From a virus (Duplodnaviria > Caudoviricetes), in the IMG/VR virus record IMGVR_UViG_3300042396_000691, positions 32,001 to 96,000 of that record: DNA of 64,000 bases. One strand, written 5' to 3'. The stretch's first letter is position 1, and every line of letters begins with the position of its first letter. The position numbers were made by a program, and so were the translations under genes. Of the stretch, positions 1 to 64,000 are shown one piece after another. The notes below the pieces were generated by a model, which saw nothing but the letters and a program-made list of their open reading frames with translations, was not told the DNA's origin and made no database searches.

Positions 1-2
1 AT

Positions 3-485
3 TTTGAAGGCATAGAAATAAATGGTCAACACACCCCTTGGCCTCCTGACGAATTAAGTTCTGAATATGATGGCTATAATGTTTTTATAAGTGTAAGAAA
101 TCCTTTTTCTAGAATAGTTTCTCTTTACAATCATTGGAAGTATGGACAGAATTACGAAAATGAATTTTTGTTAAAAGAAAAAACTTTTGAAGAATTTATA
201 GGTCTTGTTTTAAATAAAAAACTTTCTAACGATGGTTTTTTCCATTATACAATAACAGAATGGGTGTCTAAATATCGTTCATTTATAAAACAGGAAAACC
301 TGCAAAGTGATTTAAAAATGCTGAATATTCACTCTATAGATTTTAATGTTCCAATAATAAATGAGAAATTAGGATCGACAAAACATTGGAAAGAAGAGCA
401 CAATAAAAAAACAATTGAAATGACAATTGAATGGGCAGAAAAAGATTTTTATAATTTTGAATACAGCAAGGACATTAATGTTTAA
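3..485 (+). CDS. sulfotransferase family (Sulfotransfer_2-like) protein, 5'-truncated by window edge
   Basis: The frame of ORF 168..485 is open back to base 3 and reads ...ISVRNPFSRIVSLYNHW..., the 3'-phosphate-binding motif of Sulfotransfer_2 proteins, followed by FIKQENLQSDL. Confidence 0.7.
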   Translation, partial: FEGIEINGQHTPWPPDELSSEYDGYNVFISVRNPFSRIVSLYNHWKYGQNYENEFLLKEKTFEEFIGLVLNKKLSNDGFFHYTITEWVSKYRSFIKQENLQSDLKMLNIHSIDFNVPIINEKLGSTKHWKEEHNKKTIEMTIEWAEKDFYNFEYSKDINV

Positions 486-1194
486 GTGTTTTTTTGATTT
501 TTTTGGTTCTGATCGTTCTGGTAAATGGTGGACTCTTCGTTGTCAACACATTAAAGATAATCCATCATGTATAGGTTGTGGCACAAAAAAAGAGGTTCAA
601 GTTCATCATATAATACCAGTTAGTGTTGATTCATCTAAAGAGTTATGTAGAAACAACTTATGTACTCTTTGCAAACATTGCCATTTTGTTTTTGGGCACT
701 TGCACAACTATAAAAATTACAATCCAGAAGTAATTAGGGATTGCCAAGAGCATTACAAAAGAGTAAAACAATTTAGAGTTAAGACTTTTCAAAAACCTAT
801 TTCTTTATGGAGGACTATTATGAGCAAGTTTTTTGGTTCTATTGCGTTAGTTTTTTTAGGATATTCAATTTATGTTAGCCATATGTATGTGGTAGAAACT
901 AATAAAAATATAACGGTTAAAGAACTTTTTGCTGCTGAAAACAGACTATTGAAAGATGAAATTTATGCAGAGAGAAGCAAACCAACTTATGAAAATGGCT
1001 ATAGGGATGCTATTTTAAGGGCTGGTTCACCAACTGGATCTGGTTCATATCGTGATGGTTGGGAGGCTTGTGCAAAGCTTTATACAGACGGTTCATGGAC
1101 AAGCGGTTATCATACGGCACTAGAACAATTTGGTTGGAAGAATGAATCAACAGCATTCAAAAATTCAAATCCTCAAGCTGTTTCTATGAAATAA
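478..1194 (+). CDS. HNH endonuclease domain in frame with a downstream membrane-anchored protein (probable internal start at 820)
   Basis: CIGC...VQVHHIIP...NNLCTLCKHCH HNH signature; GGAGG RBS and in-frame ATG at 820 precede hydrophobic MSKFFGSIALVFLGYSIYV. Confidence 0.65.
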   Translation: MFKCFFDFFGSDRSGKWWTLRCQHIKDNPSCIGCGTKKEVQVHHIIPVSVDSSKELCRNNLCTLCKHCHFVFGHLHNYKNYNPEVIRDCQEHYKRVKQFRVKTFQKPISLWRTIMSKFFGSIALVFLGYSIYVSHMYVVETNKNITVKELFAAENRLLKDEIYAERSKPTYENGYRDAILRAGSPTGSGSYRDGWEACAKLYTDGSWTSGYHTALEQFGWKNESTAFKNSNPQAVSMK

Positions 1195-1240
1195 TCTTTA
1201 ATGATTTGCCCTCATACTGTGTATTAGTATGGGGGTAATC

Positions 1241-1615
1241 ATGAAAAAGAAATCACACAATAGCAAAGCTTTTGGCGAAATTTCTGGAAAATATTGGGCT
1301 TCATTAAGAAAAAACGCAAAAAAAAGAAACATACAAATAAAAGTAACAATAGAAGAAGCTTGGGAAATTTTCCTAAAACAAAACAAAAGATGTTTTTATA
1401 CTGGCTTAAAAATAACCCATAAAAAATATTTAAAAAGAATTAATAATAAAGATATTTATTCTTTAGGAACAGCATCGTTAGATAGGAAAAACAGTAGCCT
1501 TGACTACACTAAAGAAAATATACAGTGGGTTCATAAAGATGTTAACTATATGAAGATGAGTTTAAACGAAAAGTATTTCGTAAAACTTTGCAAGCTTATA
1601 TCTAGGAGATTTTAA
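1241..1615 (+). CDS. phage HNH-like endonuclease
   Basis: RCFYTG...ASLDRKNSSLDYTKENIQWVHKDVNYMK resembles the common phage SLDRID...GY..NVQWVH...N..K nuclease family. Confidence 0.7.
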   Translation: MKKKSHNSKAFGEISGKYWASLRKNAKKRNIQIKVTIEEAWEIFLKQNKRCFYTGLKITHKKYLKRINNKDIYSLGTASLDRKNSSLDYTKENIQWVHKDVNYMKMSLNEKYFVKLCKLISRRF

Positions 1616-1956
1616 TGAATTTTCAATCGCATGAAGATCTTTACATTCAACTTTCAAAAGACGAAAAAGAATTAGCTAATTCACTTATTTCATTGTCTCA
1701 AAAAGTTGGTCCGATCAATAAATCTGATGGTATTTGGGTTGGATATGAAAATGCAGATAACAATCCTACTAAAAATATTGGTGTTAAGTGTGGAAATTGT
1801 GCATTACACAAATCAGAAAACACATGCATTATACTTGATCAACAAATAGAAATGGATGGTGTTTGCAGATTTGCAGTTATACCAGATGGTTATGTTAATG
1901 TTGTTAAAGTAGAAAAGGACATAGAAGAATACCTTAATGAAAATAATAATAAATAG
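1615..1956 (+). CDS. hypothetical protein with HiPIP-like four-Cys motif
   Basis: KCGNCALH...TCIIL...GVCRF Cys spacing; TAATG coupling. Confidence 0.45.
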   Translation: MNFQSHEDLYIQLSKDEKELANSLISLSQKVGPINKSDGIWVGYENADNNPTKNIGVKCGNCALHKSENTCIILDQQIEMDGVCRFAVIPDGYVNVVKVEKDIEEYLNENNNK

Positions 1957-2422
1957 TCCTGTTTTAAAAACAAAATGCAAAGAAGTAGATTTAAAAAAGG
2001 GAAAGACTATTGCCAAAAGAATGTGGCAATTTTTAAACCTTTACAATAAAAAAAACGAAGTAAAAGCTGTTGGTTTAGCAGCAAATCAATTTGGAATAGA
2101 TGCTTCAGTTGCCATAGTTCTTAAAAACAACAAACCATTTATTTTAATGAATCCTAAAATAATAAATTTTTCTCAAATAAAAATTTGTAAAAAAGAAGGA
2201 TGCTTAAGTTTTCCAGATGAACAACTTGATGTCTATAGACATATGTGGATTGAAGTTGTATGTTTAAATCATCCTAATCCTATTTTCTTTGGAAGTAGAC
2301 CAGAAGAAAGCAATGATAATTTTTTGGAAAGTTGTGTTGCTCAACATGAAATAGCACACTTAAACGGTTTGACTTTTCATGATTTTCAATGGAATAATTC
2401 AATAACACCTAACGATTGGTAA
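1937..2422 (+). CDS. def: peptide deformylase
   Basis: All three PDF motifs: GLAANQFG, EGCLS, QHEIAHLNG. Confidence 0.95.
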   Translation: MKIIINSPVLKTKCKEVDLKKGKTIAKRMWQFLNLYNKKNEVKAVGLAANQFGIDASVAIVLKNNKPFILMNPKIINFSQIKICKKEGCLSFPDEQLDVYRHMWIEVVCLNHPNPIFFGSRPEESNDNFLESCVAQHEIAHLNGLTFHDFQWNNSITPNDW

Positions 2423-2423
2423 A

Positions 2424-2693
2424 ATGAAAAACCACTATACAAAAGTAAAAAACGCTGTAGATTTTAAAATATACAATGAGCTTGAGAGTTTTGTTTACAA
2501 CTCTTTAGTTGAAGATGAGTTAACATCTGAAGAAAATTTGCGTTCTTTAATTGTTTCTCAGGTAAAAAGAGAACATGGTAGCCTTATTTATTCGAGCATA
2601 GAAATAGAAGATACTATAAAAAATCTAATTATTAGAAAAATTATTAAAGAAGCGATTGGTATAAAGTTGTCCAAGTTTATTCATAGTCAATAG
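2424..2693 (+). CDS. hypothetical protein
   Basis: 89 aa ORF contiguous with def. Confidence 0.6.
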   Translation: MKNHYTKVKNAVDFKIYNELESFVYNSLVEDELTSEENLRSLIVSQVKREHGSLIYSSIEIEDTIKNLIIRKIIKEAIGIKLSKFIHSQ

Positions 2694-2741
2694 TTAGGGG
2701 TATTTATACATGGGCTTTATCCTTTTAAAAGGAGGTATCCC

Positions 2742-2915
2742 ATGCAAACTTATTTTGAAGTTTGGGCAACAGAGCCTAATGGCAAAACAAGAATAAAAAT
2801 AGCAGAGTACGAAGAAATTTTTTGGCAAAGAGCAGAAAAAAAAGCTTTATCATTAGAGTTACAAGGATATACTAAGATAGTTGTTTTTGAAAAAATGAGG
2901 ACTACAAACAAATAA
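2742..2915 (+). CDS. small hypothetical protein (57 aa, not in ORF track)
   Basis: Strong AAGGAGGT RBS upstream of ATG 2742; MQTYFEVWATEPNGKTRIKIAEY...; TAA at 2913-2915. Confidence 0.7.
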   Translation: MQTYFEVWATEPNGKTRIKIAEYEEIFWQRAEKKALSLELQGYTKIVVFEKMRTTNK

Positions 2916-2940
2916 GTTTGATTTGCATAAGGAGGATACT

Positions 2941-4005
2941 ATGGATATAAATCTCAGTTGCCCAATAAATCAGCTTGGGTATGGTGTCGTTGGTTTAAAT
3001 GTTTTTTTAAATTTACAAAAAAATCATAATGTAGCACTATGGCCAATTGGACCAGTAGATTGCGAAGAATCAAAACATGATGCATTAAGAGCATCTATTG
3101 AAAAAACAAAAACATTTAATTACACAGCACCAAGTTTAAAAATATGGCATCAGTTTGATATGGCATCTCATGTTGGAAATGGCAAAAAATTTGGTTTAAC
3201 ATTTTTTGAAACCAATAAAATAAAAGAAAATGAAATTCATCATTTAAAATTTTTAGAAAAAGTATTTGTTACATCCTCTTGGGCAAAAGAGGTTCTTATA
3301 AATTCTGGTTTAGAAAGTTCAAAAATAGTAGTTGTAAAACTTGGTGTAGATAAAGTAATTTTTCCAGAATCTAAAATAGATGATAAAAAAACAACCAAAA
3401 TAGTTTGTGTTGGTAAATGGGAAATAAGGAAAGGTCATGATCTTATCATAGATATTATAGAAAAAACTTTTGATAAAGATGATGATTTCAAACTTATAAT
3501 GTGTTGCTCTAATCCGTTTTTGTCACAAGAAGAACAAAATCACTGGATTTCATTTTTTGAAAAAAGCAAATATTTTGATAAGATAATTGTTTTGAAAGAA
3601 AGATTAAAATCTCAAGCAGATGTTAATAGGCTTATGCATGGTTCTGATGTTGGCATATTCCCATATCGTGCAGAAGCTTGGAACTTAGAACTTTCTGAAA
3701 TGTTGTCAATGGGCAAACATTGCATTGCTACAAATTATTCTGGTCCAAAAGAATTTGCTAATGATGCTGGTGCGATTTTAATTAACTCAGAAGGTATGGA
3801 AAGTGCTTACGATGGAAAATGGTTTGATGGTTCAGCAGAATGGGCCAAACTAGGAAAAAAATATGTGGAAGAATTTTCTTCTGCCTTAAGAAATATTCAT
3901 GAGCAAAAACAAAAGGGTGATTTAAAAATAAACTCTAAGGGTATAGAATATTTTAATCAAAACACTTGGGAAAAATCTTGCGAAACAATAGTGGGTGAAC
4001 TATGA
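2941..4005 (+). CDS. glycosyltransferase family 4 (GT-B)
   Basis: AGGAGG RBS; GYGVVG N-terminal loop, VGKWEIRKGHD, PYRAEAWNLELSEMLSMG (E-x7-E), IATNYSG. Confidence 0.9.
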   Translation: MDINLSCPINQLGYGVVGLNVFLNLQKNHNVALWPIGPVDCEESKHDALRASIEKTKTFNYTAPSLKIWHQFDMASHVGNGKKFGLTFFETNKIKENEIHHLKFLEKVFVTSSWAKEVLINSGLESSKIVVVKLGVDKVIFPESKIDDKKTTKIVCVGKWEIRKGHDLIIDIIEKTFDKDDDFKLIMCCSNPFLSQEEQNHWISFFEKSKYFDKIIVLKERLKSQADVNRLMHGSDVGIFPYRAEAWNLELSEMLSMGKHCIATNYSGPKEFANDAGAILINSEGMESAYDGKWFDGSAEWAKLGKKYVEEFSSALRNIHEQKQKGDLKINSKGIEYFNQNTWEKSCETIVGEL

Positions 4006-4400
4006 ATTTGACAGTATCATTTTTAATATGCAGAACAGACGAAGGTAAAGAACCATCAATTTTATTTTTAAAAAATGAAAATGGTAATTATGAATTGCCA
4101 AGTTTTCAAATGAAAGACGATGAGTATGATGTTGATGAATTTGTTGGCAGAACATTTAAATCAATCACTGGTGTTCAAGTAATAGACAAAAGAGGTTTTG
4201 GTTGGATTAACTTGTTTTTATCTGGAACCATAGTATCAAATAAAAAATATAGTTTTGTTTATATGTGTAAGCTTCCAGATGTTATAAATATTGAAATTTA
4301 TGAAAGTATAAAAATGAGTTCTCTTCTTGAATCACAAAATTTTGAAGAGGATTATATTTCTCAAGTTATTCACTGTTTTAATAATTTATACATTAGATAA
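4002..4400 (+). CDS. hypothetical protein, possibly degenerate Nudix fold
   Basis: ILFLKNENGNYELPS...FKSITGV loosely resembles a Nudix box without the catalytic Glu residues. Confidence 0.4.
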   Translation: MNLTVSFLICRTDEGKEPSILFLKNENGNYELPSFQMKDDEYDVDEFVGRTFKSITGVQVIDKRGFGWINLFLSGTIVSNKKYSFVYMCKLPDVINIEIYESIKMSSLLESQNFEEDYISQVIHCFNNLYIR

Positions 4401-4401
4401 C

Positions 4402-4710
4402 ATGAAAAACATAAAAATAATTTTTGATGTAAATTTAAGCGATGTTATAACAACATTTGTATTTCCAGAAATAATAGACAAAGAAGAAAAATCTGTTTTA
4501 TCTGAAAAAACAGCATCTTTTCTTTCTTCTCTGCAAACTGGAGGTGTGATGACATCAATAATACATGGTGTTGTTGAAGGTGGAATTATTTCTGACGATA
4601 AAGGTTTATCTGATTTAATAATTAAAAAAATGCTTTCTAATTTTTTAGTTACATCAGATGAAAAACCATTGATTCTTCCAAGTGAAGCATTTGTTTTTAA
4701 GGAAAAATAA
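4402..4710 (+). CDS. hypothetical protein
   Basis: ORF filling the gap; its stop overlaps the thyX start. Confidence 0.6.
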   Translation: MKNIKIIFDVNLSDVITTFVFPEIIDKEEKSVLSEKTASFLSSLQTGGVMTSIIHGVVEGGIISDDKGLSDLIIKKMLSNFLVTSDEKPLILPSEAFVFKEK

Positions 4711-5513
4711 TGACGATAGAAGCAAAGATAATTTCAGACTCGATATCTATTTACGACAGAAGAATAACCACTATGGTTATTAAGTATCCAAGGTTTATAC
4801 ATTCTGAATTTATGACACATAGAATTTTTTCTAGAAATGCGAGTAGTAGCCGAGCTATACCAGTTGATAAAATGATTGATGATATTAAACACGACATGGC
4901 AAAACCAAGCATTTGGGCAAAAAATCAAAAAGGAATGTCATCTGGCGAAAGGTTAGATTATAACAAAGAAGTTATGTGTAATCATGTTTGGCAAGAAGCA
5001 GCAGAATTTGTTATTAAAAAATGTGCATTGTTAAAAGAACTTGGTGTTCACAAAAGTATAGCCAATAGAATACTAGAGCCTTTTTCTCACATAACAACAA
5101 TTGTTACTTCTACAGAATGGGATAATTTTTTTAAATTGAGGATAAGCCCTGATGCACAACCAGAAATATGTGAATTAGCAACAAAAATGAAAGTCGTATT
5201 AGATGAATCAACCCCTAAGATTAAAAACTTTGGTGATTGGCATATTCCATTTGGTGATGCTTATGTAGATGATGGTGTACCAATAGAAAAAATGCTTAAA
5301 ATAAGTGTCGCTCGTTGTGCTAGAGTTAGCTATCTTAATTTTGAAGGAAAAATAGACAATGAAAAAGATTATGATCTTCATGACAAATTAATGGAAGAAG
5401 GTCATTGGAGTCCTTTTGAACATTGTGCTACTCCTACATCATCTGATATCTATAGCGGAAATTTTTTAGGTTGGCTACAATATAGAAAATTTGCGGATAG
5501 AAAGAATGATTAA
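4710..5513 (+). CDS. thyX: FAD-dependent thymidylate synthase ThyX
   Basis: HSEFMTHRIFSRNASSSRAIP ThyX motif, FFKLR...AQPEI, ARCARVSY, GHWSPFEH. Confidence 0.92.
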   Translation: MTIEAKIISDSISIYDRRITTMVIKYPRFIHSEFMTHRIFSRNASSSRAIPVDKMIDDIKHDMAKPSIWAKNQKGMSSGERLDYNKEVMCNHVWQEAAEFVIKKCALLKELGVHKSIANRILEPFSHITTIVTSTEWDNFFKLRISPDAQPEICELATKMKVVLDESTPKIKNFGDWHIPFGDAYVDDGVPIEKMLKISVARCARVSYLNFEGKIDNEKDYDLHDKLMEEGHWSPFEHCATPTSSDIYSGNFLGWLQYRKFADRKND

Positions 5514-6078
5514 AAAAATACAATGGCTGAAGTGGGAAGATCCACTTACGCCAAATAAAGAAGACATTGATCTTGAAACGAAATCTCATAAAGACAGCTT
5601 TAAAGAATTTGATGATTCTGAAGAAAGACATGTCAGATTAGTTGTCGGCCCTTATGGTCTTTTGCCACTAAATGAAAATGCTGTTACGGCAAAACTTTAT
5701 AAGCTTTGGGTTGGTCATTGTAACTTTGAAATAACCGATACAGTCAAAGAAAAAATAGAATCTGTTGCTGGAGTAGAAGTTTTACGAATATGGACAAGAT
5801 ATAGGTTTTGGTTAGGTGTAGCAAATCTTTTTGATGATTCAGATGTTCAAAGCGATATTGAAAAACTTTTAACTGAAGAGAAAGAATTAAAGAATAAAAA
5901 TATTGCACTTAAAGCTTTGGTAAAAGTTTTAAAAAATAAATATAAATTTTGGGCAGTTTTTTTAGAAAAGAATGGTGAATTAAAAACTGTTGGTAGTGAA
6001 AATATTGAAGATGTAAAAAAAGAAACAGAATTGAATAAAAATTTAAACATATTGGCTTGCAGTTGGAAAAATGATTGA
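5506..6078 (+). CDS. hypothetical protein
   Basis: ORF overlapping thyX end; LWVGHCNFEIT...GVEVLRIWTRYRF. Confidence 0.65.
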   Translation: MIKKIQWLKWEDPLTPNKEDIDLETKSHKDSFKEFDDSEERHVRLVVGPYGLLPLNENAVTAKLYKLWVGHCNFEITDTVKEKIESVAGVEVLRIWTRYRFWLGVANLFDDSDVQSDIEKLLTEEKELKNKNIALKALVKVLKNKYKFWAVFLEKNGELKTVGSENIEDVKKETELNKNLNILACSWKND

Positions 6079-6117
6079 TATATTGTATTTATCCATTACT
6101 CAAAAGGAGATTTCGCT

Positions 6118-6378
6118 ATGTCTGATGTTGTAAAAAGCTTTAATCCTGATCAAGTTGCAAAGTCTGTAGCTATTATTGTGTCTACCTTAAAATGGGTTTC
6201 TACCATTATTCCAGGTGATTCAGACGATAAAGTTGTTGCTCAAATTGTTAAAATTGCTGAAGAGCCTTGGTTTGTTACGGCTTTGACTTTTTTAATTAAC
6301 AAATTTGATGGCGATATGAGTCAAATAAAAGCTGAAGACTTTATCCTTGCTGCTAGAACGGCTCAAGGAAAATACTAG
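6118..6378 (+). CDS. small amphipathic/hydrophobic protein
   Basis: AAAGGAGA RBS; 86 aa with two hydrophobic stretches. Confidence 0.65.
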   Translation: MSDVVKSFNPDQVAKSVAIIVSTLKWVSTIIPGDSDDKVVAQIVKIAEEPWFVTALTFLINKFDGDMSQIKAEDFILAARTAQGKY

Positions 6379-6521
6379 TGCTTAAGTTTTTAATTGAACT
6401 TATCTCTAATATTGTAATAGCTATTTTTTTAGCGATTATATTTATATTGTTTTATGTTTCAGACAGTTTAAAAAAACATAAGCATAATAAAGAATGTTTT
6501 ATTGATAAAACCAATAAGTAA
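6378..6521 (+). CDS. small single-TM membrane protein (47 aa, not in ORF track)
   Basis: GTG overlapping upstream TAG; IVIAIFLAIIFILFYV followed by a basic tail. Confidence 0.5.
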   Translation: MLKFLIELISNIVIAIFLAIIFILFYVSDSLKKHKHNKECFIDKTNK

Positions 6522-6537
6522 ATTATAGGAAATTAAC

Positions 6538-7317
6538 ATGTTTAAGAAATCATTGTTTTTTTTGTTGGTGTTTTGCAATTTTGCTTTTGCAGAAAATTTT
6601 GTAATTCCAGAGCAAAAAATCGTTGGAGCAGAAATTCCTATTCCTTTGGGTGAGCTTGTAGATTTGTCTATAAGCCCAATTCAATCCACGCCAAAGTTTT
6701 TAGTTTCAACTACATATGCATGGAAAGTATTTGACGGTTATACAGAAAAAAGAATTCGTAATTATGAAAATGGTGTTTTCTTTGGTTCTGGAATACAAGC
6801 AAAAAGACTCAAGGTTATTGTTTCAATAACTCATTTGTACATAGTTAAAGAAAACGAAAAGCTTTTAGAGGCTGCTACTAGAACTAATTTTATTTCAACA
6901 GATGTTTTTATTGGTGAACAAGAACCTGATACTCCACTAGAGCCAGAGGTTGAACCAGAATTTGGAGAATCAAAGTATCAACTTTCTAAATTTATTTATG
7001 ACAATGTTAAGATTTTAAAAATATCAAAATCAGATAAGGTAAAACAATCTACTGCTATTGCAACATCTTTTGATAGCATGGCTGCTGCTATTGCTGCCGG
7101 AACAATTGCAACACTTGAAGACATACTGAAAAAGACAGCAGAATCAAATAAATTAGCATTAACAAAATCTGGTGGAGATAGAACAAAATGGGAACCACTA
7201 TTTACAGAAATACAAGAAAAGCTTTTTGACTTGTATAAAACTAATAAGATGCAAACCAAAGAAGATTTTGCTATTGCGTGGAGAGAAATATCATCTGGTC
7301 TTAAATTAATAAAATAG
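6538..7317 (+). CDS. exported protein with signal peptide
   Basis: MFKKSLFFLLVFCNFAFA Sec-type signal; Pro/Glu linker; helical C-terminal domain. Confidence 0.7.
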   Translation: MFKKSLFFLLVFCNFAFAENFVIPEQKIVGAEIPIPLGELVDLSISPIQSTPKFLVSTTYAWKVFDGYTEKRIRNYENGVFFGSGIQAKRLKVIVSITHLYIVKENEKLLEAATRTNFISTDVFIGEQEPDTPLEPEVEPEFGESKYQLSKFIYDNVKILKISKSDKVKQSTAIATSFDSMAAAIAAGTIATLEDILKKTAESNKLALTKSGGDRTKWEPLFTEIQEKLFDLYKTNKMQTKEDFAIAWREISSGLKLIK

Positions 7318-7324
7318 GTGAAAC

Positions 7325-8248
7325 ATGTCTGAATTATCAAAGTTAGGTGGTTGGGCAGGAAAAGACAATCCTTCGCTTGTTGAAAGTGAATTCAATTTAA
7401 TTAAAGATGGTGGATCATTTAGAGACTTTAATGTTTATGGCAAAAGCCAAGACACTAAAGGCAAAAAAATGATGTTGTATGATGTTGTTCGTAAAGTTCT
7501 TGGTAAGGATACTCCTAATTACGCTCAAGAAATTGGTGACTGCGTAAGTTTTGGTGCTAAAAATGCCATTGAATACTTAATGGCTACTGAAAAACTTATG
7601 AAGGGCGATCACGAAAAATTTGAATTTGTTTTTCCACCATATCTTTATGGCACAGGAAGAGTTCTTGTTGGTCGTGGACAACTTAATGGTGAAGATGGAT
7701 CTCTTGGGAGTTGGATGGCAGATGCTGTTATTAAATATGGGGTTCTTCGTAGTAATTTTGATGGTCTTCCTAAGTATGCTGGAAGCGTAGCCAAAAAATG
7801 GGGCGATACACCAGGACCAGACAAGAAGTTTGTTGAAGAAGGAACTAAACACCCAGTAAAGTCTGCTGCTCAAATTAAAAATTGGGATCAATTAGTAGAG
7901 GCTATTGTAAATGGTTACCCCTGCACAACTGCTAGTGATGTAGGGTATGAAATGGAACCAGAGTCTGATGGTTTTCATAGCCAGACAGACAATTGGGGCC
8001 ATCAAATGTGTTTTATAGGCGTTGACGATAGAGCTAAAGACCCATACGCAATTATTGTTAATAGTTGGGGTGATGCTCACGGTCATCTTAAAGACTTTGA
8101 CACTGGAGAAAATCTTCCTGTCGGAGTTTTAAGAGTTAAAAAGAAAGATGCTGAAAAACACATTAGGGCTGGTGAAACTTTTGCTTATAGTAATTTCGAA
8201 GGTTTTCCAGAACAGTTGATAGATAAAAAATTATTTATGCTTATTTAG
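7325..8248 (+). CDS. papain-like (C1 family) cysteine peptidase
   Basis: QEIGDCVSFG (oxyanion Q and catalytic C), WGHQM (His), VNSWG (Asn). Confidence 0.88.
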   Translation: MSELSKLGGWAGKDNPSLVESEFNLIKDGGSFRDFNVYGKSQDTKGKKMMLYDVVRKVLGKDTPNYAQEIGDCVSFGAKNAIEYLMATEKLMKGDHEKFEFVFPPYLYGTGRVLVGRGQLNGEDGSLGSWMADAVIKYGVLRSNFDGLPKYAGSVAKKWGDTPGPDKKFVEEGTKHPVKSAAQIKNWDQLVEAIVNGYPCTTASDVGYEMEPESDGFHSQTDNWGHQMCFIGVDDRAKDPYAIIVNSWGDAHGHLKDFDTGENLPVGVLRVKKKDAEKHIRAGETFAYSNFEGFPEQLIDKKLFMLI

Positions 8249-8259
8249 AAGGGTTTAAT

Positions 8260-9150
8260 ATGACAAATAAATCTGAAGGTTTACAGTATGGAAAGCCAGA
8301 CAAGGATGATCCAAGAAAAACTCCAGCAAAACCAGAAGAGCAAAAAAAGGGTTCTAAAAAAAACCCAAAAGACTCTGCCAATAAGCCAAATAAAGATATT
8401 GAGTTATCAAAAGAAACCGAAGATAAAATTAAAGTTTTGATGCAAAAGCATAACGACAAAGATCCAGAATTTAAAGCCAATATGGGCCAATTAAAATCTG
8501 TCTTTAGAAGAGGTGCTGGAGCATTTTCTACTAGTCATGCACCAAACATGAATAGAACAGGGTGGGGTTTAGCTAGAGTAAGAGCTTTTTTATATTTGCT
8601 CCGCAATAAAAGAGCATCAAATCCGAATTACAAGCAAGATAATGATCTATTGCCAGAAGGTCATCCAAAAAGCACAAAAAAACCTTCAGCGTCTTACTTA
8701 AATGAAGAAATTGATTATTCTGAGTTTCTAAATTCTATTAAAGATATAATTGTAAAAAACAAAGAAAGAAGTAAAGCTTTTTCAGATATTGAAAAATATT
8801 TTACTAAATCTTCTGAAGGTTACGATGCACCAGAATCTGCTAGAAATAATGCAAGAAAAGTTTTAGAGTGGAAAGAAAAGTATGGGAAAGAATGCAAAGG
8901 TATGACCGCTGTAGGTTGGGCCAGAGCTAGAGATTTGGCTGGAAATGCTATGTTATCTGCTGATACAGTAAAAAGAATGGCTCAATTTAATAGGCATGGA
9001 TCTAATTATGAAAAAGCAAAATCTAAACCAGAGTATAAAACTAAACCTTGGAGTATTCCAGCGGTGGTTGCATGGTTAGGTTGGGGTGGAACATCTGGTA
9101 TTGAATGGGCAATGAGAACAAGTCAATCCATTATAAAAAACAAAAAGTAA
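8260..9150 (+). CDS. two-domain phage protein of unknown function
   Basis: LKSVFRRGAGAFSTSH...WGLARVRAFL and GWARARDLA...VKRMAQFNRH...AWLGWGG motifs, familiar from phage head-associated hypothetical proteins. Confidence 0.6.
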   Translation: MTNKSEGLQYGKPDKDDPRKTPAKPEEQKKGSKKNPKDSANKPNKDIELSKETEDKIKVLMQKHNDKDPEFKANMGQLKSVFRRGAGAFSTSHAPNMNRTGWGLARVRAFLYLLRNKRASNPNYKQDNDLLPEGHPKSTKKPSASYLNEEIDYSEFLNSIKDIIVKNKERSKAFSDIEKYFTKSSEGYDAPESARNNARKVLEWKEKYGKECKGMTAVGWARARDLAGNAMLSADTVKRMAQFNRHGSNYEKAKSKPEYKTKPWSIPAVVAWLGWGGTSGIEWAMRTSQSIIKNKK

Positions 9151-9153
9151 ATC

Positions 9154-9324
9154 ATGTTAAGCTTAATGCTTTTTTTGTTGTTTGATCAAACTATAAGCAA
9201 AGAACAATTTGTGCTAATAGAGAAAGATTCTATTTCATTTTCTAAACTCATAAATCAACTACCAAAATCAAAAGTATCCTTATCAGTAATCATAAATGCA
9301 AATCAAGAAGAGTGTTTTACTTGA
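9154..9324 (+). CDS. small protein with hydrophobic N-terminus ending C-F-T-TGA (possible readthrough to TAA 9339)
   Basis: ATG 9154, MLSLMLFLLF...EECFT; see findings. Confidence 0.5.
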   Translation: MLSLMLFLLFDQTISKEQFVLIEKDSISFSKLINQLPKSKVSLSVIINANQEECFT

Positions 9325-9338
9325 CGGAGAAGAAAATA

Positions 9339-9686
9339 ATGCGGTCGCATAAAAAAATACAAGAAATATTAGAAAAATCAGAAGTTATTAAAAAGTATGA
9401 TGCTGTTGGTGTTATAACAATAATAATGATTGTTAGTCTTATATTTGAAGGCATAAAACTAATACAGTATTGCAAGTCTTCTAAAATAACAGCATCAATA
9501 ATTAAAAGAGGTGGACCTTTAGTTAGAATGTTTATTAGAAACAACCTTTATAAAAATATTATTAAAGCAAATGTTCCAGCAGAACACGCCAAGATCATAT
9601 CTGATACAATAGTCGAGTTGATGCAATCTTTGTCTGTTGATGAAATAGTTTCGCTTTTAAATATGGTTTACAATGAAAATAGTTAA
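9339..9686 (+). CDS. hypothetical membrane protein
   Basis: GGAG RBS before ATG 9339; TM segment AVGVITIIMIVSLIFEGI. Confidence 0.65.
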   Translation: MRSHKKIQEILEKSEVIKKYDAVGVITIIMIVSLIFEGIKLIQYCKSSKITASIIKRGGPLVRMFIRNNLYKNIIKANVPAEHAKIISDTIVELMQSLSVDEIVSLLNMVYNENS

Positions 9687-10563
9687 GGCTACATATGGTC
9701 CAAAAGATGTAACGGAATATGTTGCAAGTATTTTCAAAGACGAAAGTTTAAACATTTATGTTTCCAACGCTATTTTTGGCGACACAAATCATGGCGTATT
9801 AAAAAAATTGATTGTTGAATTTGATGATGGTTCTAAATTAGAAACAAATGAAAATGAATTTTTAATTTACCCAAAAATTTTTGATGAAAGAATTGGTGTT
9901 TTTTATACAAACAACAATGACACAAGAAAAGAAAAAGCTTTATATGCTAGTTTAAAAAGTTTAGCTATTTCATCAGAAAAAAAAGCTAGAATAATTACAT
10001 CTGTATGGAATAAAATACCAGAAAATCCATTTTGTGAAATAGTTTCTCAAACCAAGAATAGTAGCCATTTAAATCAAGTTTTACAAATATTGCATTTGCT
10101 TTATTTTGTAAGAAAAAATTCAACAAATGTCAAATATGTTAGTTTTTTAGAACATGATTGCCTTTATCCAGAAGGGTATTTTGAATATGATGATTTTGAA
10201 TGCGATTCTATATCAAATACTAATTATATAGGATTGTGTTCTTTTGGTTGGCAACCTAAAAATGGTGCAGCAAAAGCAACATCTCAAGTGACTATGAAGT
10301 TTACCAGTGCCATTAAACATTTTGAAAACATATTTCCAAATGCGTTATTGAAAAACTCTGGAAGTTTAGAACCTTGGTATTCAAAAGAAGCTTCTTTTAC
10401 ACCATTAAGCTGGAAAAACAAAGATTGGTTTTGTAAAAATCCATCGGTTCACATAAATCACGGCTATGCATTCACATCGCATTTTGAAACTTTTCAAAAG
10501 GTTTTTTCTGAATCAAATGAATACTGGGGTGATTATTCAGAATATGCTTATCTTTTTTCTTAA
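9673..10563 (+). CDS. lectin-like N-domain fused to GT-A-like glycosyltransferase domain
   Basis: KATYG..DVT...VSNAIFGD..HGVLKKL (SUEL/DUF3395-like) plus VSFLEHDCLYP (DxD-equivalent). Confidence 0.55.
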   Translation: MKIVKATYGPKDVTEYVASIFKDESLNIYVSNAIFGDTNHGVLKKLIVEFDDGSKLETNENEFLIYPKIFDERIGVFYTNNNDTRKEKALYASLKSLAISSEKKARIITSVWNKIPENPFCEIVSQTKNSSHLNQVLQILHLLYFVRKNSTNVKYVSFLEHDCLYPEGYFEYDDFECDSISNTNYIGLCSFGWQPKNGAAKATSQVTMKFTSAIKHFENIFPNALLKNSGSLEPWYSKEASFTPLSWKNKDWFCKNPSVHINHGYAFTSHFETFQKVFSESNEYWGDYSEYAYLFS

Positions 10564-10625
10564 TTTTTCTACAAAAAACATTTGATTAAAAGTCATAAAA
10601 TAGTCTTGCCACAATAAAAAAAATA

Positions 10626-10750
10626 AGTAAGATTTTGATCTGTCTTACCTACAATCATGGGTGTATTTATTTCCGCTGGTAATCGCCAGCATTACATTCC
10701 TTTAGAGTTCCGCTTATCCTTGCGATAGCAGGGCAGATGGAGTTTTTTTC
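10626..10750 (+). promoter_or_regulatory. structured 5' leader of nrdJ with SD-sequestering stem
   Basis: Hairpins GTAAGAT/GTCTTAC, GCTGGT-AATC-GCCAGC (10675-10690) and CCTTGC-GATA-GCAGGG (10718-10733), the last enclosed by TTCC pairing with the GGAG RBS, then T7 before the ATG. Confidence 0.45.
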
Positions 10751-13042
10751 ATGTCTATTAAAGAATTGCAAAAATATACGGCTGTTTCCAAATATGCTAG
10801 ATGGATTGAATCTGAAAAAAGAAGGGAAACTTGGGATGAAAGCGTACAAAGAATAAAGGATATGATGATAGAAGTTCATCCATCCTTGCGTAAAGATATT
10901 GAAGAACATTACGAAATGATCAGAGATCAAAAAATATTAGGTTCACAAAGAGCACTGCAATTTGGTGGTAAGCCAATCATTAAACATAATGCAAGAATAT
11001 TTAATTGCTCTGCTAGTTATTGCGATAGATTGCGATTTTTCCAAGAATGTTTTTACTTATTGCTTTGTGGATCTGGAACTGGGTTTAGTGTGCAAAAACA
11101 TCATGTTGAGTTGTTGCCAAAGTTTTCATCTACTAGATTAAATCCAGAAACATGTTGTTATGAACATCATATTTATAGGGTTGAAGATTCAATTGAGGGT
11201 TGGGCAAATGCTCTTGGAGTTCTTCTTTCTTCATATTTTGAAACTCCGATAAAAGAGTTTGAAAGATACAAAGATATTGCAGTTGGATTTAGTTATGAAG
11301 ACATAAGGGAAAAGGGTGCTCCTTTAAGTTGTGGTATAGGTAATGCTCCTGGTTATGAACCACTAGAAAAAGCTTTAGAAAACACTAGGCGTTTACTTGA
11401 TAAATGTATTGCAAATGGGCAGACAGAATTAAGAACAATAGATGCATTTGATATAGTTATGTTTGCTGCTGATGCCGTTATTTCTGGAGGTGTTCGTAGA
11501 TCTGCAACCATAGCTTTGTTTTCTGCTGATGATGAATTAATGATCAACGCAAAAACTGGCGATTGGTATTTTACTAATCCTCAAAGGGCTAGGGCAAATA
11601 TATCTGCGTTACTTCACAGGAAAGATACTTCTAAAGAAATTTTTGAAAATCTTTTTAAAGCTACTAAAGAGTTTGGTGAACCTGGATTTTTCTTTGCTGA
11701 TTATTATGACACGCTATGTAATCCATGTTGTGAGATTTCATGGATAACAAAACACTTTTACAAGAAAAATGATCCAGAATTAGCCAAAGCTTTGTCATTA
11801 TATGAAGGACCAATAACAACAAAAGAGTCATGCAAAGACGATATGCCAGCAGACGAAGTTGGTCTTTCTGGTTGGGGATTTTGCAATTTATCAACAATCA
11901 ATGGAAAAACCGTTACATCGGAACAAGACTTCTATGAAAGATGTGCTGCTGCTGCCTTTATTGGTACATTACAAGCATCTTTTACCAATTTCCCATACTT
12001 GGGTCATGTGACAGAACTTATTGCTCGTAAAGAGGCATTATTGGGCGTTTCAATTAATGGTATGCAACATCACCCTAAAATACTATTAAACTCAACAATT
12101 CAGCAAAATGGGGCAAAAATAGTTAAAGACACAAACAAAAAGTACGCAGAAATATTGAACATAAGTCCTGCTGCAAGAACAACTTGTATAAAACCAGAAG
12201 GTAATTCTGCTGCTTTGTTAGGGTCTGCTTCTGGTATTCATCCAGATCATTCTAAAAGATATTTTAGAATTGTTCAAGCTAATCAGATGGAATCTCCTTA
12301 TCAGCACTTTAAAAGCATTAACCCTCAAGCATGTGAAGAATCGGTATGGTCATCAAATAAAACAGATGATTGCATAAGATTTTGTGTACAAAGCCAAGAT
12401 GGAACAGTACTTAAGGAAGACATAGATGCTATATCTATGCTTGATGATGTTTTATCAACCTATAAAAATTGGGTTGTTGCTGGAAAAAACGAACATCTTT
12501 GTGTTAGAAAAGAACTAAACCACAATGTATCTAATACAATACATGTAAAAGATAATGAGTGGGATAAGGTAAAAGAATACATTTATAATCATCGTGTAGA
12601 ACTTGCTGGAATATCTCTTATAGCTGCTACTGGCGACAAGGATTACAATCAAGCTCCATTTACAGCAGTTTATTCAATTGAAGAGCAAATAACCAATTGG
12701 GGTTTTGAAGCTACGGCTAAGGCTTATGAAACTTACCCAAAATTTTCTGAATATAATTTTAATTCTTTATGGGATGCATGTTCATGTGTTCTTGGCTATT
12801 TTGAACCAAAAGACGATAAGCAAAAATCTTGGAAAACTATGGTGCAAAAATATGCAGATGAGCATTTTTCTTCTGATGTTAAATACGCTACTTATGCACT
12901 TAAAGATGCTTATAATTTAGATTTGTGGAACAAATTAATAAACAATTATTCTGATGTTAATTATTTAAATGCTTTTGAAAATAGTGCTACAATAAACATT
13001 CAAGGAGAACTTGCTTGTGCTGGTGGAGCCTGTTTAATATAA
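10751..13042 (+). CDS. nrdJ: class II (adenosylcobalamin-dependent) ribonucleotide reductase, monomeric RTPR-type
   Basis: KYARW..RRETW, IFNCS, GSGTGFSV, GVRRSA, GEPG, NPCCEI active site, FCNLS, TTCIKPEG, C-terminal ACAGGAC; no ATP cone and no small subunit gene nearby. Confidence 0.9.
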   Translation: MSIKELQKYTAVSKYARWIESEKRRETWDESVQRIKDMMIEVHPSLRKDIEEHYEMIRDQKILGSQRALQFGGKPIIKHNARIFNCSASYCDRLRFFQECFYLLLCGSGTGFSVQKHHVELLPKFSSTRLNPETCCYEHHIYRVEDSIEGWANALGVLLSSYFETPIKEFERYKDIAVGFSYEDIREKGAPLSCGIGNAPGYEPLEKALENTRRLLDKCIANGQTELRTIDAFDIVMFAADAVISGGVRRSATIALFSADDELMINAKTGDWYFTNPQRARANISALLHRKDTSKEIFENLFKATKEFGEPGFFFADYYDTLCNPCCEISWITKHFYKKNDPELAKALSLYEGPITTKESCKDDMPADEVGLSGWGFCNLSTINGKTVTSEQDFYERCAAAAFIGTLQASFTNFPYLGHVTELIARKEALLGVSINGMQHHPKILLNSTIQQNGAKIVKDTNKKYAEILNISPAARTTCIKPEGNSAALLGSASGIHPDHSKRYFRIVQANQMESPYQHFKSINPQACEESVWSSNKTDDCIRFCVQSQDGTVLKEDIDAISMLDDVLSTYKNWVVAGKNEHLCVRKELNHNVSNTIHVKDNEWDKVKEYIYNHRVELAGISLIAATGDKDYNQAPFTAVYSIEEQITNWGFEATAKAYETYPKFSEYNFNSLWDACSCVLGYFEPKDDKQKSWKTMVQKYADEHFSSDVKYATYALKDAYNLDLWNKLINNYSDVNYLNAFENSATINIQGELACAGGACLI

Positions 13043-13099
13043 TGTCAAAAAGAATTGCAAAGATTTCAAAAACTAAAAAAGCAAAATTGGTGAAAAAAA

Positions 13100-13963
13100 A
13101 TGCCGAAAAAAGGAAAAGTAAAAGGCATAGGTTCCCCTTTTAATCTTAGTTTTTCAAGTTGTTCAAACAACAGCCCAAAGCTTTTTGATTGGTCTAATGA
13201 AGATTCAGATTTTTCTGTTTTCATGGATTATTCAATTCTTGATTGTTACAAATACCCAAAAGTTAAAAATGTTCCTAGATTTGGATGGTTGTGTGAATCT
13301 ATAACAATATTTCAAAACTTGTATGATAAAATAAAATATGATTACAAAAAAATATTCAACGATATAGATTACATATTTACTTCTGACGAATATTTGCTTT
13401 CTTTAGATTCAAGATTTAAATTTTGTTATTCGTGCAGCAATATTCCTTGGTCAAAAAAAGAAAGTTGGAACATTTATAAAAAAACAAAAATGTGTTCAAT
13501 GATATGTTCAAATAAGTTAAGTTGTAATTTTCATGCTATTAGACAAAGTATAGCAAAAAACAATGTTAAAAAATTTGATTTGTTTGGCGGTTTTTTAAAT
13601 TCGCCTTATACTGGTGAAAAATATGATGGTTTCTATAAAAAAGATAATGCACTAAAAGACTATATGTTTACTGTTGTTATTCAGAATAATAATCAACCAT
13701 ATTTTTTTGCTGAAATGTTAACAGATTGTTTTTCATTTGGAACAATACCTATTTATTTAGGTAATCCTAAAATAGACTTGTTTTTTGATTCAAATGGAAT
13801 AATATCTATAGGTTCAGAGGAAGATCTTGATAAGATTGTTCTTAATGAAGAATTATATTGGTCTAGGTTTGATGGTGTAAAAAACAATTTTCAAAAATTG
13901 CAGACAATGGAAATGAGCGATGATTATCTTTATCAGCAATGTTTAAAGCTTATGGAGGTTTAA
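13100..13963 (+). CDS. glycosyltransferase family 10 (alpha-1,3-fucosyltransferase-like)
   Basis: KMCSMICSNK and DYMFTVVIQN...YFFAEMLTDCF..GTIPIYLG match the GT10 donor-binding motif. Confidence 0.75.
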   Translation: MPKKGKVKGIGSPFNLSFSSCSNNSPKLFDWSNEDSDFSVFMDYSILDCYKYPKVKNVPRFGWLCESITIFQNLYDKIKYDYKKIFNDIDYIFTSDEYLLSLDSRFKFCYSCSNIPWSKKESWNIYKKTKMCSMICSNKLSCNFHAIRQSIAKNNVKKFDLFGGFLNSPYTGEKYDGFYKKDNALKDYMFTVVIQNNNQPYFFAEMLTDCFSFGTIPIYLGNPKIDLFFDSNGIISIGSEEDLDKIVLNEELYWSRFDGVKNNFQKLQTMEMSDDYLYQQCLKLMEV

Positions 13964-13964
13964 T

Positions 13965-14201
13965 ATGTCTTTATTTAATATTGGTGATATAGTTGCTTTA
14001 AAATCTGGTGGAATGCCAATGACGGTTGTTGCTTTTGGAGAAGAAACAAAAGAGGTTTTAGTTGTTTATTTTGATTTGGATGCTAATGTTATGCGAGATG
14101 GTTTTCCAGCAGAATCATTAGAGTTTACAGAAAATAGATGGAAGATGAAATATTGTGTTGATATAAACGAAGAAGATTATACAGATGATGAGGAATTTTA
14201 A
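13965..14201 (+). CDS. YodC/DUF2158-family small protein
   Basis: FNIGDIVALKSGGMPMTV...FPAESL. Confidence 0.8.
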   Translation: MSLFNIGDIVALKSGGMPMTVVAFGEETKEVLVVYFDLDANVMRDGFPAESLEFTENRWKMKYCVDINEEDYTDDEEF

Positions 14202-14563
14202 TGCCATACTATGAATTTTCTTGTGGGTCATGCGAATACAGTTTTGAGATTAAGCTTTCTTTTTCTGAAAGTCATCCTAAAGATTGTCCAAAGTGCAAAA
14301 AAGGAAAAGTAAATCAGGTTTATGATGGAAACACCATTGTCTGTATCAAAGGTGGAGATACAATAGGTCAAGTAGGTGAAGCTAATTATAAGAAAGCTGG
14401 TGGAAAAATTAAAGAACACATGGCTAAAAAACAAGAATTGAAAGATTCAAAGTTGCCTTGGTGGAGATCAGGAAAGGTTACTGGATTAAGCAAAAAGGAT
14501 AAACCTTTAAACTTATCTAAAATTAAAGATGTTAAAAATTACATAGAAACAGGAGAAGAATAA
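14201..14563 (+). CDS. FmdB-family zinc-ribbon protein
   Basis: MPYYEFSCGSCEYSFE...CPKC. Confidence 0.85.
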   Translation: MPYYEFSCGSCEYSFEIKLSFSESHPKDCPKCKKGKVNQVYDGNTIVCIKGGDTIGQVGEANYKKAGGKIKEHMAKKQELKDSKLPWWRSGKVTGLSKKDKPLNLSKIKDVKNYIETGEE

Positions 14564-14811
14564 TGGCTTTAATTCCTAAAGCTGGAGAAGAATCACCTCA
14601 TACAGCTATAGTTAGAATACATTGGGAGGTTCTTCCAATCAGTTCTGATGGTTCATACGGATCAAATCAACCAGTTGATATTGGTTTAATATTGCTGAGA
14701 GCAGATGGAACTTCTTTTCAAGAAGCTAAAGTTAAACTTGAATCTTTTTTGAATAATTCTATTGATGACAAAAATTTTGCACATATTTGGAAAAGAGGGC
14801 AGTCATCATGA
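14563..14811 (+). CDS. hypothetical protein
   Basis: Translationally coupled ORF. Confidence 0.6.
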   Translation: MALIPKAGEESPHTAIVRIHWEVLPISSDGSYGSNQPVDIGLILLRADGTSFQEAKVKLESFLNNSIDDKNFAHIWKRGQSS

Positions 14812-15101
14812 AAATTGAAGATCATGGAAATCTTATTATAAGCTGTAGTAATTGTAATAAACCACTTGTTGATTTATTTATAACTAATACAGACGCAGAT
14901 ATTTATTGGAAATGCGTTGCAGAATGCTGTTATTGTGGCGATAAAAGCTTTGTAAAAGATGTTAAAGGTATTTTTAGACCAGGTGGATGCGTTACTGTAG
15001 ACAGAGAAAATCCAGATTTTTTTACACAAGACACTCTTTTAACAGATATTGTTACTGAAGAAAATAAAATAATATTCAAAACACAGAAAGGAAAAAAATA
15101 A
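14808..15101 (+). CDS. zinc-finger hypothetical protein
   Basis: CSNC...CCYC; ATGA overlap. Confidence 0.6.
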   Translation: MKIEDHGNLIISCSNCNKPLVDLFITNTDADIYWKCVAECCYCGDKSFVKDVKGIFRPGGCVTVDRENPDFFTQDTLLTDIVTEENKIIFKTQKGKK

Positions 15102-15421
15102 TGTTTTCTGTAATTGGGTTTGATAAAAATGGTAAAGAATGCGATCATGAAAACTTCTTGTCTCTTGCTAAAAAAAGCACTGATACAGAGTTGAAGAGTG
15201 AAAAATTTTGGGTTAAAGTTTGCACCAATGGAATAGATTCTGGAAAACTTTTTGATCCATCTTCAAACTTGCTAGAAGACTTGAAGCGTTTTGATAACCA
15301 CACAGATAAACATAGATACTCATACAAAAGTGTAAATAGGGAATGTTTTAACTTTTACATTTCTTATTTATCAACCAACAACTCTTCTTTTTTAAAAAAT
15401 GCTGAAAGGAATATATCATGA
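15101..15421 (+). CDS. hypothetical protein
   Basis: Coupled ORF (TAATG). Confidence 0.6.
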   Translation: MFSVIGFDKNGKECDHENFLSLAKKSTDTELKSEKFWVKVCTNGIDSGKLFDPSSNLLEDLKRFDNHTDKHRYSYKSVNRECFNFYISYLSTNNSSFLKNAERNIS

Positions 15422-15708
15422 CCAAAAAATCTAAAAATGCTCCCTTGAATGAAATTGAAATATATTTTATTGAGGGCAATTGTTCATCTATGTCTTTGGG
15501 TGATATTGCAGAAAAGCTTAGTAGAGATGTTGAATTTATTAAAGATGTTTACGATAAAGCTAGAACAAAAAAGTCTTTAACATTTCAAACGAAGCTTGGA
15601 AGCGTAGCTATGACAGCAGCACAATCTAGCAAAGGCGATGATATTGTTAGATCAAGTGAGAATGCTGCTTATATGAAAAAATTTAAAGACAGTATTCATA
15701 AAATATGA
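15418..15708 (+). CDS. hypothetical protein, possible HTH
   Basis: MSLGDIAEKLSRDVEFIKD resembles a helix-turn-helix. Confidence 0.5.
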   Translation: MTKKSKNAPLNEIEIYFIEGNCSSMSLGDIAEKLSRDVEFIKDVYDKARTKKSLTFQTKLGSVAMTAAQSSKGDDIVRSSENAAYMKKFKDSIHKI

Positions 15709-16160
15709 TTTGCAAAACATACGACAAAGAATATTTTGAAGATAAGACTTGTTGGGCAGTAGAATTGTCCAATGGTGAAACCGTTTATCAAAACGATGGT
15801 TTTGATCAAGCTGTTGAGTTTTCTGCTTGGATTAGACTTAAAGAGTATTTGCACGAAAACAATTTGAAAATAGAAAAAATGTATGTGAGATTTAGATCGA
15901 ATATTTTTTATCCTTTAGAAGATTATTGTGAAGGATATTTTTTCTCTATGGGTATCATTGGTATGATGTCATCTGCTGAAAATATAAATTTTTATATATT
16001 GGGTTCTATCAAGAAAGATGTTGTTAGTTTAAAAAAGATAAAAGTTCCAGAACTAATAATTTTTGATGAAGAAGAAAGAAACATTTCTGATTGTACTGAG
16101 CAACAAGTAATTTTAAATACGAAAGAAAATTATGGCAAAGGAAAGATCTTCAAACAGTAG
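15705..16160 (+). CDS. hypothetical protein
   Basis: WAVELSNGETVYQ...SAWIRLKEY; ATGA overlap. Confidence 0.65.
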   Translation: MICKTYDKEYFEDKTCWAVELSNGETVYQNDGFDQAVEFSAWIRLKEYLHENNLKIEKMYVRFRSNIFYPLEDYCEGYFFSMGIIGMMSSAENINFYILGSIKKDVVSLKKIKVPELIIFDEEERNISDCTEQQVILNTKENYGKGKIFKQ

Positions 16161-16560
16161 ATATGAATCTAGGCATGGTGGTGGTTGGATAACTCCAGCA
16201 CAGTTTTTGGCTGAGTTAATGTGTGAGCGTTTTGCCAAACAAAATCGTCAAGACATACCTCCAAAATTTTGGGATAAACAACCTTGGAAAAAAGAGTTTT
16301 TCAAACAGCTTTCTTTGGCAAACAAACTTTTAGAAAAATATGATCCAGCATTAGTTTCTAAGGCGTTAAGATCACAAGAAGGCAAAAAAATATTTTCTTT
16401 AGGTGCTCCTTGGTTAATAAAACTTATAGAGTATGAAGAATATAAGTTTAAGGAAGCAGATGAGAAAAAGGTTGAGAAAGTAGAATTTTTGCCAATTAAA
16501 AAGTCTTTTGTTTCAAAGAAATCAACACTAAGTAAATTAAAGGATATTGAAAATGAGTGA
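16132..16560 (+). CDS. hypothetical protein
   Basis: ORF immediately upstream of and overlapping recA. Confidence 0.65.
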   Translation: MAKERSSNSRYESRHGGGWITPAQFLAELMCERFAKQNRQDIPPKFWDKQPWKKEFFKQLSLANKLLEKYDPALVSKALRSQEGKKIFSLGAPWLIKLIEYEEYKFKEADEKKVEKVEFLPIKKSFVSKKSTLSKLKDIENE

Positions 16561-18538
16561 TGAAGTAGAAAAAATAATCAAAGAAGTATCAAAACAATAT
16601 GGTGCTGGTATTGCAATAAATGCAAGCGATTTGTTAGATGAAGAAAAGCATGTCATACCGCTTTCTCCAGCTTTAAATCTTGGTTTGCATGGCGGTATAC
16701 CAGAAGGTTCTTGGGTCACATGTTCTGGTCATCCAAAAAGCGGAAAAGAACAACCTATATCTGCTCTTGTTTACACTCCAAATGGACCTAAACCAATTGG
16801 TGAGTTGATGTTAGGTGAACATGTATGTACGCATGATGGAAATTCAGCAGAAATTCTTGCTATTTATCCACAAGGAGTTAAAGATGTTTATCGCATAAGT
16901 TTTTCTGATGGAACATTTGCAGAGTGCGGATTGGATCATCTTTGGTCAATTAAAACAAAAGATCATAAAGATTTTGTTGTTAGACAACTTAAAGATTTTA
17001 TCAATGATATTTATTACAAGTCTGGAAAAGTAGCAAAATATTCTATACCAATTTCTACTCCTGCATTGTTTAATGAAACAACTAAAGAGATTTCTCCATA
17101 CATAATGGGCATTTTTCTTGGTGCTGGAATTTTTGGAAAAAATTCAACATATGTAACTCTTGAAAAAGATTTAGATATTGTGAATGAAATGTCTGATAGC
17201 GATAAAAAATATATAGTTTATGACAATGAACCCAAAAAAATCTCTGCTAAAAATTCTAATCCTTTTATAAAGCTTGGACTTTTTAATATTGCAAATAACC
17301 AAAAGTTTATTCCCCCAAAATATTTATTTGATGGCGTTTATAATCGAACAAGATTAATAACTGGCATTTTAAAAGTAGCTGGATATTTAACTAAAGATAA
17401 AAGCTTGACTATTACAGTATCAAGTCAAAGACTTGCAGAAGATATTGTCACACTCGTTCAATCTTTAGGTGGAATAGGCAACTATTCTGTTCACAAGAAC
17501 AAAGGTTCAAAAAGATATGTCTGCATATTAAAACTTAACATTTTACAAAAAAGAAAAAATAAATTTGAAAGAAAAATAATATCTGTAAAAAAAGTAAGAA
17601 AAGAAGAGTGTGTTTGTATTACTATAAACACTAAAGATGGTTTGTATTTAACTAACAACTTTATAGTTACACATAACACCTTGACCTCACTTTCTTTTGC
17701 TGCACAATGTCAAAAACCTGAGAATGGTGGTAGACATGTGTATTATCTGAACATTGAAGGTCGATTGAAGCCTATGAACCTAAAGGGTATAGCTGGCTTA
17801 AATTTAGACAAGATGACAATCTATAGGTCTACTCAAGATAAGATTCTTTCCGCAAAGGACTACCTAAATTTGGCTTTTAAAGCCATTAATACGCATCCAG
17901 GAAGTTTGATCATTATAGATAGTGTTTCTGCCCTATGTGATGAAAAAGAGATGGATGAGGGCATTGGGTATGAGAATAGAGGGGCTGGTAATAAGCTTTT
18001 TGCTGGTTTTTGCAGACAAGCAGCCAATATAGTGCCAGTACAAAACTGCATTGTTTGGGCGATTATGCACTTAACCCAATCTCAAGGCATGTATGGTGGT
18101 TATACAGAAAAAGGCTCTAGAACATTGCAGTATCAAGCAGATGTTCAAATGAGGGTTAAATTTGATAAAGCTTGGAATGTTGGCATAGAGGGCAAAGAAA
18201 AACAAATCGGTCAACAAGTCCATTGGTTGATTGAATCTTGTGCTTTAGGTTCGCCCGGAATGGAAATTGACAGTTATATTCGTTATGGTATTGGTATTGA
18301 TAATACATATGAAGCCATAAATCTTGGTTGTCAGCTTGGCCTTATAGCTAAAGCTGGTGCTTGGATGACACTTGATTTTATGCAAAGGCACTTAAAATTG
18401 TTAGATTCAAAAGAATGGGATGATGCAACAATAAGAAAAGTTAAAACCCAAGGTGCAGAAAAGCTTTATAGGCTACTGCTTGAAAATCCTTTATGGGTAA
18501 AAGTTCTTGAGCAAGAAATAAAAGGTCTTTTATCATGA
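16553..18538 (+). CDS. recA: RecA/UvsX-like recombinase containing an intein
   Basis: SPALNLGLHGGIPEG, Walker A GHPKSGK|T interrupted by an intein, YLNIEGRL, Walker B LIIIDSVSAL, YIRYGIGID, KAGAW. Confidence 0.9.
   Translation: MSDEVEKIIKEVSKQYGAGIAINASDLLDEEKHVIPLSPALNLGLHGGIPEGSWVTCSGHPKSGKEQPISALVYTPNGPKPIGELMLGEHVCTHDGNSAEILAIYPQGVKDVYRISFSDGTFAECGLDHLWSIKTKDHKDFVVRQLKDFINDIYYKSGKVAKYSIPISTPALFNETTKEISPYIMGIFLGAGIFGKNSTYVTLEKDLDIVNEMSDSDKKYIVYDNEPKKISAKNSNPFIKLGLFNIANNQKFIPPKYLFDGVYNRTRLITGILKVAGYLTKDKSLTITVSSQRLAEDIVTLVQSLGGIGNYSVHKNKGSKRYVCILKLNILQKRKNKFERKIISVKKVRKEECVCITINTKDGLYLTNNFIVTHNTLTSLSFAAQCQKPENGGRHVYYLNIEGRLKPMNLKGIAGLNLDKMTIYRSTQDKILSAKDYLNLAFKAINTHPGSLIIIDSVSALCDEKEMDEGIGYENRGAGNKLFAGFCRQAANIVPVQNCIVWAIMHLTQSQGMYGGYTEKGSRTLQYQADVQMRVKFDKAWNVGIEGKEKQIGQQVHWLIESCALGSPGMEIDSYIRYGIGIDNTYEAINLGCQLGLIAKAGAWMTLDFMQRHLKLLDSKEWDDATIRKVKTQGAEKLYRLLLENPLWVKVLEQEIKGLLS
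16748..17677 (+). mobile_element. 310 aa intein (class 3-type) with degenerate LAGLIDADG endonuclease region
   Basis: Starts EQPISALVYTPNG, block B CGLDHLW, block F ECVCITI, block G FIVTHN followed by Thr+1; removal restores GxxxxGKT. Confidence 0.9.
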
Positions 18539-18939
18539 AAATAAAAGGTTTAGATGGAAGAATGCACTCTTGGTCATTTTATGGTCAAATGCCAGACATA
18601 AGTGATGAAAGAAAAAGATCGGAATTACACATAAGGACTAGGGTGTTGCTTAAATCTTTATATCCAGTAGATAGAATACTTGAAGAAGTTCATTTGCCTG
18701 GATCTGGAAATTTGTACGCAGATTTTTGGTTGCCATTAAGAAATAAAATCATAGAAGTTCATGGGGAACAGCATTATAAATTTGTTCCCTTCTTTCATGG
18801 AACACAGCTAAACTTTTTGGCATCAAAGGCGAATGACAATAAGAAGAAAGAATGGTGTTTAATTAACGGAATAGTTCTTGTGGAGTTACCATTTAATGAA
18901 TCAACCGAGCAGTGGCAATCAAGAATTGAACTTGACTGA
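18535..18939 (+). CDS. PD-(D/E)XK endonuclease (Vsr/DUF559-like)
   Basis: LYADFWLP...IIEVHGEQHY...DNKKKEWC..NGI.LVEL. Confidence 0.8.
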   Translation: MKIKGLDGRMHSWSFYGQMPDISDERKRSELHIRTRVLLKSLYPVDRILEEVHLPGSGNLYADFWLPLRNKIIEVHGEQHYKFVPFFHGTQLNFLASKANDNKKKEWCLINGIVLVELPFNESTEQWQSRIELD

Positions 18940-19405
18940 AGAACAAAAGATTGATCTTGCTTTAGAAAAGTATGAATTAACCATTGGGTTAACTCCAATT
19001 CCTTCTGATAAAGAGTTTACATGCATAAAATATTTATACTTATCGCAGGATGATTTATCAAAAATGAGCAGTGAACAATGCTCAGAATCATGTGTTTTAC
19101 TTAATAGCTTTTCTTTTCATATAAGCAGAGTTATAAATAAAGAAAAAACAAAATTAAGATGGTGCAACGAAAAGATTTTAAGTGTTGTAGCGAATAATCT
19201 TTCGGACTATAGATATTTTTCAGCAGAAGAAAGAATGGCTTTGTGCATAAAAGACAACGATTATGCAAAGAAAATAAAAAAGCTATCTGCTTTAATACAA
19301 GCAAGAATAGATAGAATTGAATATTTACCGATTAGACTTGAAAAAGTTGCTGAATCTTTGTCAAATTTAGCTTACTCAAAAAGGAAAAACAATGAATCTC
19401 GTTAA
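18896..19405 (+). CDS. helical hypothetical protein (possible recombination mediator)
   Basis: Coiled-coil character; position between recA and dnaB; start uncertain. Confidence 0.5.
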   Translation: MNQPSSGNQELNLTEEQKIDLALEKYELTIGLTPIPSDKEFTCIKYLYLSQDDLSKMSSEQCSESCVLLNSFSFHISRVINKEKTKLRWCNEKILSVVANNLSDYRYFSAEERMALCIKDNDYAKKIKKLSALIQARIDRIEYLPIRLEKVAESLSNLAYSKRKNNESR

Positions 19406-19808
19406 CATGTTGAAAACAGCAGTTGGAAACAAAGATTGGGTATTAGTGTCAAAAGCATTAGATATTTTAGCTGGCGATGAAGAATTTGTTGTTTTATCTA
19501 CTCCAGTCAAACAAGTTAATTTTTTATCTAACAAGGCTTCTGTCGGAAGCAAATCTTTAGTTGCACCAACAGCCAATAAGTTTGTTGATGATTTAACACT
19601 TGAGTCGGGCTTCATAGAAAAGAATCAAAAGCCTTCTAATAAAAGTTATAGGCAACCATTCAAAGAAGGCGATCATTTTTGTGAAGTAAAATGTTCTAGG
19701 TGTGGGTGCGTTATGAAGGTAACAAAAGAAGAACATAAGTTTAGAACAATTGATTCTGAATCAGCACCATTTACATGCATTAAGTGCATTAGAAATTCGA
19801 GTAGATAA
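19392..19808 (+). CDS. hypothetical protein with C-terminal zinc ribbon
   Basis: CSRC...CIKC. Confidence 0.6.
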   Translation: MNLVNMLKTAVGNKDWVLVSKALDILAGDEEFVVLSTPVKQVNFLSNKASVGSKSLVAPTANKFVDDLTLESGFIEKNQKPSNKSYRQPFKEGDHFCEVKCSRCGCVMKVTKEEHKFRTIDSESAPFTCIKCIRNSSR

Positions 19809-21271
19809 TGAACGATGTTGCGTCTGAAAGAGTTATATTGGCTGCTCTTTTTCAAAAGGGTTATGATTGCTATATTGAAATTTGCGATATTGTTGATGAA
19901 AACAGTTTTAGTTCTGATGAAACATCTGCGATATATAAGTGCTTGGTAAAAATAGTAAATGAAAAAGATTCAAAAGCTGATATACCATCAATTATAGCCG
20001 TAGCAAATTCTTTAAAAATACAGCAGTTTTTTCAAAAAGATGATCAAGCTAAATATCTTAGATCTTTGACATTATTGCCAGTTGAAATAGTTAATGCTAA
20101 AAAAGCAGCAGCAAAATTAAAAAAGATGCAAATTGCTAAGACTTTAGCTTACAACTTATCTAATTGTGCAAATGAGCTTTTGGGCATGACAGGTGACGAA
20201 CCTATTTCGCAAATAGTTTCTCTTGCAGAAGCAACTGTTTTAGATCAAACTTTTAAAATTTCGAATGCAGAAGATCCAACCCCAAAAGAAATATCTGAAG
20301 GTCTAGATGAATATGTAAAGTTTTTAGAAGATAATCCAATATCTCAACTTGGCATTTCATCTGGATTTAAAGTTTACGATAGGGCTATTGGTGGCGGTCT
20401 TAGACCTGGCACAGTTAATTTGATTGGTGCAAGAATGAAAACAGGCAAATCATTTTTTGCAGATAATGTTGCAATGAATGTTGCTAAACAAGGTATACCT
20501 GTCTTAATGTTTGACACTGAAATGACAGCGAAAGATCATTGGCATAGATTATTAGCTTGTATTGGAAATATTAAAATTGAGGAAATTGAAAATGGTTCTT
20601 TTTCAAAAGATTCCTCAAAAAAGAAAAGGGTTCACGATGCTTCAAAAGCATTGAAAGATATGCCGTTTAAGTATAAGTCTATTGCTGGAAAAAGCTTTGA
20701 TGAAGTTTTAAGTCTTGCTAGAAGATGGGTTATAAAAGATGTTGGTTTAGATGATTTTGGTAAAGCAAAGCCATGTTTGATAGTTCTAGACTATATAAAA
20801 TTGATGGATGATGGAACAATATCAAAAAACATTGCTGAATATCAAGCGTTAGGTTTTTTAATGACAAGCCTTCACAATTTTATGGTTCAGTATGGTGTTG
20901 CTTGTTTAGCCTTTACTCAATTAAATAGAGATGGCATAACAAGAGAGGATACAGATGTTGCATCAGGTTCCGATAGAATTTTGTGGTTGTGCAGCAATTT
21001 TTCAATATATAAGCGTAAAACAGAAGAAGAAATGGCAGATGAAAGTGTTTCTCAGAATAATGTTTCATATAATTTAAAACTAATACCAGTTGTTGCAAGA
21101 CATGGCAAAGGTATTGATGCTGGTGATTATATAAACATATCTGCAAATTATGAATATGGAAGAATAACAGAAGGACCAACTAGAAATGAATTTCATCAAC
21201 TTAGATCAACAAGAATTAATAACGGTTTTCAAATAGAGGAATTACCAGATGAAATCTCAGCAACAAATTGA
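19808..21271 (+). CDS. dnaB: replicative DNA helicase DnaB
   Basis: SERVILAAL N-domain, GARMKTGKS Walker A, FDTEM, IVLDYIKLM, TQLNR. Confidence 0.93.
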   Translation: MNDVASERVILAALFQKGYDCYIEICDIVDENSFSSDETSAIYKCLVKIVNEKDSKADIPSIIAVANSLKIQQFFQKDDQAKYLRSLTLLPVEIVNAKKAAAKLKKMQIAKTLAYNLSNCANELLGMTGDEPISQIVSLAEATVLDQTFKISNAEDPTPKEISEGLDEYVKFLEDNPISQLGISSGFKVYDRAIGGGLRPGTVNLIGARMKTGKSFFADNVAMNVAKQGIPVLMFDTEMTAKDHWHRLLACIGNIKIEEIENGSFSKDSSKKKRVHDASKALKDMPFKYKSIAGKSFDEVLSLARRWVIKDVGLDDFGKAKPCLIVLDYIKLMDDGTISKNIAEYQALGFLMTSLHNFMVQYGVACLAFTQLNRDGITREDTDVASGSDRILWLCSNFSIYKRKTEEEMADESVSQNNVSYNLKLIPVVARHGKGIDAGDYINISANYEYGRITEGPTRNEFHQLRSTRINNGFQIEELPDEISATN

Positions 21272-22364
21272 TTTTAAACTAGCAAATAAAATAATTTCAA
21301 AAAATATAGATGTTGTTTTAAATCACTTCGATATTGAATTAAATTATACGGATGCTTATCTTTCTGGCCCATGCCCAATACATGGTGGAGATAATAAGAC
21401 TGCATTTAACATTTTTACATCTGGTAATACGCATGTTGGAAATTGGATATGTTACACGCACCATTGTGAAAAAAGTTTTATAAATAACACCATTGGTTTT
21501 ATTAGAGGATTGATAAGTCATAGTAAATATAATTGGTCAAAATCTGGAGATAAAATAGCATCATTTGCAGAAACATTGTACTTAATAAAAAGCTTGTACG
21601 ATTTTTCAATTGATGATAATTTATCTACAAATAAACCTAAAAACATATTAGAATCTTCTGCATTTACAAAGACCACAAAAGAAAAACAGGATAAGTGGAG
21701 TAAGACTTCTGTAAGATCAAGCTTGTCAATACCATCTAAGTATTATCTTTCTAGGGGCTACACTGAAGAATGCTTAAATAATTATGACATAGGAGAGTCT
21801 AATTCCTCTATTGGAATATTTAAAGATAGGGTAGTTGTTCCAGTCTATGACACAGATGGAAAATTTATAGTTGGATTCACAGGAAGAACAAAGTATAAAA
21901 AGTGTGAAGCATGTAAACATTATCATAAACAAGAAGCTAGTTGCAATGGTTATGTTCATATGTCTAAGTGGTGTCACAACAAGGGTTTTTCTAAGAAAGA
22001 CTATTTATATAATTATAATTTTGCGATTGAGTCTATTAAAAAAACTGGCGTTGCCATATTGGTAGAAGGACCAGGAGATGTTTGGAGAATTACTGAATCT
22101 GGAATTAAAAATTCATTAGCTGTATTTGGATCTTCTTTAACAGATGCACAGCAGATTTTATTAGAGTCATCTGGAGCTTTGCACTTAATCCTACTGTTTG
22201 ATTCAGATGAGGCTGGTTTAAAGGCTGGCAATAGCATAGAATCTTCTCTTGGTAGAATGTTCAAAATAATTAAGCCAAAATTGCCGAATGGCTTTAAAGA
22301 TATTGGTGAGATGAGTGTGGATGATGTTAAAAGTTTTTTACTCCCTATTATGGAAAAGCTGTGA
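21249..22364 (+). CDS. dnaG: DNA primase DnaG-like
   Basis: CPIHGGDN...CYTHHC zinc finger, RVVVPV...VGFTGR, TOPRIM EGPGD and FDSDEAG; extra CEAC-containing insert. Confidence 0.9.
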   Translation: MKSQQQIDFKLANKIISKNIDVVLNHFDIELNYTDAYLSGPCPIHGGDNKTAFNIFTSGNTHVGNWICYTHHCEKSFINNTIGFIRGLISHSKYNWSKSGDKIASFAETLYLIKSLYDFSIDDNLSTNKPKNILESSAFTKTTKEKQDKWSKTSVRSSLSIPSKYYLSRGYTEECLNNYDIGESNSSIGIFKDRVVVPVYDTDGKFIVGFTGRTKYKKCEACKHYHKQEASCNGYVHMSKWCHNKGFSKKDYLYNYNFAIESIKKTGVAILVEGPGDVWRITESGIKNSLAVFGSSLTDAQQILLESSGALHLILLFDSDEAGLKAGNSIESSLGRMFKIIKPKLPNGFKDIGEMSVDDVKSFLLPIMEKL

Positions 22365-23008
22365 TACAAAAAATAATTGGGTTCTCTGGAAAAAAGGGTT
22401 CTGGCAAAGATACTATTGCTGGATTTCTTTCATTTAATTCTGTGGCTCTTTTTGGTTGTAGGTCATCCATTTATTCTTTTGCACAACCAATGAAAAAAAT
22501 AGCTATTGATTTTTTTGGCTTAAAGCACAAACAAGTTTTTGGATCATTTGAAGATAAAAAAACTTTGACAAACTATTTATGGGAAGATCTTCCACATTAC
22601 GAAGAAATTAAAATTCGAGAAGAAGTAGCTCCAACAGGTAAAATGACAGCTAGGGAATTTTTGCAGGAATTTGGAACTGGTATAGCCAGAAGAATGTGTA
22701 AAGATGTACACATAAATGCTTGTTTTAACGAAATAAGAAATAGTAATTGTCCATTGAATTTTATTACTGATGCAAGGTTTGAAAATGAAGTAGATAGCAT
22801 TAAAGCAAACGGTGGAATTGTTATAAGATTAACAAAAAGTACAGAAGACGATTATCACATAAGCGAAAATGAGTTGAACAGTAGTGAAAAATTTGATATT
22901 GTTCTAGACAATCAAAAAATGACAAAAGAAGAACAAAAAGTAGAAATTTTAAAAATTCTTAAGAAATTAGATTGGATAAAGAGTGATTATAACTTACTTA
23001 AGGTCTAG
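22361..23008 (+). CDS. deoxynucleoside monophosphate kinase
   Basis: GFSGKKGSGKDT P-loop, SFAQPMK, REFLQEFGT, ITDARFENE, HISE. Confidence 0.88.
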   Translation: MIQKIIGFSGKKGSGKDTIAGFLSFNSVALFGCRSSIYSFAQPMKKIAIDFFGLKHKQVFGSFEDKKTLTNYLWEDLPHYEEIKIREEVAPTGKMTAREFLQEFGTGIARRMCKDVHINACFNEIRNSNCPLNFITDARFENEVDSIKANGGIVIRLTKSTEDDYHISENELNSSEKFDIVLDNQKMTKEEQKVEILKILKKLDWIKSDYNLLKV

Positions 23009-24011
23009 TTCTGTATCATCATACTCTTGGTGTCAGCACAAGTATTGGTTAACCTACAATCTTGGGTTTAAGGATGATTCCAATAAAAAGGCAGAAAAAG
23101 GCAATGTTGTACATAAGGGTTTAGAATTGTTGGCAAATAAAAAGCTTTGCCTACAAAATGGAACAATTTCGTTCTCTGATTCTGAATTGGGTATGGAATT
23201 TATAACATCAGAAATGTCACCAGAAACAGCAATATTGGCTGGTTTTAATCATTATAAAAACAAAAGCACACATGAGTGGACAGATGTTGATTTTAAAGAA
23301 TGTACTAAGTGGTTGTGGGATGTTCTATTATTTAATAATGGCATGTTTTCACCACTAACTAGAAATATTGTCATGCCAGAACAGTATTTTGACATTGAAA
23401 TTGATAAGCCTTGGGCAAATTATGATTATTTTCTTCCAGATGGGCAAATAATTTCTGGAAAGTTACGAATAAAAGGAACTATGGACTTAATAACAAGAGT
23501 TGATTCAAAAACGGTAGAATATGTTGATTGGAAAACAGGGGAAAGAAAAAATTGGTCAACAGGAAAAGAAAAGGGTTATGATGATTTGTACAATGATTTT
23601 CAGCTTAGATTATACCATTATGCTTTAAATGAGTTGTACCCAAATGAAAACATGATAATTATGACAATATTTTTTGTTAAAGCTGGTGGACCATTTTCTT
23701 TGTGTTTTCAAAAAGACGACATAAAAACAACTGAAGAAATGATTAAAAAAGAATTTGAAAAAATTAAGAATTGCAATAGACCATCAAGGATAATAGACTA
23801 TGGAAAAGATAAGTGGAAATGCATTAGACTTTGCAGCTTCTACAAAGATAAACATAAGGATTCTGAAAATGAATCGATATGTGATTATATGCATCAAGAA
23901 TTAATACAACTTGGTATTAATAATGCGTATGTTAAACACGCCAAAAAAGATACCGTAAAATCTTATGGCGATGGTGGTGGTCAATCTAATAGGGAGAATC
24001 AAAATGGCTGA
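22983..24011 (+). CDS. PD-(D/E)XK nuclease (Cas4/AddB-like, probable Fe-S cysteines)
   Basis: SSS...WCQHKY, GNVVHKGLE, KGTMDL, YVDWKTG, QLRLYHYA, C-terminal C..LC...C. Confidence 0.85.
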   Translation: MIITYLRSSSVSSYSWCQHKYWLTYNLGFKDDSNKKAEKGNVVHKGLELLANKKLCLQNGTISFSDSELGMEFITSEMSPETAILAGFNHYKNKSTHEWTDVDFKECTKWLWDVLLFNNGMFSPLTRNIVMPEQYFDIEIDKPWANYDYFLPDGQIISGKLRIKGTMDLITRVDSKTVEYVDWKTGERKNWSTGKEKGYDDLYNDFQLRLYHYALNELYPNENMIIMTIFFVKAGGPFSLCFQKDDIKTTEEMIKKEFEKIKNCNRPSRIIDYGKDKWKCIRLCSFYKDKHKDSENESICDYMHQELIQLGINNAYVKHAKKDTVKSYGDGGGQSNRENQNG

Positions 24012-24702
24012 TTGGAGATGGGAAGACATTGTTTTTACTAACAAAAAAGAAGAAGTTGGAACAACACCAACTCCTGCACTAGAAATTGTTAAATATGAAC
24101 CTAAATACAATGGTGAAAAGGTTCTTGTTTTTAAAAATGAATTATTGAAAAATGATTCGTTTCAAGGATTCATTACTGGAGTTGAAGCAAAAAATTTACG
24201 AGATAAAATTCTTTCGACAGATAATATGTTTTATATTGATCGTGATATTGCAGAAAACGACAAATCTTATAAACAGGTTATACCATACTGTTTGATCAAT
24301 CGTGGAGATTCAACATTTTGTTATCAAAGATCTAAAAAAGGATCTGAAAATAGATTGCATGATTTATGGTCATTGGGTATTGGTGGACATGTTAATCCAT
24401 GTGATGGATTAAATGGTGAAACTATCACTAATGCATGTAAAAGAGAAATTGAAGAAGAAGTTGAGTTTTCCAATTTGAGAAATGCACACTTTATTGGATT
24501 GATAAACGATGACTCAAATGATGTAAGCTCTGTTCATTTTGGGGTTGTTTATAGTGTCAATCTTCAAGATCATTCAACTTTTAAAGTTAAAGAAGAAGCA
24601 TTAGCAGAAGGTTCTTTTGTTAAAAAAGAAATCGTTAAAGTTGAAGAAAAGAACTGGGAAAATTGGTCTAGTTTAATTGTAAAAGAATATTTAAGAAAGT
24701 AA
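24004..24702 (+). CDS. Nudix-family phosphoesterase (COG4112-like)
   Basis: AENDKSYKQVIPY, SENRLHDLWSLGIGGHVN, REIEEEV, VHFGVV. Confidence 0.85.
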   Translation: MADWRWEDIVFTNKKEEVGTTPTPALEIVKYEPKYNGEKVLVFKNELLKNDSFQGFITGVEAKNLRDKILSTDNMFYIDRDIAENDKSYKQVIPYCLINRGDSTFCYQRSKKGSENRLHDLWSLGIGGHVNPCDGLNGETITNACKREIEEEVEFSNLRNAHFIGLINDDSNDVSSVHFGVVYSVNLQDHSTFKVKEEALAEGSFVKKEIVKVEEKNWENWSSLIVKEYLRK

Positions 24703-24720
24703 TTTTTTTAGGAACAGCAC

Positions 24721-26634
24721 ATGAATAATTGGACAGCACTACATTGTCATTCTCATTACAGTCTTTTAGATGGTTTAACAAAGCCAGAATCTATGGCAAA
24801 AAGAGCCAAAAGCCTTGGACACAAGTCTATAGCTCTTACTGATCATGGAACTATTTCTGGCTCTATTTCTTTTAATAAGGCATGTGTTGCAGAAGAAATA
24901 AAACCAATAATAGGATGCGAGTTTTACATATGTAATCAAAGTGCTTTAATTCATGATAAAACTAATTCTAAAAATTCTCATTTGTGCGTTCTTGCTAAAA
25001 ATATTTCTGGCTGGTCTGAGCTTATAAAGCTATCATCTTTATCAAATAATAAAGATTATTTTTATTATAAGCCTAGACTAAGCTTGGAAGATTTTGCACC
25101 ATACTCAAAAAACCTAATAGCATTCTCTGGACACCCAGGAACCCAATTGGCTAGATGCATTTTTCCAGATGAAGCATATAAATGTTCTAGTCCAGAAGAA
25201 GCAAGAGCTTTAATTAAAGATGATTGGTTTGAAGAGTCTAAAAAGCTATGTTCTAAACACCAAGATATTTTTGGCAAGGAAAACTTTTTTATTGAAATAC
25301 AGCTTTTCGATAAAGACAACCTACACTGTTCTGTAGTCCTTGCTGAATGTCTTAGGAAACTATCCAAGGAAACTGGTATTAAGGCAATAGCTACTCCTGA
25401 TGCTCATTACGCTAAACAAGAGGATGCTTCTGATCAAAGAATAATATTATGTGCATCTATGGAAACAACTCTTTCTAAAGTAAGATCGTCTTTAGACAAA
25501 CATGAAGATTTTGGATTGTCTAGCTTTTTTAAATCAAACAGGTATTACATTCCATCTACTGAAGAAATTTTAGCTCTTCATGAACCAGAAGAGTTAAAAA
25601 ATTGTTTGTTGATTGAAGAGATGTGCGAAAATTATTCTTTAACAAAAAAATCTGTTTTGCCAAGTTTTGAGTGTCCAGAAAGTAAAAATGAACATGATTA
25701 CTTAAGAGAACTTTGTAGAAATGGGTGGAAAGAAAAGTTTTCAGATTTAGAAAAAGATTCATCAAAGTTTGAAAGCTATGTTGGAAGAATTAAAAATGAG
25801 CTTTCTGTTATAGGCGATGCTGGCCTTGAAGGTTATTTTTTAATTGTTCAAGACTATTGCAATTGGGCTAGAAAACAAGGGTGGTTAACAGGAAGAGGTC
25901 GTGGATCAGGTGCTGGTTGTATGATTTCTTATTTGCTTGGAATAACTCAAGTAGATCCAATCGAGCATAATTTAGTTTTTGAGCGTTTTTACAATGCTGG
26001 AAGAAATGTTCCAGGTCATGTAAGTCTTCCAGATATAGATTGTGATTTTCCAATCACCAAAAGAGACAAGGTTATTGACTATATTAAATCAAAGTATAAC
26101 GAAGAAAATGTTTCGCAAATGATAACATACAGTAGGATGCAGGGCAGGGGTGCTTTAAAAGATGTTTTAAGGGCACATGGTTTCTCTTTTGATGAAAGTA
26201 ATGCTATTACAAAAAACATACCTGATGAAGCTGAAATATCTGAACAGCTTCAAGAAATGAAGGAAGATGGTGGAGAATCATCAATCATTGGTTGGGCATT
26301 AGAAAATATCCCTTCAAAGCTTAAAGATTATTGTCAGATAGACGAACAGGGCAATATAACAGGAAAGCTATCAAAAGAGTTTGCACAAGCAATTAGGCTT
26401 GAGGGAACAAAGCGTAGCCAAGGAAAACATGCTGCTGGAATTGTCATAAGTCATACACCTTTAAAAGATATATGCCCTATGATTTACGATAAAAAGAATA
26501 AGCAAATGATTGCTGGTCTTGAAATGTCAGATCTTGAATCAATTGGTTTAGTTAAGTTTGATATTTTAGGGGTTGCAGTTTTAGATAAAATAATGGGGTG
26601 CATAAATTTATTGAAAGGAAAAGAAAATGAGTGA
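24721..26634 (+). CDS. dnaE: DNA polymerase III alpha, N-terminal part (PHP, palm, thumb)
   Basis: HCHSHYSLLDG, TDHG, DAHY, GRGSGAG, PDIDCDF, HAAGIVI, LVKFDILG, then a stop about 20 codons later. Confidence 0.93.
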   Translation: MNNWTALHCHSHYSLLDGLTKPESMAKRAKSLGHKSIALTDHGTISGSISFNKACVAEEIKPIIGCEFYICNQSALIHDKTNSKNSHLCVLAKNISGWSELIKLSSLSNNKDYFYYKPRLSLEDFAPYSKNLIAFSGHPGTQLARCIFPDEAYKCSSPEEARALIKDDWFEESKKLCSKHQDIFGKENFFIEIQLFDKDNLHCSVVLAECLRKLSKETGIKAIATPDAHYAKQEDASDQRIILCASMETTLSKVRSSLDKHEDFGLSSFFKSNRYYIPSTEEILALHEPEELKNCLLIEEMCENYSLTKKSVLPSFECPESKNEHDYLRELCRNGWKEKFSDLEKDSSKFESYVGRIKNELSVIGDAGLEGYFLIVQDYCNWARKQGWLTGRGRGSGAGCMISYLLGITQVDPIEHNLVFERFYNAGRNVPGHVSLPDIDCDFPITKRDKVIDYIKSKYNEENVSQMITYSRMQGRGALKDVLRAHGFSFDESNAITKNIPDEAEISEQLQEMKEDGGESSIIGWALENIPSKLKDYCQIDEQGNITGKLSKEFAQAIRLEGTKRSQGKHAAGIVISHTPLKDICPMIYDKKNKQMIAGLEMSDLESIGLVKFDILGVAVLDKIMGCINLLKGKENE

Positions 26635-26896
26635 AAAAGAAGAAATTGAATTAATAGCAAAACTGGTATCTCAACAAATGGGATTAGTTCAAGCTCTCTC
26701 AGAATGTCAAAATTCAAAAAGTCAACTTTCTTTACAATTTATAAAAATACTTAAAGCCATTGTATTAAAAAACAATGGTGATTTTGTTATAGAAAAAGAA
26801 TTTTTTGATTCTGCTGATGACAATGACTTTAAATTAGATATTACAACTGATGAAGAAGAATCGATTATTTTACAATTTACAGAGAATGAGGAATAA
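26627..26896 (+). CDS. small acidic hypothetical protein between the dnaE halves
   Basis: 89 aa; overlaps the dnaE-N stop and abuts the exonuclease start. Confidence 0.65.
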   Translation: MSEKEEIELIAKLVSQQMGLVQALSECQNSKSQLSLQFIKILKAIVLKNNGDFVIEKEFFDSADDNDFKLDITTDEEESIILQFTENEE

Positions 26897-27535
26897 ATGT
26901 ATAGCAATACAATTATGGTTTTTGATTTTGAAACTGGATCTTTAGATATAAATAAGTGCGAAGTTATTCAAGTTGCAGCTATGGCAATAAACAGAAAAAC
27001 CCTTGAACCAATCAAAGATGGTATTTTTGAAACATTGATAAAGCCAAGAGATTTTAACAATCTTCAAGATGAAGCTCTTGCAATAAATAAAAAGACGAGA
27101 GAAGAATTGAAGCTTGCACCAAGCATTGATGCTGTTTGGAAAAAGCTTGCAGATTTTATTTCTATGTTTAATAACGGCAAAGGAAATATCTCTGCACCAA
27201 TTCCAGCAGGAAAAAACATAAGGCATTTTGATATGCCTATTTTTCAAAGGGTTTGCTCAGAGCTTGGCTATGTAGATAAGAATGGAAATCAAAATTTGTT
27301 AAATAGAAGGAACATGTATGACCTTGATGAAATAATGATGTTGTGGTTTGATAACACTACAGTAGTTCCAAATTACAAGATGGATACACTTAGAGACTTT
27401 TTTGGATTATCTAAGGCTAATGCTCATGATGCTTTAACCGATGTTTTGCAGACTTCTGATATTATTTTGCACTTTTTAAAGTTGCACAGAAGCATTTTTC
27501 CAAAGATTAAATTTAAAGATGCATTTAGAAAGTAA
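26897..27535 (+). CDS. DEDDh 3'-5' exonuclease (DnaQ/epsilon-like)
   Basis: ExoI VFDFETG, ExoII NIRHFD, ExoIII AHDALTD. Confidence 0.9.
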   Translation: MYSNTIMVFDFETGSLDINKCEVIQVAAMAINRKTLEPIKDGIFETLIKPRDFNNLQDEALAINKKTREELKLAPSIDAVWKKLADFISMFNNGKGNISAPIPAGKNIRHFDMPIFQRVCSELGYVDKNGNQNLLNRRNMYDLDEIMMLWFDNTTVVPNYKMDTLRDFFGLSKANAHDALTDVLQTSDIILHFLKLHRSIFPKIKFKDAFRK

Positions 27536-27537
27536 TT

Positions 27538-29160
27538 ATGAAATATTATAAGTTTGAATGTGGTTGTTCTTGGCCAATAATTGAAGAATCTAAGATAGAA
27601 GGTGCTTTACCCTTAATGGAAGTTGATCCATTAAAATTGCCATATTGTCAGTCAACTTGGGATTTATTTGCCAGAGGCGATACAAAAGGCGTATTCCAGC
27701 TTGAGTCAGATCTTGGTAAACAATGGAGTAAACGACTAAGGCCAAAGAACGCAGAACATTTGTCTGCTATTGGTGCATTGATTAGGCCAGGAACACTTCG
27801 TGCATTAGATGAAAACGGCATTAGTATGACCGCCCACTATTGCAAAAGAGCCAACTTTGAAGAACCAGTTGAGTCATATCATCCTGTTGTTGATGAAATT
27901 TTAAAATCAACATATGGATCATTGGTGTTTCAAGAACAGGCTATGGAGTTATCTAAGTCTGTCGCTGGCTTTACTCTGCAAGAAGCTGATAAGCTAAGAA
28001 AGGCTATGGGTAAAAAGCTTGCTAGTGAAATGGCAAAATGTAAAAAATTGTTTATTGAGGGTGCTAAAAAAGTTGAAGTTGTAAGCGAAAAACAGGCTGA
28101 AGAAATATTTAGTTGGATTGAACAAAGTCAAAGATACTCATTTAATAAAAGCCACAGTTGTTGTTATGGTTTAACTGGATACGATACTGCTTACTTAAAA
28201 AGTCATTTTCCAGTTCAGTTTTATTGCAGTTGGTTGTATTACGCAAAGGATAAGCTCGATTCTCAACTTGAGATAATGGATCTTGTTGAAGATGCAAGAA
28301 AGTTTAACATAGATGTTTTAGCACCAGATGCTTTTAAACTAAATAAAAATTTTGCAACCGATGGTTTAAATATATGGTTTGGTATCACTGATATTAAAGG
28401 CATTGGTGAATCACAATTCAATAAACTTAAAGCATCTATGGAAAAAAACAAAGATAAGTTAAATACTTGGGAAAATTTTGTAGTATTTTGTTCTGATGAA
28501 ATACCAAGTTCTACTATAATAAAACTAATATCTGTTGGTGGATTTAAAAGATATAATTCGTGTAGACAAAAACTTTTAGCGGAATATAATTCTTGGGTAC
28601 AGTTAACAGATAAAGAAAGAGAATGGATTAAAATTAATTTTACAGAATCTACTATGGCTGAATTAATATCTTCAGCAGCAAAACCAAAAAAGGAAAATGG
28701 TGGTTGCTCTAATCAAAATAGGGTTTTATTTTTAAAGGATTTGGCCAATTTGCTTATTAATCCACCATCTCCACACATTGATCTTCCTCAATGGCTAATT
28801 TGGGCAGAAAAAGATGCTTTAGGCATTTCTTTAACTTGTAATGCAATTGATTCATGCGATACTGCACAAGCCAATACCACATGTAAAGAATTTTTAAATG
28901 GAAAAACTGGTTTTATGATTTTTGGAGTGGAAATACGAAGATGCAAAGAAGTTATAACAAAAGCTGGCAAATCTCCAGGATCTAAAATGGCTTTTATGTC
29001 TATATCAGATTCAACTGGAAAAGTGGATGATGTAATATGTTTTCCAGACTCGTACAAAGATAGTTCGTCTTTGTTAAAAGAGGGCAATACTGTTTTAATT
29101 CATGGTGAAAAAAGCAGGGGTAGTGATTCTCTTTTAGTTAAAAAGGTTTTTCAAATTTAG
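27538..29160 (+). CDS. dnaE: DNA polymerase III alpha, C-terminal part (fingers, HhH, OB fold)
   Basis: GDTKGVFQLES, ALIRPG, TYGSLVFQEQ, ADKLRKAMGKK, YSFNKSHS, IKGIG, KMAFMSISDSTG. Confidence 0.93.
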   Translation: MKYYKFECGCSWPIIEESKIEGALPLMEVDPLKLPYCQSTWDLFARGDTKGVFQLESDLGKQWSKRLRPKNAEHLSAIGALIRPGTLRALDENGISMTAHYCKRANFEEPVESYHPVVDEILKSTYGSLVFQEQAMELSKSVAGFTLQEADKLRKAMGKKLASEMAKCKKLFIEGAKKVEVVSEKQAEEIFSWIEQSQRYSFNKSHSCCYGLTGYDTAYLKSHFPVQFYCSWLYYAKDKLDSQLEIMDLVEDARKFNIDVLAPDAFKLNKNFATDGLNIWFGITDIKGIGESQFNKLKASMEKNKDKLNTWENFVVFCSDEIPSSTIIKLISVGGFKRYNSCRQKLLAEYNSWVQLTDKEREWIKINFTESTMAELISSAAKPKKENGGCSNQNRVLFLKDLANLLINPPSPHIDLPQWLIWAEKDALGISLTCNAIDSCDTAQANTTCKEFLNGKTGFMIFGVEIRRCKEVITKAGKSPGSKMAFMSISDSTGKVDDVICFPDSYKDSSSLLKEGNTVLIHGEKSRGSDSLLVKKVFQI

Positions 29161-29168
29161 GAGCAGAA

Positions 29169-29540
29169 ATGAACATTTGTAGTTTTATGGGTCGTTTAAC
29201 TAGAGAACCAGAATATGTACAATTACAAAATGGAAAAAATGTAATAAATTTTTCTATGGCTGTTAGAAACCCAAATACTGGCAATAAAGATAAAGCAGAC
29301 ACAACATTTATTGATTGTGTAGCTTGGGAAGGAACCGCTGATTTAATAAACAAGTATTTTAAAAAAGGTTCTAGGATATTAGTCCATACATCTGCAAAAA
29401 CAGATAATTGGATTGATAAAGACACCGGAAAGAATAGGTATAAAATTAAATTTCTTGTACAAAAATTTTGGTATGTAGATCAAAAACAGGAAGATGCGTA
29501 TTCAAACATTGAAAATGTTGACGAAGAAGAAGTAATCTAA
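29169..29540 (+). CDS. ssb: single-stranded DNA-binding protein
   Basis: MGRLTREPE, FIDCVAW, YFKKGSRI; acidic C-terminal tail. Confidence 0.92.
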   Translation: MNICSFMGRLTREPEYVQLQNGKNVINFSMAVRNPNTGNKDKADTTFIDCVAWEGTADLINKYFKKGSRILVHTSAKTDNWIDKDTGKNRYKIKFLVQKFWYVDQKQEDAYSNIENVDEEEVI

Positions 29541-29541
29541 T

Positions 29542-31041
29542 ATGCAAAAAAGAAAAGTCCTTCTTGTTAGTGAAGCCTCTTATCTTAATTCTGGATATTC
29601 CAATTATGGTTTCCAGATAATGAAGAGGCTTTATGACACTAAGGACTTTGATCTTGCTGAAATAAGTTGTCATGGAAGCGACAGTAGATCAGATGAAATA
29701 CCTTGGAAAAGTTATGTTGTTCCAAAAAAGTCAAACATCTTTGGCGAAGATATATTAAATGATGTTTTAATAGATTTTAAACCAGATATAGTTTGGTCAT
29801 TTAGAGATCCTTGGGTAGATGAATTTATTGGCGATTCTGTATTAAGAAACAACTTTAAATGGGTCTACATGCCAACTGTTGATGCTTTGCCATTAGATGT
29901 TGATTGGGTTGATACTATAAGCAGAGCAGATCATGTTTTAACATACTCTGATTGGGCAGCAGAAGAACTTGCAAGTCTATATCCTAGTATAAACATTTTA
30001 GGTTCAGCATCTCCAGGATTTGACACCAACTTTAAACCTGTTGAAGATAAAATTAAATTTAAGAAACAACATGGAATAAATGAAGAATCATTAATTATTG
30101 GCTCTGTAATGAGGAACCAAAAAAGAAAACTTATTCCAGATCTTCTTGATGCATTTTCTGAGTTTTTAGATAAAGCACCAAAAGAAATTTCTGAAAAATG
30201 TTTTTTGTATCTTCATACAACTTATCCAGATGTTGGTTGGAATATACCTAGACTTATTGCAGAAAGACCAAAAATATCCAACAAGGTTCTTTTTTCTTAT
30301 AACTGCAACAACTGTTTTAAACTTTCAATCTCTTCTTTTTGTGGTGCGATTATACAATGTAATAATTGTAAACAGGTCAATTGTACATTTCCTAGAGTGT
30401 CAAAAGGCTCAAAAAGAGATGATATGGTTATGGTGTATAACCTTATGGATCTATATGTGCAATACTCTTGTGCAGAAGGTTTTGGTATGCCACTAGTTGA
30501 AGCAGCATCATGCGGTGTACCAGTTTGTGCTGTAGACTATAGTGCAATGACTGATATAGTTAAAAAACTAGAAGGTTATCCAATAAAAGTCCAAAGATAT
30601 ACATATGAGGTTGAAACAAATAGAAAGTTTGCTTTGCCAGACAATTCTAGTTTTAGTGATATTTGCATCGACTTTTTCAAAAAGCCATATCCTATAAGGA
30701 AAGCAATATCTAAAAAAACAAGAGATTTAGTTGTTAAAAATTATACATACGAAAAAACATTCGACAAAATTAAAAACATTTTCTATTCAATAGAACAAGA
30801 AAACAAATGGGATTTTCCTCCAAAGTTTGTTGAAATGCCAAAAGATTTTAAAGATTGCAACTCTAACAACGAGATCATTGAAAAGATTTTTAAAAAAATT
30901 CCAATAAATTTGGGTCATATTAAACAAAAGTGTTTATTTAAATTAAACAACAGAATGCATGATAAACAAAAGGTTTTAAAAGAACTTTCTTCAATATTTG
31001 ATTCTTATAACCATTATGAGTCTTTAAGGGTAAAAAAATGA
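29542..31041 (+). CDS. glycosyltransferase family 4 with internal Cys4 zinc-finger-like insert
   Basis: SGYSNYG, VMRNQKRK, EGFGMPLVEAASCGVP; insert CNNC...CNNC. Confidence 0.88.
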   Translation: MQKRKVLLVSEASYLNSGYSNYGFQIMKRLYDTKDFDLAEISCHGSDSRSDEIPWKSYVVPKKSNIFGEDILNDVLIDFKPDIVWSFRDPWVDEFIGDSVLRNNFKWVYMPTVDALPLDVDWVDTISRADHVLTYSDWAAEELASLYPSINILGSASPGFDTNFKPVEDKIKFKKQHGINEESLIIGSVMRNQKRKLIPDLLDAFSEFLDKAPKEISEKCFLYLHTTYPDVGWNIPRLIAERPKISNKVLFSYNCNNCFKLSISSFCGAIIQCNNCKQVNCTFPRVSKGSKRDDMVMVYNLMDLYVQYSCAEGFGMPLVEAASCGVPVCAVDYSAMTDIVKKLEGYPIKVQRYTYEVETNRKFALPDNSSFSDICIDFFKKPYPIRKAISKKTRDLVVKNYTYEKTFDKIKNIFYSIEQENKWDFPPKFVEMPKDFKDCNSNNEIIEKIFKKIPINLGHIKQKCLFKLNNRMHDKQKVLKELSSIFDSYNHYESLRVKK

Positions 31042-32168
31042 AGGTTCTTTATATAGGCGTTTATCGTGATGGAACAGGTTATGGTCAAGCAGCAGAAGAT
31101 TATATTCTTTCTTTAAATTCTGTTGGTGTTGATGTTGTTTGTAGACCTTTAAAACTTAATAATTTAGATTATGTTCCTAATCCAATAGTGGCTAAGCTTG
31201 AATCTAAAAGTTCAAAAAATTGTGACATTGTTATTCAACATATGTTGCCAATTCATATGCAGTACAATGGGGATTTTGACTACAACATTGGTCTTTTTGC
31301 TTATGAAACCAGCAACTTTAAAATGTCTGGATGGAAAAATTATTTAAACTTAATGGATGCTAATGTTGTAATAAATAAACAAATGATTGATTCTTGTTTG
31401 AGCAGTGGAGTAAATACGCCATTACATGTAGTTCCTCACGCTAGAGATTTTTCTAGATACATTGAAAAATATGAAAAACTTGAAACCATAACATCACAAG
31501 TTTCAGATTCTGACTTTATATTTTATACAATAGGTGAAACAACAAAGAGAAAAAACTTTTCTGCATTGTTAAAGGCTTATTTTACAGAGTTTTCTGAATC
31601 TGAGCCTGTTTGCCTATTGGTTAAAACCAATAATTCAACTTATGAATTTTATGATTATTGTGGAAAAATACTTGATGGCCTTTGTATAAAAAATCCACCA
31701 AAAGTTGTTACTATTACAGAAAGAATGTCAAACGAAGACATAAATAGACTTCATTATACATGTAATGCTTTTGTGCAACCGTCTTATGGTGAAGCTTGGG
31801 GTATACCAGCTTTTGATGCAATGGCTTTTGGTAAAACTCCAATTGTCACTAATTGCACTGGATATCTTGAATATATAGATGAATCTGTTGGTTGGTTAGT
31901 TAATGGTTTTGAGGAACCAGTATTTGCTGCTGATAAACAAACAGATGATATATATACATCTGGTGAAAATTGGTTTTCAGTAGATATACTGGATTTAAAG
32001 AGAAAGATGAGAGAGTGTTACGCAAAGGAAGGAATTAGGAGGTCAAAAGCTGCAAATGCTTTAGATCGTGCTTACGAATTCTCCCATGAAAAAGTGGGTT
32101 CAATCTTTCTTGAGGTATTAAAAAATGTCACAAAAGAAAAGAAAACAGAACTGGTTAGAAGAAGCTAA
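31038..32168 (+). CDS. glycosyltransferase family 4
   Basis: GTGYGQAA, RKN, SYGEAWGIPAFDAMAFGK. Confidence 0.88.
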   Translation: MKVLYIGVYRDGTGYGQAAEDYILSLNSVGVDVVCRPLKLNNLDYVPNPIVAKLESKSSKNCDIVIQHMLPIHMQYNGDFDYNIGLFAYETSNFKMSGWKNYLNLMDANVVINKQMIDSCLSSGVNTPLHVVPHARDFSRYIEKYEKLETITSQVSDSDFIFYTIGETTKRKNFSALLKAYFTEFSESEPVCLLVKTNNSTYEFYDYCGKILDGLCIKNPPKVVTITERMSNEDINRLHYTCNAFVQPSYGEAWGIPAFDAMAFGKTPIVTNCTGYLEYIDESVGWLVNGFEEPVFAADKQTDDIYTSGENWFSVDILDLKRKMRECYAKEGIRRSKAANALDRAYEFSHEKVGSIFLEVLKNVTKEKKTELVRRS

Positions 32169-32871
32169 TAATGTAGAATTAGAAAAAACTATTTCTTGGA
32201 GAGATGAAAGGGATAAGTCTGCTGATGAGCAAAAAGAAAGTGCCAATAGCAATAAATTAAAACCAAAAACAAAAAATCAAGAAACATATATGAATTCAGT
32301 ATACAGCAAAACAGTAACTATATGTTCTGGTGTTGCTGGAACAGGAAAAACATATATAGCTTGTGGAATAGCAGCAGAAATGCTTATTGATTTAAAGATA
32401 GAAAAAATAATTATTGCTAGACCTTTAGTTGAATGTGGTCAAAGACTTGGTGCGTTCCCTGGAGATTTAAAAGAAAAAACAGAACCATTTATGACAGCTA
32501 TGCTTGAAGTATTTGGTAAGTTTATGACCAAAACAAAAATGCGTAAAATAAAAACCGATGAAGTTTTGGAAATATGCCCATTGGAAATAATGAGGGGAAG
32601 AACATTCCATAACTCTGTAATTATTTTAGATGAAGCACAAAATGCTACTAGAAGACAATTAAAAATGTTTCTTACTAGATTTGGGCAAGAATCAAAGGTT
32701 ATTATTTGTGGCGATCATACTCAAACGGATTTACCGCATTCAGAAGGAAATACAATGAATTGGTTGCTTGATAGGCTTGACCACAATGATATTGGTAAGG
32801 TATTCTTGACATCTGAAGATGTTCAAAGACATGGCCTTATTAAATATATAATAGAACAGCTTGGTGAATAA
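32125..32871 (+). CDS. phoH: PhoH-family ATPase
   Basis: GVAGTGKT, ARPLVE, MRGRTF, ILDEAQN, CGDHTQTD, DVQRH. Confidence 0.95.
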   Translation: MSQKKRKQNWLEEANNVELEKTISWRDERDKSADEQKESANSNKLKPKTKNQETYMNSVYSKTVTICSGVAGTGKTYIACGIAAEMLIDLKIEKIIIARPLVECGQRLGAFPGDLKEKTEPFMTAMLEVFGKFMTKTKMRKIKTDEVLEICPLEIMRGRTFHNSVIILDEAQNATRRQLKMFLTRFGQESKVIICGDHTQTDLPHSEGNTMNWLLDRLDHNDIGKVFLTSEDVQRHGLIKYIIEQLGE

Positions 32872-33851
32872 TGCACCATAATGTTGATAACATATTAAGA
32901 TCTTCGACTAGAAAAACTGGTCAAAGACTTAACATTCTAACATTCTCTACCCATGAAAGATATCAGTCTAATATGGCTGATGTTAATGCAAACTTTTGGG
33001 TTATCAATAATTCTAAAATTAAAACTTGGAATTTAAATTTTTCAGATATTCCTAAAAATCATACTATGTTAAATAATGTCTCACTTTTAAGCGATATACC
33101 AAAATACATAGATTTTGATTTAATAATTTCTCAAAGCAAATTTGTGCAATTTAATTTAGCTCTTGAAATAGCAAAGTATTTAAGCATTCCACTTGTTTGC
33201 ATTGAGCACACTGAAATGTTTGAAGATAGAAAAAAATTTAAACATATGATTGGTGACACAAACATATTTATATCTGATTATTCTGCTAAAACATGGGAAG
33301 CAGATTATGCATATTATGTTATTGATCATGGAATAAACAGTTCTATATTTCACAACAAAAATATAAAAAGAGAAAATAAAGTATTAAGTATTGTAAACGA
33401 TTGGATAAATAGAGATTATGAATGTGGTTTTACACTTTGGAAAGAAGTAACAAAAGATCTTCCAGTTTATGTAGCTGGTGATACGCCCAACTTTTCTAAG
33501 CCAGCTAAAAATACAGAAGAACTTATTGACATCTATAACAGAAACTCTATATTTTTAAATACCTCTATACATAGTCCAGTTCCAACTACCTTGCTTGAAG
33601 CTATGTCTTGTGGGTGTTGTGTTGTTACCACTAAAAACGAAATGATAGAATCATTTATAGAAAATGGCAAAAATGGTTTTATTTCAAATGACAAAGACGA
33701 AATTAGAAAAAATTTAGAAGTTTGTTTAAAAAATCCAGACATGTGTAGAGAAATTGGAAAGAATGCTAGACAAACAATTATTGATAAATTTTCTTTGAGT
33801 GTATTTACGCAAAAATGGGATTATGTTTTAGGTAGATCTTTAGGTAAATAA
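32871..33851 (+). CDS. glycosyltransferase family 4
   Basis: FLNTS..SPVPTTLLEAMSCG, IENGKNGF, IGKNARQTI. Confidence 0.85.
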   Translation: MHHNVDNILRSSTRKTGQRLNILTFSTHERYQSNMADVNANFWVINNSKIKTWNLNFSDIPKNHTMLNNVSLLSDIPKYIDFDLIISQSKFVQFNLALEIAKYLSIPLVCIEHTEMFEDRKKFKHMIGDTNIFISDYSAKTWEADYAYYVIDHGINSSIFHNKNIKRENKVLSIVNDWINRDYECGFTLWKEVTKDLPVYVAGDTPNFSKPAKNTEELIDIYNRNSIFLNTSIHSPVPTTLLEAMSCGCCVVTTKNEMIESFIENGKNGFISNDKDEIRKNLEVCLKNPDMCREIGKNARQTIIDKFSLSVFTQKWDYVLGRSLGK

Positions 33852-33852
33852 A

Positions 33853-34323
33853 ATGAAAATAAACATTTGTTTTGGAAACTCAAACGAATATCTAAATGGA
33901 TATGTTAATACTAATTTTGTTAAAAATGATCAATTTGAAAATTGTCATCCTGAGAATTTAGATTCGATTATAGATGATGGCGAAGCAGATGAAATATTAG
34001 CTGTTAATGTTTTAAATTATATTGAATTTAACAAAACAAAAGATGTTTTAATTAATTGGTATAAAAAATTAAAATACGATGGTACAATTGTCATATCCTT
34101 TTTTGATTTTGTAGAGATATGTAGGGCTTTAACCTCTGGACAATTAGATGTTTTAGATGCAAAGAAACTTATTTATGGCGAGCAAAATGAAGGTTGGCAA
34201 TTTTTTAAGTCTGGATCTTCACTGATTGAATTAAAGAAGTTTTTTTTATCTATTGGTTCTAAGATAGAATATTGTAAAATAGACGGTTTTATTTCATATA
34301 TTAAAGTTAGGAGAGTTAAGTGA
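33853..34323 (+). CDS. class I SAM methyltransferase-like protein (possibly degenerate)
   Basis: KINICFG...GYVN...ADEILAVNVLNY...WYKKLKYDG resembles glyco-cluster Methyltransf_11-like proteins, but the glycine loop is eroded. Confidence 0.55.
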   Translation: MKINICFGNSNEYLNGYVNTNFVKNDQFENCHPENLDSIIDDGEADEILAVNVLNYIEFNKTKDVLINWYKKLKYDGTIVISFFDFVEICRALTSGQLDVLDAKKLIYGEQNEGWQFFKSGSSLIELKKFFLSIGSKIEYCKIDGFISYIKVRRVK

Positions 34324-35147
34324 GTAATTTGCACACAAGCTGTAAAAATTGTTTTTATGCAATTTATGAAGAGTCTGAAAAAACTCAAATTGGTTGTCAT
34401 TTTAATAAGTTGGAAAAACTTAAAGAAAACAATATTACAATAACAGAATCTTATGATGATGAAAAAGAATTTTTTGTTCTGGAAAAACATGCTTGTATGG
34501 CTCATAGAACTAAGTCATCTATGATTGCTGCTAATCAAGATGTTAAAGAAAGTATGAAACTAACTAGAAAACAAATGTCGCCCAAAATTGCTGCCGTTAT
34601 AAATGTATTCAATGAAAACATGGAAGATTTAAAGAAAACAATTCAGCAAATATCCGATCAAGATATTCAATTTTACGAAGTTATTTTTTGTGTTTCATCA
34701 GGTATAAAGCCATCAGAAATTATATCTATGATTCATAAATTAAACTGTACATTTAAATGGAATATAAAACAAATAATAGATGAATATTGGTTGGGATCTA
34801 GAGCAATAAATGTCTCTGTTCAAAATAGTAAATCTACATATTTTGCACTTTTTAATTGTGGATTTGATATACCCAAAGCTTTCGTTAAAGAGATTGATGA
34901 AGCTATTTGTGATCAGATGAAAAGATTCATTGTGCTTCATGGGGTTGATGAAGAAGGAAATGGCTCTGTTTATCAAACATATGCTTTTAATGCACTAAGG
35001 GGCAATGAAGAAGCTTTCATTGAGCAAGAAAATGATAAACCAGCACATACCTTTTTAGAAAAGTTGAATTATCTTGCAGTTCAAAGCGATTTGATGCACC
35101 TACTTAAGAAATGCGAAGAAGTATGTCCTTGCATGAAAAACCACTAA
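34320..35147 (+). CDS. hypothetical protein with Cys-rich N-terminus and GT-A-like C-terminal region
   Basis: CKNC...GC...C; EDLKKTIQQISDQDI..YEVIF resembles a GT2 N-terminal region without a clear DxD. Confidence 0.45.
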   Translation: MSNLHTSCKNCFYAIYEESEKTQIGCHFNKLEKLKENNITITESYDDEKEFFVLEKHACMAHRTKSSMIAANQDVKESMKLTRKQMSPKIAAVINVFNENMEDLKKTIQQISDQDIQFYEVIFCVSSGIKPSEIISMIHKLNCTFKWNIKQIIDEYWLGSRAINVSVQNSKSTYFALFNCGFDIPKAFVKEIDEAICDQMKRFIVLHGVDEEGNGSVYQTYAFNALRGNEEAFIEQENDKPAHTFLEKLNYLAVQSDLMHLLKKCEEVCPCMKNH

Positions 35148-35893
35148 TATCCATAGTAATACCAAATCACAATTATGGTAGATGGATAGAGGATGCTATT
35201 GATAGCGTTGTTTATGATGACTATTCTAATAAAAGAATAGTTGTTGTAGATGATGGTTCTATCGATGGATCAGCCAGAAAAGTTTATGGTCTTTTATCAG
35301 ATCCAAAAGCTTCTGAATCATCTGGAATATCTGGTATAACAGGCAAATATAAAAAAACAGATGTTGAAATAACACTAATAGCTTGTAATGAGTGCAGAGG
35401 ACCATCTGCTGCAAGAAACATAGGTATAAAGTTTTATTGGGAAAATACTGATGTTTATTCGTTTTTAGATTCTGATGATATGCACATAAGCGGAAAATTA
35501 AAAGAAAGCTTATATGCTTTAATTAGTGGATGGGGATCAATTGGTGCTGTATATTGCGATTATATAAATTTTGATTATGAAAACAATATAAGTTTTCAAC
35601 AGCACAAAGAAGCTTTTTGTTCTGAAAAAATATTACAAGAATGTATAATGCCATCGTGCAACTTAGTTCCTAAATATGTTTTTGAAAAAATAGGACTTTT
35701 TGATGAGACTATGCGTGTTGCAGAAGATTGGGATCTTTGGATAAGAATGTCTAAGCATTTTATTGCTTATCATATTCCAAAAAATTTTACAATCGTTAGG
35801 ACAGGAAGTTATAATTCTACCAATGTTGTTTCTGAGGAAGTTTGGTCTAAAAACTGGCGAAGAATATTAGAAAAAATAAAAAATGACAAATGA
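35123..35893 (+). CDS. glycosyltransferase family 2
   Basis: ISIVIPNHNYG, VVDDGSIDGS, GPSAARNIG, FLDSDD, AEDWDLWIR. Confidence 0.93.
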   Translation: MSLHEKPLISIVIPNHNYGRWIEDAIDSVVYDDYSNKRIVVVDDGSIDGSARKVYGLLSDPKASESSGISGITGKYKKTDVEITLIACNECRGPSAARNIGIKFYWENTDVYSFLDSDDMHISGKLKESLYALISGWGSIGAVYCDYINFDYENNISFQQHKEAFCSEKILQECIMPSCNLVPKYVFEKIGLFDETMRVAEDWDLWIRMSKHFIAYHIPKNFTIVRTGSYNSTNVVSEEVWSKNWRRILEKIKNDK

Positions 35894-36569
35894 TATATGT
35901 ATTATTATACCAGTTGCTGGTCTTGGCAAAAGAATGAAGGCATATGGCCCCAAAGCATCAATACGCATAGACAAAGAAGAAACAGTTTTAAGCAGACAAA
36001 TTAAAATTTTAAGAAACTTTTTTCCAAAATCAAAAATAATTGTAGTCTGTGGTTTTCAAAAAGAAAAAATATTTGAAATAGTTGACCAAGACATTGTTTG
36101 TGTTGAGAATAAAAGGTATAAAAGCTCCAATGTTTGTCTTTCAATTAAAATAGCATTGGATAAATGTCATTGCAAAAAGATTTTAATAGTCAATGGCGAT
36201 TTGGTTTTCACTGGTGAAATATTTAACACAATGCCAAAAAACTCATCTTGGATTGCTATTGATACAAACATAAATCAAAGGTCTTCTGAAGTTGGCGTTA
36301 ACATAGTAGAAGGCCAAATAACTAATTTCTGTTATGGCTTAAATCCCAAATGGGGCCAAATAGTTTGTTTAATAGGAAAAGAAATGGAGTTCTTTAAAAA
36401 GGTGGTTGTTCTAGAAAGGTCTGAAAAAAAATTCTCTTTTGAAATACTTAATGATGTGATAGATATGGGTGGTATTATAAAGCCACAAATAAACAAGAAG
36501 TGGAAGCTTGTTGAAATAGATACATCTAAAGATATAGCTAGAGCTAAAAAGCTTGTAAGGAGAATTTAA
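35883..36569 (+). CDS. nucleotidyltransferase (NTP_transferase/LicC-like)
   Basis: IIPVAGLGKRMKAYGPKA, IVNGDLVF, EIDTSKD. Confidence 0.85.
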   Translation: MTNDICIIIPVAGLGKRMKAYGPKASIRIDKEETVLSRQIKILRNFFPKSKIIVVCGFQKEKIFEIVDQDIVCVENKRYKSSNVCLSIKIALDKCHCKKILIVNGDLVFTGEIFNTMPKNSSWIAIDTNINQRSSEVGVNIVEGQITNFCYGLNPKWGQIVCLIGKEMEFFKKVVVLERSEKKFSFEILNDVIDMGGIIKPQINKKWKLVEIDTSKDIARAKKLVRRI

Positions 36570-37448
36570 ATGAATGTTCTGTGTGACATGGAATATCCAT
36601 TGGATGAAAAAGAAATGTTTGGATGGGGTAAAGCATTTTCCTCAATAAATCACGATTTCTTTTTTTTGAACAGAAAAGAAAAAGCAATAATTGATGCTTT
36701 TGAAGAAAAAAAACCTTCGATATTTATAACTCATGCAGCCCTATTAAATAGAGCATCGTGTAAAGCTATTATTAAAAACGAATACTGTAAAACATTTGTG
36801 TTTATTGATTCAGAAGAAGACAAAGAAAAACTAAAAGATAAATCAAATGTTTTTTATATTTCAAAAAATAAAAATTTAAATTGCATGTTTGTAGAAGAAT
36901 CTTGCGATCTTTATTTGTCGTTAAAACCAAAAACAAACATAAATATGATATCTGACATATGCTACATAGGCGACTATGTAAAAGAGTGCATTCTTTCAAA
37001 GTGTTTTTCTATGTTTAGGGTTAAATGTTGGGGAAATACAAAGTGGCCTTTTACAACATATTTGGGAAAAATTAAACCAGACAAAATAAAAGATGCAATA
37101 TGTTCTTCAACAACATCTTTATATTTAGATGATTTAAACAATAAAAGCTGGCCACTATATACATATATATGTAATAGACCAATAGTTTCTTATAAAAGCA
37201 CATGGTTAAAAAATGTTTTAAAAGATAAATCTTTATGTTTTTCAGACGAAGAATCTTTTTTTGAAAATCTTTTGAACATAATTAGAAATCCAGAAATAGC
37301 ATACGAAAATATAAAAACCAATTCGGAATTTATAAAAAATAATCATTTGTCACACCATAGGGTTTCAGCTATACTAGATGCTATAGGACTTAAGGAGGAT
37401 TCAATAAAATGTATCAATGTTGCGATGGATCTAACAAAGAAGTATTAA
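36570..37448 (+). CDS. CgeB-like GT-B glycosyltransferase, divergent
   Basis: SDICYIG, KCWGN..WP..YLG, C-terminal NHLSHHRVSAIL; cluster context. Confidence 0.55.
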   Translation: MNVLCDMEYPLDEKEMFGWGKAFSSINHDFFFLNRKEKAIIDAFEEKKPSIFITHAALLNRASCKAIIKNEYCKTFVFIDSEEDKEKLKDKSNVFYISKNKNLNCMFVEESCDLYLSLKPKTNINMISDICYIGDYVKECILSKCFSMFRVKCWGNTKWPFTTYLGKIKPDKIKDAICSSTTSLYLDDLNNKSWPLYTYICNRPIVSYKSTWLKNVLKDKSLCFSDEESFFENLLNIIRNPEIAYENIKTNSEFIKNNHLSHHRVSAILDAIGLKEDSIKCINVAMDLTKKY

Positions 37449-38098
37449 GCGTTTTATTAGGATATGGCCAATCTCCACATGTTATTAAAAAGTCTTTATG
37501 GTGGATATCCGAAGAACTAAATAACAACGAATACAATGTGATAGCTATAGACGATGGGCAATGTGGCGACATAGCAAAAGAAATGTCTAACTATGTTGCA
37601 AGAATATGCCCTAAAATAATAAAAATAAATAATGCTGCACTTTTAGAACATTATAAAATAGACTCTATAACAAAAAGCAAAAAACTTGCTTATGCAATTT
37701 GTGAAAAATTTTCTTCTAATAAAAGGGTTTATGTAAGCCCAAGATCAATATGTTATGGCAAATCTTTTAAATCATTTTGTGATCAAGTGCAAAACAATAA
37801 AGTTATGCAGATGAGGTCATACTTAGTGCCATTGTATGTTCAAGAGGCAATAAGTGAATACTCTTCAAACTTTTGTAAATTTTTAGTTAATGAGTGCAAA
37901 AAATACCCAATATACACTGAAAACTATCCTGAGAAAAACATAGATTATATAACACAATCAACAGTTGATTCATTAGATGGTAAAGAAACATTCTTTTCAG
38001 AACACGAATGTTTTTACTTAGAACCAAAAGACCCTGACCCAAAAGAACATCTTGAAACAATAGACCTAGAATTAATAGATAAAATCTTGGAAAATTAA
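37409..38098 (+). CDS. hypothetical protein, GT2-like N-terminal region
   Basis: YNVIAIDDG motif; cluster context; start uncertain. Confidence 0.45.
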   Translation: MYQCCDGSNKEVLSVLLGYGQSPHVIKKSLWWISEELNNNEYNVIAIDDGQCGDIAKEMSNYVARICPKIIKINNAALLEHYKIDSITKSKKLAYAICEKFSSNKRVYVSPRSICYGKSFKSFCDQVQNNKVMQMRSYLVPLYVQEAISEYSSNFCKFLVNECKKYPIYTENYPEKNIDYITQSTVDSLDGKETFFSEHECFYLEPKDPDPKEHLETIDLELIDKILEN

Positions 38099-38832
38099 TG
38101 ATAATATATAAAGTACCAAAACCAATTTCTATAATTGGAGAGCATTCAACAAAATGCATGATTTTTTCATCGTGCAACTTTAGTTATTTAAGCAAATTTG
38201 GAAATGTTAAATCTTTCTTTATAGACAAAAAAACAAAACATTTTTATAAAAGATGTTTTAAAAATTATAGCACAATAAAATCAAAGCTTTTAAATTTTAT
38301 AGAGCTTGATGATTTCCCTTCTTGCTACACATCTATATTTGGAAAATTTAACTATATAAATAAAGCTTCAACAACATGGAACAATGTTCAAGTAGATAGC
38401 TCTAGCGATTTTTTTGATAATCTTTTAATCTTTCATATAAGAAGAAAACATTTTAAATACAGTAGAATAAAACCAATAGAAAACTTTAACATTGGAATTA
38501 TTCACAAAATGGTGGATGATGCCTATAACGCATATGTAGATAAAGACTTTAAATTTATGGGGAAGTTGATAGATTCTTATTGGAGAATAAAAACTGAATT
38601 AGATCCAAATTCTGCAAATGAATTCATCTATAAGGTTTATTCTGATTGTAGACTGTCTGGTGCTTGGGGAGGAAAAATGGATGAAAACACAATGATTCTT
38701 TTAGCACCAAAACAAAAACATGAAGAGATATGTTCTATAATGAAGAATCATATAAGATTAAACTCTTCTGTTAATATAACAGGAATAGTAAGAGAGGAAC
38801 TGTTTAGTGGAAATAGCAATTGCTGTAAATAA
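38098..38832 (+). CDS. GHMP sugar-kinase-like (HddA-like) protein, apparently degenerate
   Basis: MIIYKVPKPISIIG and MGKLIDSYWRIKTEL...SGAWGGKM resemble HddA termini; the Gly-rich ATP loops are missing. Confidence 0.55.
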   Translation: MIIYKVPKPISIIGEHSTKCMIFSSCNFSYLSKFGNVKSFFIDKKTKHFYKRCFKNYSTIKSKLLNFIELDDFPSCYTSIFGKFNYINKASTTWNNVQVDSSSDFFDNLLIFHIRRKHFKYSRIKPIENFNIGIIHKMVDDAYNAYVDKDFKFMGKLIDSYWRIKTELDPNSANEFIYKVYSDCRLSGAWGGKMDENTMILLAPKQKHEEICSIMKNHIRLNSSVNITGIVREELFSGNSNCCK

Positions 38833-39259
38833 GATTAAAAGAGATCAACTTCTTTTTGATATAAGAAATCAATGTGCAAAACATAACATTGTTGTATATT
38901 CAAATAAAGAGATGTTCCTTAATAAAAGCTTTGGCTTTAGTATACTTACATATTACGACATGTGGTATTCAAATGCCGATTATCATGTGGCTACATGCCT
39001 ATACTCTGCTAAAAGTATGTTGTTGAACCCAAAGATTAAAACCGTATATTTTTATGTGTGGGATTTAGAATGGGTTTACGGTGTGCATGAGTATGAAGAC
39101 ATCAAAAACATTTATGCCAATAAGAGAATAGAACTTATTGCAAGAAGTGAAGATCATAGTAAATCGATATATGATTCATGGAACATTAAAGCTAGAATAG
39201 CTTATAACTTTGACTTAGATAACATAGTGGGGAAAAAACATGAAAAAGTTAACATATGA
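38807..39259 (+). CDS. hypothetical protein (GT-B N-domain-like fragment)
   Basis: HVATC...YFYVWDLEW...IARS; cluster context. Confidence 0.5.
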   Translation: MEIAIAVNKIKRDQLLFDIRNQCAKHNIVVYSNKEMFLNKSFGFSILTYYDMWYSNADYHVATCLYSAKSMLLNPKIKTVYFYVWDLEWVYGVHEYEDIKNIYANKRIELIARSEDHSKSIYDSWNIKARIAYNFDLDNIVGKKHEKVNI

Positions 39260-40004
39260 ATTTTTGCATAAACATTATGTTGAATTACAACAATCGACTT
39301 ATGAAATAGCGGAAGTTTCAGAGACTTATCCTAACAAAATAAGAAGGGCACTAGTTTCATTTGGTATACCATTAAGGGATAAGTCAGAAGCTCAAGCAAA
39401 GGCTTTAGCCACAGGAAGATGTTTTCATCCAACTAAAGGTAAAAAATTAACAGAAGAAACGAAGATAAAGATAAGTGACTCTATGGCCAATTCTTGGGAA
39501 TCAATGGATAAGACTGAAAGAGAAAGAAGATCGATTGTCTCTAAGAAAAATTGGGAAGCTATGCCTCTAAGCAAAATTGAAGAAATGCAAAAAAAAGCAG
39601 CAGAATCAGTTAGAGAGGCTGCTGAAAATGGTTCTAAGCTTGAAAAGTTTTTGATTAACGGAATAAGAAAAAATAAAATTAAGGCAGATTTTCATAAAGA
39701 ATTCTATGTGATAGGCGAAAGACAACATATCGACATTTATATTCCAGAATATAAAGTAGGAATAGAAGTTGATGGCCCAACACACTTTAAGGCTATTTGG
39801 GGAACGGAAAAATATGAAAAACAATTAAAAAGTGACACTAAAAAAACTGGATTGCTATTGAATTCTGGAATGAAGCTAATAAGAATAAAAAACATAAGCG
39901 GTAACAGTTCTGGCTTTTATATGAGAACTATCTTGAAAAAACTTCTCGATACGCTAGAATTGATAAAAGAAGGATCATTGGAAGGATTATACGAACTGGA
40001 GTAA
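39240..40004 (+). CDS. NUMOD3 + Vsr/DUF559-type endonuclease (homing endonuclease-like)
   Basis: N-terminal HTH (STYEIAE), KGKKLTEETKIKISDS NUMOD3, HIDIYIP...IEVDGPTH...DTKK. Confidence 0.78.
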   Translation: MKKLTYEFLHKHYVELQQSTYEIAEVSETYPNKIRRALVSFGIPLRDKSEAQAKALATGRCFHPTKGKKLTEETKIKISDSMANSWESMDKTERERRSIVSKKNWEAMPLSKIEEMQKKAAESVREAAENGSKLEKFLINGIRKNKIKADFHKEFYVIGERQHIDIYIPEYKVGIEVDGPTHFKAIWGTEKYEKQLKSDTKKTGLLLNSGMKLIRIKNISGNSSGFYMRTILKKLLDTLELIKEGSLEGLYELE

Positions 40005-40006
40005 AA

Positions 40007-40699
40007 ATGGTTAAGAAAGTAGCAGAAGAATTGCAAGCGGTAGAAGAAAAAATTAACAGCAACAGCCCCGAATGGAACGAACATGTTCTTTCACATTTCC
40101 AGCAAGATGAGCTAGTTGATGGAAATCCAACTGTAGATGGATTAAGGCGAGTTGCTGAACTTTTAATTGGGCCAATCATCTCTGGAAAAGCAAATATTGT
40201 CCAATCACCTAATCCAGATAACGATGGGCGATGTGTAGTATCATACACTGTTATAGTTAAATCCTTAAATGGCTCTGACTTAACATTTGAGCAAACAAGC
40301 CTAGCAGATTGTTATGCTGGAAATTGTGATCCAAGGTTTGCAGTATTTGCATCAGCGGTTGCAGAAACTAGGGCCGAAGGAAGAGCATTAAGAAAATTAC
40401 TTAGACTACGCAAAATAATTGCAGCGGAAGAGGCTGGCCTTGTTCCAGCCGAAGAAAACGGGTCTAACGGAAAAATAACGGCCACTCAAATGAGTTTTAT
40501 CGAAACTCTGTGTAACAGGAATGATATAAATGTTCCTGTTTATTTGGGTGACTCAAAAAGCTTCAGCTTTAGCGGTAGGTTGGAGGAAGTTCCTTATAGG
40601 TCAGCAGTGGCTATTATAGCCCATCTATCTGAGCTTCAGCGTAACAATGCATCGATTAACCCTAAGTATAAGGGTTATAACCCCAATTGGAGAAAGTAA
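40007..40699 (+). CDS. putative Rad52/Sak-like single-strand annealing protein
   Basis: PTVDGLRRVA, AVAETRAEGRALRKLL...AAEE, C-terminal ITATQ..FI helical domain. Confidence 0.55.
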   Translation: MVKKVAEELQAVEEKINSNSPEWNEHVLSHFQQDELVDGNPTVDGLRRVAELLIGPIISGKANIVQSPNPDNDGRCVVSYTVIVKSLNGSDLTFEQTSLADCYAGNCDPRFAVFASAVAETRAEGRALRKLLRLRKIIAAEEAGLVPAEENGSNGKITATQMSFIETLCNRNDINVPVYLGDSKSFSFSGRLEEVPYRSAVAIIAHLSELQRNNASINPKYKGYNPNWRK

Positions 40700-41073
40700 T
40701 GAAGGCTATTGTACCTTTTAAAATTTGCACTGTAGAAATTGAATCTGAGTCTGTAAAAGATCTTTTTAGAGAAATTGCAACTCTTGCTGAAGTACTCAAT
40801 GAAGAAAAGTGCGGTGTTTGTGGTGAAGAACACATTATACCTAAGACAAGAAATGTAGAAAAAAACAAAAAGTTTTACGAATATTTTGAGATGAGTTGTT
40901 CTAATCCAAAATGTAGGGCAAGGTTAAACTTTGGTCAAAAGCAAGACGGTTCTGGAATTTTTCCAATCCGTAAGCTTGATGCCAATGGCAAGCCAGACCG
41001 TGAAAATGGGTCATACGGCTCACATAATGGTTGGTCTAAGTACAAGGGCGGTAATGTAGATGAAGTGCCTTAA
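40699..41073 (+). CDS. zinc-ribbon hypothetical protein
   Basis: CGVC...CSNPKC. Confidence 0.6.
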   Translation: MKAIVPFKICTVEIESESVKDLFREIATLAEVLNEEKCGVCGEEHIIPKTRNVEKNKKFYEYFEMSCSNPKCRARLNFGQKQDGSGIFPIRKLDANGKPDRENGSYGSHNGWSKYKGGNVDEVP

Positions 41074-41227
41074 TATCGAATCTATGACAATAGATGATAT
41101 AAAAGAAGAACTCCTTTGGCTGAAGGGCTTTGATGCCGATTGGTCAAAGGAGCTTTATAATTTGCTTAAAAAAGAACTATCTGTTAGAGATATTCAAGCT
41201 CAATCCAAAGAGCGTACTGAGTCTTAG
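41060..41227 (+). CDS. small hypothetical protein (55 aa, not in ORF track)
   Basis: MKCLNIESMTIDDIKEELLWLKG...; overlaps both neighbours at the strand switch. Confidence 0.4.
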   Translation: MKCLNIESMTIDDIKEELLWLKGFDADWSKELYNLLKKELSVRDIQAQSKERTES

Positions 41228-41795
41228 AGCCAATCGTATCTGGACTAGCAGAAAGTGCCAAGTACCAATCATGTCTGCTATCAATAGTGTTAGAACCACT
41301 TGGGCTTAATCCTGATGTACCAGGAGAATCCGCAAGGGTCATATATCCAGTTCCTGCTGGTGTTGACCAAGTATTGCTTCCAGATCCAATCAAACTTTCA
41401 TTTGATGCTGGATGAATCAGTTCTGCAACTTTGGTAGTAACACCGCTTGCTTCATTAGATATACTTGTCCTGTCATAAATTCTAAGTTTTGTATTTTGAG
41501 TTTTTACCCCAGTGGTATGGGTAAATCTAACATTTAGAGTAGCAAGACCATTTGCTATTGTTCGTAAGTGCCTTGCAGCACTACCGTTAGGATAACCAGA
41601 TGCAGTATTAAAATACTTTATGTTTTTGGCTTTACCGCCATTTGTTGCACCTTGACTATCAGTTATATAGGTATCATCTTGATATTGCCCAACGGCAACA
41701 GATGACCCAAATCCGCTAGATCCATAAAAACCTATACCACTAGATATAATGTTTTCAAGAGAAGCATCACCAGCAAAAAAACTAATTGTAGCCAT
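41184..41795 (-). CDS. putative virion structural protein
   Basis: AGGAG RBS; Gly/Ser/Thr-rich beta-type sequence; last gene of the tail block. Confidence 0.65.
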   Translation of the reverse strand: MATISFFAGDASLENIISSGIGFYGSSGFGSSVAVGQYQDDTYITDSQGATNGGKAKNIKYFNTASGYPNGSAARHLRTIANGLATLNVRFTHTTGVKTQNTKLRIYDRTSISNEASGVTTKVAELIHPASNESLIGSGSNTWSTPAGTGYMTLADSPGTSGLSPSGSNTIDSRHDWYLALSASPDTIGSKTQYALWIELEYL

Positions 41796-41819
41796 ATTTT
41801 TTCTCCTATGTGCATAGTA

Positions 41820-43067
41820 TTATACACCATTTACAACCACACTTCCAATTTTATATTCTAAAGTAGGATCTTGCCAAAATTCAAATGTTGTACAATCTTG
41901 AAAAAATGTATATGATGATGGATAATTTGTCCAAACACCATTGAATATTGCTGTTTTTGAGTCTATCAGTACTCTATTGTAACGATCTTCCCCAAAATAA
42001 GAACCAGGTGGAACTTGCCAATGTGTGTCGCAAGTAATTGTTCCATCAGGTTGAGTTATATATCCTCCCCACAGATTGTCACAACAATAATAAGCATTCA
42101 TATACAGAGGAACACAATCATCAGGAGGTCTTTGACAAGGATATCCTGTGTAAAAAAATGAAATGCCAAAACCATATTGATAACCACAACTTTGAGATAT
42201 GGATACGAACATTTTTTCACTTTTATTAATTACAGTGAAACTCATATTGTTAGGGCAATTTGGAAATTGAAAATTTACAGTTGTCTCAGCTTTACCATAT
42301 GATTTACAAATATCTAATGGAAATTCTATTACTGATTCAGTTATATAGCTTGCTTGCCCATTTATAATCCAAGTTGTACCATCAGTAGTATCTGCACCAC
42401 ATGGATCAGTACAAAAATATCTTAATTCTACTCCATCTGGACCGTTAAAATATTTACTTGGCACATCAACAATAATCATAGGCCCAATTGGTTCATCCCA
42501 TTTTGCAGAATGAATTATTTCTGGCTCAGACCAGTCTGCTATATTGTAATAATAATATCCATTTTCGTCTTGGAACAAAGTTGCTTTTGTAAATTTAGCC
42601 CACAATTGACATTCTCTTTTAACATTGTCTTGTTTTTCTTCAAGGCTAAAAATTGACATTACATGTGCTGGCACTGTTCCACCTGGAGCACCTAGCCAAG
42701 CTGAACTATCTCCATCCCAATCTTCAACAAGATATCCAGAAAATACTGAACCAGAAGGTGATGATGTAAGTGAACCATATCCTGCTGGTGTACCACTTCT
42801 AGTTTGATTTTGCCACCCTATATCTCCAGCCCAATAAAGTTTCCCATCTGCTTCAAAGGTTGCGTTATCTGCCAAATACTGATTGCTTGGTTTATCCCAT
42901 CTTAAACTTGACATTGGTTTTGGGTATTTTCTATGTATCCAAGGACCAACCTGATAACCCATGTTATATGAAAATGGGTAAGTGTCAAATGATTCAACTT
43001 CAGCATTTGGATCATTCTTTGGCACTCTGCATTTACAACCACCTGGTGTGCAACAATTACATGGCAT
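41820..43067 (-). CDS. Cys-rich tail-associated/receptor-binding protein candidate
   Basis: MPCNCCTPGGCKC start, aromatic-rich beta sequence, position after the large tail protein. Confidence 0.55.
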   Translation of the reverse strand: MPCNCCTPGGCKCRVPKNDPNAEVESFDTYPFSYNMGYQVGPWIHRKYPKPMSSLRWDKPSNQYLADNATFEADGKLYWAGDIGWQNQTRSGTPAGYGSLTSSPSGSVFSGYLVEDWDGDSSAWLGAPGGTVPAHVMSIFSLEEKQDNVKRECQLWAKFTKATLFQDENGYYYYNIADWSEPEIIHSAKWDEPIGPMIIVDVPSKYFNGPDGVELRYFCTDPCGADTTDGTTWIINGQASYITESVIEFPLDICKSYGKAETTVNFQFPNCPNNMSFTVINKSEKMFVSISQSCGYQYGFGISFFYTGYPCQRPPDDCVPLYMNAYYCCDNLWGGYITQPDGTITCDTHWQVPPGSYFGEDRYNRVLIDSKTAIFNGVWTNYPSSYTFFQDCTTFEFWQDPTLEYKIGSVVVNGV

Positions 43068-43068
43068 A

Positions 43069-46000
43069 TTAAAACACCTTTATGTCATTTTTCTCAAGGA
43101 CATCAACCAGTTGAACAAACTTTTTAGTCAAAGCTTTAAGCTCTGCTCTTAGCAGTTTAACTTCTAGGTTTGGAAAACTTGAGCTAAAAACCGCTGGAGG
43201 AAGAGGTTGTGTTGAACATTTTACAACACTAACACTTTTTGTCCATATATCGCCACCACCACTAACATAACCATCACCAGGACTTTGTGGGGCACATACA
43301 ACAGCTTCAACAACAGTTACGCATGGGTTAGCAGTAGTAGTAGTAGTACTAGTTGTTGGAGCAGAAGTTGTAGTAGTCGTACTGGTTGTTGTACATATTG
43401 GACTACATTGGGCATTTTGTGAATCTGCTTGTTCCATACAATCATCTAAATTTGTATACTCTCCCGATTCACCAGTTTCACAACTTCTACATGTGTAACA
43501 AGTGCTTTGATCGCAACCGCCAGTAATCTTATAGCAACCTTGACATCTTGGGTCTTCAGAATCCGCTATTGTTCTTGCATCTTCGCAACCATTTTCACAA
43601 ACTCCATCGATTAATGTTCCTGGATATCCTCCAGTGCCATTTGGTGCTGTTGAACAATAATGACAAAATGTCTCTTCATTTTGATATAAGTAGTATGTAT
43701 CACAAGGTGCTGGCGTAGTAGTAGTAGTACATGCTGGTATATTTGCATTTTGCTGATCCCTATCCATATTACAATTTTCAACTTTATTTGGACCAGTATA
43801 TTCTCCATTTGCATCATAATAACAACTAAAGCATGGATCATCAAAAACAAGTGTCATTGAACAATTGGCATTAAGTCCTGGTAAATACGATTCACATTCA
43901 GCTTTTGGGTATGGTCCTTGTAAAAAGAATTCGCTTTCACAATACTGAGTACAATTAAAGCATTGTGTTCCCTCTCCTGTTTCAACAACACAATATCCTG
44001 ATGGTGCAGTTGTAGTTGTAGTTGTTGGACCTACTGTTGTTGTAGTATTAGGATCATCAGGATCTTCATGCCCCTCACATTCATCCTCATCTTCATCTGG
44101 TAAAATAATCTCTTTTGCAAGACCATGCCAAAACCACAGCGTATTTATGATTGGAACTATTGTTCCATCTGGACATTTCGTCACACCAATTACATATGGT
44201 ACACCAGCATTCATACCATGTGTTCGTATAACATCTACAAACTTATGCTCTGGACAAAGCGTTGTTTCTCCATTGTCCTTTAATCTTGCAACTGTATAAA
44301 TGTCTGTTGTTTGTTCTGTTATGTCAAAATCCGCATAGTATTTAAATGAACTTTTCTCATTGCCAGTTGTAATATTATAATCGCAAATTGGTGGAGGGGG
44401 TGCTGGATTAGGACCAATAGTATTACATATTGAAGCATATATTTGTGCTTGTAATTTTAAATCATTGTATCTAGGTATAGCACCTTCGCCCTTTATATAC
44501 CACCTATTGTCATAAACAGAATAGTGTGCAAGAGTTTGAGTTGCTGGATATTGTGGTTTGCTTGAAAGATTGTACACTTCAACTAACTGATTGCTTAATA
44601 GGTCATTAGCATACATTCGCACAAATGCTTTTGAAAGTCTTCCAGATGTATTGCATGTAAAATTGCTTCCATAAACAGTTGCCGATGGTTGCACTCTAAC
44701 AACATCATGAGAAGTCCACATGCCTCTTGCTGAATCCCACATGAGATCAACTGGGCCAGTCATTTTATTTTCTGCTGCTTCCCAAGGAGCATTCGCACTA
44801 ACATAAGGGTCTGGAGTAAACTTATCTGTTAAACCATAATCTACGCTTGGTATAATTTGGCCTGTCCAAAGATCAACACCCCATCCAGAAATCATCAATG
44901 GTCCACGAAGAGCAATTGCTTTAACATCTATGGGTTGAGATCCAACACCTACAGATCCTTCAGATGAAAAATATTTTGTTGGTTCATTATGATTATCCCA
45001 ATAATCTTGATTACAATCTATCAATGTATCAAAATGACAAAATCTTTTGAAAGGATTGTATGTTATTGATGTTGGAACTTTACCTTGCCTAATATCAATT
45101 AAATTATCCCCCCTTTTATATTGAGGGTCTGGCGAATTTGTAAACTTTTGACTAACTAAAGTGTCTGGTGTTACTGGCCAGCAATGTGGCAAGTATCCAG
45201 ATGATGAAAAAAACGCCCCACCACTATTTGCAAAATTATTTCTGAAAGGAACATACAGTGTATCCATCGATGCCACTGCTTTAGAATCTATTTGTACAGA
45301 ATCAAGTTCTTTATCGCCAAGATCTTTCATTGATTCATTTTGTTTGTATGATGCACCAAGAATTTTTGTTCTTGTGTACATACCAATACCAAAATATGCA
45401 CCAGGACCAGCATTGGCTATACCAATACCCATAACTATTAAAGCATGTGGACTCATTCTGTCATGTCTTCGACCTAAAAAGTCCAAGAAAAAGGATCTTA
45501 TCTTACCGCCCATTTCTGAACGATTTGCAGATTGTTGTCGTGCAATTGTGTCCATGTAGGATTTTAAAATGGTTCTTCTGTCTTCATTTTGTTTTGCTGT
45601 TTGCTGCCTCATTCTATTTATTACAACATCTGATGTTACGCCAAATCTTGGTAAAAATGTTCTAAATGAGTATTGGGTTGTTATTCCATTTGGTCCATAA
45701 CTTGCACTAATAGATGTTACAATAGCACCATTCTTAACTAGTTCATCTCCAAGTTGATGTTCTGGAGGATTGACCATTGTCAAACTTCCAGTTTCAAACT
45801 TATCAACTGGTTGTATGTCTTTTAGTTTTTCTGAAAAAACTTGTCCTAAATTTGCACCTGAGCCAAATTCCCAAGGCGTAAGACTTGAATCATGTTCAAC
45901 CTTAGTAAGACCACCTTTTCCACTATTCATGTACCAAGGACCATAAGCATCGTTAGTGGTAGCAACAAGACCTATTGCCATTAATTTTGGAGTAATTGGT

Positions 46001-47856
46001 ATATAGCCAACTTTGAAAAGTTCAGATGAACCAATCTGAGTTACCCCATTAAATATACCAAAAAGACACCTTGATAGTGGATCATTACCAAGTTCTGATC
46101 TTGATGATTCTGGTCCTATTAAAAGTACAGATTGTGGTAAAGAAACATGAATATGCTCTTTACCATCAACCATGACATATTTATCAGAAACAGTTAATTT
46201 TAAAAAAATGTGATCTCCTATCACATAGCAGTCTGGACTTGTGTCATCTATTTGATATGTTCCGGGTGTTGCCAGTATAACTGCCCAATTTTCGAGTTTT
46301 CCTTTAGGGTCTTTAAACTGTCCATCAAATACTGGTTTTGGAATTTGTGCAAATGGACTAGAACCAACTTGAGTTGGGTCCATCCACCCACTTTGAGATG
46401 GAAGAATGTTATATGTTCCCTTTTGTTCATCTGTTAATGTGTCTTGTGGCAATTTTTTTTCTAACTTATTTCTTACTGTTAAGCCCCCAGTTACGCTAGT
46501 TTCACCATCAGGACCGATGTTGTTTGATCTTCCTTTAAGATCTGAATTTCCTCCACCATTTACTTGCACTAAAAATTGTTTTCCCCAATATGTTTCACAA
46601 TAACTTTTTAAATATGAATACAATCTAGCTGCTCTTCTTACGCCAACATCATTCTCTTTTTCTGAAAAATACCTTTTTAATAAAGTTGTACCAGCACCAC
46701 CAAAACGACTCCAATAAAGACGATCAGCATCCCAAGCTCTAGCCCCTCTTAAAAAAATATTTGCATATCTTTCTGGTTCATAAAGTTCAAGATAAAATTC
46801 CCAAGATTCTTGAGAACCCATAACGCATTGTAGTTCTACAGAATTTGTTAAGTAATAAATACCACCTTCTATATCTTCAATTCCAATAGCTGGAATGTTT
46901 ATGTTTTCCATTACTTCAAGAGTAAAAGAATCCCCTATAAGATTACGATATGTTTTAACTTCATAATTAATCTTTGTCTGAGGTGTTCCAGTTATATCAT
47001 GACCAAAATAATATTTGATAACTGAATTTGGATTAATGTATGAGTCAAAACCCCTGTCAAACAATATGGTTTGTTCTTTTGCCCCGCCCCACACAACAAA
47101 ATTGCAAGTAACCCCAGTTGCTGCTTCGCTTCCAGCATCCCAAGATATCGCCTTTTTATTTAGTGCCATTGTTTTTATAGTGCCAACAACCTTTTGATTG
47201 GCTGCATCTAATGCAAGAGATTGGATTTTTATCCTAAAAGTTTTTCCTTCTAAAACTAATCTCCACATATGACCAGTGGCTTCACATATTTGTGAAACAA
47301 CATCTAATAATCCAACTTTTGGTCCTGGTATTCTATAGTAATCAGGAAGTCCTGTTAATATAGCGGATATATCAACAGAGTATTTTTCTGTTCCATTTCT
47401 AACCCCACATAAGCCAGACAATGCTGAAACACCAGCAACAAATGTGTTAACCCCCATTCCAGATGCATTAGAATTTGCTGCTCCGTAACCAATTCCCTCG
47501 TAATATCTAAAAATATTAAAATAATTATCAACTAAACAAGCACTATCATCTTTATTTCCATATAAATTACCAACTACGCATTGAACATTTCTTAAAATTT
47601 CTTTTCCATCACTCAATGTAGCTTCATAAGTAATACCACTACTACTATGTCTTTCTATAACCCTTTCTAAAAAACCAACAAAATTAAATGCCCTAAAACT
47701 AAAATCTTTAACTTCACCGATTTTATAAGGTGCTATAGATTCATCATCTTCGGGAGCCATTTTTACCGTTAATGTTGAACCAGCATCATTCCATCCAACG
47801 CTAGATGAAAAATCTATAACTTTAAGACCAAGAAATTTTTGAGCATCAAATGCCAT
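43069..47856 (-). CDS. large tail tip/baseplate-hub-like protein with Cys-rich and Thr-rich C-terminal region
   Basis: ATG 47856 (MAFDAQKFLG); hub-like N-terminus (FSSSVGW, LLDVVSQICE); C-terminal Cys-rich units, poly-Thr tracts and terminal coiled coil. Confidence 0.65.
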   Translation of the reverse strand: MAFDAQKFLGLKVIDFSSSVGWNDAGSTLTVKMAPEDDESIAPYKIGEVKDFSFRAFNFVGFLERVIERHSSSGITYEATLSDGKEILRNVQCVVGNLYGNKDDSACLVDNYFNIFRYYEGIGYGAANSNASGMGVNTFVAGVSALSGLCGVRNGTEKYSVDISAILTGLPDYYRIPGPKVGLLDVVSQICEATGHMWRLVLEGKTFRIKIQSLALDAANQKVVGTIKTMALNKKAISWDAGSEAATGVTCNFVVWGGAKEQTILFDRGFDSYINPNSVIKYYFGHDITGTPQTKINYEVKTYRNLIGDSFTLEVMENINIPAIGIEDIEGGIYYLTNSVELQCVMGSQESWEFYLELYEPERYANIFLRGARAWDADRLYWSRFGGAGTTLLKRYFSEKENDVGVRRAARLYSYLKSYCETYWGKQFLVQVNGGGNSDLKGRSNNIGPDGETSVTGGLTVRNKLEKKLPQDTLTDEQKGTYNILPSQSGWMDPTQVGSSPFAQIPKPVFDGQFKDPKGKLENWAVILATPGTYQIDDTSPDCYVIGDHIFLKLTVSDKYVMVDGKEHIHVSLPQSVLLIGPESSRSELGNDPLSRCLFGIFNGVTQIGSSELFKVGYIPITPKLMAIGLVATTNDAYGPWYMNSGKGGLTKVEHDSSLTPWEFGSGANLGQVFSEKLKDIQPVDKFETGSLTMVNPPEHQLGDELVKNGAIVTSISASYGPNGITTQYSFRTFLPRFGVTSDVVINRMRQQTAKQNEDRRTILKSYMDTIARQQSANRSEMGGKIRSFFLDFLGRRHDRMSPHALIVMGIGIANAGPGAYFGIGMYTRTKILGASYKQNESMKDLGDKELDSVQIDSKAVASMDTLYVPFRNNFANSGGAFFSSSGYLPHCWPVTPDTLVSQKFTNSPDPQYKRGDNLIDIRQGKVPTSITYNPFKRFCHFDTLIDCNQDYWDNHNEPTKYFSSEGSVGVGSQPIDVKAIALRGPLMISGWGVDLWTGQIIPSVDYGLTDKFTPDPYVSANAPWEAAENKMTGPVDLMWDSARGMWTSHDVVRVQPSATVYGSNFTCNTSGRLSKAFVRMYANDLLSNQLVEVYNLSSKPQYPATQTLAHYSVYDNRWYIKGEGAIPRYNDLKLQAQIYASICNTIGPNPAPPPPICDYNITTGNEKSSFKYYADFDITEQTTDIYTVARLKDNGETTLCPEHKFVDVIRTHGMNAGVPYVIGVTKCPDGTIVPIINTLWFWHGLAKEIILPDEDEDECEGHEDPDDPNTTTTVGPTTTTTTAPSGYCVVETGEGTQCFNCTQYCESEFFLQGPYPKAECESYLPGLNANCSMTLVFDDPCFSCYYDANGEYTGPNKVENCNMDRDQQNANIPACTTTTTPAPCDTYYLYQNEETFCHYCSTAPNGTGGYPGTLIDGVCENGCEDARTIADSEDPRCQGCYKITGGCDQSTCYTCRSCETGESGEYTNLDDCMEQADSQNAQCSPICTTTSTTTTTSAPTTSTTTTTANPCVTVVEAVVCAPQSPGDGYVSGGGDIWTKSVSVVKCSTQPLPPAVFSSSFPNLEVKLLRAELKALTKKFVQLVDVLEKNDIKVF

Positions 47857-47882
47857 TTTGTAATCCACCAATAAATTTGTTT

Positions 47883-49127
47883 TTAAACAAAATCCCCGCC
47901 ATAAGTCCAAGTAACACTTCTGGTGACTTTTCCAGATCTTTCATCGTAAGTTTTTTCATCCTTATCAACAAAAGAATTTCCTGCTGGCTTATACTCGCTT
48001 ACCGATGGTTCACCATTGCTACCATCTTTATATATTACCGTAATATTCACAGATAAACTACCCTGTTTTTTAGTACCAAATCTTTGTAAGATTGGCCCTG
48101 TTGGTTTTCCAATGGCTGCAATAGAAGCATAAAATTCTGTTGGTACATTATCGGTTATATCTACAGTCCTATAAATCTCACCAGCCTTTTCAATTCCACC
48201 AGAAGCATCCATATTTACTGTTATAGTTCCAGCTACAACATTTCTTGAAACAGAAATAGACTTTATTTTATCAGTGGTAGAACCATCATAAGCATCTCCA
48301 ATTTCTGGAATTGTTATTGTTCCAAGATAAGCATTTGCATTTGCGTACTTATCTCCACCTCCTGGACCAGCAAGACCTTTTATACTTATTTGTTTTGAAA
48401 AACTTTTAAAAATTGAATCAGCAGATTCTTTTATAGAATATGTTTCTTCAACTAAGGCACTTGTTTTACATATAGTCCAACTCTCTGTGCATTCAACTGA
48501 GTTTTTTTCAGTGTTAACTGTATAGTTAGTCGTTTTATTGTAAGCAGAACCTGTTGTGGATGGTAAATAACTTGCACCATCAGTAAAACTAGATGAAGCT
48601 GGTAACTTTGTTATAGCCAATTGATAAGTTGCAGTTTCAGAACTATTTAATGTAATACTTCTAGATCTTGTTACTTTTACAAATCTGTCATATTCATCCG
48701 CTGGATCTAAAGACCAATTTTCATCAACATCTTGTGATTCAAATAAAACCTTTTCAAAAACTATTGTGTAATCAGCAAAAACACTACTTGGATCAGCTTG
48801 ATAAGATTTTGATTTTAACTTTACCTTACCAGAAAGAAAGGGGGCACTCATTGTGCCAGTAACAAATAAGTTATTTACAGAATGAACAACTAGTCCTTCT
48901 ATTACTGAATATGCTGTATTTATTTTTCCAAGTCTTCCAAATTCATTGTCTTGTGCAAGATCTACAACATCTCCGTTATTGTTTTTTGCAAGAGAAAGAG
49001 CTTTACCCTTTAAAGTTACTACCAATACGCTCTTTTTTACTTTTCCACTTTCTTTAAATTCGTTCTCTGTTTGTACTGTCACAAGCGGTGTTGGAACTAT
49101 AGGTGTTCCATTAAGAGTTATTGCCAT
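47883..49127 (-). CDS. putative tail protein (paralogue of 49128..50414)
   Basis: Thr/Ser-rich beta protein in the tail block; shares motifs with its neighbour. Confidence 0.6.
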   Translation of the reverse strand: MAITLNGTPIVPTPLVTVQTENEFKESGKVKKSVLVVTLKGKALSLAKNNNGDVVDLAQDNEFGRLGKINTAYSVIEGLVVHSVNNLFVTGTMSAPFLSGKVKLKSKSYQADPSSVFADYTIVFEKVLFESQDVDENWSLDPADEYDRFVKVTRSRSITLNSSETATYQLAITKLPASSSFTDGASYLPSTTGSAYNKTTNYTVNTEKNSVECTESWTICKTSALVEETYSIKESADSIFKSFSKQISIKGLAGPGGGDKYANANAYLGTITIPEIGDAYDGSTTDKIKSISVSRNVVAGTITVNMDASGGIEKAGEIYRTVDITDNVPTEFYASIAAIGKPTGPILQRFGTKKQGSLSVNITVIYKDGSNGEPSVSEYKPAGNSFVDKDEKTYDERSGKVTRSVTWTYGGDFV

Positions 49128-50414
49128 TTACTCACTCCATATAAAAACTGTAGTTCTTGTTGTTTTTCCAGCAGCAAGATTTTTTTGTACATTATCAGAT
49201 TCAATTATATAATCAGCAGTTGGAGCATATTCTAGCGTATCTAATGTAATACTAGTAAGAGAAACAGCCTCTATGGTTACTGTTTTTGTATGAACTTTTT
49301 TTATGCCAATGTCTTGAAACAATGGTCCACCACCACCATAGATTGTTTGATGTATCACATATGTGTCTGGTGGATTAGCCAATATTCCCATTTCTGTTAT
49401 GTTTACTTTTCTACTTTTTGAACCATCTGTTGGTTTAGGATAATCTTCTACTTGATAATCGTAATTAATTATTCCTTTAACTTCATCATGACTTTCTGAT
49501 GTTGACACAATTGTAATAGCTGCGTAGGTTGCAATTAATGCATTCTTAACAGTTGTCCATAAGGTAGATGCTGGACCATATCTATCACCACTACCACCGT
49601 TTAATCCAGCTATAGTTCCACTAATTGAAGTTGTTCCTCTAAAAGAATTAGAGTCACTTTTTTGCGTTATTGTTTGCTCATGAGTTGCTAATGCATCTTC
49701 GCCAGTTGCTGGATTATGATACGATATTTCAACATCAGCAGAAACTTCATTGGTTGATGTGTTTACTCTATAAGATACTTTTTTATTGTGAGAGTTACTA
49801 AATGTTCCACTAGTAGCACCACTTATATCTGCTGGTATTGTAGAAGCTATATTCTCATCAACTTTTGCTTTGGCCTTTTTCCATCCTAGTTCCCATATGC
49901 CGTTAACATTTGTGTCTTTGCATTTTGCAGAAATTTTATGAGAAACTTTTGTGAATCTTTTATCTTCTTCATTTAATTCTACAGTCCAAGATTGATCGAA
50001 ATTTAGATTTATCTGATTTGCTGCTGGAACTTTTACACCATTGTATGTAAATGAATCAGCTTCCATTTCAATGCTATAATCTGAATAATCAACCCAAATG
50101 CCTTCGTCAAAAGAAACTGATTTAATTCTACCGCTACAAGAAAATGTTCCAGTTCCATTTCTAGATGTAAACGAAAAGTTTTTTATTTCGCCATCTGAGC
50201 TATATGCACATGTAGAATTTATAGTCTGCTGTTGTGCAAGTATATAAGCATGTTTTGCAGCAGTTGTAGCACTTTGAGAAGCTACTATTTTTCCTTTTAC
50301 AGATATGTTGAAAAGATATTTTTCTAGTTTGCCACTTGACAAAAATTCTGTTTGTTGAGATACGCTTACAGATTGTATTGGGTTTAATTGTAAACCATTA
50401 AAAATTGCTGGCAT
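49128..50414 (-). CDS. putative tail protein (paralogue of 47883..49127)
   Basis: QSWTV/ENWSL, FTKVSHK/FVKVTRS, GPLFQDIGIKK/GPILQRFGTKK, GKTTRTTVFIW/GKVTRSVTWTY. Confidence 0.6.
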   Translation of the reverse strand: MPAIFNGLQLNPIQSVSVSQQTEFLSSGKLEKYLFNISVKGKIVASQSATTAAKHAYILAQQQTINSTCAYSSDGEIKNFSFTSRNGTGTFSCSGRIKSVSFDEGIWVDYSDYSIEMEADSFTYNGVKVPAANQINLNFDQSWTVELNEEDKRFTKVSHKISAKCKDTNVNGIWELGWKKAKAKVDENIASTIPADISGATSGTFSNSHNKKVSYRVNTSTNEVSADVEISYHNPATGEDALATHEQTITQKSDSNSFRGTTSISGTIAGLNGGSGDRYGPASTLWTTVKNALIATYAAITIVSTSESHDEVKGIINYDYQVEDYPKPTDGSKSRKVNITEMGILANPPDTYVIHQTIYGGGGPLFQDIGIKKVHTKTVTIEAVSLTSITLDTLEYAPTADYIIESDNVQKNLAAGKTTRTTVFIWSE

Positions 50415-50415
50415 T

Positions 50416-52395
50416 TTATACCTCGTTTACTTTTATAAACATGTTCATATCAGCAAAATGGCTTGTGTGAAAATTAAGTCCATGCATATGTAAATATAAT
50501 TTATTGTCTGCCCCTACTACAACATTTGGAATGCTTAAATTAACAAAAGAATTTAAATTGTCGTGTCCTTTTTGAAATAAGTCTACATAATTATTCAAAG
50601 ATGTTTTACCTTCTGTAAATAAATTCATAATATTTGCATAGTGTTCATTATCTCTAGAAACAAATAAGTCCATTTGCCCATTATTTGGCAGATAACCTTG
50701 AGATGTTCCAGTTCCTTCTATATAAAGTGTTTTTTCTATAGTTTTTCCCAAAGTGTCATTAAACAATGTTAAATTTAAATAGTTTTGAATATCTTCTTTA
50801 ATTGTTAAAGACTCTGTGTATAAACTCATTCCAACAGAAAGATCCCCTATTAATGGAACTTCCATATATAAATTAAAACTTTGATGCTCACAGCTTCTAA
50901 TGAAAAGATCTATGCCCTTATAGAATATTCTTATTGCCTCATCGCCCTGCATATAAAGGTTTGTTTTACCATCAAAAGGTATTCTTTTAGGTCCACTAAT
51001 ATAAAGTGGCAATATTTTTTGAGGGTCTTGTTTTAAAAATAATTGCATTTTTTCATCAACTATGCATTTTACAAACATAGTTAAATTTGATTCTGTGTTT
51101 GAAAGTGTAAACAATGACATTGAATTTTCTGGAAATGATTTGGTGAATAATCTTCTAATTCTTGTGCTTCTTCCAGCACCATCTATAAATAATGTTGCAG
51201 TATTTGAATAAGCACCTCTGACATATAGGTTTTTTAAAGATGTATTTTTAGCATTTGATTTAACAAACAAGTTTAATGCGGATATAGGGTTTGCTTTTAA
51301 AAACATCGTCATAGTTTTAATAAAATCTTTATTGCCATGAGTAAATAAATTTAAATTGTTTTCTTCTGCGTTTTTAATAAACAATGAAACATTAGGTATT
51401 CCAACATTTATTGAATCTAAAAAATAAGTTAATGAAAAACTATTGCTTATGGCAGGAGTTACACATGGGTTTGTAAACCTTAAAGTAAAATCTCCACCTG
51501 GATATATTTTTAAATTTGAAAATGTTACTATACCATCTACAGCTTGTACCATAGTTGTACCAATGAATGCTCCTGTTCCAGTGTATATTTCTGCTGTAAC
51601 TCGTAAATTAGAAGAGGTTACTACTTGATTATAAGCATCTCTAACCTCTATGACTGTAGCACCTAAAGCAACATTAGTGTAAGTGCCTGTTGGCTGAGTA
51701 GTTATGACCAATTGTGTTTCAGTAGTTATCTCATTACAGTAGATGGTTTGTATAAGGTCTATTTCTGTAGAATCAATTGCTTCGTCATATATTCTTAAGT
51801 CATCTAATTGATAGCCGTTAAAAGTATTAGTTATAAAAAATATGTTTGTATTATCAACTATCCTCTCTGTGCTAAACGGTATTGAATAATCTAATGTGTT
51901 TGGAGTTGGTGTTGTGCCATCAAAAAAAAGATCTTGTTGTGTTCCATTTAATGCCAAAGATAATGGTTCAGTTGGGCCTCTATAAATAATTATTATGTTT
52001 GTAAACTGTTGACTAAAATCATTTGCACCTAATTTTATTAAAGCTACTCCAGAATCAAAACCATTATTAAATCCAACGCTTAAGCTGTCTGTCGATGTTT
52101 TTATTGAAATGTAAAATCTTGTATTTCCACCACCATAAATTTGAAAAATAATATCTTCTTCAACACCTTTTACCCAAAAAGATATTGTCCAAGGTGCATC
52201 TACCGTTGATGGCAATGGGTTTGATTGTGTAAATACGCCACTAGTTAATGGGCCATGATAGCCATCTTGAAAGTTTAAACATTTTTGAACTAGCCCATCA
52301 ACAAATGTGACAAGACCTCTAGTATTAGAAAAATCTAAGTTTCCTATACTGTCAGTCAAGTCGCCATTGAATTTCCATTGATGTATTAATGCCAT
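50416..52395 (-). CDS. LamG/concanavalin-like + Ig-like + repeat-containing tail protein
   Basis: IHQWKFNGDLTDS...WTISFWVK...LDDLRIYDEAI (LamG); QLVITTQP...DGIVTFSNLKI (Ig-like); ~20 short xL[FY]xxG-like repeats. Confidence 0.75.
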   Translation of the reverse strand: MALIHQWKFNGDLTDSIGNLDFSNTRGLVTFVDGLVQKCLNFQDGYHGPLTSGVFTQSNPLPSTVDAPWTISFWVKGVEEDIIFQIYGGGNTRFYISIKTSTDSLSVGFNNGFDSGVALIKLGANDFSQQFTNIIIIYRGPTEPLSLALNGTQQDLFFDGTTPTPNTLDYSIPFSTERIVDNTNIFFITNTFNGYQLDDLRIYDEAIDSTEIDLIQTIYCNEITTETQLVITTQPTGTYTNVALGATVIEVRDAYNQVVTSSNLRVTAEIYTGTGAFIGTTMVQAVDGIVTFSNLKIYPGGDFTLRFTNPCVTPAISNSFSLTYFLDSINVGIPNVSLFIKNAEENNLNLFTHGNKDFIKTMTMFLKANPISALNLFVKSNAKNTSLKNLYVRGAYSNTATLFIDGAGRSTRIRRLFTKSFPENSMSLFTLSNTESNLTMFVKCIVDEKMQLFLKQDPQKILPLYISGPKRIPFDGKTNLYMQGDEAIRIFYKGIDLFIRSCEHQSFNLYMEVPLIGDLSVGMSLYTESLTIKEDIQNYLNLTLFNDTLGKTIEKTLYIEGTGTSQGYLPNNGQMDLFVSRDNEHYANIMNLFTEGKTSLNNYVDLFQKGHDNLNSFVNLSIPNVVVGADNKLYLHMHGLNFHTSHFADMNMFIKVNEV

Positions 52396-52413
52396 AGGTA
52401 ATCCTTAGTTTAA

Positions 52414-55400
52414 TCAAAGTTCATTTCTTTTAAATCCAGTAATAGCATTTTGTATTTGTGCTGCAATATTCAATGTTATTCCAGATAATGATTGCTGTAT
52501 TGCTTGTAGTACACTTGGGGTATTAAAGCTTATATTCAACAATAATGGTGACATAGCTAAATTTATTGTGCTTGGTATACGATCTAATGCAGAGGTTAAA
52601 TCATTTACTGCCATTTCAAAATTACGACTACTAGAAGTCATGGCCGATGCAGCAGTATTCATAATTGATACCGCTTGATTAAAAGTTGAACTTGCAGAAT
52701 TAAATGATCCAGAAACAACTTGTAAAGTTTGATTTAGTGTTCCTGCACCAACAGCCACAGATTCTCCCGCAACTCGTAAATTATTTCCTGCATTATTTAA
52801 TTCGCTAGAATCAAAGGTTGAAATTGCTCCACGACCTTTACCACTTCCACCATCATAGTAGCCAACTTTTCCACCCTTGGCATAATTATTAACTCTATCT
52901 AAAAATGCAGTTCCAACTCTATCTACTGCTGGCTTACTTACAACAAACTCTCCTGGTGTTAACATAGCTGGTTGAGTATCGGTGCTTGAACCACCATTGG
53001 CCATAAATCGGAATGGCCGAACAGGACCAGAACTAAAGACTGGGTTTCCTTGTACTCTATTTGCTAAACTAAAATAGCGGTTAGGGGCTGGTCTTGGTGG
53101 AGTAATTTTTTGAAACGGTGCATCGTAATGCGACATTCTTGCATTTTTAATAGTGTCTAAAGCTTGAGTTGCTGCGACATCTGTATTGTTTACTGATAAA
53201 CTTCCTAGACCATCTTTTTGCAAGGAAGATATTGCCTGTTGAGCTATGCCCACATTACTTCCAGGCATACTAGCAAGGCTGCTTCCAGCCAAAGCTTTAT
53301 TAGCACTAACGCCTTGGAATGATTGATTTCCAGCTTTGCTAAAGCCAAGTTCATTTATATAGTCTTTAAGACTAACCTTATCATAATTTTGACCATTATC
53401 ACCATGATTTGGTGGACCACCAATTAATCCAGATATATAACGACTTCCAACAGCCGATGTTCTATATCCAGTTATTGGTGCTCTAGAAATTTCTTTATTG
53501 TTTAAGATGTCATTAAAAACTGAATCTTCCATTGCAAATTTTGAAGCACCAGCCAATTTTGCTGAACCGTATCTGGAATCAGATACTGCATTTAATCCAC
53601 CAACATAATTGGGGATTGGACCACCACTAAAAGAAATATTACCAGATCCAACTCCACCAAATTCTTTTGAATGTTTTTCAAGAATTTCAGTGCCATAATT
53701 GAAACTGTAATATTTAAATAAATCTGGTCTATTTAAATTTCCTGACCTATCTGCCCTATAGTTAGCTAAATTTCCAAGAGTATTTGCAGTGACTCTAGGG
53801 TTATAGACTCTGGAAGCTAAATAGCCCTGTGTTCCTATGTCAAAATCTGTCCTTCTTTTTTCATATCTAGTAGGTCTATACCGTTTACCACTAGCCATGT
53901 CATAAAGACCAGTTCCTTGATCAGCCATTCTATCCATTTCATTGTTATATCTTGGTCCAGAGCTTATATATCCCCTGCCTGGAGATTGTCCAGAATACCT
54001 AGCGTACATTGGGTTTATAGCTGTAAGATTACCACCACGATTTAAATACTTTACCGCCCCACCACTGTTAAGATTTTGCAAGAGAGGGAGATTAGCAGCA
54101 GTTGCCCTAGCATTAACTACATACTCACCGGGAGATAGTATTGCTGGTACAGTATCAGTACCCTTTGCGACAAAGAAGGATGGGTCAGGGTTTGGAGCAC
54201 TGCTTGGAACAATACCGCCAGAGGCCATAGCAAGAGGTTTTTCAAAATTGTCTTCTTTAGCACCAATCCAATTATATTTTATACCTTTGTTTTTTTCAAA
54301 ATAGTCATATATGTCTTTTGAAACGACTTCTTTTTCATCTGGAATGCTCAAATCTTTTTTTAGTTTATTCGAGTCATATTTAAAGAAATTTTCTTTAGTT
54401 TCTACATTTCCATCATTAGAACTGTATTGTAATGCATCAAATCCTGTGTTAAATAAATTGTTGTTAAAAAATGGAACTATTGCAGTAAGTTTTTTACCAA
54501 AGTCTTTGCTAAATTGTTCTAATATTAAAGCATTTTCTTTTTGCCTTTTTTCAATTTCAATATTTTGATATTGTGGCCATAGTCCAGCATAGTTTTTTTC
54601 TGTTAATCCATTGTTTTGATCATTGTAATAAATTTTATCATTTATGTTTTTTATTAAACTAATATAATCTAACAAATTATCTTTTGTTGTTTCTTCTTTG
54701 TAAACACCACCAAATAATTCTTGTTCAAGAATGTTTTTTAAATTTATTCTTTTTTCTTTATCCGCATCTATCATTTGTGGCTTATCTACCAAAGGATCTC
54801 CATATGACATATATGGTTCCATTAATGAAGAAACTTTTGCACTTTGTTCATTTACATAATCATCAGATCTTATTTTTTCGATTGGTGGTGCATCAAGTCT
54901 TAATTTTTTACCTGTGTCTTTTATTTTTTGATCTTCTCCAGCTTTAAGTCTTTCAGCAATTTCAATTTTACTATACAGTTCTTGTGATCTAATAGACTCT
55001 ATGTCAAAAACTTCATATTTTCTGTTCAAATCTTTTATTGGATAACCTTTATCATTTGATGGCTTAACACCAAGTGATTTTGCTATTTCCACTATTTTTT
55101 GTTCATTTTGATCGTCAAACAATATTTTTGGTTCAAGCTCTGAAATATTTGATAGGTTTTTATCTTGTTTAAACAATCTTCCAAATATTGCACTTTTATC
55201 ATAATCGTTTATTTTTCCAGAATCGCCTTTTCCAAGTTTTTTCAAAATGGAATCTATGGAATCCGAGGCTTTACCATCTGGATTATATTTTTCTCTGATT
55301 TTATTAAGTTGTCCTTCGCTTGCACCACTTTTTTGCAAAGGGCTTATTTCTGAGATAAACGATTCTGGTATTCCTCGTTCACCTTTGTTTTTTAACTTTT

Positions 55401-58400
55401 CAAAAAGTATTGCATCTTCTATTGAAGTATAGGGATTTTCATTAAGATATCTTTGATTTGTTAAATCTTTAAATCTACTATCTGTTACCATTCCATAAGA
55501 TTCAAGTTCATCAGCGTACTTATTGAGATATAAAGAAGGATTGTTATTTAATTCTTTTGTGTATGATTCATTATCTGCATCATCAAAAAAAGCAGCGTGA
55601 TCAGTACCCATGCCCCTAGCATCAAATCTTGGTTGTAAATATTTTCTTAAATATTTTGCTTCTTCTCTTTTTCCCTTTTTTAAATTTTTAGCATATGCAT
55701 TTGAAAGTGTTTTATACTGTGCAATTATAAGTCCAATTCCAGCACCAACTAATGTGGCACCTGGAATAGGAATAGCAGTTCCAGCAAGTGCTCCAGCAGC
55801 TATTGCTCCACCAGTAGAAACTAATTCTCCAGTGCCTGTTGTATCAGCATTGCCTCCACCAAAGATTGATTCTGAATCTTGATATTTTTTCTTGTCGTAT
55901 AAATTTGCAATTTCTGGAAAAGCTTGCCCATAAGTTTCAACAGCCTTTTGAAGCCTCACAGGATTTATATCAGATGTAAGAGAAGTTCCTATTGCCTCTA
56001 AATCACTAACTGTTTGAGGTAAAAATGCTAACCCCAAAGGTCCAGCAAATGGGGCAACTCTTGGTATTCTTGTAAATAATTCAAACAAAGGAATAATTGC
56101 TGCTGATGTTGCTGCTTCTTGACCCAATTTTTTCTTAATTTCACTTGGATCAACACCATACATAGAATCAACAATTGCTGTTCTAGCAAGTGGTAATGCC
56201 ATTTGTGCATAAGCCCCATACTTTGCTATTGTTTTTCCACCATCTGCCATTTTAAATTTTGGAGAATTAGTAATTATTTTGTTGGCATTACCTCCAGCCC
56301 TAACTACTTGCCTATTTACTTCTACAGAAACTCCTTTATTTTTTTCCCTTACTTTCTCTACAGCCCCCATTATTTGATTAATATCTCCACTTTTTGAAAT
56401 GTCTTTATATTCATTTAGAACTTGAGTCATTTCACTTGAGGTGACACCTTTGCTTGCTAATATTTCTCTAATTGTCTGTTGTTTAGGTTGTGCAACTGGT
56501 TTTGGTAATTCAGCTACAATTGGTTGCGGTTTTGGTGGCAATTTTGTTTCTGGTAGTACTTCACTTGGTTGAGTGCCAGTTCTTCCATCTGTTCCTTTTC
56601 CTGCATCATTTAAATTTGGTTTATTGCCTGTTGTTACATCAACTTTTGGTGGCAATTTTACTTCTGGTGGTAATTCAACTTTTGGTATAGGCTTAACCGT
56701 TGGCTTAACTTCTGGTGGAACCACTGGCCCAACGAATGGTTCTGGTGGTAATGGCCCAACGAATGGTGCTGGTGCTGGTGGTCCAAAGATAGGTTGTCTG
56801 ACTAATGGTAAAGGTCTTCTTCCATCAGCATTCAACCGCATTCTTGGACCGCCCCTTTGAGCTTCTATTACATTTCTTCTATCTTGTAGTATTTGCTGTT
56901 GTCTTAAAGCTTGAGCTTCTTGTGCTCTTATTTGACCTGCTCTTAATTCAGCAGCAGAATTATTTCTATCATTTCTAAGTCTTTCTCCAAGAATTCCTAT
57001 AACACCCCTTGTTTGTCTTTCTCTTATTTCTCTTGGATCTAATAAACCAATAATTCCAAAATCTGTTCTGAAATTTTTAGGTTTTTCAAAACTAAAGACA
57101 GTATTTTTTATAGGATTTTGAAGTGCCTCAAAATGAGTTGTTCCAGATTTATTTTTAAGTATTTTTTCATTTAAAAAATTAGATTCACTTTTCATTAAAT
57201 CTTTAATGTTATTTTTTGAATCAATTTTTACATTTACATCAGATGGTGTTGTTTTTTTAACTTCTGAAGTAACTGGCTTTGCCATATCTCCTGTTTTATA
57301 ATCAGCTATCTGATTTTCAAACTTATTTTGTTCAATAGCATTCTTAATAAAAGCTTCTTTTCCCTTTTGACTTAAATCTTGATATTTTGATAAATCATCC
57401 ATGTTTAAATTTTTAATAATTCGACTGGCTTTTTCAGTTTCCAAAAATTTTTGTGGTGTTTCTATATTTTTACTATTTAAAAATTCAACCCTTTCGGATT
57501 GTGACATTGTTTTAAATTTTTCTATTTCTTGTTGAGTTAACTTTGCATTTTTTATTTGTTCGCTTAAAGTAGTAGCAACAGGTTTAACAGGTTCAACAGG
57601 AGCTTCACCCTCTGGATAAACATCAACTGGTTTTTGAAAGAATTTTATTGTTTTATTGATTGCTGCTTTAGCAAGAAAATATCCAGGAACACCGATTCCA
57701 GTAGCAAGAATACCAGCTTTTATAAAATCTTCTGTGTTAAATTCTCTGTCTAAATCAATTACTTTATTTAAATCTGTTATATTTGTTAAAGGTTTATCTG
57801 CTGTGCCAGTATAAACTTTTTTTGGATCTGCCCCTTTTAATTCATTTGTAAATGCAAATACTGCACCAGCAGTAAGTCCTGTTTTTAAAAGTAAAGATCT
57901 TAAAGATTCTTTTGGTGCAAACGATATATTTTTTGATGGAATCTTACTTGATGAAACTTTTTTTGAAGAATTAATATCAGGTGCATCTATAATCTTCTTA
58001 GGTTTTGACAAATCAACTATTGGATTTTCTATTTTAGGAGGAAATAATGTATGAATACTTGCTTCGTTGTTTGGGCCACTTATATTTAATCCTTTAATTT
58101 TTTCAGCAGCAATATCTGGTGAATATGCTCTTTTTATAGCTTCTTTAACAAGTTCTACTTCAATGCCTCTATTGCCAAATTTTCCCCCTAAAATTCCATC
58201 TAGTGCAATTGGTTTTCCTGCTTTAATGTCTTTTGCAATACTTTGATGAAAACCACTATTGTAAATATCTGCCATAGATTCATCGCTAGCATGATCAAGC
58301 ATACTTAGTAATGCCGTTAATCCACGACTTTTGCCTGATTTTAACTTACGACTTTCATTAGCATTTGCTTGTAATTCAGACAGAAAAGTAGGTATTCCAC

Positions 58401-61400
58401 CCTGCTTCCAAGGAGAACTGGCACTACCCCTTTTGCCATATTCCTCCATATTTATAGCACCATACAATGAATTATGCATAGGTGACATTTTATCTTGAGC
58501 AAAATCTTGAATCGAATGAGTTAATTCATGACCCATTATTCCTTTTTGTTCTACTGGCTTTTCACTTATAGAATAATGAGCAGGATTACTTTTATACATG
58601 CTACTTCCTGTGTAGCTTCTGTCATAAACGGTTGAAACTTTAGGTTGGCCTGGTCCAGAATTATCACCTCCACGACCTAAAATATATTTTTGATTACTTA
58701 CTTTTTCTAAAAATACATCCATAGAATTTTTTATTCTTCTATTACTTGGTTGATCAAATAATTTATCTCCTATTTCCCTACTTTCTTCAAGATACTTAGT
58801 GGTAAATATATCCTCTGGTTTTTTCCAACCCAAACCTTGTATTGGGCCTCTTTCTTCTCTCAATCTTGCCAATTCTAATTTATGTAAATCGTAAAGTTCA
58901 TGCATTCTCTTTTCTTGTTCTAAATATCTTTTAAACTGATCTATTTTTCTCCTTGGATTAATAGATTTAGAATTAGGATCAATTAAATACTTCTCTGCTT
59001 GAATCATAAATTCTGGATCATGAAGCACCCCAAGAGGCGACTTGGGTATTTCTTGAGCTTTGGGTTCAGCAATATAGGCACTTGTGCCTTGCTTGCCATA
59101 TCCAGAAGTCATTTGTTTAAACATTCTGGAGAATATGTTTTCTCTTGGTTTTTTTTCTCTTGGTTTTAAATAAGAAAGATCCTTATTAAGCTTTAACCTA
59201 CCAGTACCTTTAAGAGCTTTCCGAACTTCAAGAAAACCTGGTTCAAATGTTCTTTGTACAATTTTAGCAACTTCGGCATCTTCTACTGCAAGATTTTCTA
59301 TAAGTTCTTTATTGTTAAACCATGAACTACCAGCATTAACTAATGGTGGAGGTATTCTTCGACTACTCAATTCTTGTTTAGATGGTTTTAAATATTTGGA
59401 CATCGACATAGGACCATCACTACTACCAATAGATGGTTCAACTGGTTTTTTACCACCAAAAAACTTATTTAAACCAAGATACCCTAAACCAGCAACAGTA
59501 GTAACACCCAAACCAACAGCACCAATTTTTAAAAAGTCTTCAATGTTGAATTCTCTGTCTTTCTTTACAACATTTTTTAAATCATTTGGGTTTATAAAAC
59601 TTTGATCTTTTGTGCCACTTAAAACTTTTTTCGTTTCTCCTGCCATTGACATATTTGGGAATGCTAATGATCCAGCAGCAACTAATGCTGCACCTATAGC
59701 TTTTTTACCAGCACCAACAAATGGTGAGATAGTTTTTGGATTTAATGCACCTTTTGAAAAAACAAGTTCATACTGTCCATTACCAATATGTTTATAAGCT
59801 CTAAAATTCTCATTTAAAGAAGCTTGAGGTTTTCCATCTATCGTAGGAAAATAAGTTGAGCCTTTCCCATGTCTTCCAGAATTTGATGGCTTTATAGAAG
59901 CATCATCGCTGACAATAATCGTATGATTTTCATTTTGCCCTGCATAAGCCATGCTCGCTTGGCCCTTGCTAAATGATGGAAAAGCAGTTGGGCGAGCCTT
60001 CATTTTTTCAGCAAGAGTAGCATTTGAAGAAACCTTAGCATTAGCATTTGTTCTTACTGTGCCTAATTTAACATCACCTAAAGACTCTTCCCCATGAATT
60101 ACACGGTAATATGCATCTGAATTGTTGAAAAAATTACTATTTACTCGTTCTGGATATCCACCTTTGCTTAAATAACTAACCTTACCCCCACCATTCATAT
60201 GATCTAAAAGACCCTTATTCTTTTTAGCCTTATCTGCACTAACAATAAATTCTCCAGATTGAACCATAGCTGGAGTTCTACCACCAGCTTGACCCCCCTT
60301 AGAAAAACCTATTGCCTTAATATTTTTGATACTTTTTAAGCCATAATTTCTTTCAAAATAACCAGCCCCAATAGTAGTAATTTCTGGTGGACTTCCAGCC
60401 ATTAACAAATCTTCAAAATATGGTTTTAAATTTGCTCTTCTTTCGTAATATGATCTGGTGTTACCATCACGATCAACAGGATCAACTGCTTGTCTTCCAT
60501 CTAAACCAACTGGGTTAGCATTAGCTCTTAAATAATCTTCTGTAGCATCTAATATTTGTTGGTAAGGAACTTGTTTTATAGCCAATGGCATCCCATAAAC
60601 TACACCAGCTTTAGTCATTTGAAGAAGATTGTTTCTTGCTTCTACGCCAAGATTTTCTATATTTAAACCAGTTTCTTTAATGTCTGTTATTTTAGACCAA
60701 GGGGCAATATTTTGTTTTGAAACTATTGCACTAATTGGCAAAGATCCATCTTTATAAGGGATATTTGTAAGATCAGCACTTCCTCTTAATATTCTTAAAG
60801 AGTTATTTAAGGCGTTTCTTCTCCAAGAACCTCTAAGATTTCCAAACTTTGTTAAAACTGCGATATCAACATTTTGTTTTCTTTGCATTTTTGCAATTTT
60901 TTGTGCTTCTAAACGATTAACATTTAGTGGAGCAAAAAGATCGCCAAAACCACCTTCTGCTAAATAATTAACAGGACCGCCAGCATTCATTGCTTTTGTA
61001 GGCTTAACTGTTCCACCGCCATTCAAAGCTTGTAGCAAAGGAAGATTTTCAGATGTTGCTTTTGCGTTAACCACATATTCGCCATGATTTAACATGGCTG
61101 GTATTGTATCTGGACCTATCGGTTTAAATACAGTTGGATCTGCACCAACCATTGCAGAAGAATGGGTCACCATACCACCAGTGTTAAACGCTCTTGGTCT
61201 TGGGGTAAGCGGATTAACTGGAGCGACTTGATTTACTGGAATATTTAAAAGGTTTAACTGAGCATTTAAATTTTGTATGCTATTTGCTGCAATAGTTGAT
61301 TGTGTTTGAAGTTGTTCGATTTGTTGAAAAAACTGTCCACCAATAAGACCGCCAAGTCTTTGTATATCATCTATTGCTTTTGAAAAAGCCGATGAACTAA

Positions 61401-63999
61401 CATTTTGTTGAAGTAAATTTAAAACAAAACTTCCTAAGTTTGCCTTATCTCCTTGAGCATTTGGATCATTTGTAAAATAAGTATTATTATTTGCATCAAG
61501 CTGTCTACTTAAACCTAATTTATTAGCTAACTCACCAGATTGTGTTTGAACCTCTTTGTTTTGTATAGTTTGAAACTGATCACCAGCATATAACCTTATA
61601 ATAGATGCAAGATCTTTTTGATTAATCACTCCACTAGTTTTAGCACTTCTTTCTTGGACTTGTCCAATAATGGCATTAATATCTAAGCCTTGAAGATTTT
61701 TATTTGCAGCAAGATTATTTAATAATTTACTAACATCTAAAACATTGTTTTGACCCAAAGAATTTGCTGCTATAACATCAGCCTGATTGGTATCTCTAAA
61801 TTCTTCAGCCTTTTTTTGACTAGACCGTTGTTTTTCAACAGAAGCTAAAAACACAGAAATGTCTTTGCTATTTGGTGCTACATATTTAGTGTAACTTTCT
61901 TGAGTTACCATATTGCCGATAACACTAGCAGATGGGGCTACTGCTTGTAATTCTTTTATTCTTGCATCGTTAGCCCTAAGTGATTGTTCTTGCCCACCTA
62001 TTTGTGTTCTTGTAAGTTCTGCGGACAACCTTGTAAAAAATTGTTCATTTTGTTTTGATAGTTCTGCAAAAAATTGACCTTGTAAAGTTTGTTGATCTTT
62101 TATTATTAATGACTGTGCTTGTTCTCTTACTGCCATAGCAGCAAAAAGTTGTGCGTTTAGCTGAAGTAATTGTGGACCATATTTATCTTGAACTTTTGTT
62201 TCTGGCTTAGATACAAAACCGCTTGCTTGTAAAAATTCAGACTTTAATTTTTTGCCTTCTTCTCCAGAAAAATCTAAGTATTCAAAAATTGCTTTTCTTT
62301 GTTCAACATTAAACCTTAAAAGGTTTCCACCAAGTTCTTTAGCAATACTAGTCAATTGACTACCAGCTTGAAGTCTTTGTAATTGTTCTGGCGATGATGT
62401 TAATAATTTTTCGCCCCTATTTTCTGTTTCAGATTGTTTTCTTGCATTGTCTTGTTCTTCGTTTGCTATTTCTTGTCTTATTTTTCCAACTCTTTGTTCA
62501 ATTGCAGATACTTCTTCGGTTGAATCAGCAAGATTTTTCATTGCTTGATTAAGAAGTGAAGCTTCTACCTTTAATCTTCCCAACTCATTTGTCGCATCAG
62601 TATCTTGACCCCTTCCATTAGCCCCCGCTGTAAATCTAGCGTTTTTTCTTTTGGCTTCTGCTGCTTCTGTGTTAATTCTATTCTGATTGATTCTATCTTG
62701 TATTTGTTGAGGGTCTAATTGATCGCCATTATTAAGACCAGTAAGCCTAGCCTGTTGTTCTGCAAATGCTTGTGTCTGGTCAAATATGTTGGTCATATCA
62801 AGACCTATCTGACCCTCTTTTATCTCACCAAATCTTGCACCTAATGGATTTGCCGTTTTTTGTTTTTTTATTTCGTTTTCAATATCGATATTTGTTTTAA
62901 AATTTCTTGTTTGTTGTTGAATTTTTCCAAGTTTTTCGTATTCGTTTACAGTTTTTATTGTTTCTTGAGCTAATTTATTTATTCCAGATACATATGCATC
63001 TGATGCTTTTTCTAAATCCTCTGCAATTTTTTGATAAGCTTTTAAGAATGGTTCTGAAACACCAGACATTATTTTTTTTGCAAATTCACCATAGTCACCA
63101 CCAGATTCAGCAAGCATCTTAGAGAAATCTTCGCCCATTTTTCCAACAATTGAATTAACATATGCTGTCGTATCTGATTTATTAAATCCTCTATTGTTTA
63201 ACTCTTGTGTTAAAACGCCTCTTAAAACAGATTGTGGATCTTTACCACCTTTAACATCATTTGGGTTTATGTTTGCAAGTATGTCTGGAAGTAGTGCAGA
63301 TATATTTGCAACTATGTTTCCAGATTTTTCAAAATTAGATCCGCTTGAACCAAGTCCGCTAGAAACATCTTTTAAGTTTTCCACAAACATATTAGGGTTT
63401 AAAAATGATGATTGAACATCAGAAGATATTCTTTTCTTTTGACCTATAGAAAAATTTGAAGATAGTGCATCTGTTATTGTTTGAAACCTTGGACTTAAAT
63501 TATTCAATGTTGAGGCAGCATTAGATGAAGCATTTGCCAAAAGTGAAAACGCTACATTAAGTTGTTCTGTACTTTTAACTGATAGTGTTTGATTTTTAAT
63601 AGCAATCTGTTGTTTTTCAAAATCCCTTGCGAATGTTTCAAATTTCTTTTTTAATTTTTCTATTGGTTGATCTAAACCAATTGATAATTTTCCAATCTGT
63701 GCTGAATTAGAAGTGTCTTCAAAAAATTTACTTGGATCAAATTTTTGATCATCTCTTGGTTTAAAAGTTTTAGTTTTTTCATCAAAAGCTATACTTGATT
63801 TTATTTCTTCTTCAATTTGTTTTGATAGAAGAGAATCTATTCCAGATGCTTGTCCTGCATATTGTGTTCTTCTTTCCGCTTTAGCACTCTTAGCCTCTTG
63901 CGTTCCCGAATTGGTTAATGAAAAACTTGTAACAGATGCTTTTGATTTTTCTGCAATTGCAGTATCGATTTTATCTTGTAAATCCGTTATTTCTTTTAA
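52414..63999 (-). CDS. giant tape-measure-like protein (>3,860 aa, 5' end outside window) with repeated GG/PAML modules and internal cargo-like domains
   Basis: The frame continues past 63540 to the window edge (LKEITDLQDKIDTAIAEK...); long coiled-coil Q/A/E/K-rich region; four TMP-type PA[MI][LV]xxGE[FY][VI]V motifs; lies upstream of tail genes. Confidence 0.8.
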   Translation of the reverse strand, partial: LKEITDLQDKIDTAIAEKSKASVTSFSLTNSGTQEAKSAKAERRTQYAGQASGIDSLLSKQIEEEIKSSIAFDEKTKTFKPRDDQKFDPSKFFEDTSNSAQIGKLSIGLDQPIEKLKKKFETFARDFEKQQIAIKNQTLSVKSTEQLNVAFSLLANASSNAASTLNNLSPRFQTITDALSSNFSIGQKKRISSDVQSSFLNPNMFVENLKDVSSGLGSSGSNFEKSGNIVANISALLPDILANINPNDVKGGKDPQSVLRGVLTQELNNRGFNKSDTTAYVNSIVGKMGEDFSKMLAESGGDYGEFAKKIMSGVSEPFLKAYQKIAEDLEKASDAYVSGINKLAQETIKTVNEYEKLGKIQQQTRNFKTNIDIENEIKKQKTANPLGARFGEIKEGQIGLDMTNIFDQTQAFAEQQARLTGLNNGDQLDPQQIQDRINQNRINTEAAEAKRKNARFTAGANGRGQDTDATNELGRLKVEASLLNQAMKNLADSTEEVSAIEQRVGKIRQEIANEEQDNARKQSETENRGEKLLTSSPEQLQRLQAGSQLTSIAKELGGNLLRFNVEQRKAIFEYLDFSGEEGKKLKSEFLQASGFVSKPETKVQDKYGPQLLQLNAQLFAAMAVREQAQSLIIKDQQTLQGQFFAELSKQNEQFFTRLSAELTRTQIGGQEQSLRANDARIKELQAVAPSASVIGNMVTQESYTKYVAPNSKDISVFLASVEKQRSSQKKAEEFRDTNQADVIAANSLGQNNVLDVSKLLNNLAANKNLQGLDINAIIGQVQERSAKTSGVINQKDLASIIRLYAGDQFQTIQNKEVQTQSGELANKLGLSRQLDANNNTYFTNDPNAQGDKANLGSFVLNLLQQNVSSSAFSKAIDDIQRLGGLIGGQFFQQIEQLQTQSTIAANSIQNLNAQLNLLNIPVNQVAPVNPLTPRPRAFNTGGMVTHSSAMVGADPTVFKPIGPDTIPAMLNHGEYVVNAKATSENLPLLQALNGGGTVKPTKAMNAGGPVNYLAEGGFGDLFAPLNVNRLEAQKIAKMQRKQNVDIAVLTKFGNLRGSWRRNALNNSLRILRGSADLTNIPYKDGSLPISAIVSKQNIAPWSKITDIKETGLNIENLGVEARNNLLQMTKAGVVYGMPLAIKQVPYQQILDATEDYLRANANPVGLDGRQAVDPVDRDGNTRSYYERRANLKPYFEDLLMAGSPPEITTIGAGYFERNYGLKSIKNIKAIGFSKGGQAGGRTPAMVQSGEFIVSADKAKKNKGLLDHMNGGGKVSYLSKGGYPERVNSNFFNNSDAYYRVIHGEESLGDVKLGTVRTNANAKVSSNATLAEKMKARPTAFPSFSKGQASMAYAGQNENHTIIVSDDASIKPSNSGRHGKGSTYFPTIDGKPQASLNENFRAYKHIGNGQYELVFSKGALNPKTISPFVGAGKKAIGAALVAAGSLAFPNMSMAGETKKVLSGTKDQSFINPNDLKNVVKKDREFNIEDFLKIGAVGLGVTTVAGLGYLGLNKFFGGKKPVEPSIGSSDGPMSMSKYLKPSKQELSSRRIPPPLVNAGSSWFNNKELIENLAVEDAEVAKIVQRTFEPGFLEVRKALKGTGRLKLNKDLSYLKPREKKPRENIFSRMFKQMTSGYGKQGTSAYIAEPKAQEIPKSPLGVLHDPEFMIQAEKYLIDPNSKSINPRRKIDQFKRYLEQEKRMHELYDLHKLELARLREERGPIQGLGWKKPEDIFTTKYLEESREIGDKLFDQPSNRRIKNSMDVFLEKVSNQKYILGRGGDNSGPGQPKVSTVYDRSYTGSSMYKSNPAHYSISEKPVEQKGIMGHELTHSIQDFAQDKMSPMHNSLYGAINMEEYGKRGSASSPWKQGGIPTFLSELQANANESRKLKSGKSRGLTALLSMLDHASDESMADIYNSGFHQSIAKDIKAGKPIALDGILGGKFGNRGIEVELVKEAIKRAYSPDIAAEKIKGLNISGPNNEASIHTLFPPKIENPIVDLSKPKKIIDAPDINSSKKVSSSKIPSKNISFAPKESLRSLLLKTGLTAGAVFAFTNELKGADPKKVYTGTADKPLTNITDLNKVIDLDREFNTEDFIKAGILATGIGVPGYFLAKAAINKTIKFFQKPVDVYPEGEAPVEPVKPVATTLSEQIKNAKLTQQEIEKFKTMSQSERVEFLNSKNIETPQKFLETEKASRIIKNLNMDDLSKYQDLSQKGKEAFIKNAIEQNKFENQIADYKTGDMAKPVTSEVKKTTPSDVNVKIDSKNNIKDLMKSESNFLNEKILKNKSGTTHFEALQNPIKNTVFSFEKPKNFRTDFGIIGLLDPREIRERQTRGVIGILGERLRNDRNNSAAELRAGQIRAQEAQALRQQQILQDRRNVIEAQRGGPRMRLNADGRRPLPLVRQPIFGPPAPAPFVGPLPPEPFVGPVVPPEVKPTVKPIPKVELPPEVKLPPKVDVTTGNKPNLNDAGKGTDGRTGTQPSEVLPETKLPPKPQPIVAELPKPVAQPKQQTIREILASKGVTSSEMTQVLNEYKDISKSGDINQIMGAVEKVREKNKGVSVEVNRQVVRAGGNANKIITNSPKFKMADGGKTIAKYGAYAQMALPLARTAIVDSMYGVDPSEIKKKLGQEAATSAAIIPLFELFTRIPRVAPFAGPLGLAFLPQTVSDLEAIGTSLTSDINPVRLQKAVETYGQAFPEIANLYDKKKYQDSESIFGGGNADTTGTGELVSTGGAIAAGALAGTAIPIPGATLVGAGIGLIIAQYKTLSNAYAKNLKKGKREEAKYLRKYLQPRFDARGMGTDHAAFFDDADNESYTKELNNNPSLYLNKYADELESYGMVTDSRFKDLTNQRYLNENPYTSIEDAILFEKLKNKGERGIPESFISEISPLQKSGASEGQLNKIREKYNPDGKASDSIDSILKKLGKGDSGKINDYDKSAIFGRLFKQDKNLSNISELEPKILFDDQNEQKIVEIAKSLGVKPSNDKGYPIKDLNRKYEVFDIESIRSQELYSKIEIAERLKAGEDQKIKDTGKKLRLDAPPIEKIRSDDYVNEQSAKVSSLMEPYMSYGDPLVDKPQMIDADKEKRINLKNILEQELFGGVYKEETTKDNLLDYISLIKNINDKIYYNDQNNGLTEKNYAGLWPQYQNIEIEKRQKENALILEQFSKDFGKKLTAIVPFFNNNLFNTGFDALQYSSNDGNVETKENFFKYDSNKLKKDLSIPDEKEVVSKDIYDYFEKNKGIKYNWIGAKEDNFEKPLAMASGGIVPSSAPNPDPSFFVAKGTDTVPAILSPGEYVVNARATAANLPLLQNLNSGGAVKYLNRGGNLTAINPMYARYSGQSPGRGYISSGPRYNNEMDRMADQGTGLYDMASGKRYRPTRYEKRRTDFDIGTQGYLASRVYNPRVTANTLGNLANYRADRSGNLNRPDLFKYYSFNYGTEILEKHSKEFGGVGSGNISFSGGPIPNYVGGLNAVSDSRYGSAKLAGASKFAMEDSVFNDILNNKEISRAPITGYRTSAVGSRYISGLIGGPPNHGDNGQNYDKVSLKDYINELGFSKAGNQSFQGVSANKALAGSSLASMPGSNVGIAQQAISSLQKDGLGSLSVNNTDVAATQALDTIKNARMSHYDAPFQKITPPRPAPNRYFSLANRVQGNPVFSSGPVRPFRFMANGGSSTDTQPAMLTPGEFVVSKPAVDRVGTAFLDRVNNYAKGGKVGYYDGGSGKGRGAISTFDSSELNNAGNNLRVAGESVAVGAGTLNQTLQVVSGSFNSASSTFNQAVSIMNTAASAMTSSSRNFEMAVNDLTSALDRIPSTINLAMSPLLLNISFNTPSVLQAIQQSLSGITLNIAAQIQNAITGFKRNEL

Positions 64000-64000
64000 T

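What the first reader, a model, noticed from the sequence alone, without database searches (positions are those of the whole stretch)
52414..63999. Giant tape-measure-like polyprotein: four GG/PAML modules bracket cargo regions (candidate injected-effector delivery system)
Seen: after a coiled-coil region the protein has four copies of one module: FNTGG..DTIPAMLNHGEYVVNAKAT..LPLLQALNGGG..MNAGG..YLAEGG (~61190-60948), FSKGG..TPAMVQSGEFIVSA..LLDHMNGGG..YLSKGG (~60306-60157), MASGG..DTVPAILSPGEYVVNARAT..LPLLQNLNSGG..YLNRGG (~54228-54031) and MANGG..DTQPAMLTPGEFVVS..YAKGG..YYDGG (~53008-52847). Each module is bounded by hydrophobic-x-x-GG motifs, and a lone MADGG sits near 56240. Between them are unrelated segments of roughly 210, 1,970 and 340 aa that do not look like tape-measure coiled coil. 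Established: this motif usually occurs near the C-terminus of siphophage tape measures, which are ejected into the host and can be proteolytically processed. Inference: the module is a processing, docking or recombination unit that lets the TMP carry swappable effector domains released on assembly or injection, with xxGG as cleavage sites.
Basis: partly seen in the sequence, partly recalled or inferred. Interest (0 to 1): 0.85.

Follow-up and report, generated by a model that had tools for sequence, protein, structure and literature searches.

The report
Giant tape measure with repeated lambda-type module
This is the 5,097-residue tail tape measure protein of an uncultured phage, and it carries seven copies of a short glycine-flanked element that phage lambda has once, next to where its own tape measure is cut, so the protein may be a multiply processed, domain-carrying ruler.

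Summary
The ORF runs off the window. It is 5,097 aa long (window 52414 to 67707 equivalent, minus strand) and holds seven modules. Its N-terminus matches the tape-measure core (PF10145 4.3e-25, TIGR01760 1.8e-21). The ~55-aa module is not special to this protein. A profile of it finds 18,250 protein clusters. The best 150 are proteins of 2,217-7,872 aa with 4-11 copies each. The same profile finds single or double copies near the C-terminus of solved-phage tape measures: lambda gpH 732-783, Douge gp16 (two copies) and JBD30 gp46. The module is not resolved in the lambda and Douge structures, by the passages read, and has no Pfam or NCBIfam model. In lambda it lies 0-20 residues after the estimated gpH to gpH*/gpHC cut. 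Between orthologues the modules are 88% identical and the rest 44-52%. Similarity breaks sharply at module edges. Two inter-module segments look enzymatic. One carries an E..PxD..ExK signature and always follows module 1. The other is an HExxH cassette that sits in different slots in relatives. Cleavage at the modules, effector function and any role for the C1-like peptidase remain untested.

The parts
52414..63999 (-). C-terminal 3,861 codons plus stop of the tape measure gene. The gene continues beyond the window to the equivalent of 67707 (ATG), 5,097 aa in all.
   Evidence: The N-terminal core (PF10145 4.3e-25, TIGR01760 1.8e-21) lies outside the window.
61198..63999 (-). Window part of the long spacer between modules 3 and 4 (aa 1237-2170), rich in charged, polar and helix-favouring residues. 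Presumed ruler segment.
   Evidence: composition. 77-98% identical to G001 over much of its length. One block (aa 1301-1750) recurs at other positions in 8 of 150 relatives.
60943..61197 (-). Module 4 (aa 2171-2255)
   Evidence: (72.8 bits)
60313..60942 (-). Segment C (aa 2256-2465, 210 aa). Conserved only in direct orthologues.
   Evidence: 3 of 150 representatives. 8 of 199 sequences, counting the query and duplicate copies. No Pfam match.
60151..60318 (-). Module 5 (aa 2464-2519)
   Evidence: (68.8 bits)
59437..59694 (-). Repeat R1 (aa 2672-2757), with a hydrophobic segment at aa 2726-2746. First copy of the pair that brackets the HExxH cassette.
   Evidence: R1 against R2: 41% identity over 92 aa, E 2e-15. 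Hydropathy.
57988..58830 (-). HExxH cassette (aa 2960-3240). The HELTH motif is at window 58516-58530.
   Evidence: H101, E102, H105 and E152 invariant in 6 aligned copies. Found in other slots in relatives. No Pfam or NCBIfam match. The AF2 model failed.
57622..57888 (-). Repeat R2 (aa 3274-3362), with a hydrophobic segment at aa 3328-3346
56338..56745 (-). Proline-rich stretch (about aa 3655-3790)
   Evidence: 23% Pro in the block aa 3601-3700. Sequence.
56236..56250 (-). Lone MADGG, outside any module
   Evidence: Motifs outside the modules (5) are not above the shuffled expectation.
55720..55821 (-). Strongest hydrophobic, glycine-rich segment (aa 3963-3996)
   Evidence: Kyte-Doolittle 19-residue mean up to 1.89. 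A sub-threshold RTX N-terminal match lies nearby (E 0.0026, 17.9 bits against a cut-off of 26.8).
54025..54240 (-). Module 6 (aa 4490-4561)
   Evidence: (83.3 bits). PHROG 25241 'tape measure' matches here.
53014..54027 (-). Segment E (aa 4561-4898), rich in G, S, N, Y and R
   Evidence: Orthologues only.
52840..53013 (-). Module 7 (aa 4899-4956). This is the C-proximal copy, in the same position as the single lambda copy.
   Evidence: (67.2 bits)
52417..52839 (-). C-terminal tail of 141 aa. Presumed tail-tip docking helix region.
   Evidence: The median distance from the last module to the C-terminus is 137 aa in 150 relatives. In Douge, T1, JBD30 and lambda the last 32-42 residues are the part seen docked in the tip.
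50416..52395 (-). Next gene downstream (659 aa) with a concanavalin-like lectin domain. Candidate distal tail protein.
   Evidence: PF13385 2.6e-07. The role is inferred from position only.

Best explanation
The ORF is the tail tape measure protein (TMP) of an uncultured, AT-rich phage. The genome is large, about 150 kb if the 109.7-kb record is 73% complete, and the tail is probably non-contractile.

Shown: the protein has a canonical TP901-type N-terminal core and five hydrophobic regions. It has long spacer regions and seven copies of a ~55-aa module. The module consensus is FAxGG-xV-(x)n-DTVPAMLTPGEFVVN-x-A-x4-L-x-LL-x2-[IML]N-x-GG-x-V-x-[YF]-x2-GG. The module is homologous to a C-proximal element of the lambda, Douge and JBD30 tape measures that the lambda and Douge papers report as unresolved. 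It is the most conserved part of the protein after the N-terminal core. Its edges coincide with mosaic breakpoints between orthologues.

Inferred: the whole chain acts as the ruler. At 1.5 A per residue that gives a tail of roughly 0.75 um. The modules were multiplied as the ruler grew by internal duplication and cassette insertion. Each module is the lambda-type maturation and transition element. In lambda this is the place where, after tube assembly, the chain is cut and the C-terminal piece changes oligomeric state and stays at the tip. If several copies are used, the giant protein is processed into several pieces that leave the tail ahead of the DNA. Hydrophobic segments would then form the envelope channel. 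The two enzyme-like cassettes, one with an E..PxD..ExK nuclease-like signature after module 1 and one HExxH zincin-like, would act in the host envelope or cytoplasm.

My odds: TMP identity 0.97. Module homologous to the lambda gpH element 0.9. At least the last module marks a cut 0.5. Internal modules are also cut 0.3. At least one cassette is an active enzyme 0.45.
For: TMP identity: PF10145 4.3e-25 at aa 127-335 and TIGR01760 1.8e-21, above its cut-off. The gene is followed by a lectin-domain gene and other large ORFs on the same strand.

Gene reality: intact orthologous frames of 5,093, 4,984 and 4,984 aa on separate contigs.

Module breadth: 18,250 clusters at E<=1e-3, 4,187 at <=1e-10 and 768 at <=1e-30. 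All 150 listed are 2,217-7,872 aa with 4-11 stretches. By my own count, 43, 50, 27, 17, 10, 2 and 1 proteins have 4 to 10 copies. The first copy starts at median aa 523 and the last ends a median 137 aa from the C-terminus.

Known phages: lambda gpH 732-783, E 5e-10 and 3e-08 against the PDB sequences. Douge gp16 has two copies, 1e-18. JBD30 gp46 1014-1086, 0.002. The four best PDB hits are all tape measures.

Link to cleavage: gpH is cut in the glycine-rich region near its C-terminus. gpH* is about 78 kDa and gpHC about 14 kDa. The site and the catalyst are unknown, and residues ~690-817 are unresolved (passages of PMC12617516). Cuts at 710-731 give 77.7-79.5 kDa, which is 0-20 residues before the module.

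Conservation: modules 88% identical, the rest 52% and 44%, with sharp breaks at module edges.

Cassettes: the HExxH cassette has invariant H, E, H and a downstream E in 6 copies. It sits after module 5 in this phage and G001 but after module 1 in L026, L027, L031, P0066 and P0048. The segment after module 1 has invariant E65, D84, E92, K108, R111 and G135, and P82 in at least 90%, across 11 sequences 21-36% identical to the query. The family was found in 22 of 199 sequences, counting the query and duplicate copies of one orthologue, and it always follows module 1. The very divergent G003 allele still matches its profile at 8.3e-09.

Precedent for TMP-borne enzymes: P23-45 gp96, 5,002 aa, with a virion RNA polymerase (abstract and passages of PMC10770324).
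Against: No experiment or proteome bears on this protein. T5 pb2 is cut after R1127, yet shows no module even with filters off, so the module is not required for TMP cleavage. The phiTE paper infers TMP processing from a six-fold to three-fold mismatch, and phiTE is not named among the module profile's PDB hits; I did not check that its tape measure is deposited. In lambda the exact cut site is unknown, so adjacency is an estimate from gel masses.

The AF2 model of one module has only moderate confidence (pLDDT 71.1). It shows a single helix and no compact fold, which fits a linear interaction motif as well as a cleavage site.

No inter-module segment matches Pfam, NCBIfam or PDB sequences at significant levels. 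The HExxH model failed (pLDDT 41.6). Two of six HExxH copies read HExxxH. Some nuclease-like copies have R in place of the K of ExK.

No JAB or NlpC/P60 peptidase of the lambda gpK kind was found in the 73%-complete record. The correlation of copy number with length (r = 0.74) is biased, because the 150 proteins were ranked by summed module score.
Confidence: 0.55

Rival explanations
1. The modules are uncut structural staples. They would be short linear motifs through which the TMP binds the tail assembly chaperone, the tube lumen, or its sister chains at intervals, keeping a very long ruler in register. The internal copies are by-products of lengthening the ruler by duplication, and the inter-module segments are mostly spacer.
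For: The module model has one helix and an unpaired extended stretch, as expected for a motif that folds on a partner. Spacing clusters at about 0, 150-350 and 900-1,250 aa. Copy number rises with length. Most segments have no detectable family and compositions compatible with helical spacer. The cultured Nodularia phage with a 3,404-aa TMP is listed with a 795-nm tail (Table 1 of PMC6293099), which needs the whole chain as ruler.
Against: In lambda the single copy lies in the fragment that is cut off, next to the cut. The conserved catalytic-type residues in two cassettes are not expected of spacer. In lambda the cut comes after tail assembly, so a full-length ruler does not exclude later processing.
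Confidence: 0.33
2. The modules are mainly recombination junctions. Their conserved coding sequence would provide homology for exchanging inter-module cassettes between phages, and their conservation would reflect that role more than any protein function.
For: Similarity between orthologues switches within 20 residues of module edges. After M1 it falls from 16-20 of 20 identical to 3-7 of 20 against G003 and returns to 20 of 20 at M2. It falls from 14-19 to 2-5 of 20 after M5. It rises from 1-12 to 18-19 of 20 at M6 against G001. Cassettes occur in different slots. The first slot holds at least 40 single-linkage sequence groups among 173 proteins.
Against: The module is conserved at the protein level across phages as distant as lambda and a mycobacteriophage, where DNA homology is out of the question. 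Near-invariant residues (G 99%; L 95%; P, E and V 94%; N 93%; D and A 91% of 811 copies) point to selection on the peptide. Sharp breaks are also expected wherever a constrained element abuts fast-evolving sequence. I did not measure nucleotide-level identity.
Confidence: 0.1
3. The frame is an artefact, from misassembly or fusion of several genes through sequencing errors.
For: One relative (L037) shows a frameshift in a lysine-coding A-run that splits the frame. Metagenomic contigs can carry such errors.
Against: Four separate contigs carry uninterrupted orthologous frames of 4,984-5,097 aa with the same seven modules in the same order. In 20 of the 43 further loci I examined, the frame was still open after at least 3,786 aa. 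141 of 150 representatives start with M.
Confidence: 0.02

Closest known systems
Lambda gpH tape measure and its gpH to gpH* + gpHC maturation
   Same: One copy of the same module at aa 732-783, 70 aa from the C-terminus (PDB sequence 8iyk_H). It follows a hydrophobic, glycine-rich stretch, as module 1 does here. It lies in the unresolved part of gpHC, beside the estimated cut.
   Different: Lambda has one copy in 853 aa, a TMP_2 N-terminal domain and a Tape_meas_lam_C domain, and no embedded enzyme-like cassette. This protein has seven copies in 5,097 aa and a TP901-type core.
Thermus phage P23-45 gp96, a giant TMP with a fused virion RNA polymerase
   Same: About 5,000 aa. It sets an extremely long tail and carries enzymatic and membrane domains that enter the host (abstract and passages of PMC10770324).
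   Different: No module was detected in gp96 with filters off at E<=10. Its cargo sits at the N-terminus, where this protein has the ordinary TMP core.
T5 pb2
   Same: A TMP cut during tail assembly. The C-terminal fragment stays in the tip, and a hydrophobic stretch lies upstream of the cut (passages of PMC10038345). The cut after R1127 falls directly before A-E-G-G.
   Different: The module profile does not match pb2. The resemblance to the FAxGG flank is a lead only.
Mycobacteriophage Douge gp16 and Pseudomonas phage JBD30 gp46
   Same: Douge has two modules (963-1029 and 1409-1473) and JBD30 has one (1014-1086), in TMPs of solved virions. Only the last 42 and 33 residues are resolved. The JBD30 authors assume, by analogy with T5, a cut at residue 1066, which falls inside the module (counted on the alignment).
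   Different: These are ordinary-length TMPs (1,699 and 1,158 aa). No cleavage data were seen in the passages read.
Nodularia phage vB_NpeS-2AV2 TMP, the nearest cultured case of a very long TMP with the module
   Same: 3,404-aa TMP with two adjacent modules at aa 1004-1111. The tail is listed as 795 nm (Table 1 of PMC6293099).
   Different: Only module-level similarity. The modules lie in the first third of the protein and none is near the C-terminus.
Polyvalent proteins of phages and conjugative elements (Iyer and colleagues, recalled from memory, not read here)
   Same: Very large multi-domain proteins delivered with the DNA. They often carry a zincin-like peptidase proposed to release the other domains. 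The language-model search gave a weak LPD23 lead (0.86) for the HExxH cassette.
   Different: Those proteins are head or injected proteins without a ruler role. No family match was obtained here. The 6 papers that hold both 'tape measure protein' and 'polyvalent protein' (listing only) did not look relevant by title.

Membership tests
Tail tape measure protein, TP901-type core (PF10145 / TIGR01760) | Match to the N-terminal core domain above the curated cut-off | tested here: met
   PF10145 89.2 bits (cut-off 33.2), aa 127-335. TIGR01760 76.6 bits (cut-off 28.8), aa 87-298.
Tail tape measure protein, TP901-type core (PF10145 / TIGR01760) | Position in a tail gene block, after chaperone genes and before distal tail and hub genes | tested here: inconclusive
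   Same-strand block. The downstream 659-aa gene has a lectin domain. Upstream lie overlapping 127-aa and 293-aa ORFs and a 348-aa ORF with no family match. No sheath family was found, but the record is 73% complete.
Tail tape measure protein, TP901-type core (PF10145 / TIGR01760) | Protein length sets tail length | not testable with these tools
   No virion images exist for this uncultured phage.
Lambda-gpH-type C-proximal glycine-flanked module (no curated family) | Profile match between this protein's copies and the lambda, Douge and JBD30 elements | tested here: met
   The four best PDB hits of the 83-sequence profile are all tape measures.
Lambda-gpH-type C-proximal glycine-flanked module (no curated family) | Location 50-150 aa from the C-terminus | tested here: met
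   Met for module 7, which ends 141 aa from the C-terminus. The median over 150 relatives is 137 aa. The other six copies are internal.
Lambda-gpH-type C-proximal glycine-flanked module (no curated family) | Adjacent to a maturation cleavage | not testable with these tools
   Known only approximately for lambda. No data exist for this phage.
PD-(D/E)xK nuclease fold (segment after module 1, aa 523-714, outside the window) | Conserved E ... PxD ... (D/E)xK signature | tested here: met
   E65, D84 and E92 invariant, P82 in at least 90%, and K or R two residues after E92, in 11 sequences 21-36% identical to the query. Retained in the divergent G003 allele.
PD-(D/E)xK nuclease fold (segment after module 1, aa 523-714, outside the window) | Sequence or profile match to a described nuclease family or a solved structure | tested here: not met
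   Pfam, NCBIfam and PDB profile searches found nothing. The only lead is RE_Eco47II at 0.85 in the language-model search.
PD-(D/E)xK nuclease fold (segment after module 1, aa 523-714, outside the window) | Alpha-beta-beta-beta-alpha-beta core fold | not tested
Zincin-type metallopeptidase (HExxH cassette, aa 2960-3240) | HExxH plus a third ligand, conserved | tested here: inconclusive
   H, E, H and a downstream E are invariant columns in 6 copies. In the alignment, 5 of 9 copies read HExxH and 4 read HExxxH.
Zincin-type metallopeptidase (HExxH cassette, aa 2960-3240) | Family match or zincin fold | tested here: inconclusive
   No Pfam or NCBIfam match. The AF2 model has pLDDT 41.6 and is unusable.
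P23-45 gp96-type TMP-fused RNA polymerase | Similarity to gp96 or shared module | tested here: not met
   No module in gp96. No gp96 relative appeared among the tblastn hits of aa 2108-5097. The N-terminus here is an ordinary TMP core.

The most novel reading that the evidence does not exclude
The iterated module is a portable maturation site. After the tail tube is built, the giant tape measure would be cut at several modules, as lambda gpH is cut at its single one. The ruler would then be a polyprotein that releases a nuclease-like domain, a metallopeptidase-like domain and membrane-inserting pieces into the host ahead of the DNA. Cassettes would be exchanged between phages at module boundaries. 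By the same argument, the module would be the determinant of the lambda gpH cut, whose site and catalyst the Ur-lambda paper (PMC12617516) calls unknown.
Probability: 0.25. Interest if true: 0.85.

Novelty: new variant of a known kind. Interest (0 to 1): 0.62.

Why it matters
Tape measure cleavage is known for lambda and T5 and is now inferred for several other phages. For lambda, neither the site nor the catalyst is known. This work identifies a conserved element with no Pfam or NCBIfam model that sits at that place in lambda. The papers read report it as unresolved in lambda and Douge. It recurs up to 11 times in a large class of uncultured giant tape measures of up to 7,872 aa. That gives a concrete target for mutagenesis in lambda. 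It also yields a testable prediction for the giants: several virion fragments with termini at the modules. In addition, the work adds two candidate enzyme cassettes to the short list of activities carried by tape measures. It shows that 5,000-8,000-residue rulers, which imply tails of about 0.75-1.2 um, are common in environmental phages and are not a Thermus-phage oddity.

Tried and rejected
1. Megablast of the ORF against GenBank phages found no match. tblastn of aa 2108-5097 gave only module-length hits in 12 records.
2. Pfam on the window part and on nine separate segments gave nothing significant. The only sub-threshold hits were RTX N-terminal at 0.0026 and PhageMin_Tail at 0.016 on the C-tail. 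PHROGs on ten downstream and ten upstream neighbours gave almost nothing.
3. A self-BLAST for internal repeats returned only the identity hit, so I used patterns and HMMs instead.
4. The AF2 model of the HExxH cassette, from a 6-row alignment, had mean pLDDT 41.6. It is unusable, so I ran no fold search.
5. Complex prediction with three copies of the module returned 'no answer' (score 0.01). This is not evidence either way.
6. A search for free-standing relatives of the nuclease-like segment, with a single sequence and with an 11-row alignment at near lengths, found none at E<=1e-3. The language-model hits to ~170-aa viral proteins (0.96) could not be confirmed.
7. The HExxH cassette profile in IMG/VR found only contigs already in hand.
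8. The idea that the 348-aa upstream ORF is a P23-45/P74-26-type tube protein of the same length was rejected: there is no similarity and no PDB match.
9. Natural gene splits at modules: the two short 'complete' frames are a frameshift in an A-run (L037) and a frame that ends 47 nt from a contig end (L038).
10. A lambda gpK-type JAB or NlpC/P60 peptidase was not found in the record.
11. The enrichment of basic residues just before the first GG is modest: 26-30% K+R at positions -4 and -3, against 12.5% background. It is too weak to define a site.
Full report
**What is there**

The minus-strand frame from 52414 is open to the window's end. The window is bases 32001-96000 of a 109,715-bp linear virus record estimated to be 73% complete. 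In the full record the frame runs to an ATG at the equivalent of window position 67707. That gives a 5,097-aa protein.

They are separated by 210, 1,971 and 338 aa. The part outside the window adds three more, at aa 472-522 and a tandem pair at 715-810. A profile of the seven copies hits the record exactly seven times, all in this frame.

Hydrophobic-x-x-GG occurs 22 times. Of these, 17 fall in the 425 module residues. Shuffles of the whole protein gave 10.0 +/- 3.1. The lone MADGG is real but unremarkable.

**Identity**

The N-terminus matches the TP901-type tape-measure core: PF10145 4.3e-25 and TIGR01760 1.8e-21. Hydrophobic, glycine-rich segments lie at aa 403-436, 1174-1196, 2726-2746, 3328-3346 and 3963-3996. 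The next gene downstream carries a concanavalin-like lectin domain. No sheath family was found, but the record is incomplete.

The gene is not an assembly artefact. Separate contigs carry intact orthologues of 5,093 and 4,984 aa (the latter on two contigs) with the same seven modules in the same order.

**The module is widespread and is the lambda gpH element**

A profile search of 1.84 billion representative proteins found 18,250 proteins at E<=1e-3, 4,187 at <=1e-10 and 768 at <=1e-30. All 150 listed are 2,217-7,872 aa long with 4-11 matched stretches. In those 150, the first module starts at median aa 523 and the last ends a median 137 aa before the C-terminus. Spacings cluster near 0, 150-350 and 900-1,250 aa.

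The consensus of 811 copies is FAxGG-[LVI]V-...-DTVPAMLTPGEFV[VI]N-x-A-...-L-x-LL-x-x-[IML]N-x-GG-x-V-x-[YF]-x-x-GG. The three GG pairs are kept in 70-93% of copies. G is kept in 99%, L in 95%, P, E and V in 94%, N in 93%, and D and A in 91%.

I recalled a similar stretch in lambda gpH and tested the recollection. gpH 732-783 matches at E 5e-10 and at 3e-08 in a search of PDB sequences. The same search finds two copies in mycobacteriophage Douge gp16 (1e-18), one in JBD30 gp46 (0.002) and a weak one in 8vjh_Q (0.025). The four best hits are all tape measures.

No Pfam model covers the module. In lambda and Pan1 it lies just after Tape_meas_lam_C. NCBIfam also has no model for it. The region is unresolved in the structures: only 1658-1699 is seen in Douge, the last 33 residues in JBD30 and 818-849 in lambda. 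P23-45 gp96 and T5 pb2 do not match the profile, even with filters off.

**Link to processing**

Passages of the 2025 Ur-lambda paper state the following. gpH is cut after tail assembly in the glycine-rich region near its C-terminus, giving gpH* (about 78 kDa) and gpHC (about 14 kDa). The site and the catalyst are unknown. Residues ~690-817 are not resolved. gpH* is six-fold, whereas gpHC at the tip is three-fold.

My mass calculation places a 77.7-79.5 kDa N-fragment at cuts between residues 710 and 731. That is 0-20 residues before the module's FATGG. A cut after the module would give 85 kDa, which does not fit.

T5 pb2 is cut after R1127 (passage of PMC10038345). That position falls directly before A-E-G-G. 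Because the profile does not match T5, this is only a lead. The JBD30 authors assume a cut at residue 1066 by analogy with T5. By the alignment, that position falls inside the module, just after its conserved Asn. I saw no data for it.

The phiTE paper infers TMP processing from the same six-fold to three-fold mismatch. The inference that the module marks a maturation or transition point is therefore reasonable, but it is not shown.

**Conserved modules, variable segments**

Against the 5,093-aa and 4,984-aa orthologues, the modules are 88% identical (368/418 and 367/418). The rest of the protein after aa 471 is 52% (2206/4208) and 44% (1836/4208) identical.

In 20-residue steps the switches are abrupt at module edges:
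- Against the 4,984-aa orthologue, 16-20 of 20 identical through module 1, then 3-7 of 20 until module 2, where identity returns to 20 of 20.
- After module 5, identity falls to 2-5 of 20 against both orthologues.
- Against the 5,093-aa orthologue, identity rises from 1-12 to 18-19 of 20 at module 6.

Among the 150 giants, the N-terminal core is found in 134. Most segments of this protein are found in only 0-3. A further scan with the N-terminal core gave 50 IMG/VR loci on contigs of up to 221 kb. I examined 43 of them. I left out five that repeat contigs already held and two partial matches. Of the 43, 40 have at least one module, and in 20 the frame is still open after at least 3,786 aa, where the fetched DNA ends.

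**What the segments are**

Two look like domains with catalytic-type residues.

1. aa 523-714, outside the window. A family of about 160 aa was found in 22 of 199 sequences, counting the query and duplicate copies of one orthologue, and it always follows module 1. E65, D84, E92, K108, R111 and G135 are invariant, and P82 is present in at least 90%, across 11 sequences 21-36% identical to the query. This is the E...PxD...ExK pattern of restriction-endonuclease-like nucleases. The very divergent allele of the 4,984-aa orthologue still matches the family profile (8.3e-09). The language-model search gave viral hypothetical proteins at 0.96 and RE_Eco47II at 0.85, which is a lead only. Pfam, NCBIfam, PDB and two large-database searches found nothing.

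2. aa 2960-3240. This is an HExxH cassette with H, E, H and a downstream E invariant in six aligned copies. In the nine-copy alignment, four copies read HExxxH. It is bracketed by a diverged direct repeat that contains a hydrophobic segment (41% identity, E 2e-15). It lies after module 5 in this phage and its closest relative, but after module 1 in L026, L027 (two copies), L031, P0066 and P0048. No family matches it and the AF2 model failed.

The other segments are lineage-specific. They include a proline-rich stretch, a hydrophobic region with a sub-threshold RTX-N match, and a G/S/N/Y-rich segment before the last module.

**Module structure**

With an 83-row alignment, AF2 gives pLDDT 71.1. 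The core reaches 81-85, with a single helix over the A...LLxxLN part and an extended GEFVV stretch that has no partner. The module behaves like a motif that needs a partner rather than a self-contained domain.

**Comparison and novelty**

Giant tape measures that carry enzymes are known. P23-45 gp96 has 5,002 aa with a virion RNA polymerase, and the paper notes metallopeptidase and membrane domains as common in TMPs. Tape measure cleavage is known for lambda and T5.

Three things are new here:
- The glycine-flanked element is recognised as a conserved unit with no Pfam or NCBIfam model. It is present once near the C-terminus of ordinary TMPs and iterated 4-11 times in a large class of giants.
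- It coincides with the lambda cut region and with mosaic breakpoints.
- Two cassette families are described.

My literature searches found nothing on this module or on multi-module tape measures. The searches combined 'tape measure protein' with tail length, longest and giant; with polyvalent protein; and with glycine-rich, proteolytic and gpH. Subscription journals are mostly outside the library.

For a cultured comparison, Nodularia phage vB_NpeS-2AV2 has a 3,404-aa TMP with two modules, and a tail listed as 795 nm.

**Verdict**

'Conserved module, variable cassettes' is shown. 'Processing site' is a well-motivated inference from lambda. 'xxGG cleavage by the C1-like peptidase' and 'effectors' are untested.

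Noticed in passing
L019 (KU230356) 8998-19212: The Nodularia phage vB_NpeS-2AV2 TMP is 3,404 aa, yet the tail is listed as 795 nm (Table 1 of PMC6293099). That is about 2.3 A per residue, well above the 1.5 A of an alpha-helix. Either the measurement, the gene model or the helical-ruler assumption is off for very long tails.
   Followed up: partly
It sits in the plus-strand block, far from the tail genes.
   Followed up: partly
window 24721-26634 (+): A 637-aa ORF carries only the PHP and NTPase-domain part of a DNA polymerase III alpha subunit (1.9e-75 and 1.2e-39). The rest of the polymerase must be encoded separately or be absent.
   Followed up: no
window 16547-18538 (+): A 663-aa protein has a RecA-like domain only in its C-terminal third (aa 378-584, 1.8e-10). 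The N-terminal 370 aa are unassigned.
   Followed up: no
window 39240-40004 (+) and 40001-48000: An HNH/homing-endonuclease-like gene lies just before the strand switch at about 40.7-41.2 kb. G+C rises from about 0.30 to 0.37 over 40-48 kb, across the large minus-strand tail genes, including a 1,613-aa ORF (43069-47910) with no family match.
   Followed up: no
L002 11494-13281 (-), G000 105494-107281: A 595-aa protein with a family-2 glycosyltransferase domain (1.6e-12) lies among the presumed structural genes upstream of the tape measure. It is conserved at the same place in a relative (L010 2446-4233).
   Followed up: no
L002 5791-7039 (-): Overlapping 127-aa and 293-aa ORFs lie directly upstream of the tape measure. 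This is the usual place of the frameshifted tail assembly chaperone pair. Neither has a family match, and I did not look for a slippery site.
   Followed up: no
L037 about 2935-2999: A relative's tape measure frame is broken in a lysine-coding A-run and continues in another frame. This is probably a homopolymer sequencing error rather than a real split.
   Followed up: partly
L039, L040 (contigs of 221 kb and 206 kb): Relatives with the same N-terminal core and multi-module tape measures sit on contigs above 200 kb. Part of this lineage would therefore count as jumbo phages with very long tape measures, which implies very long tails.
   Followed up: no
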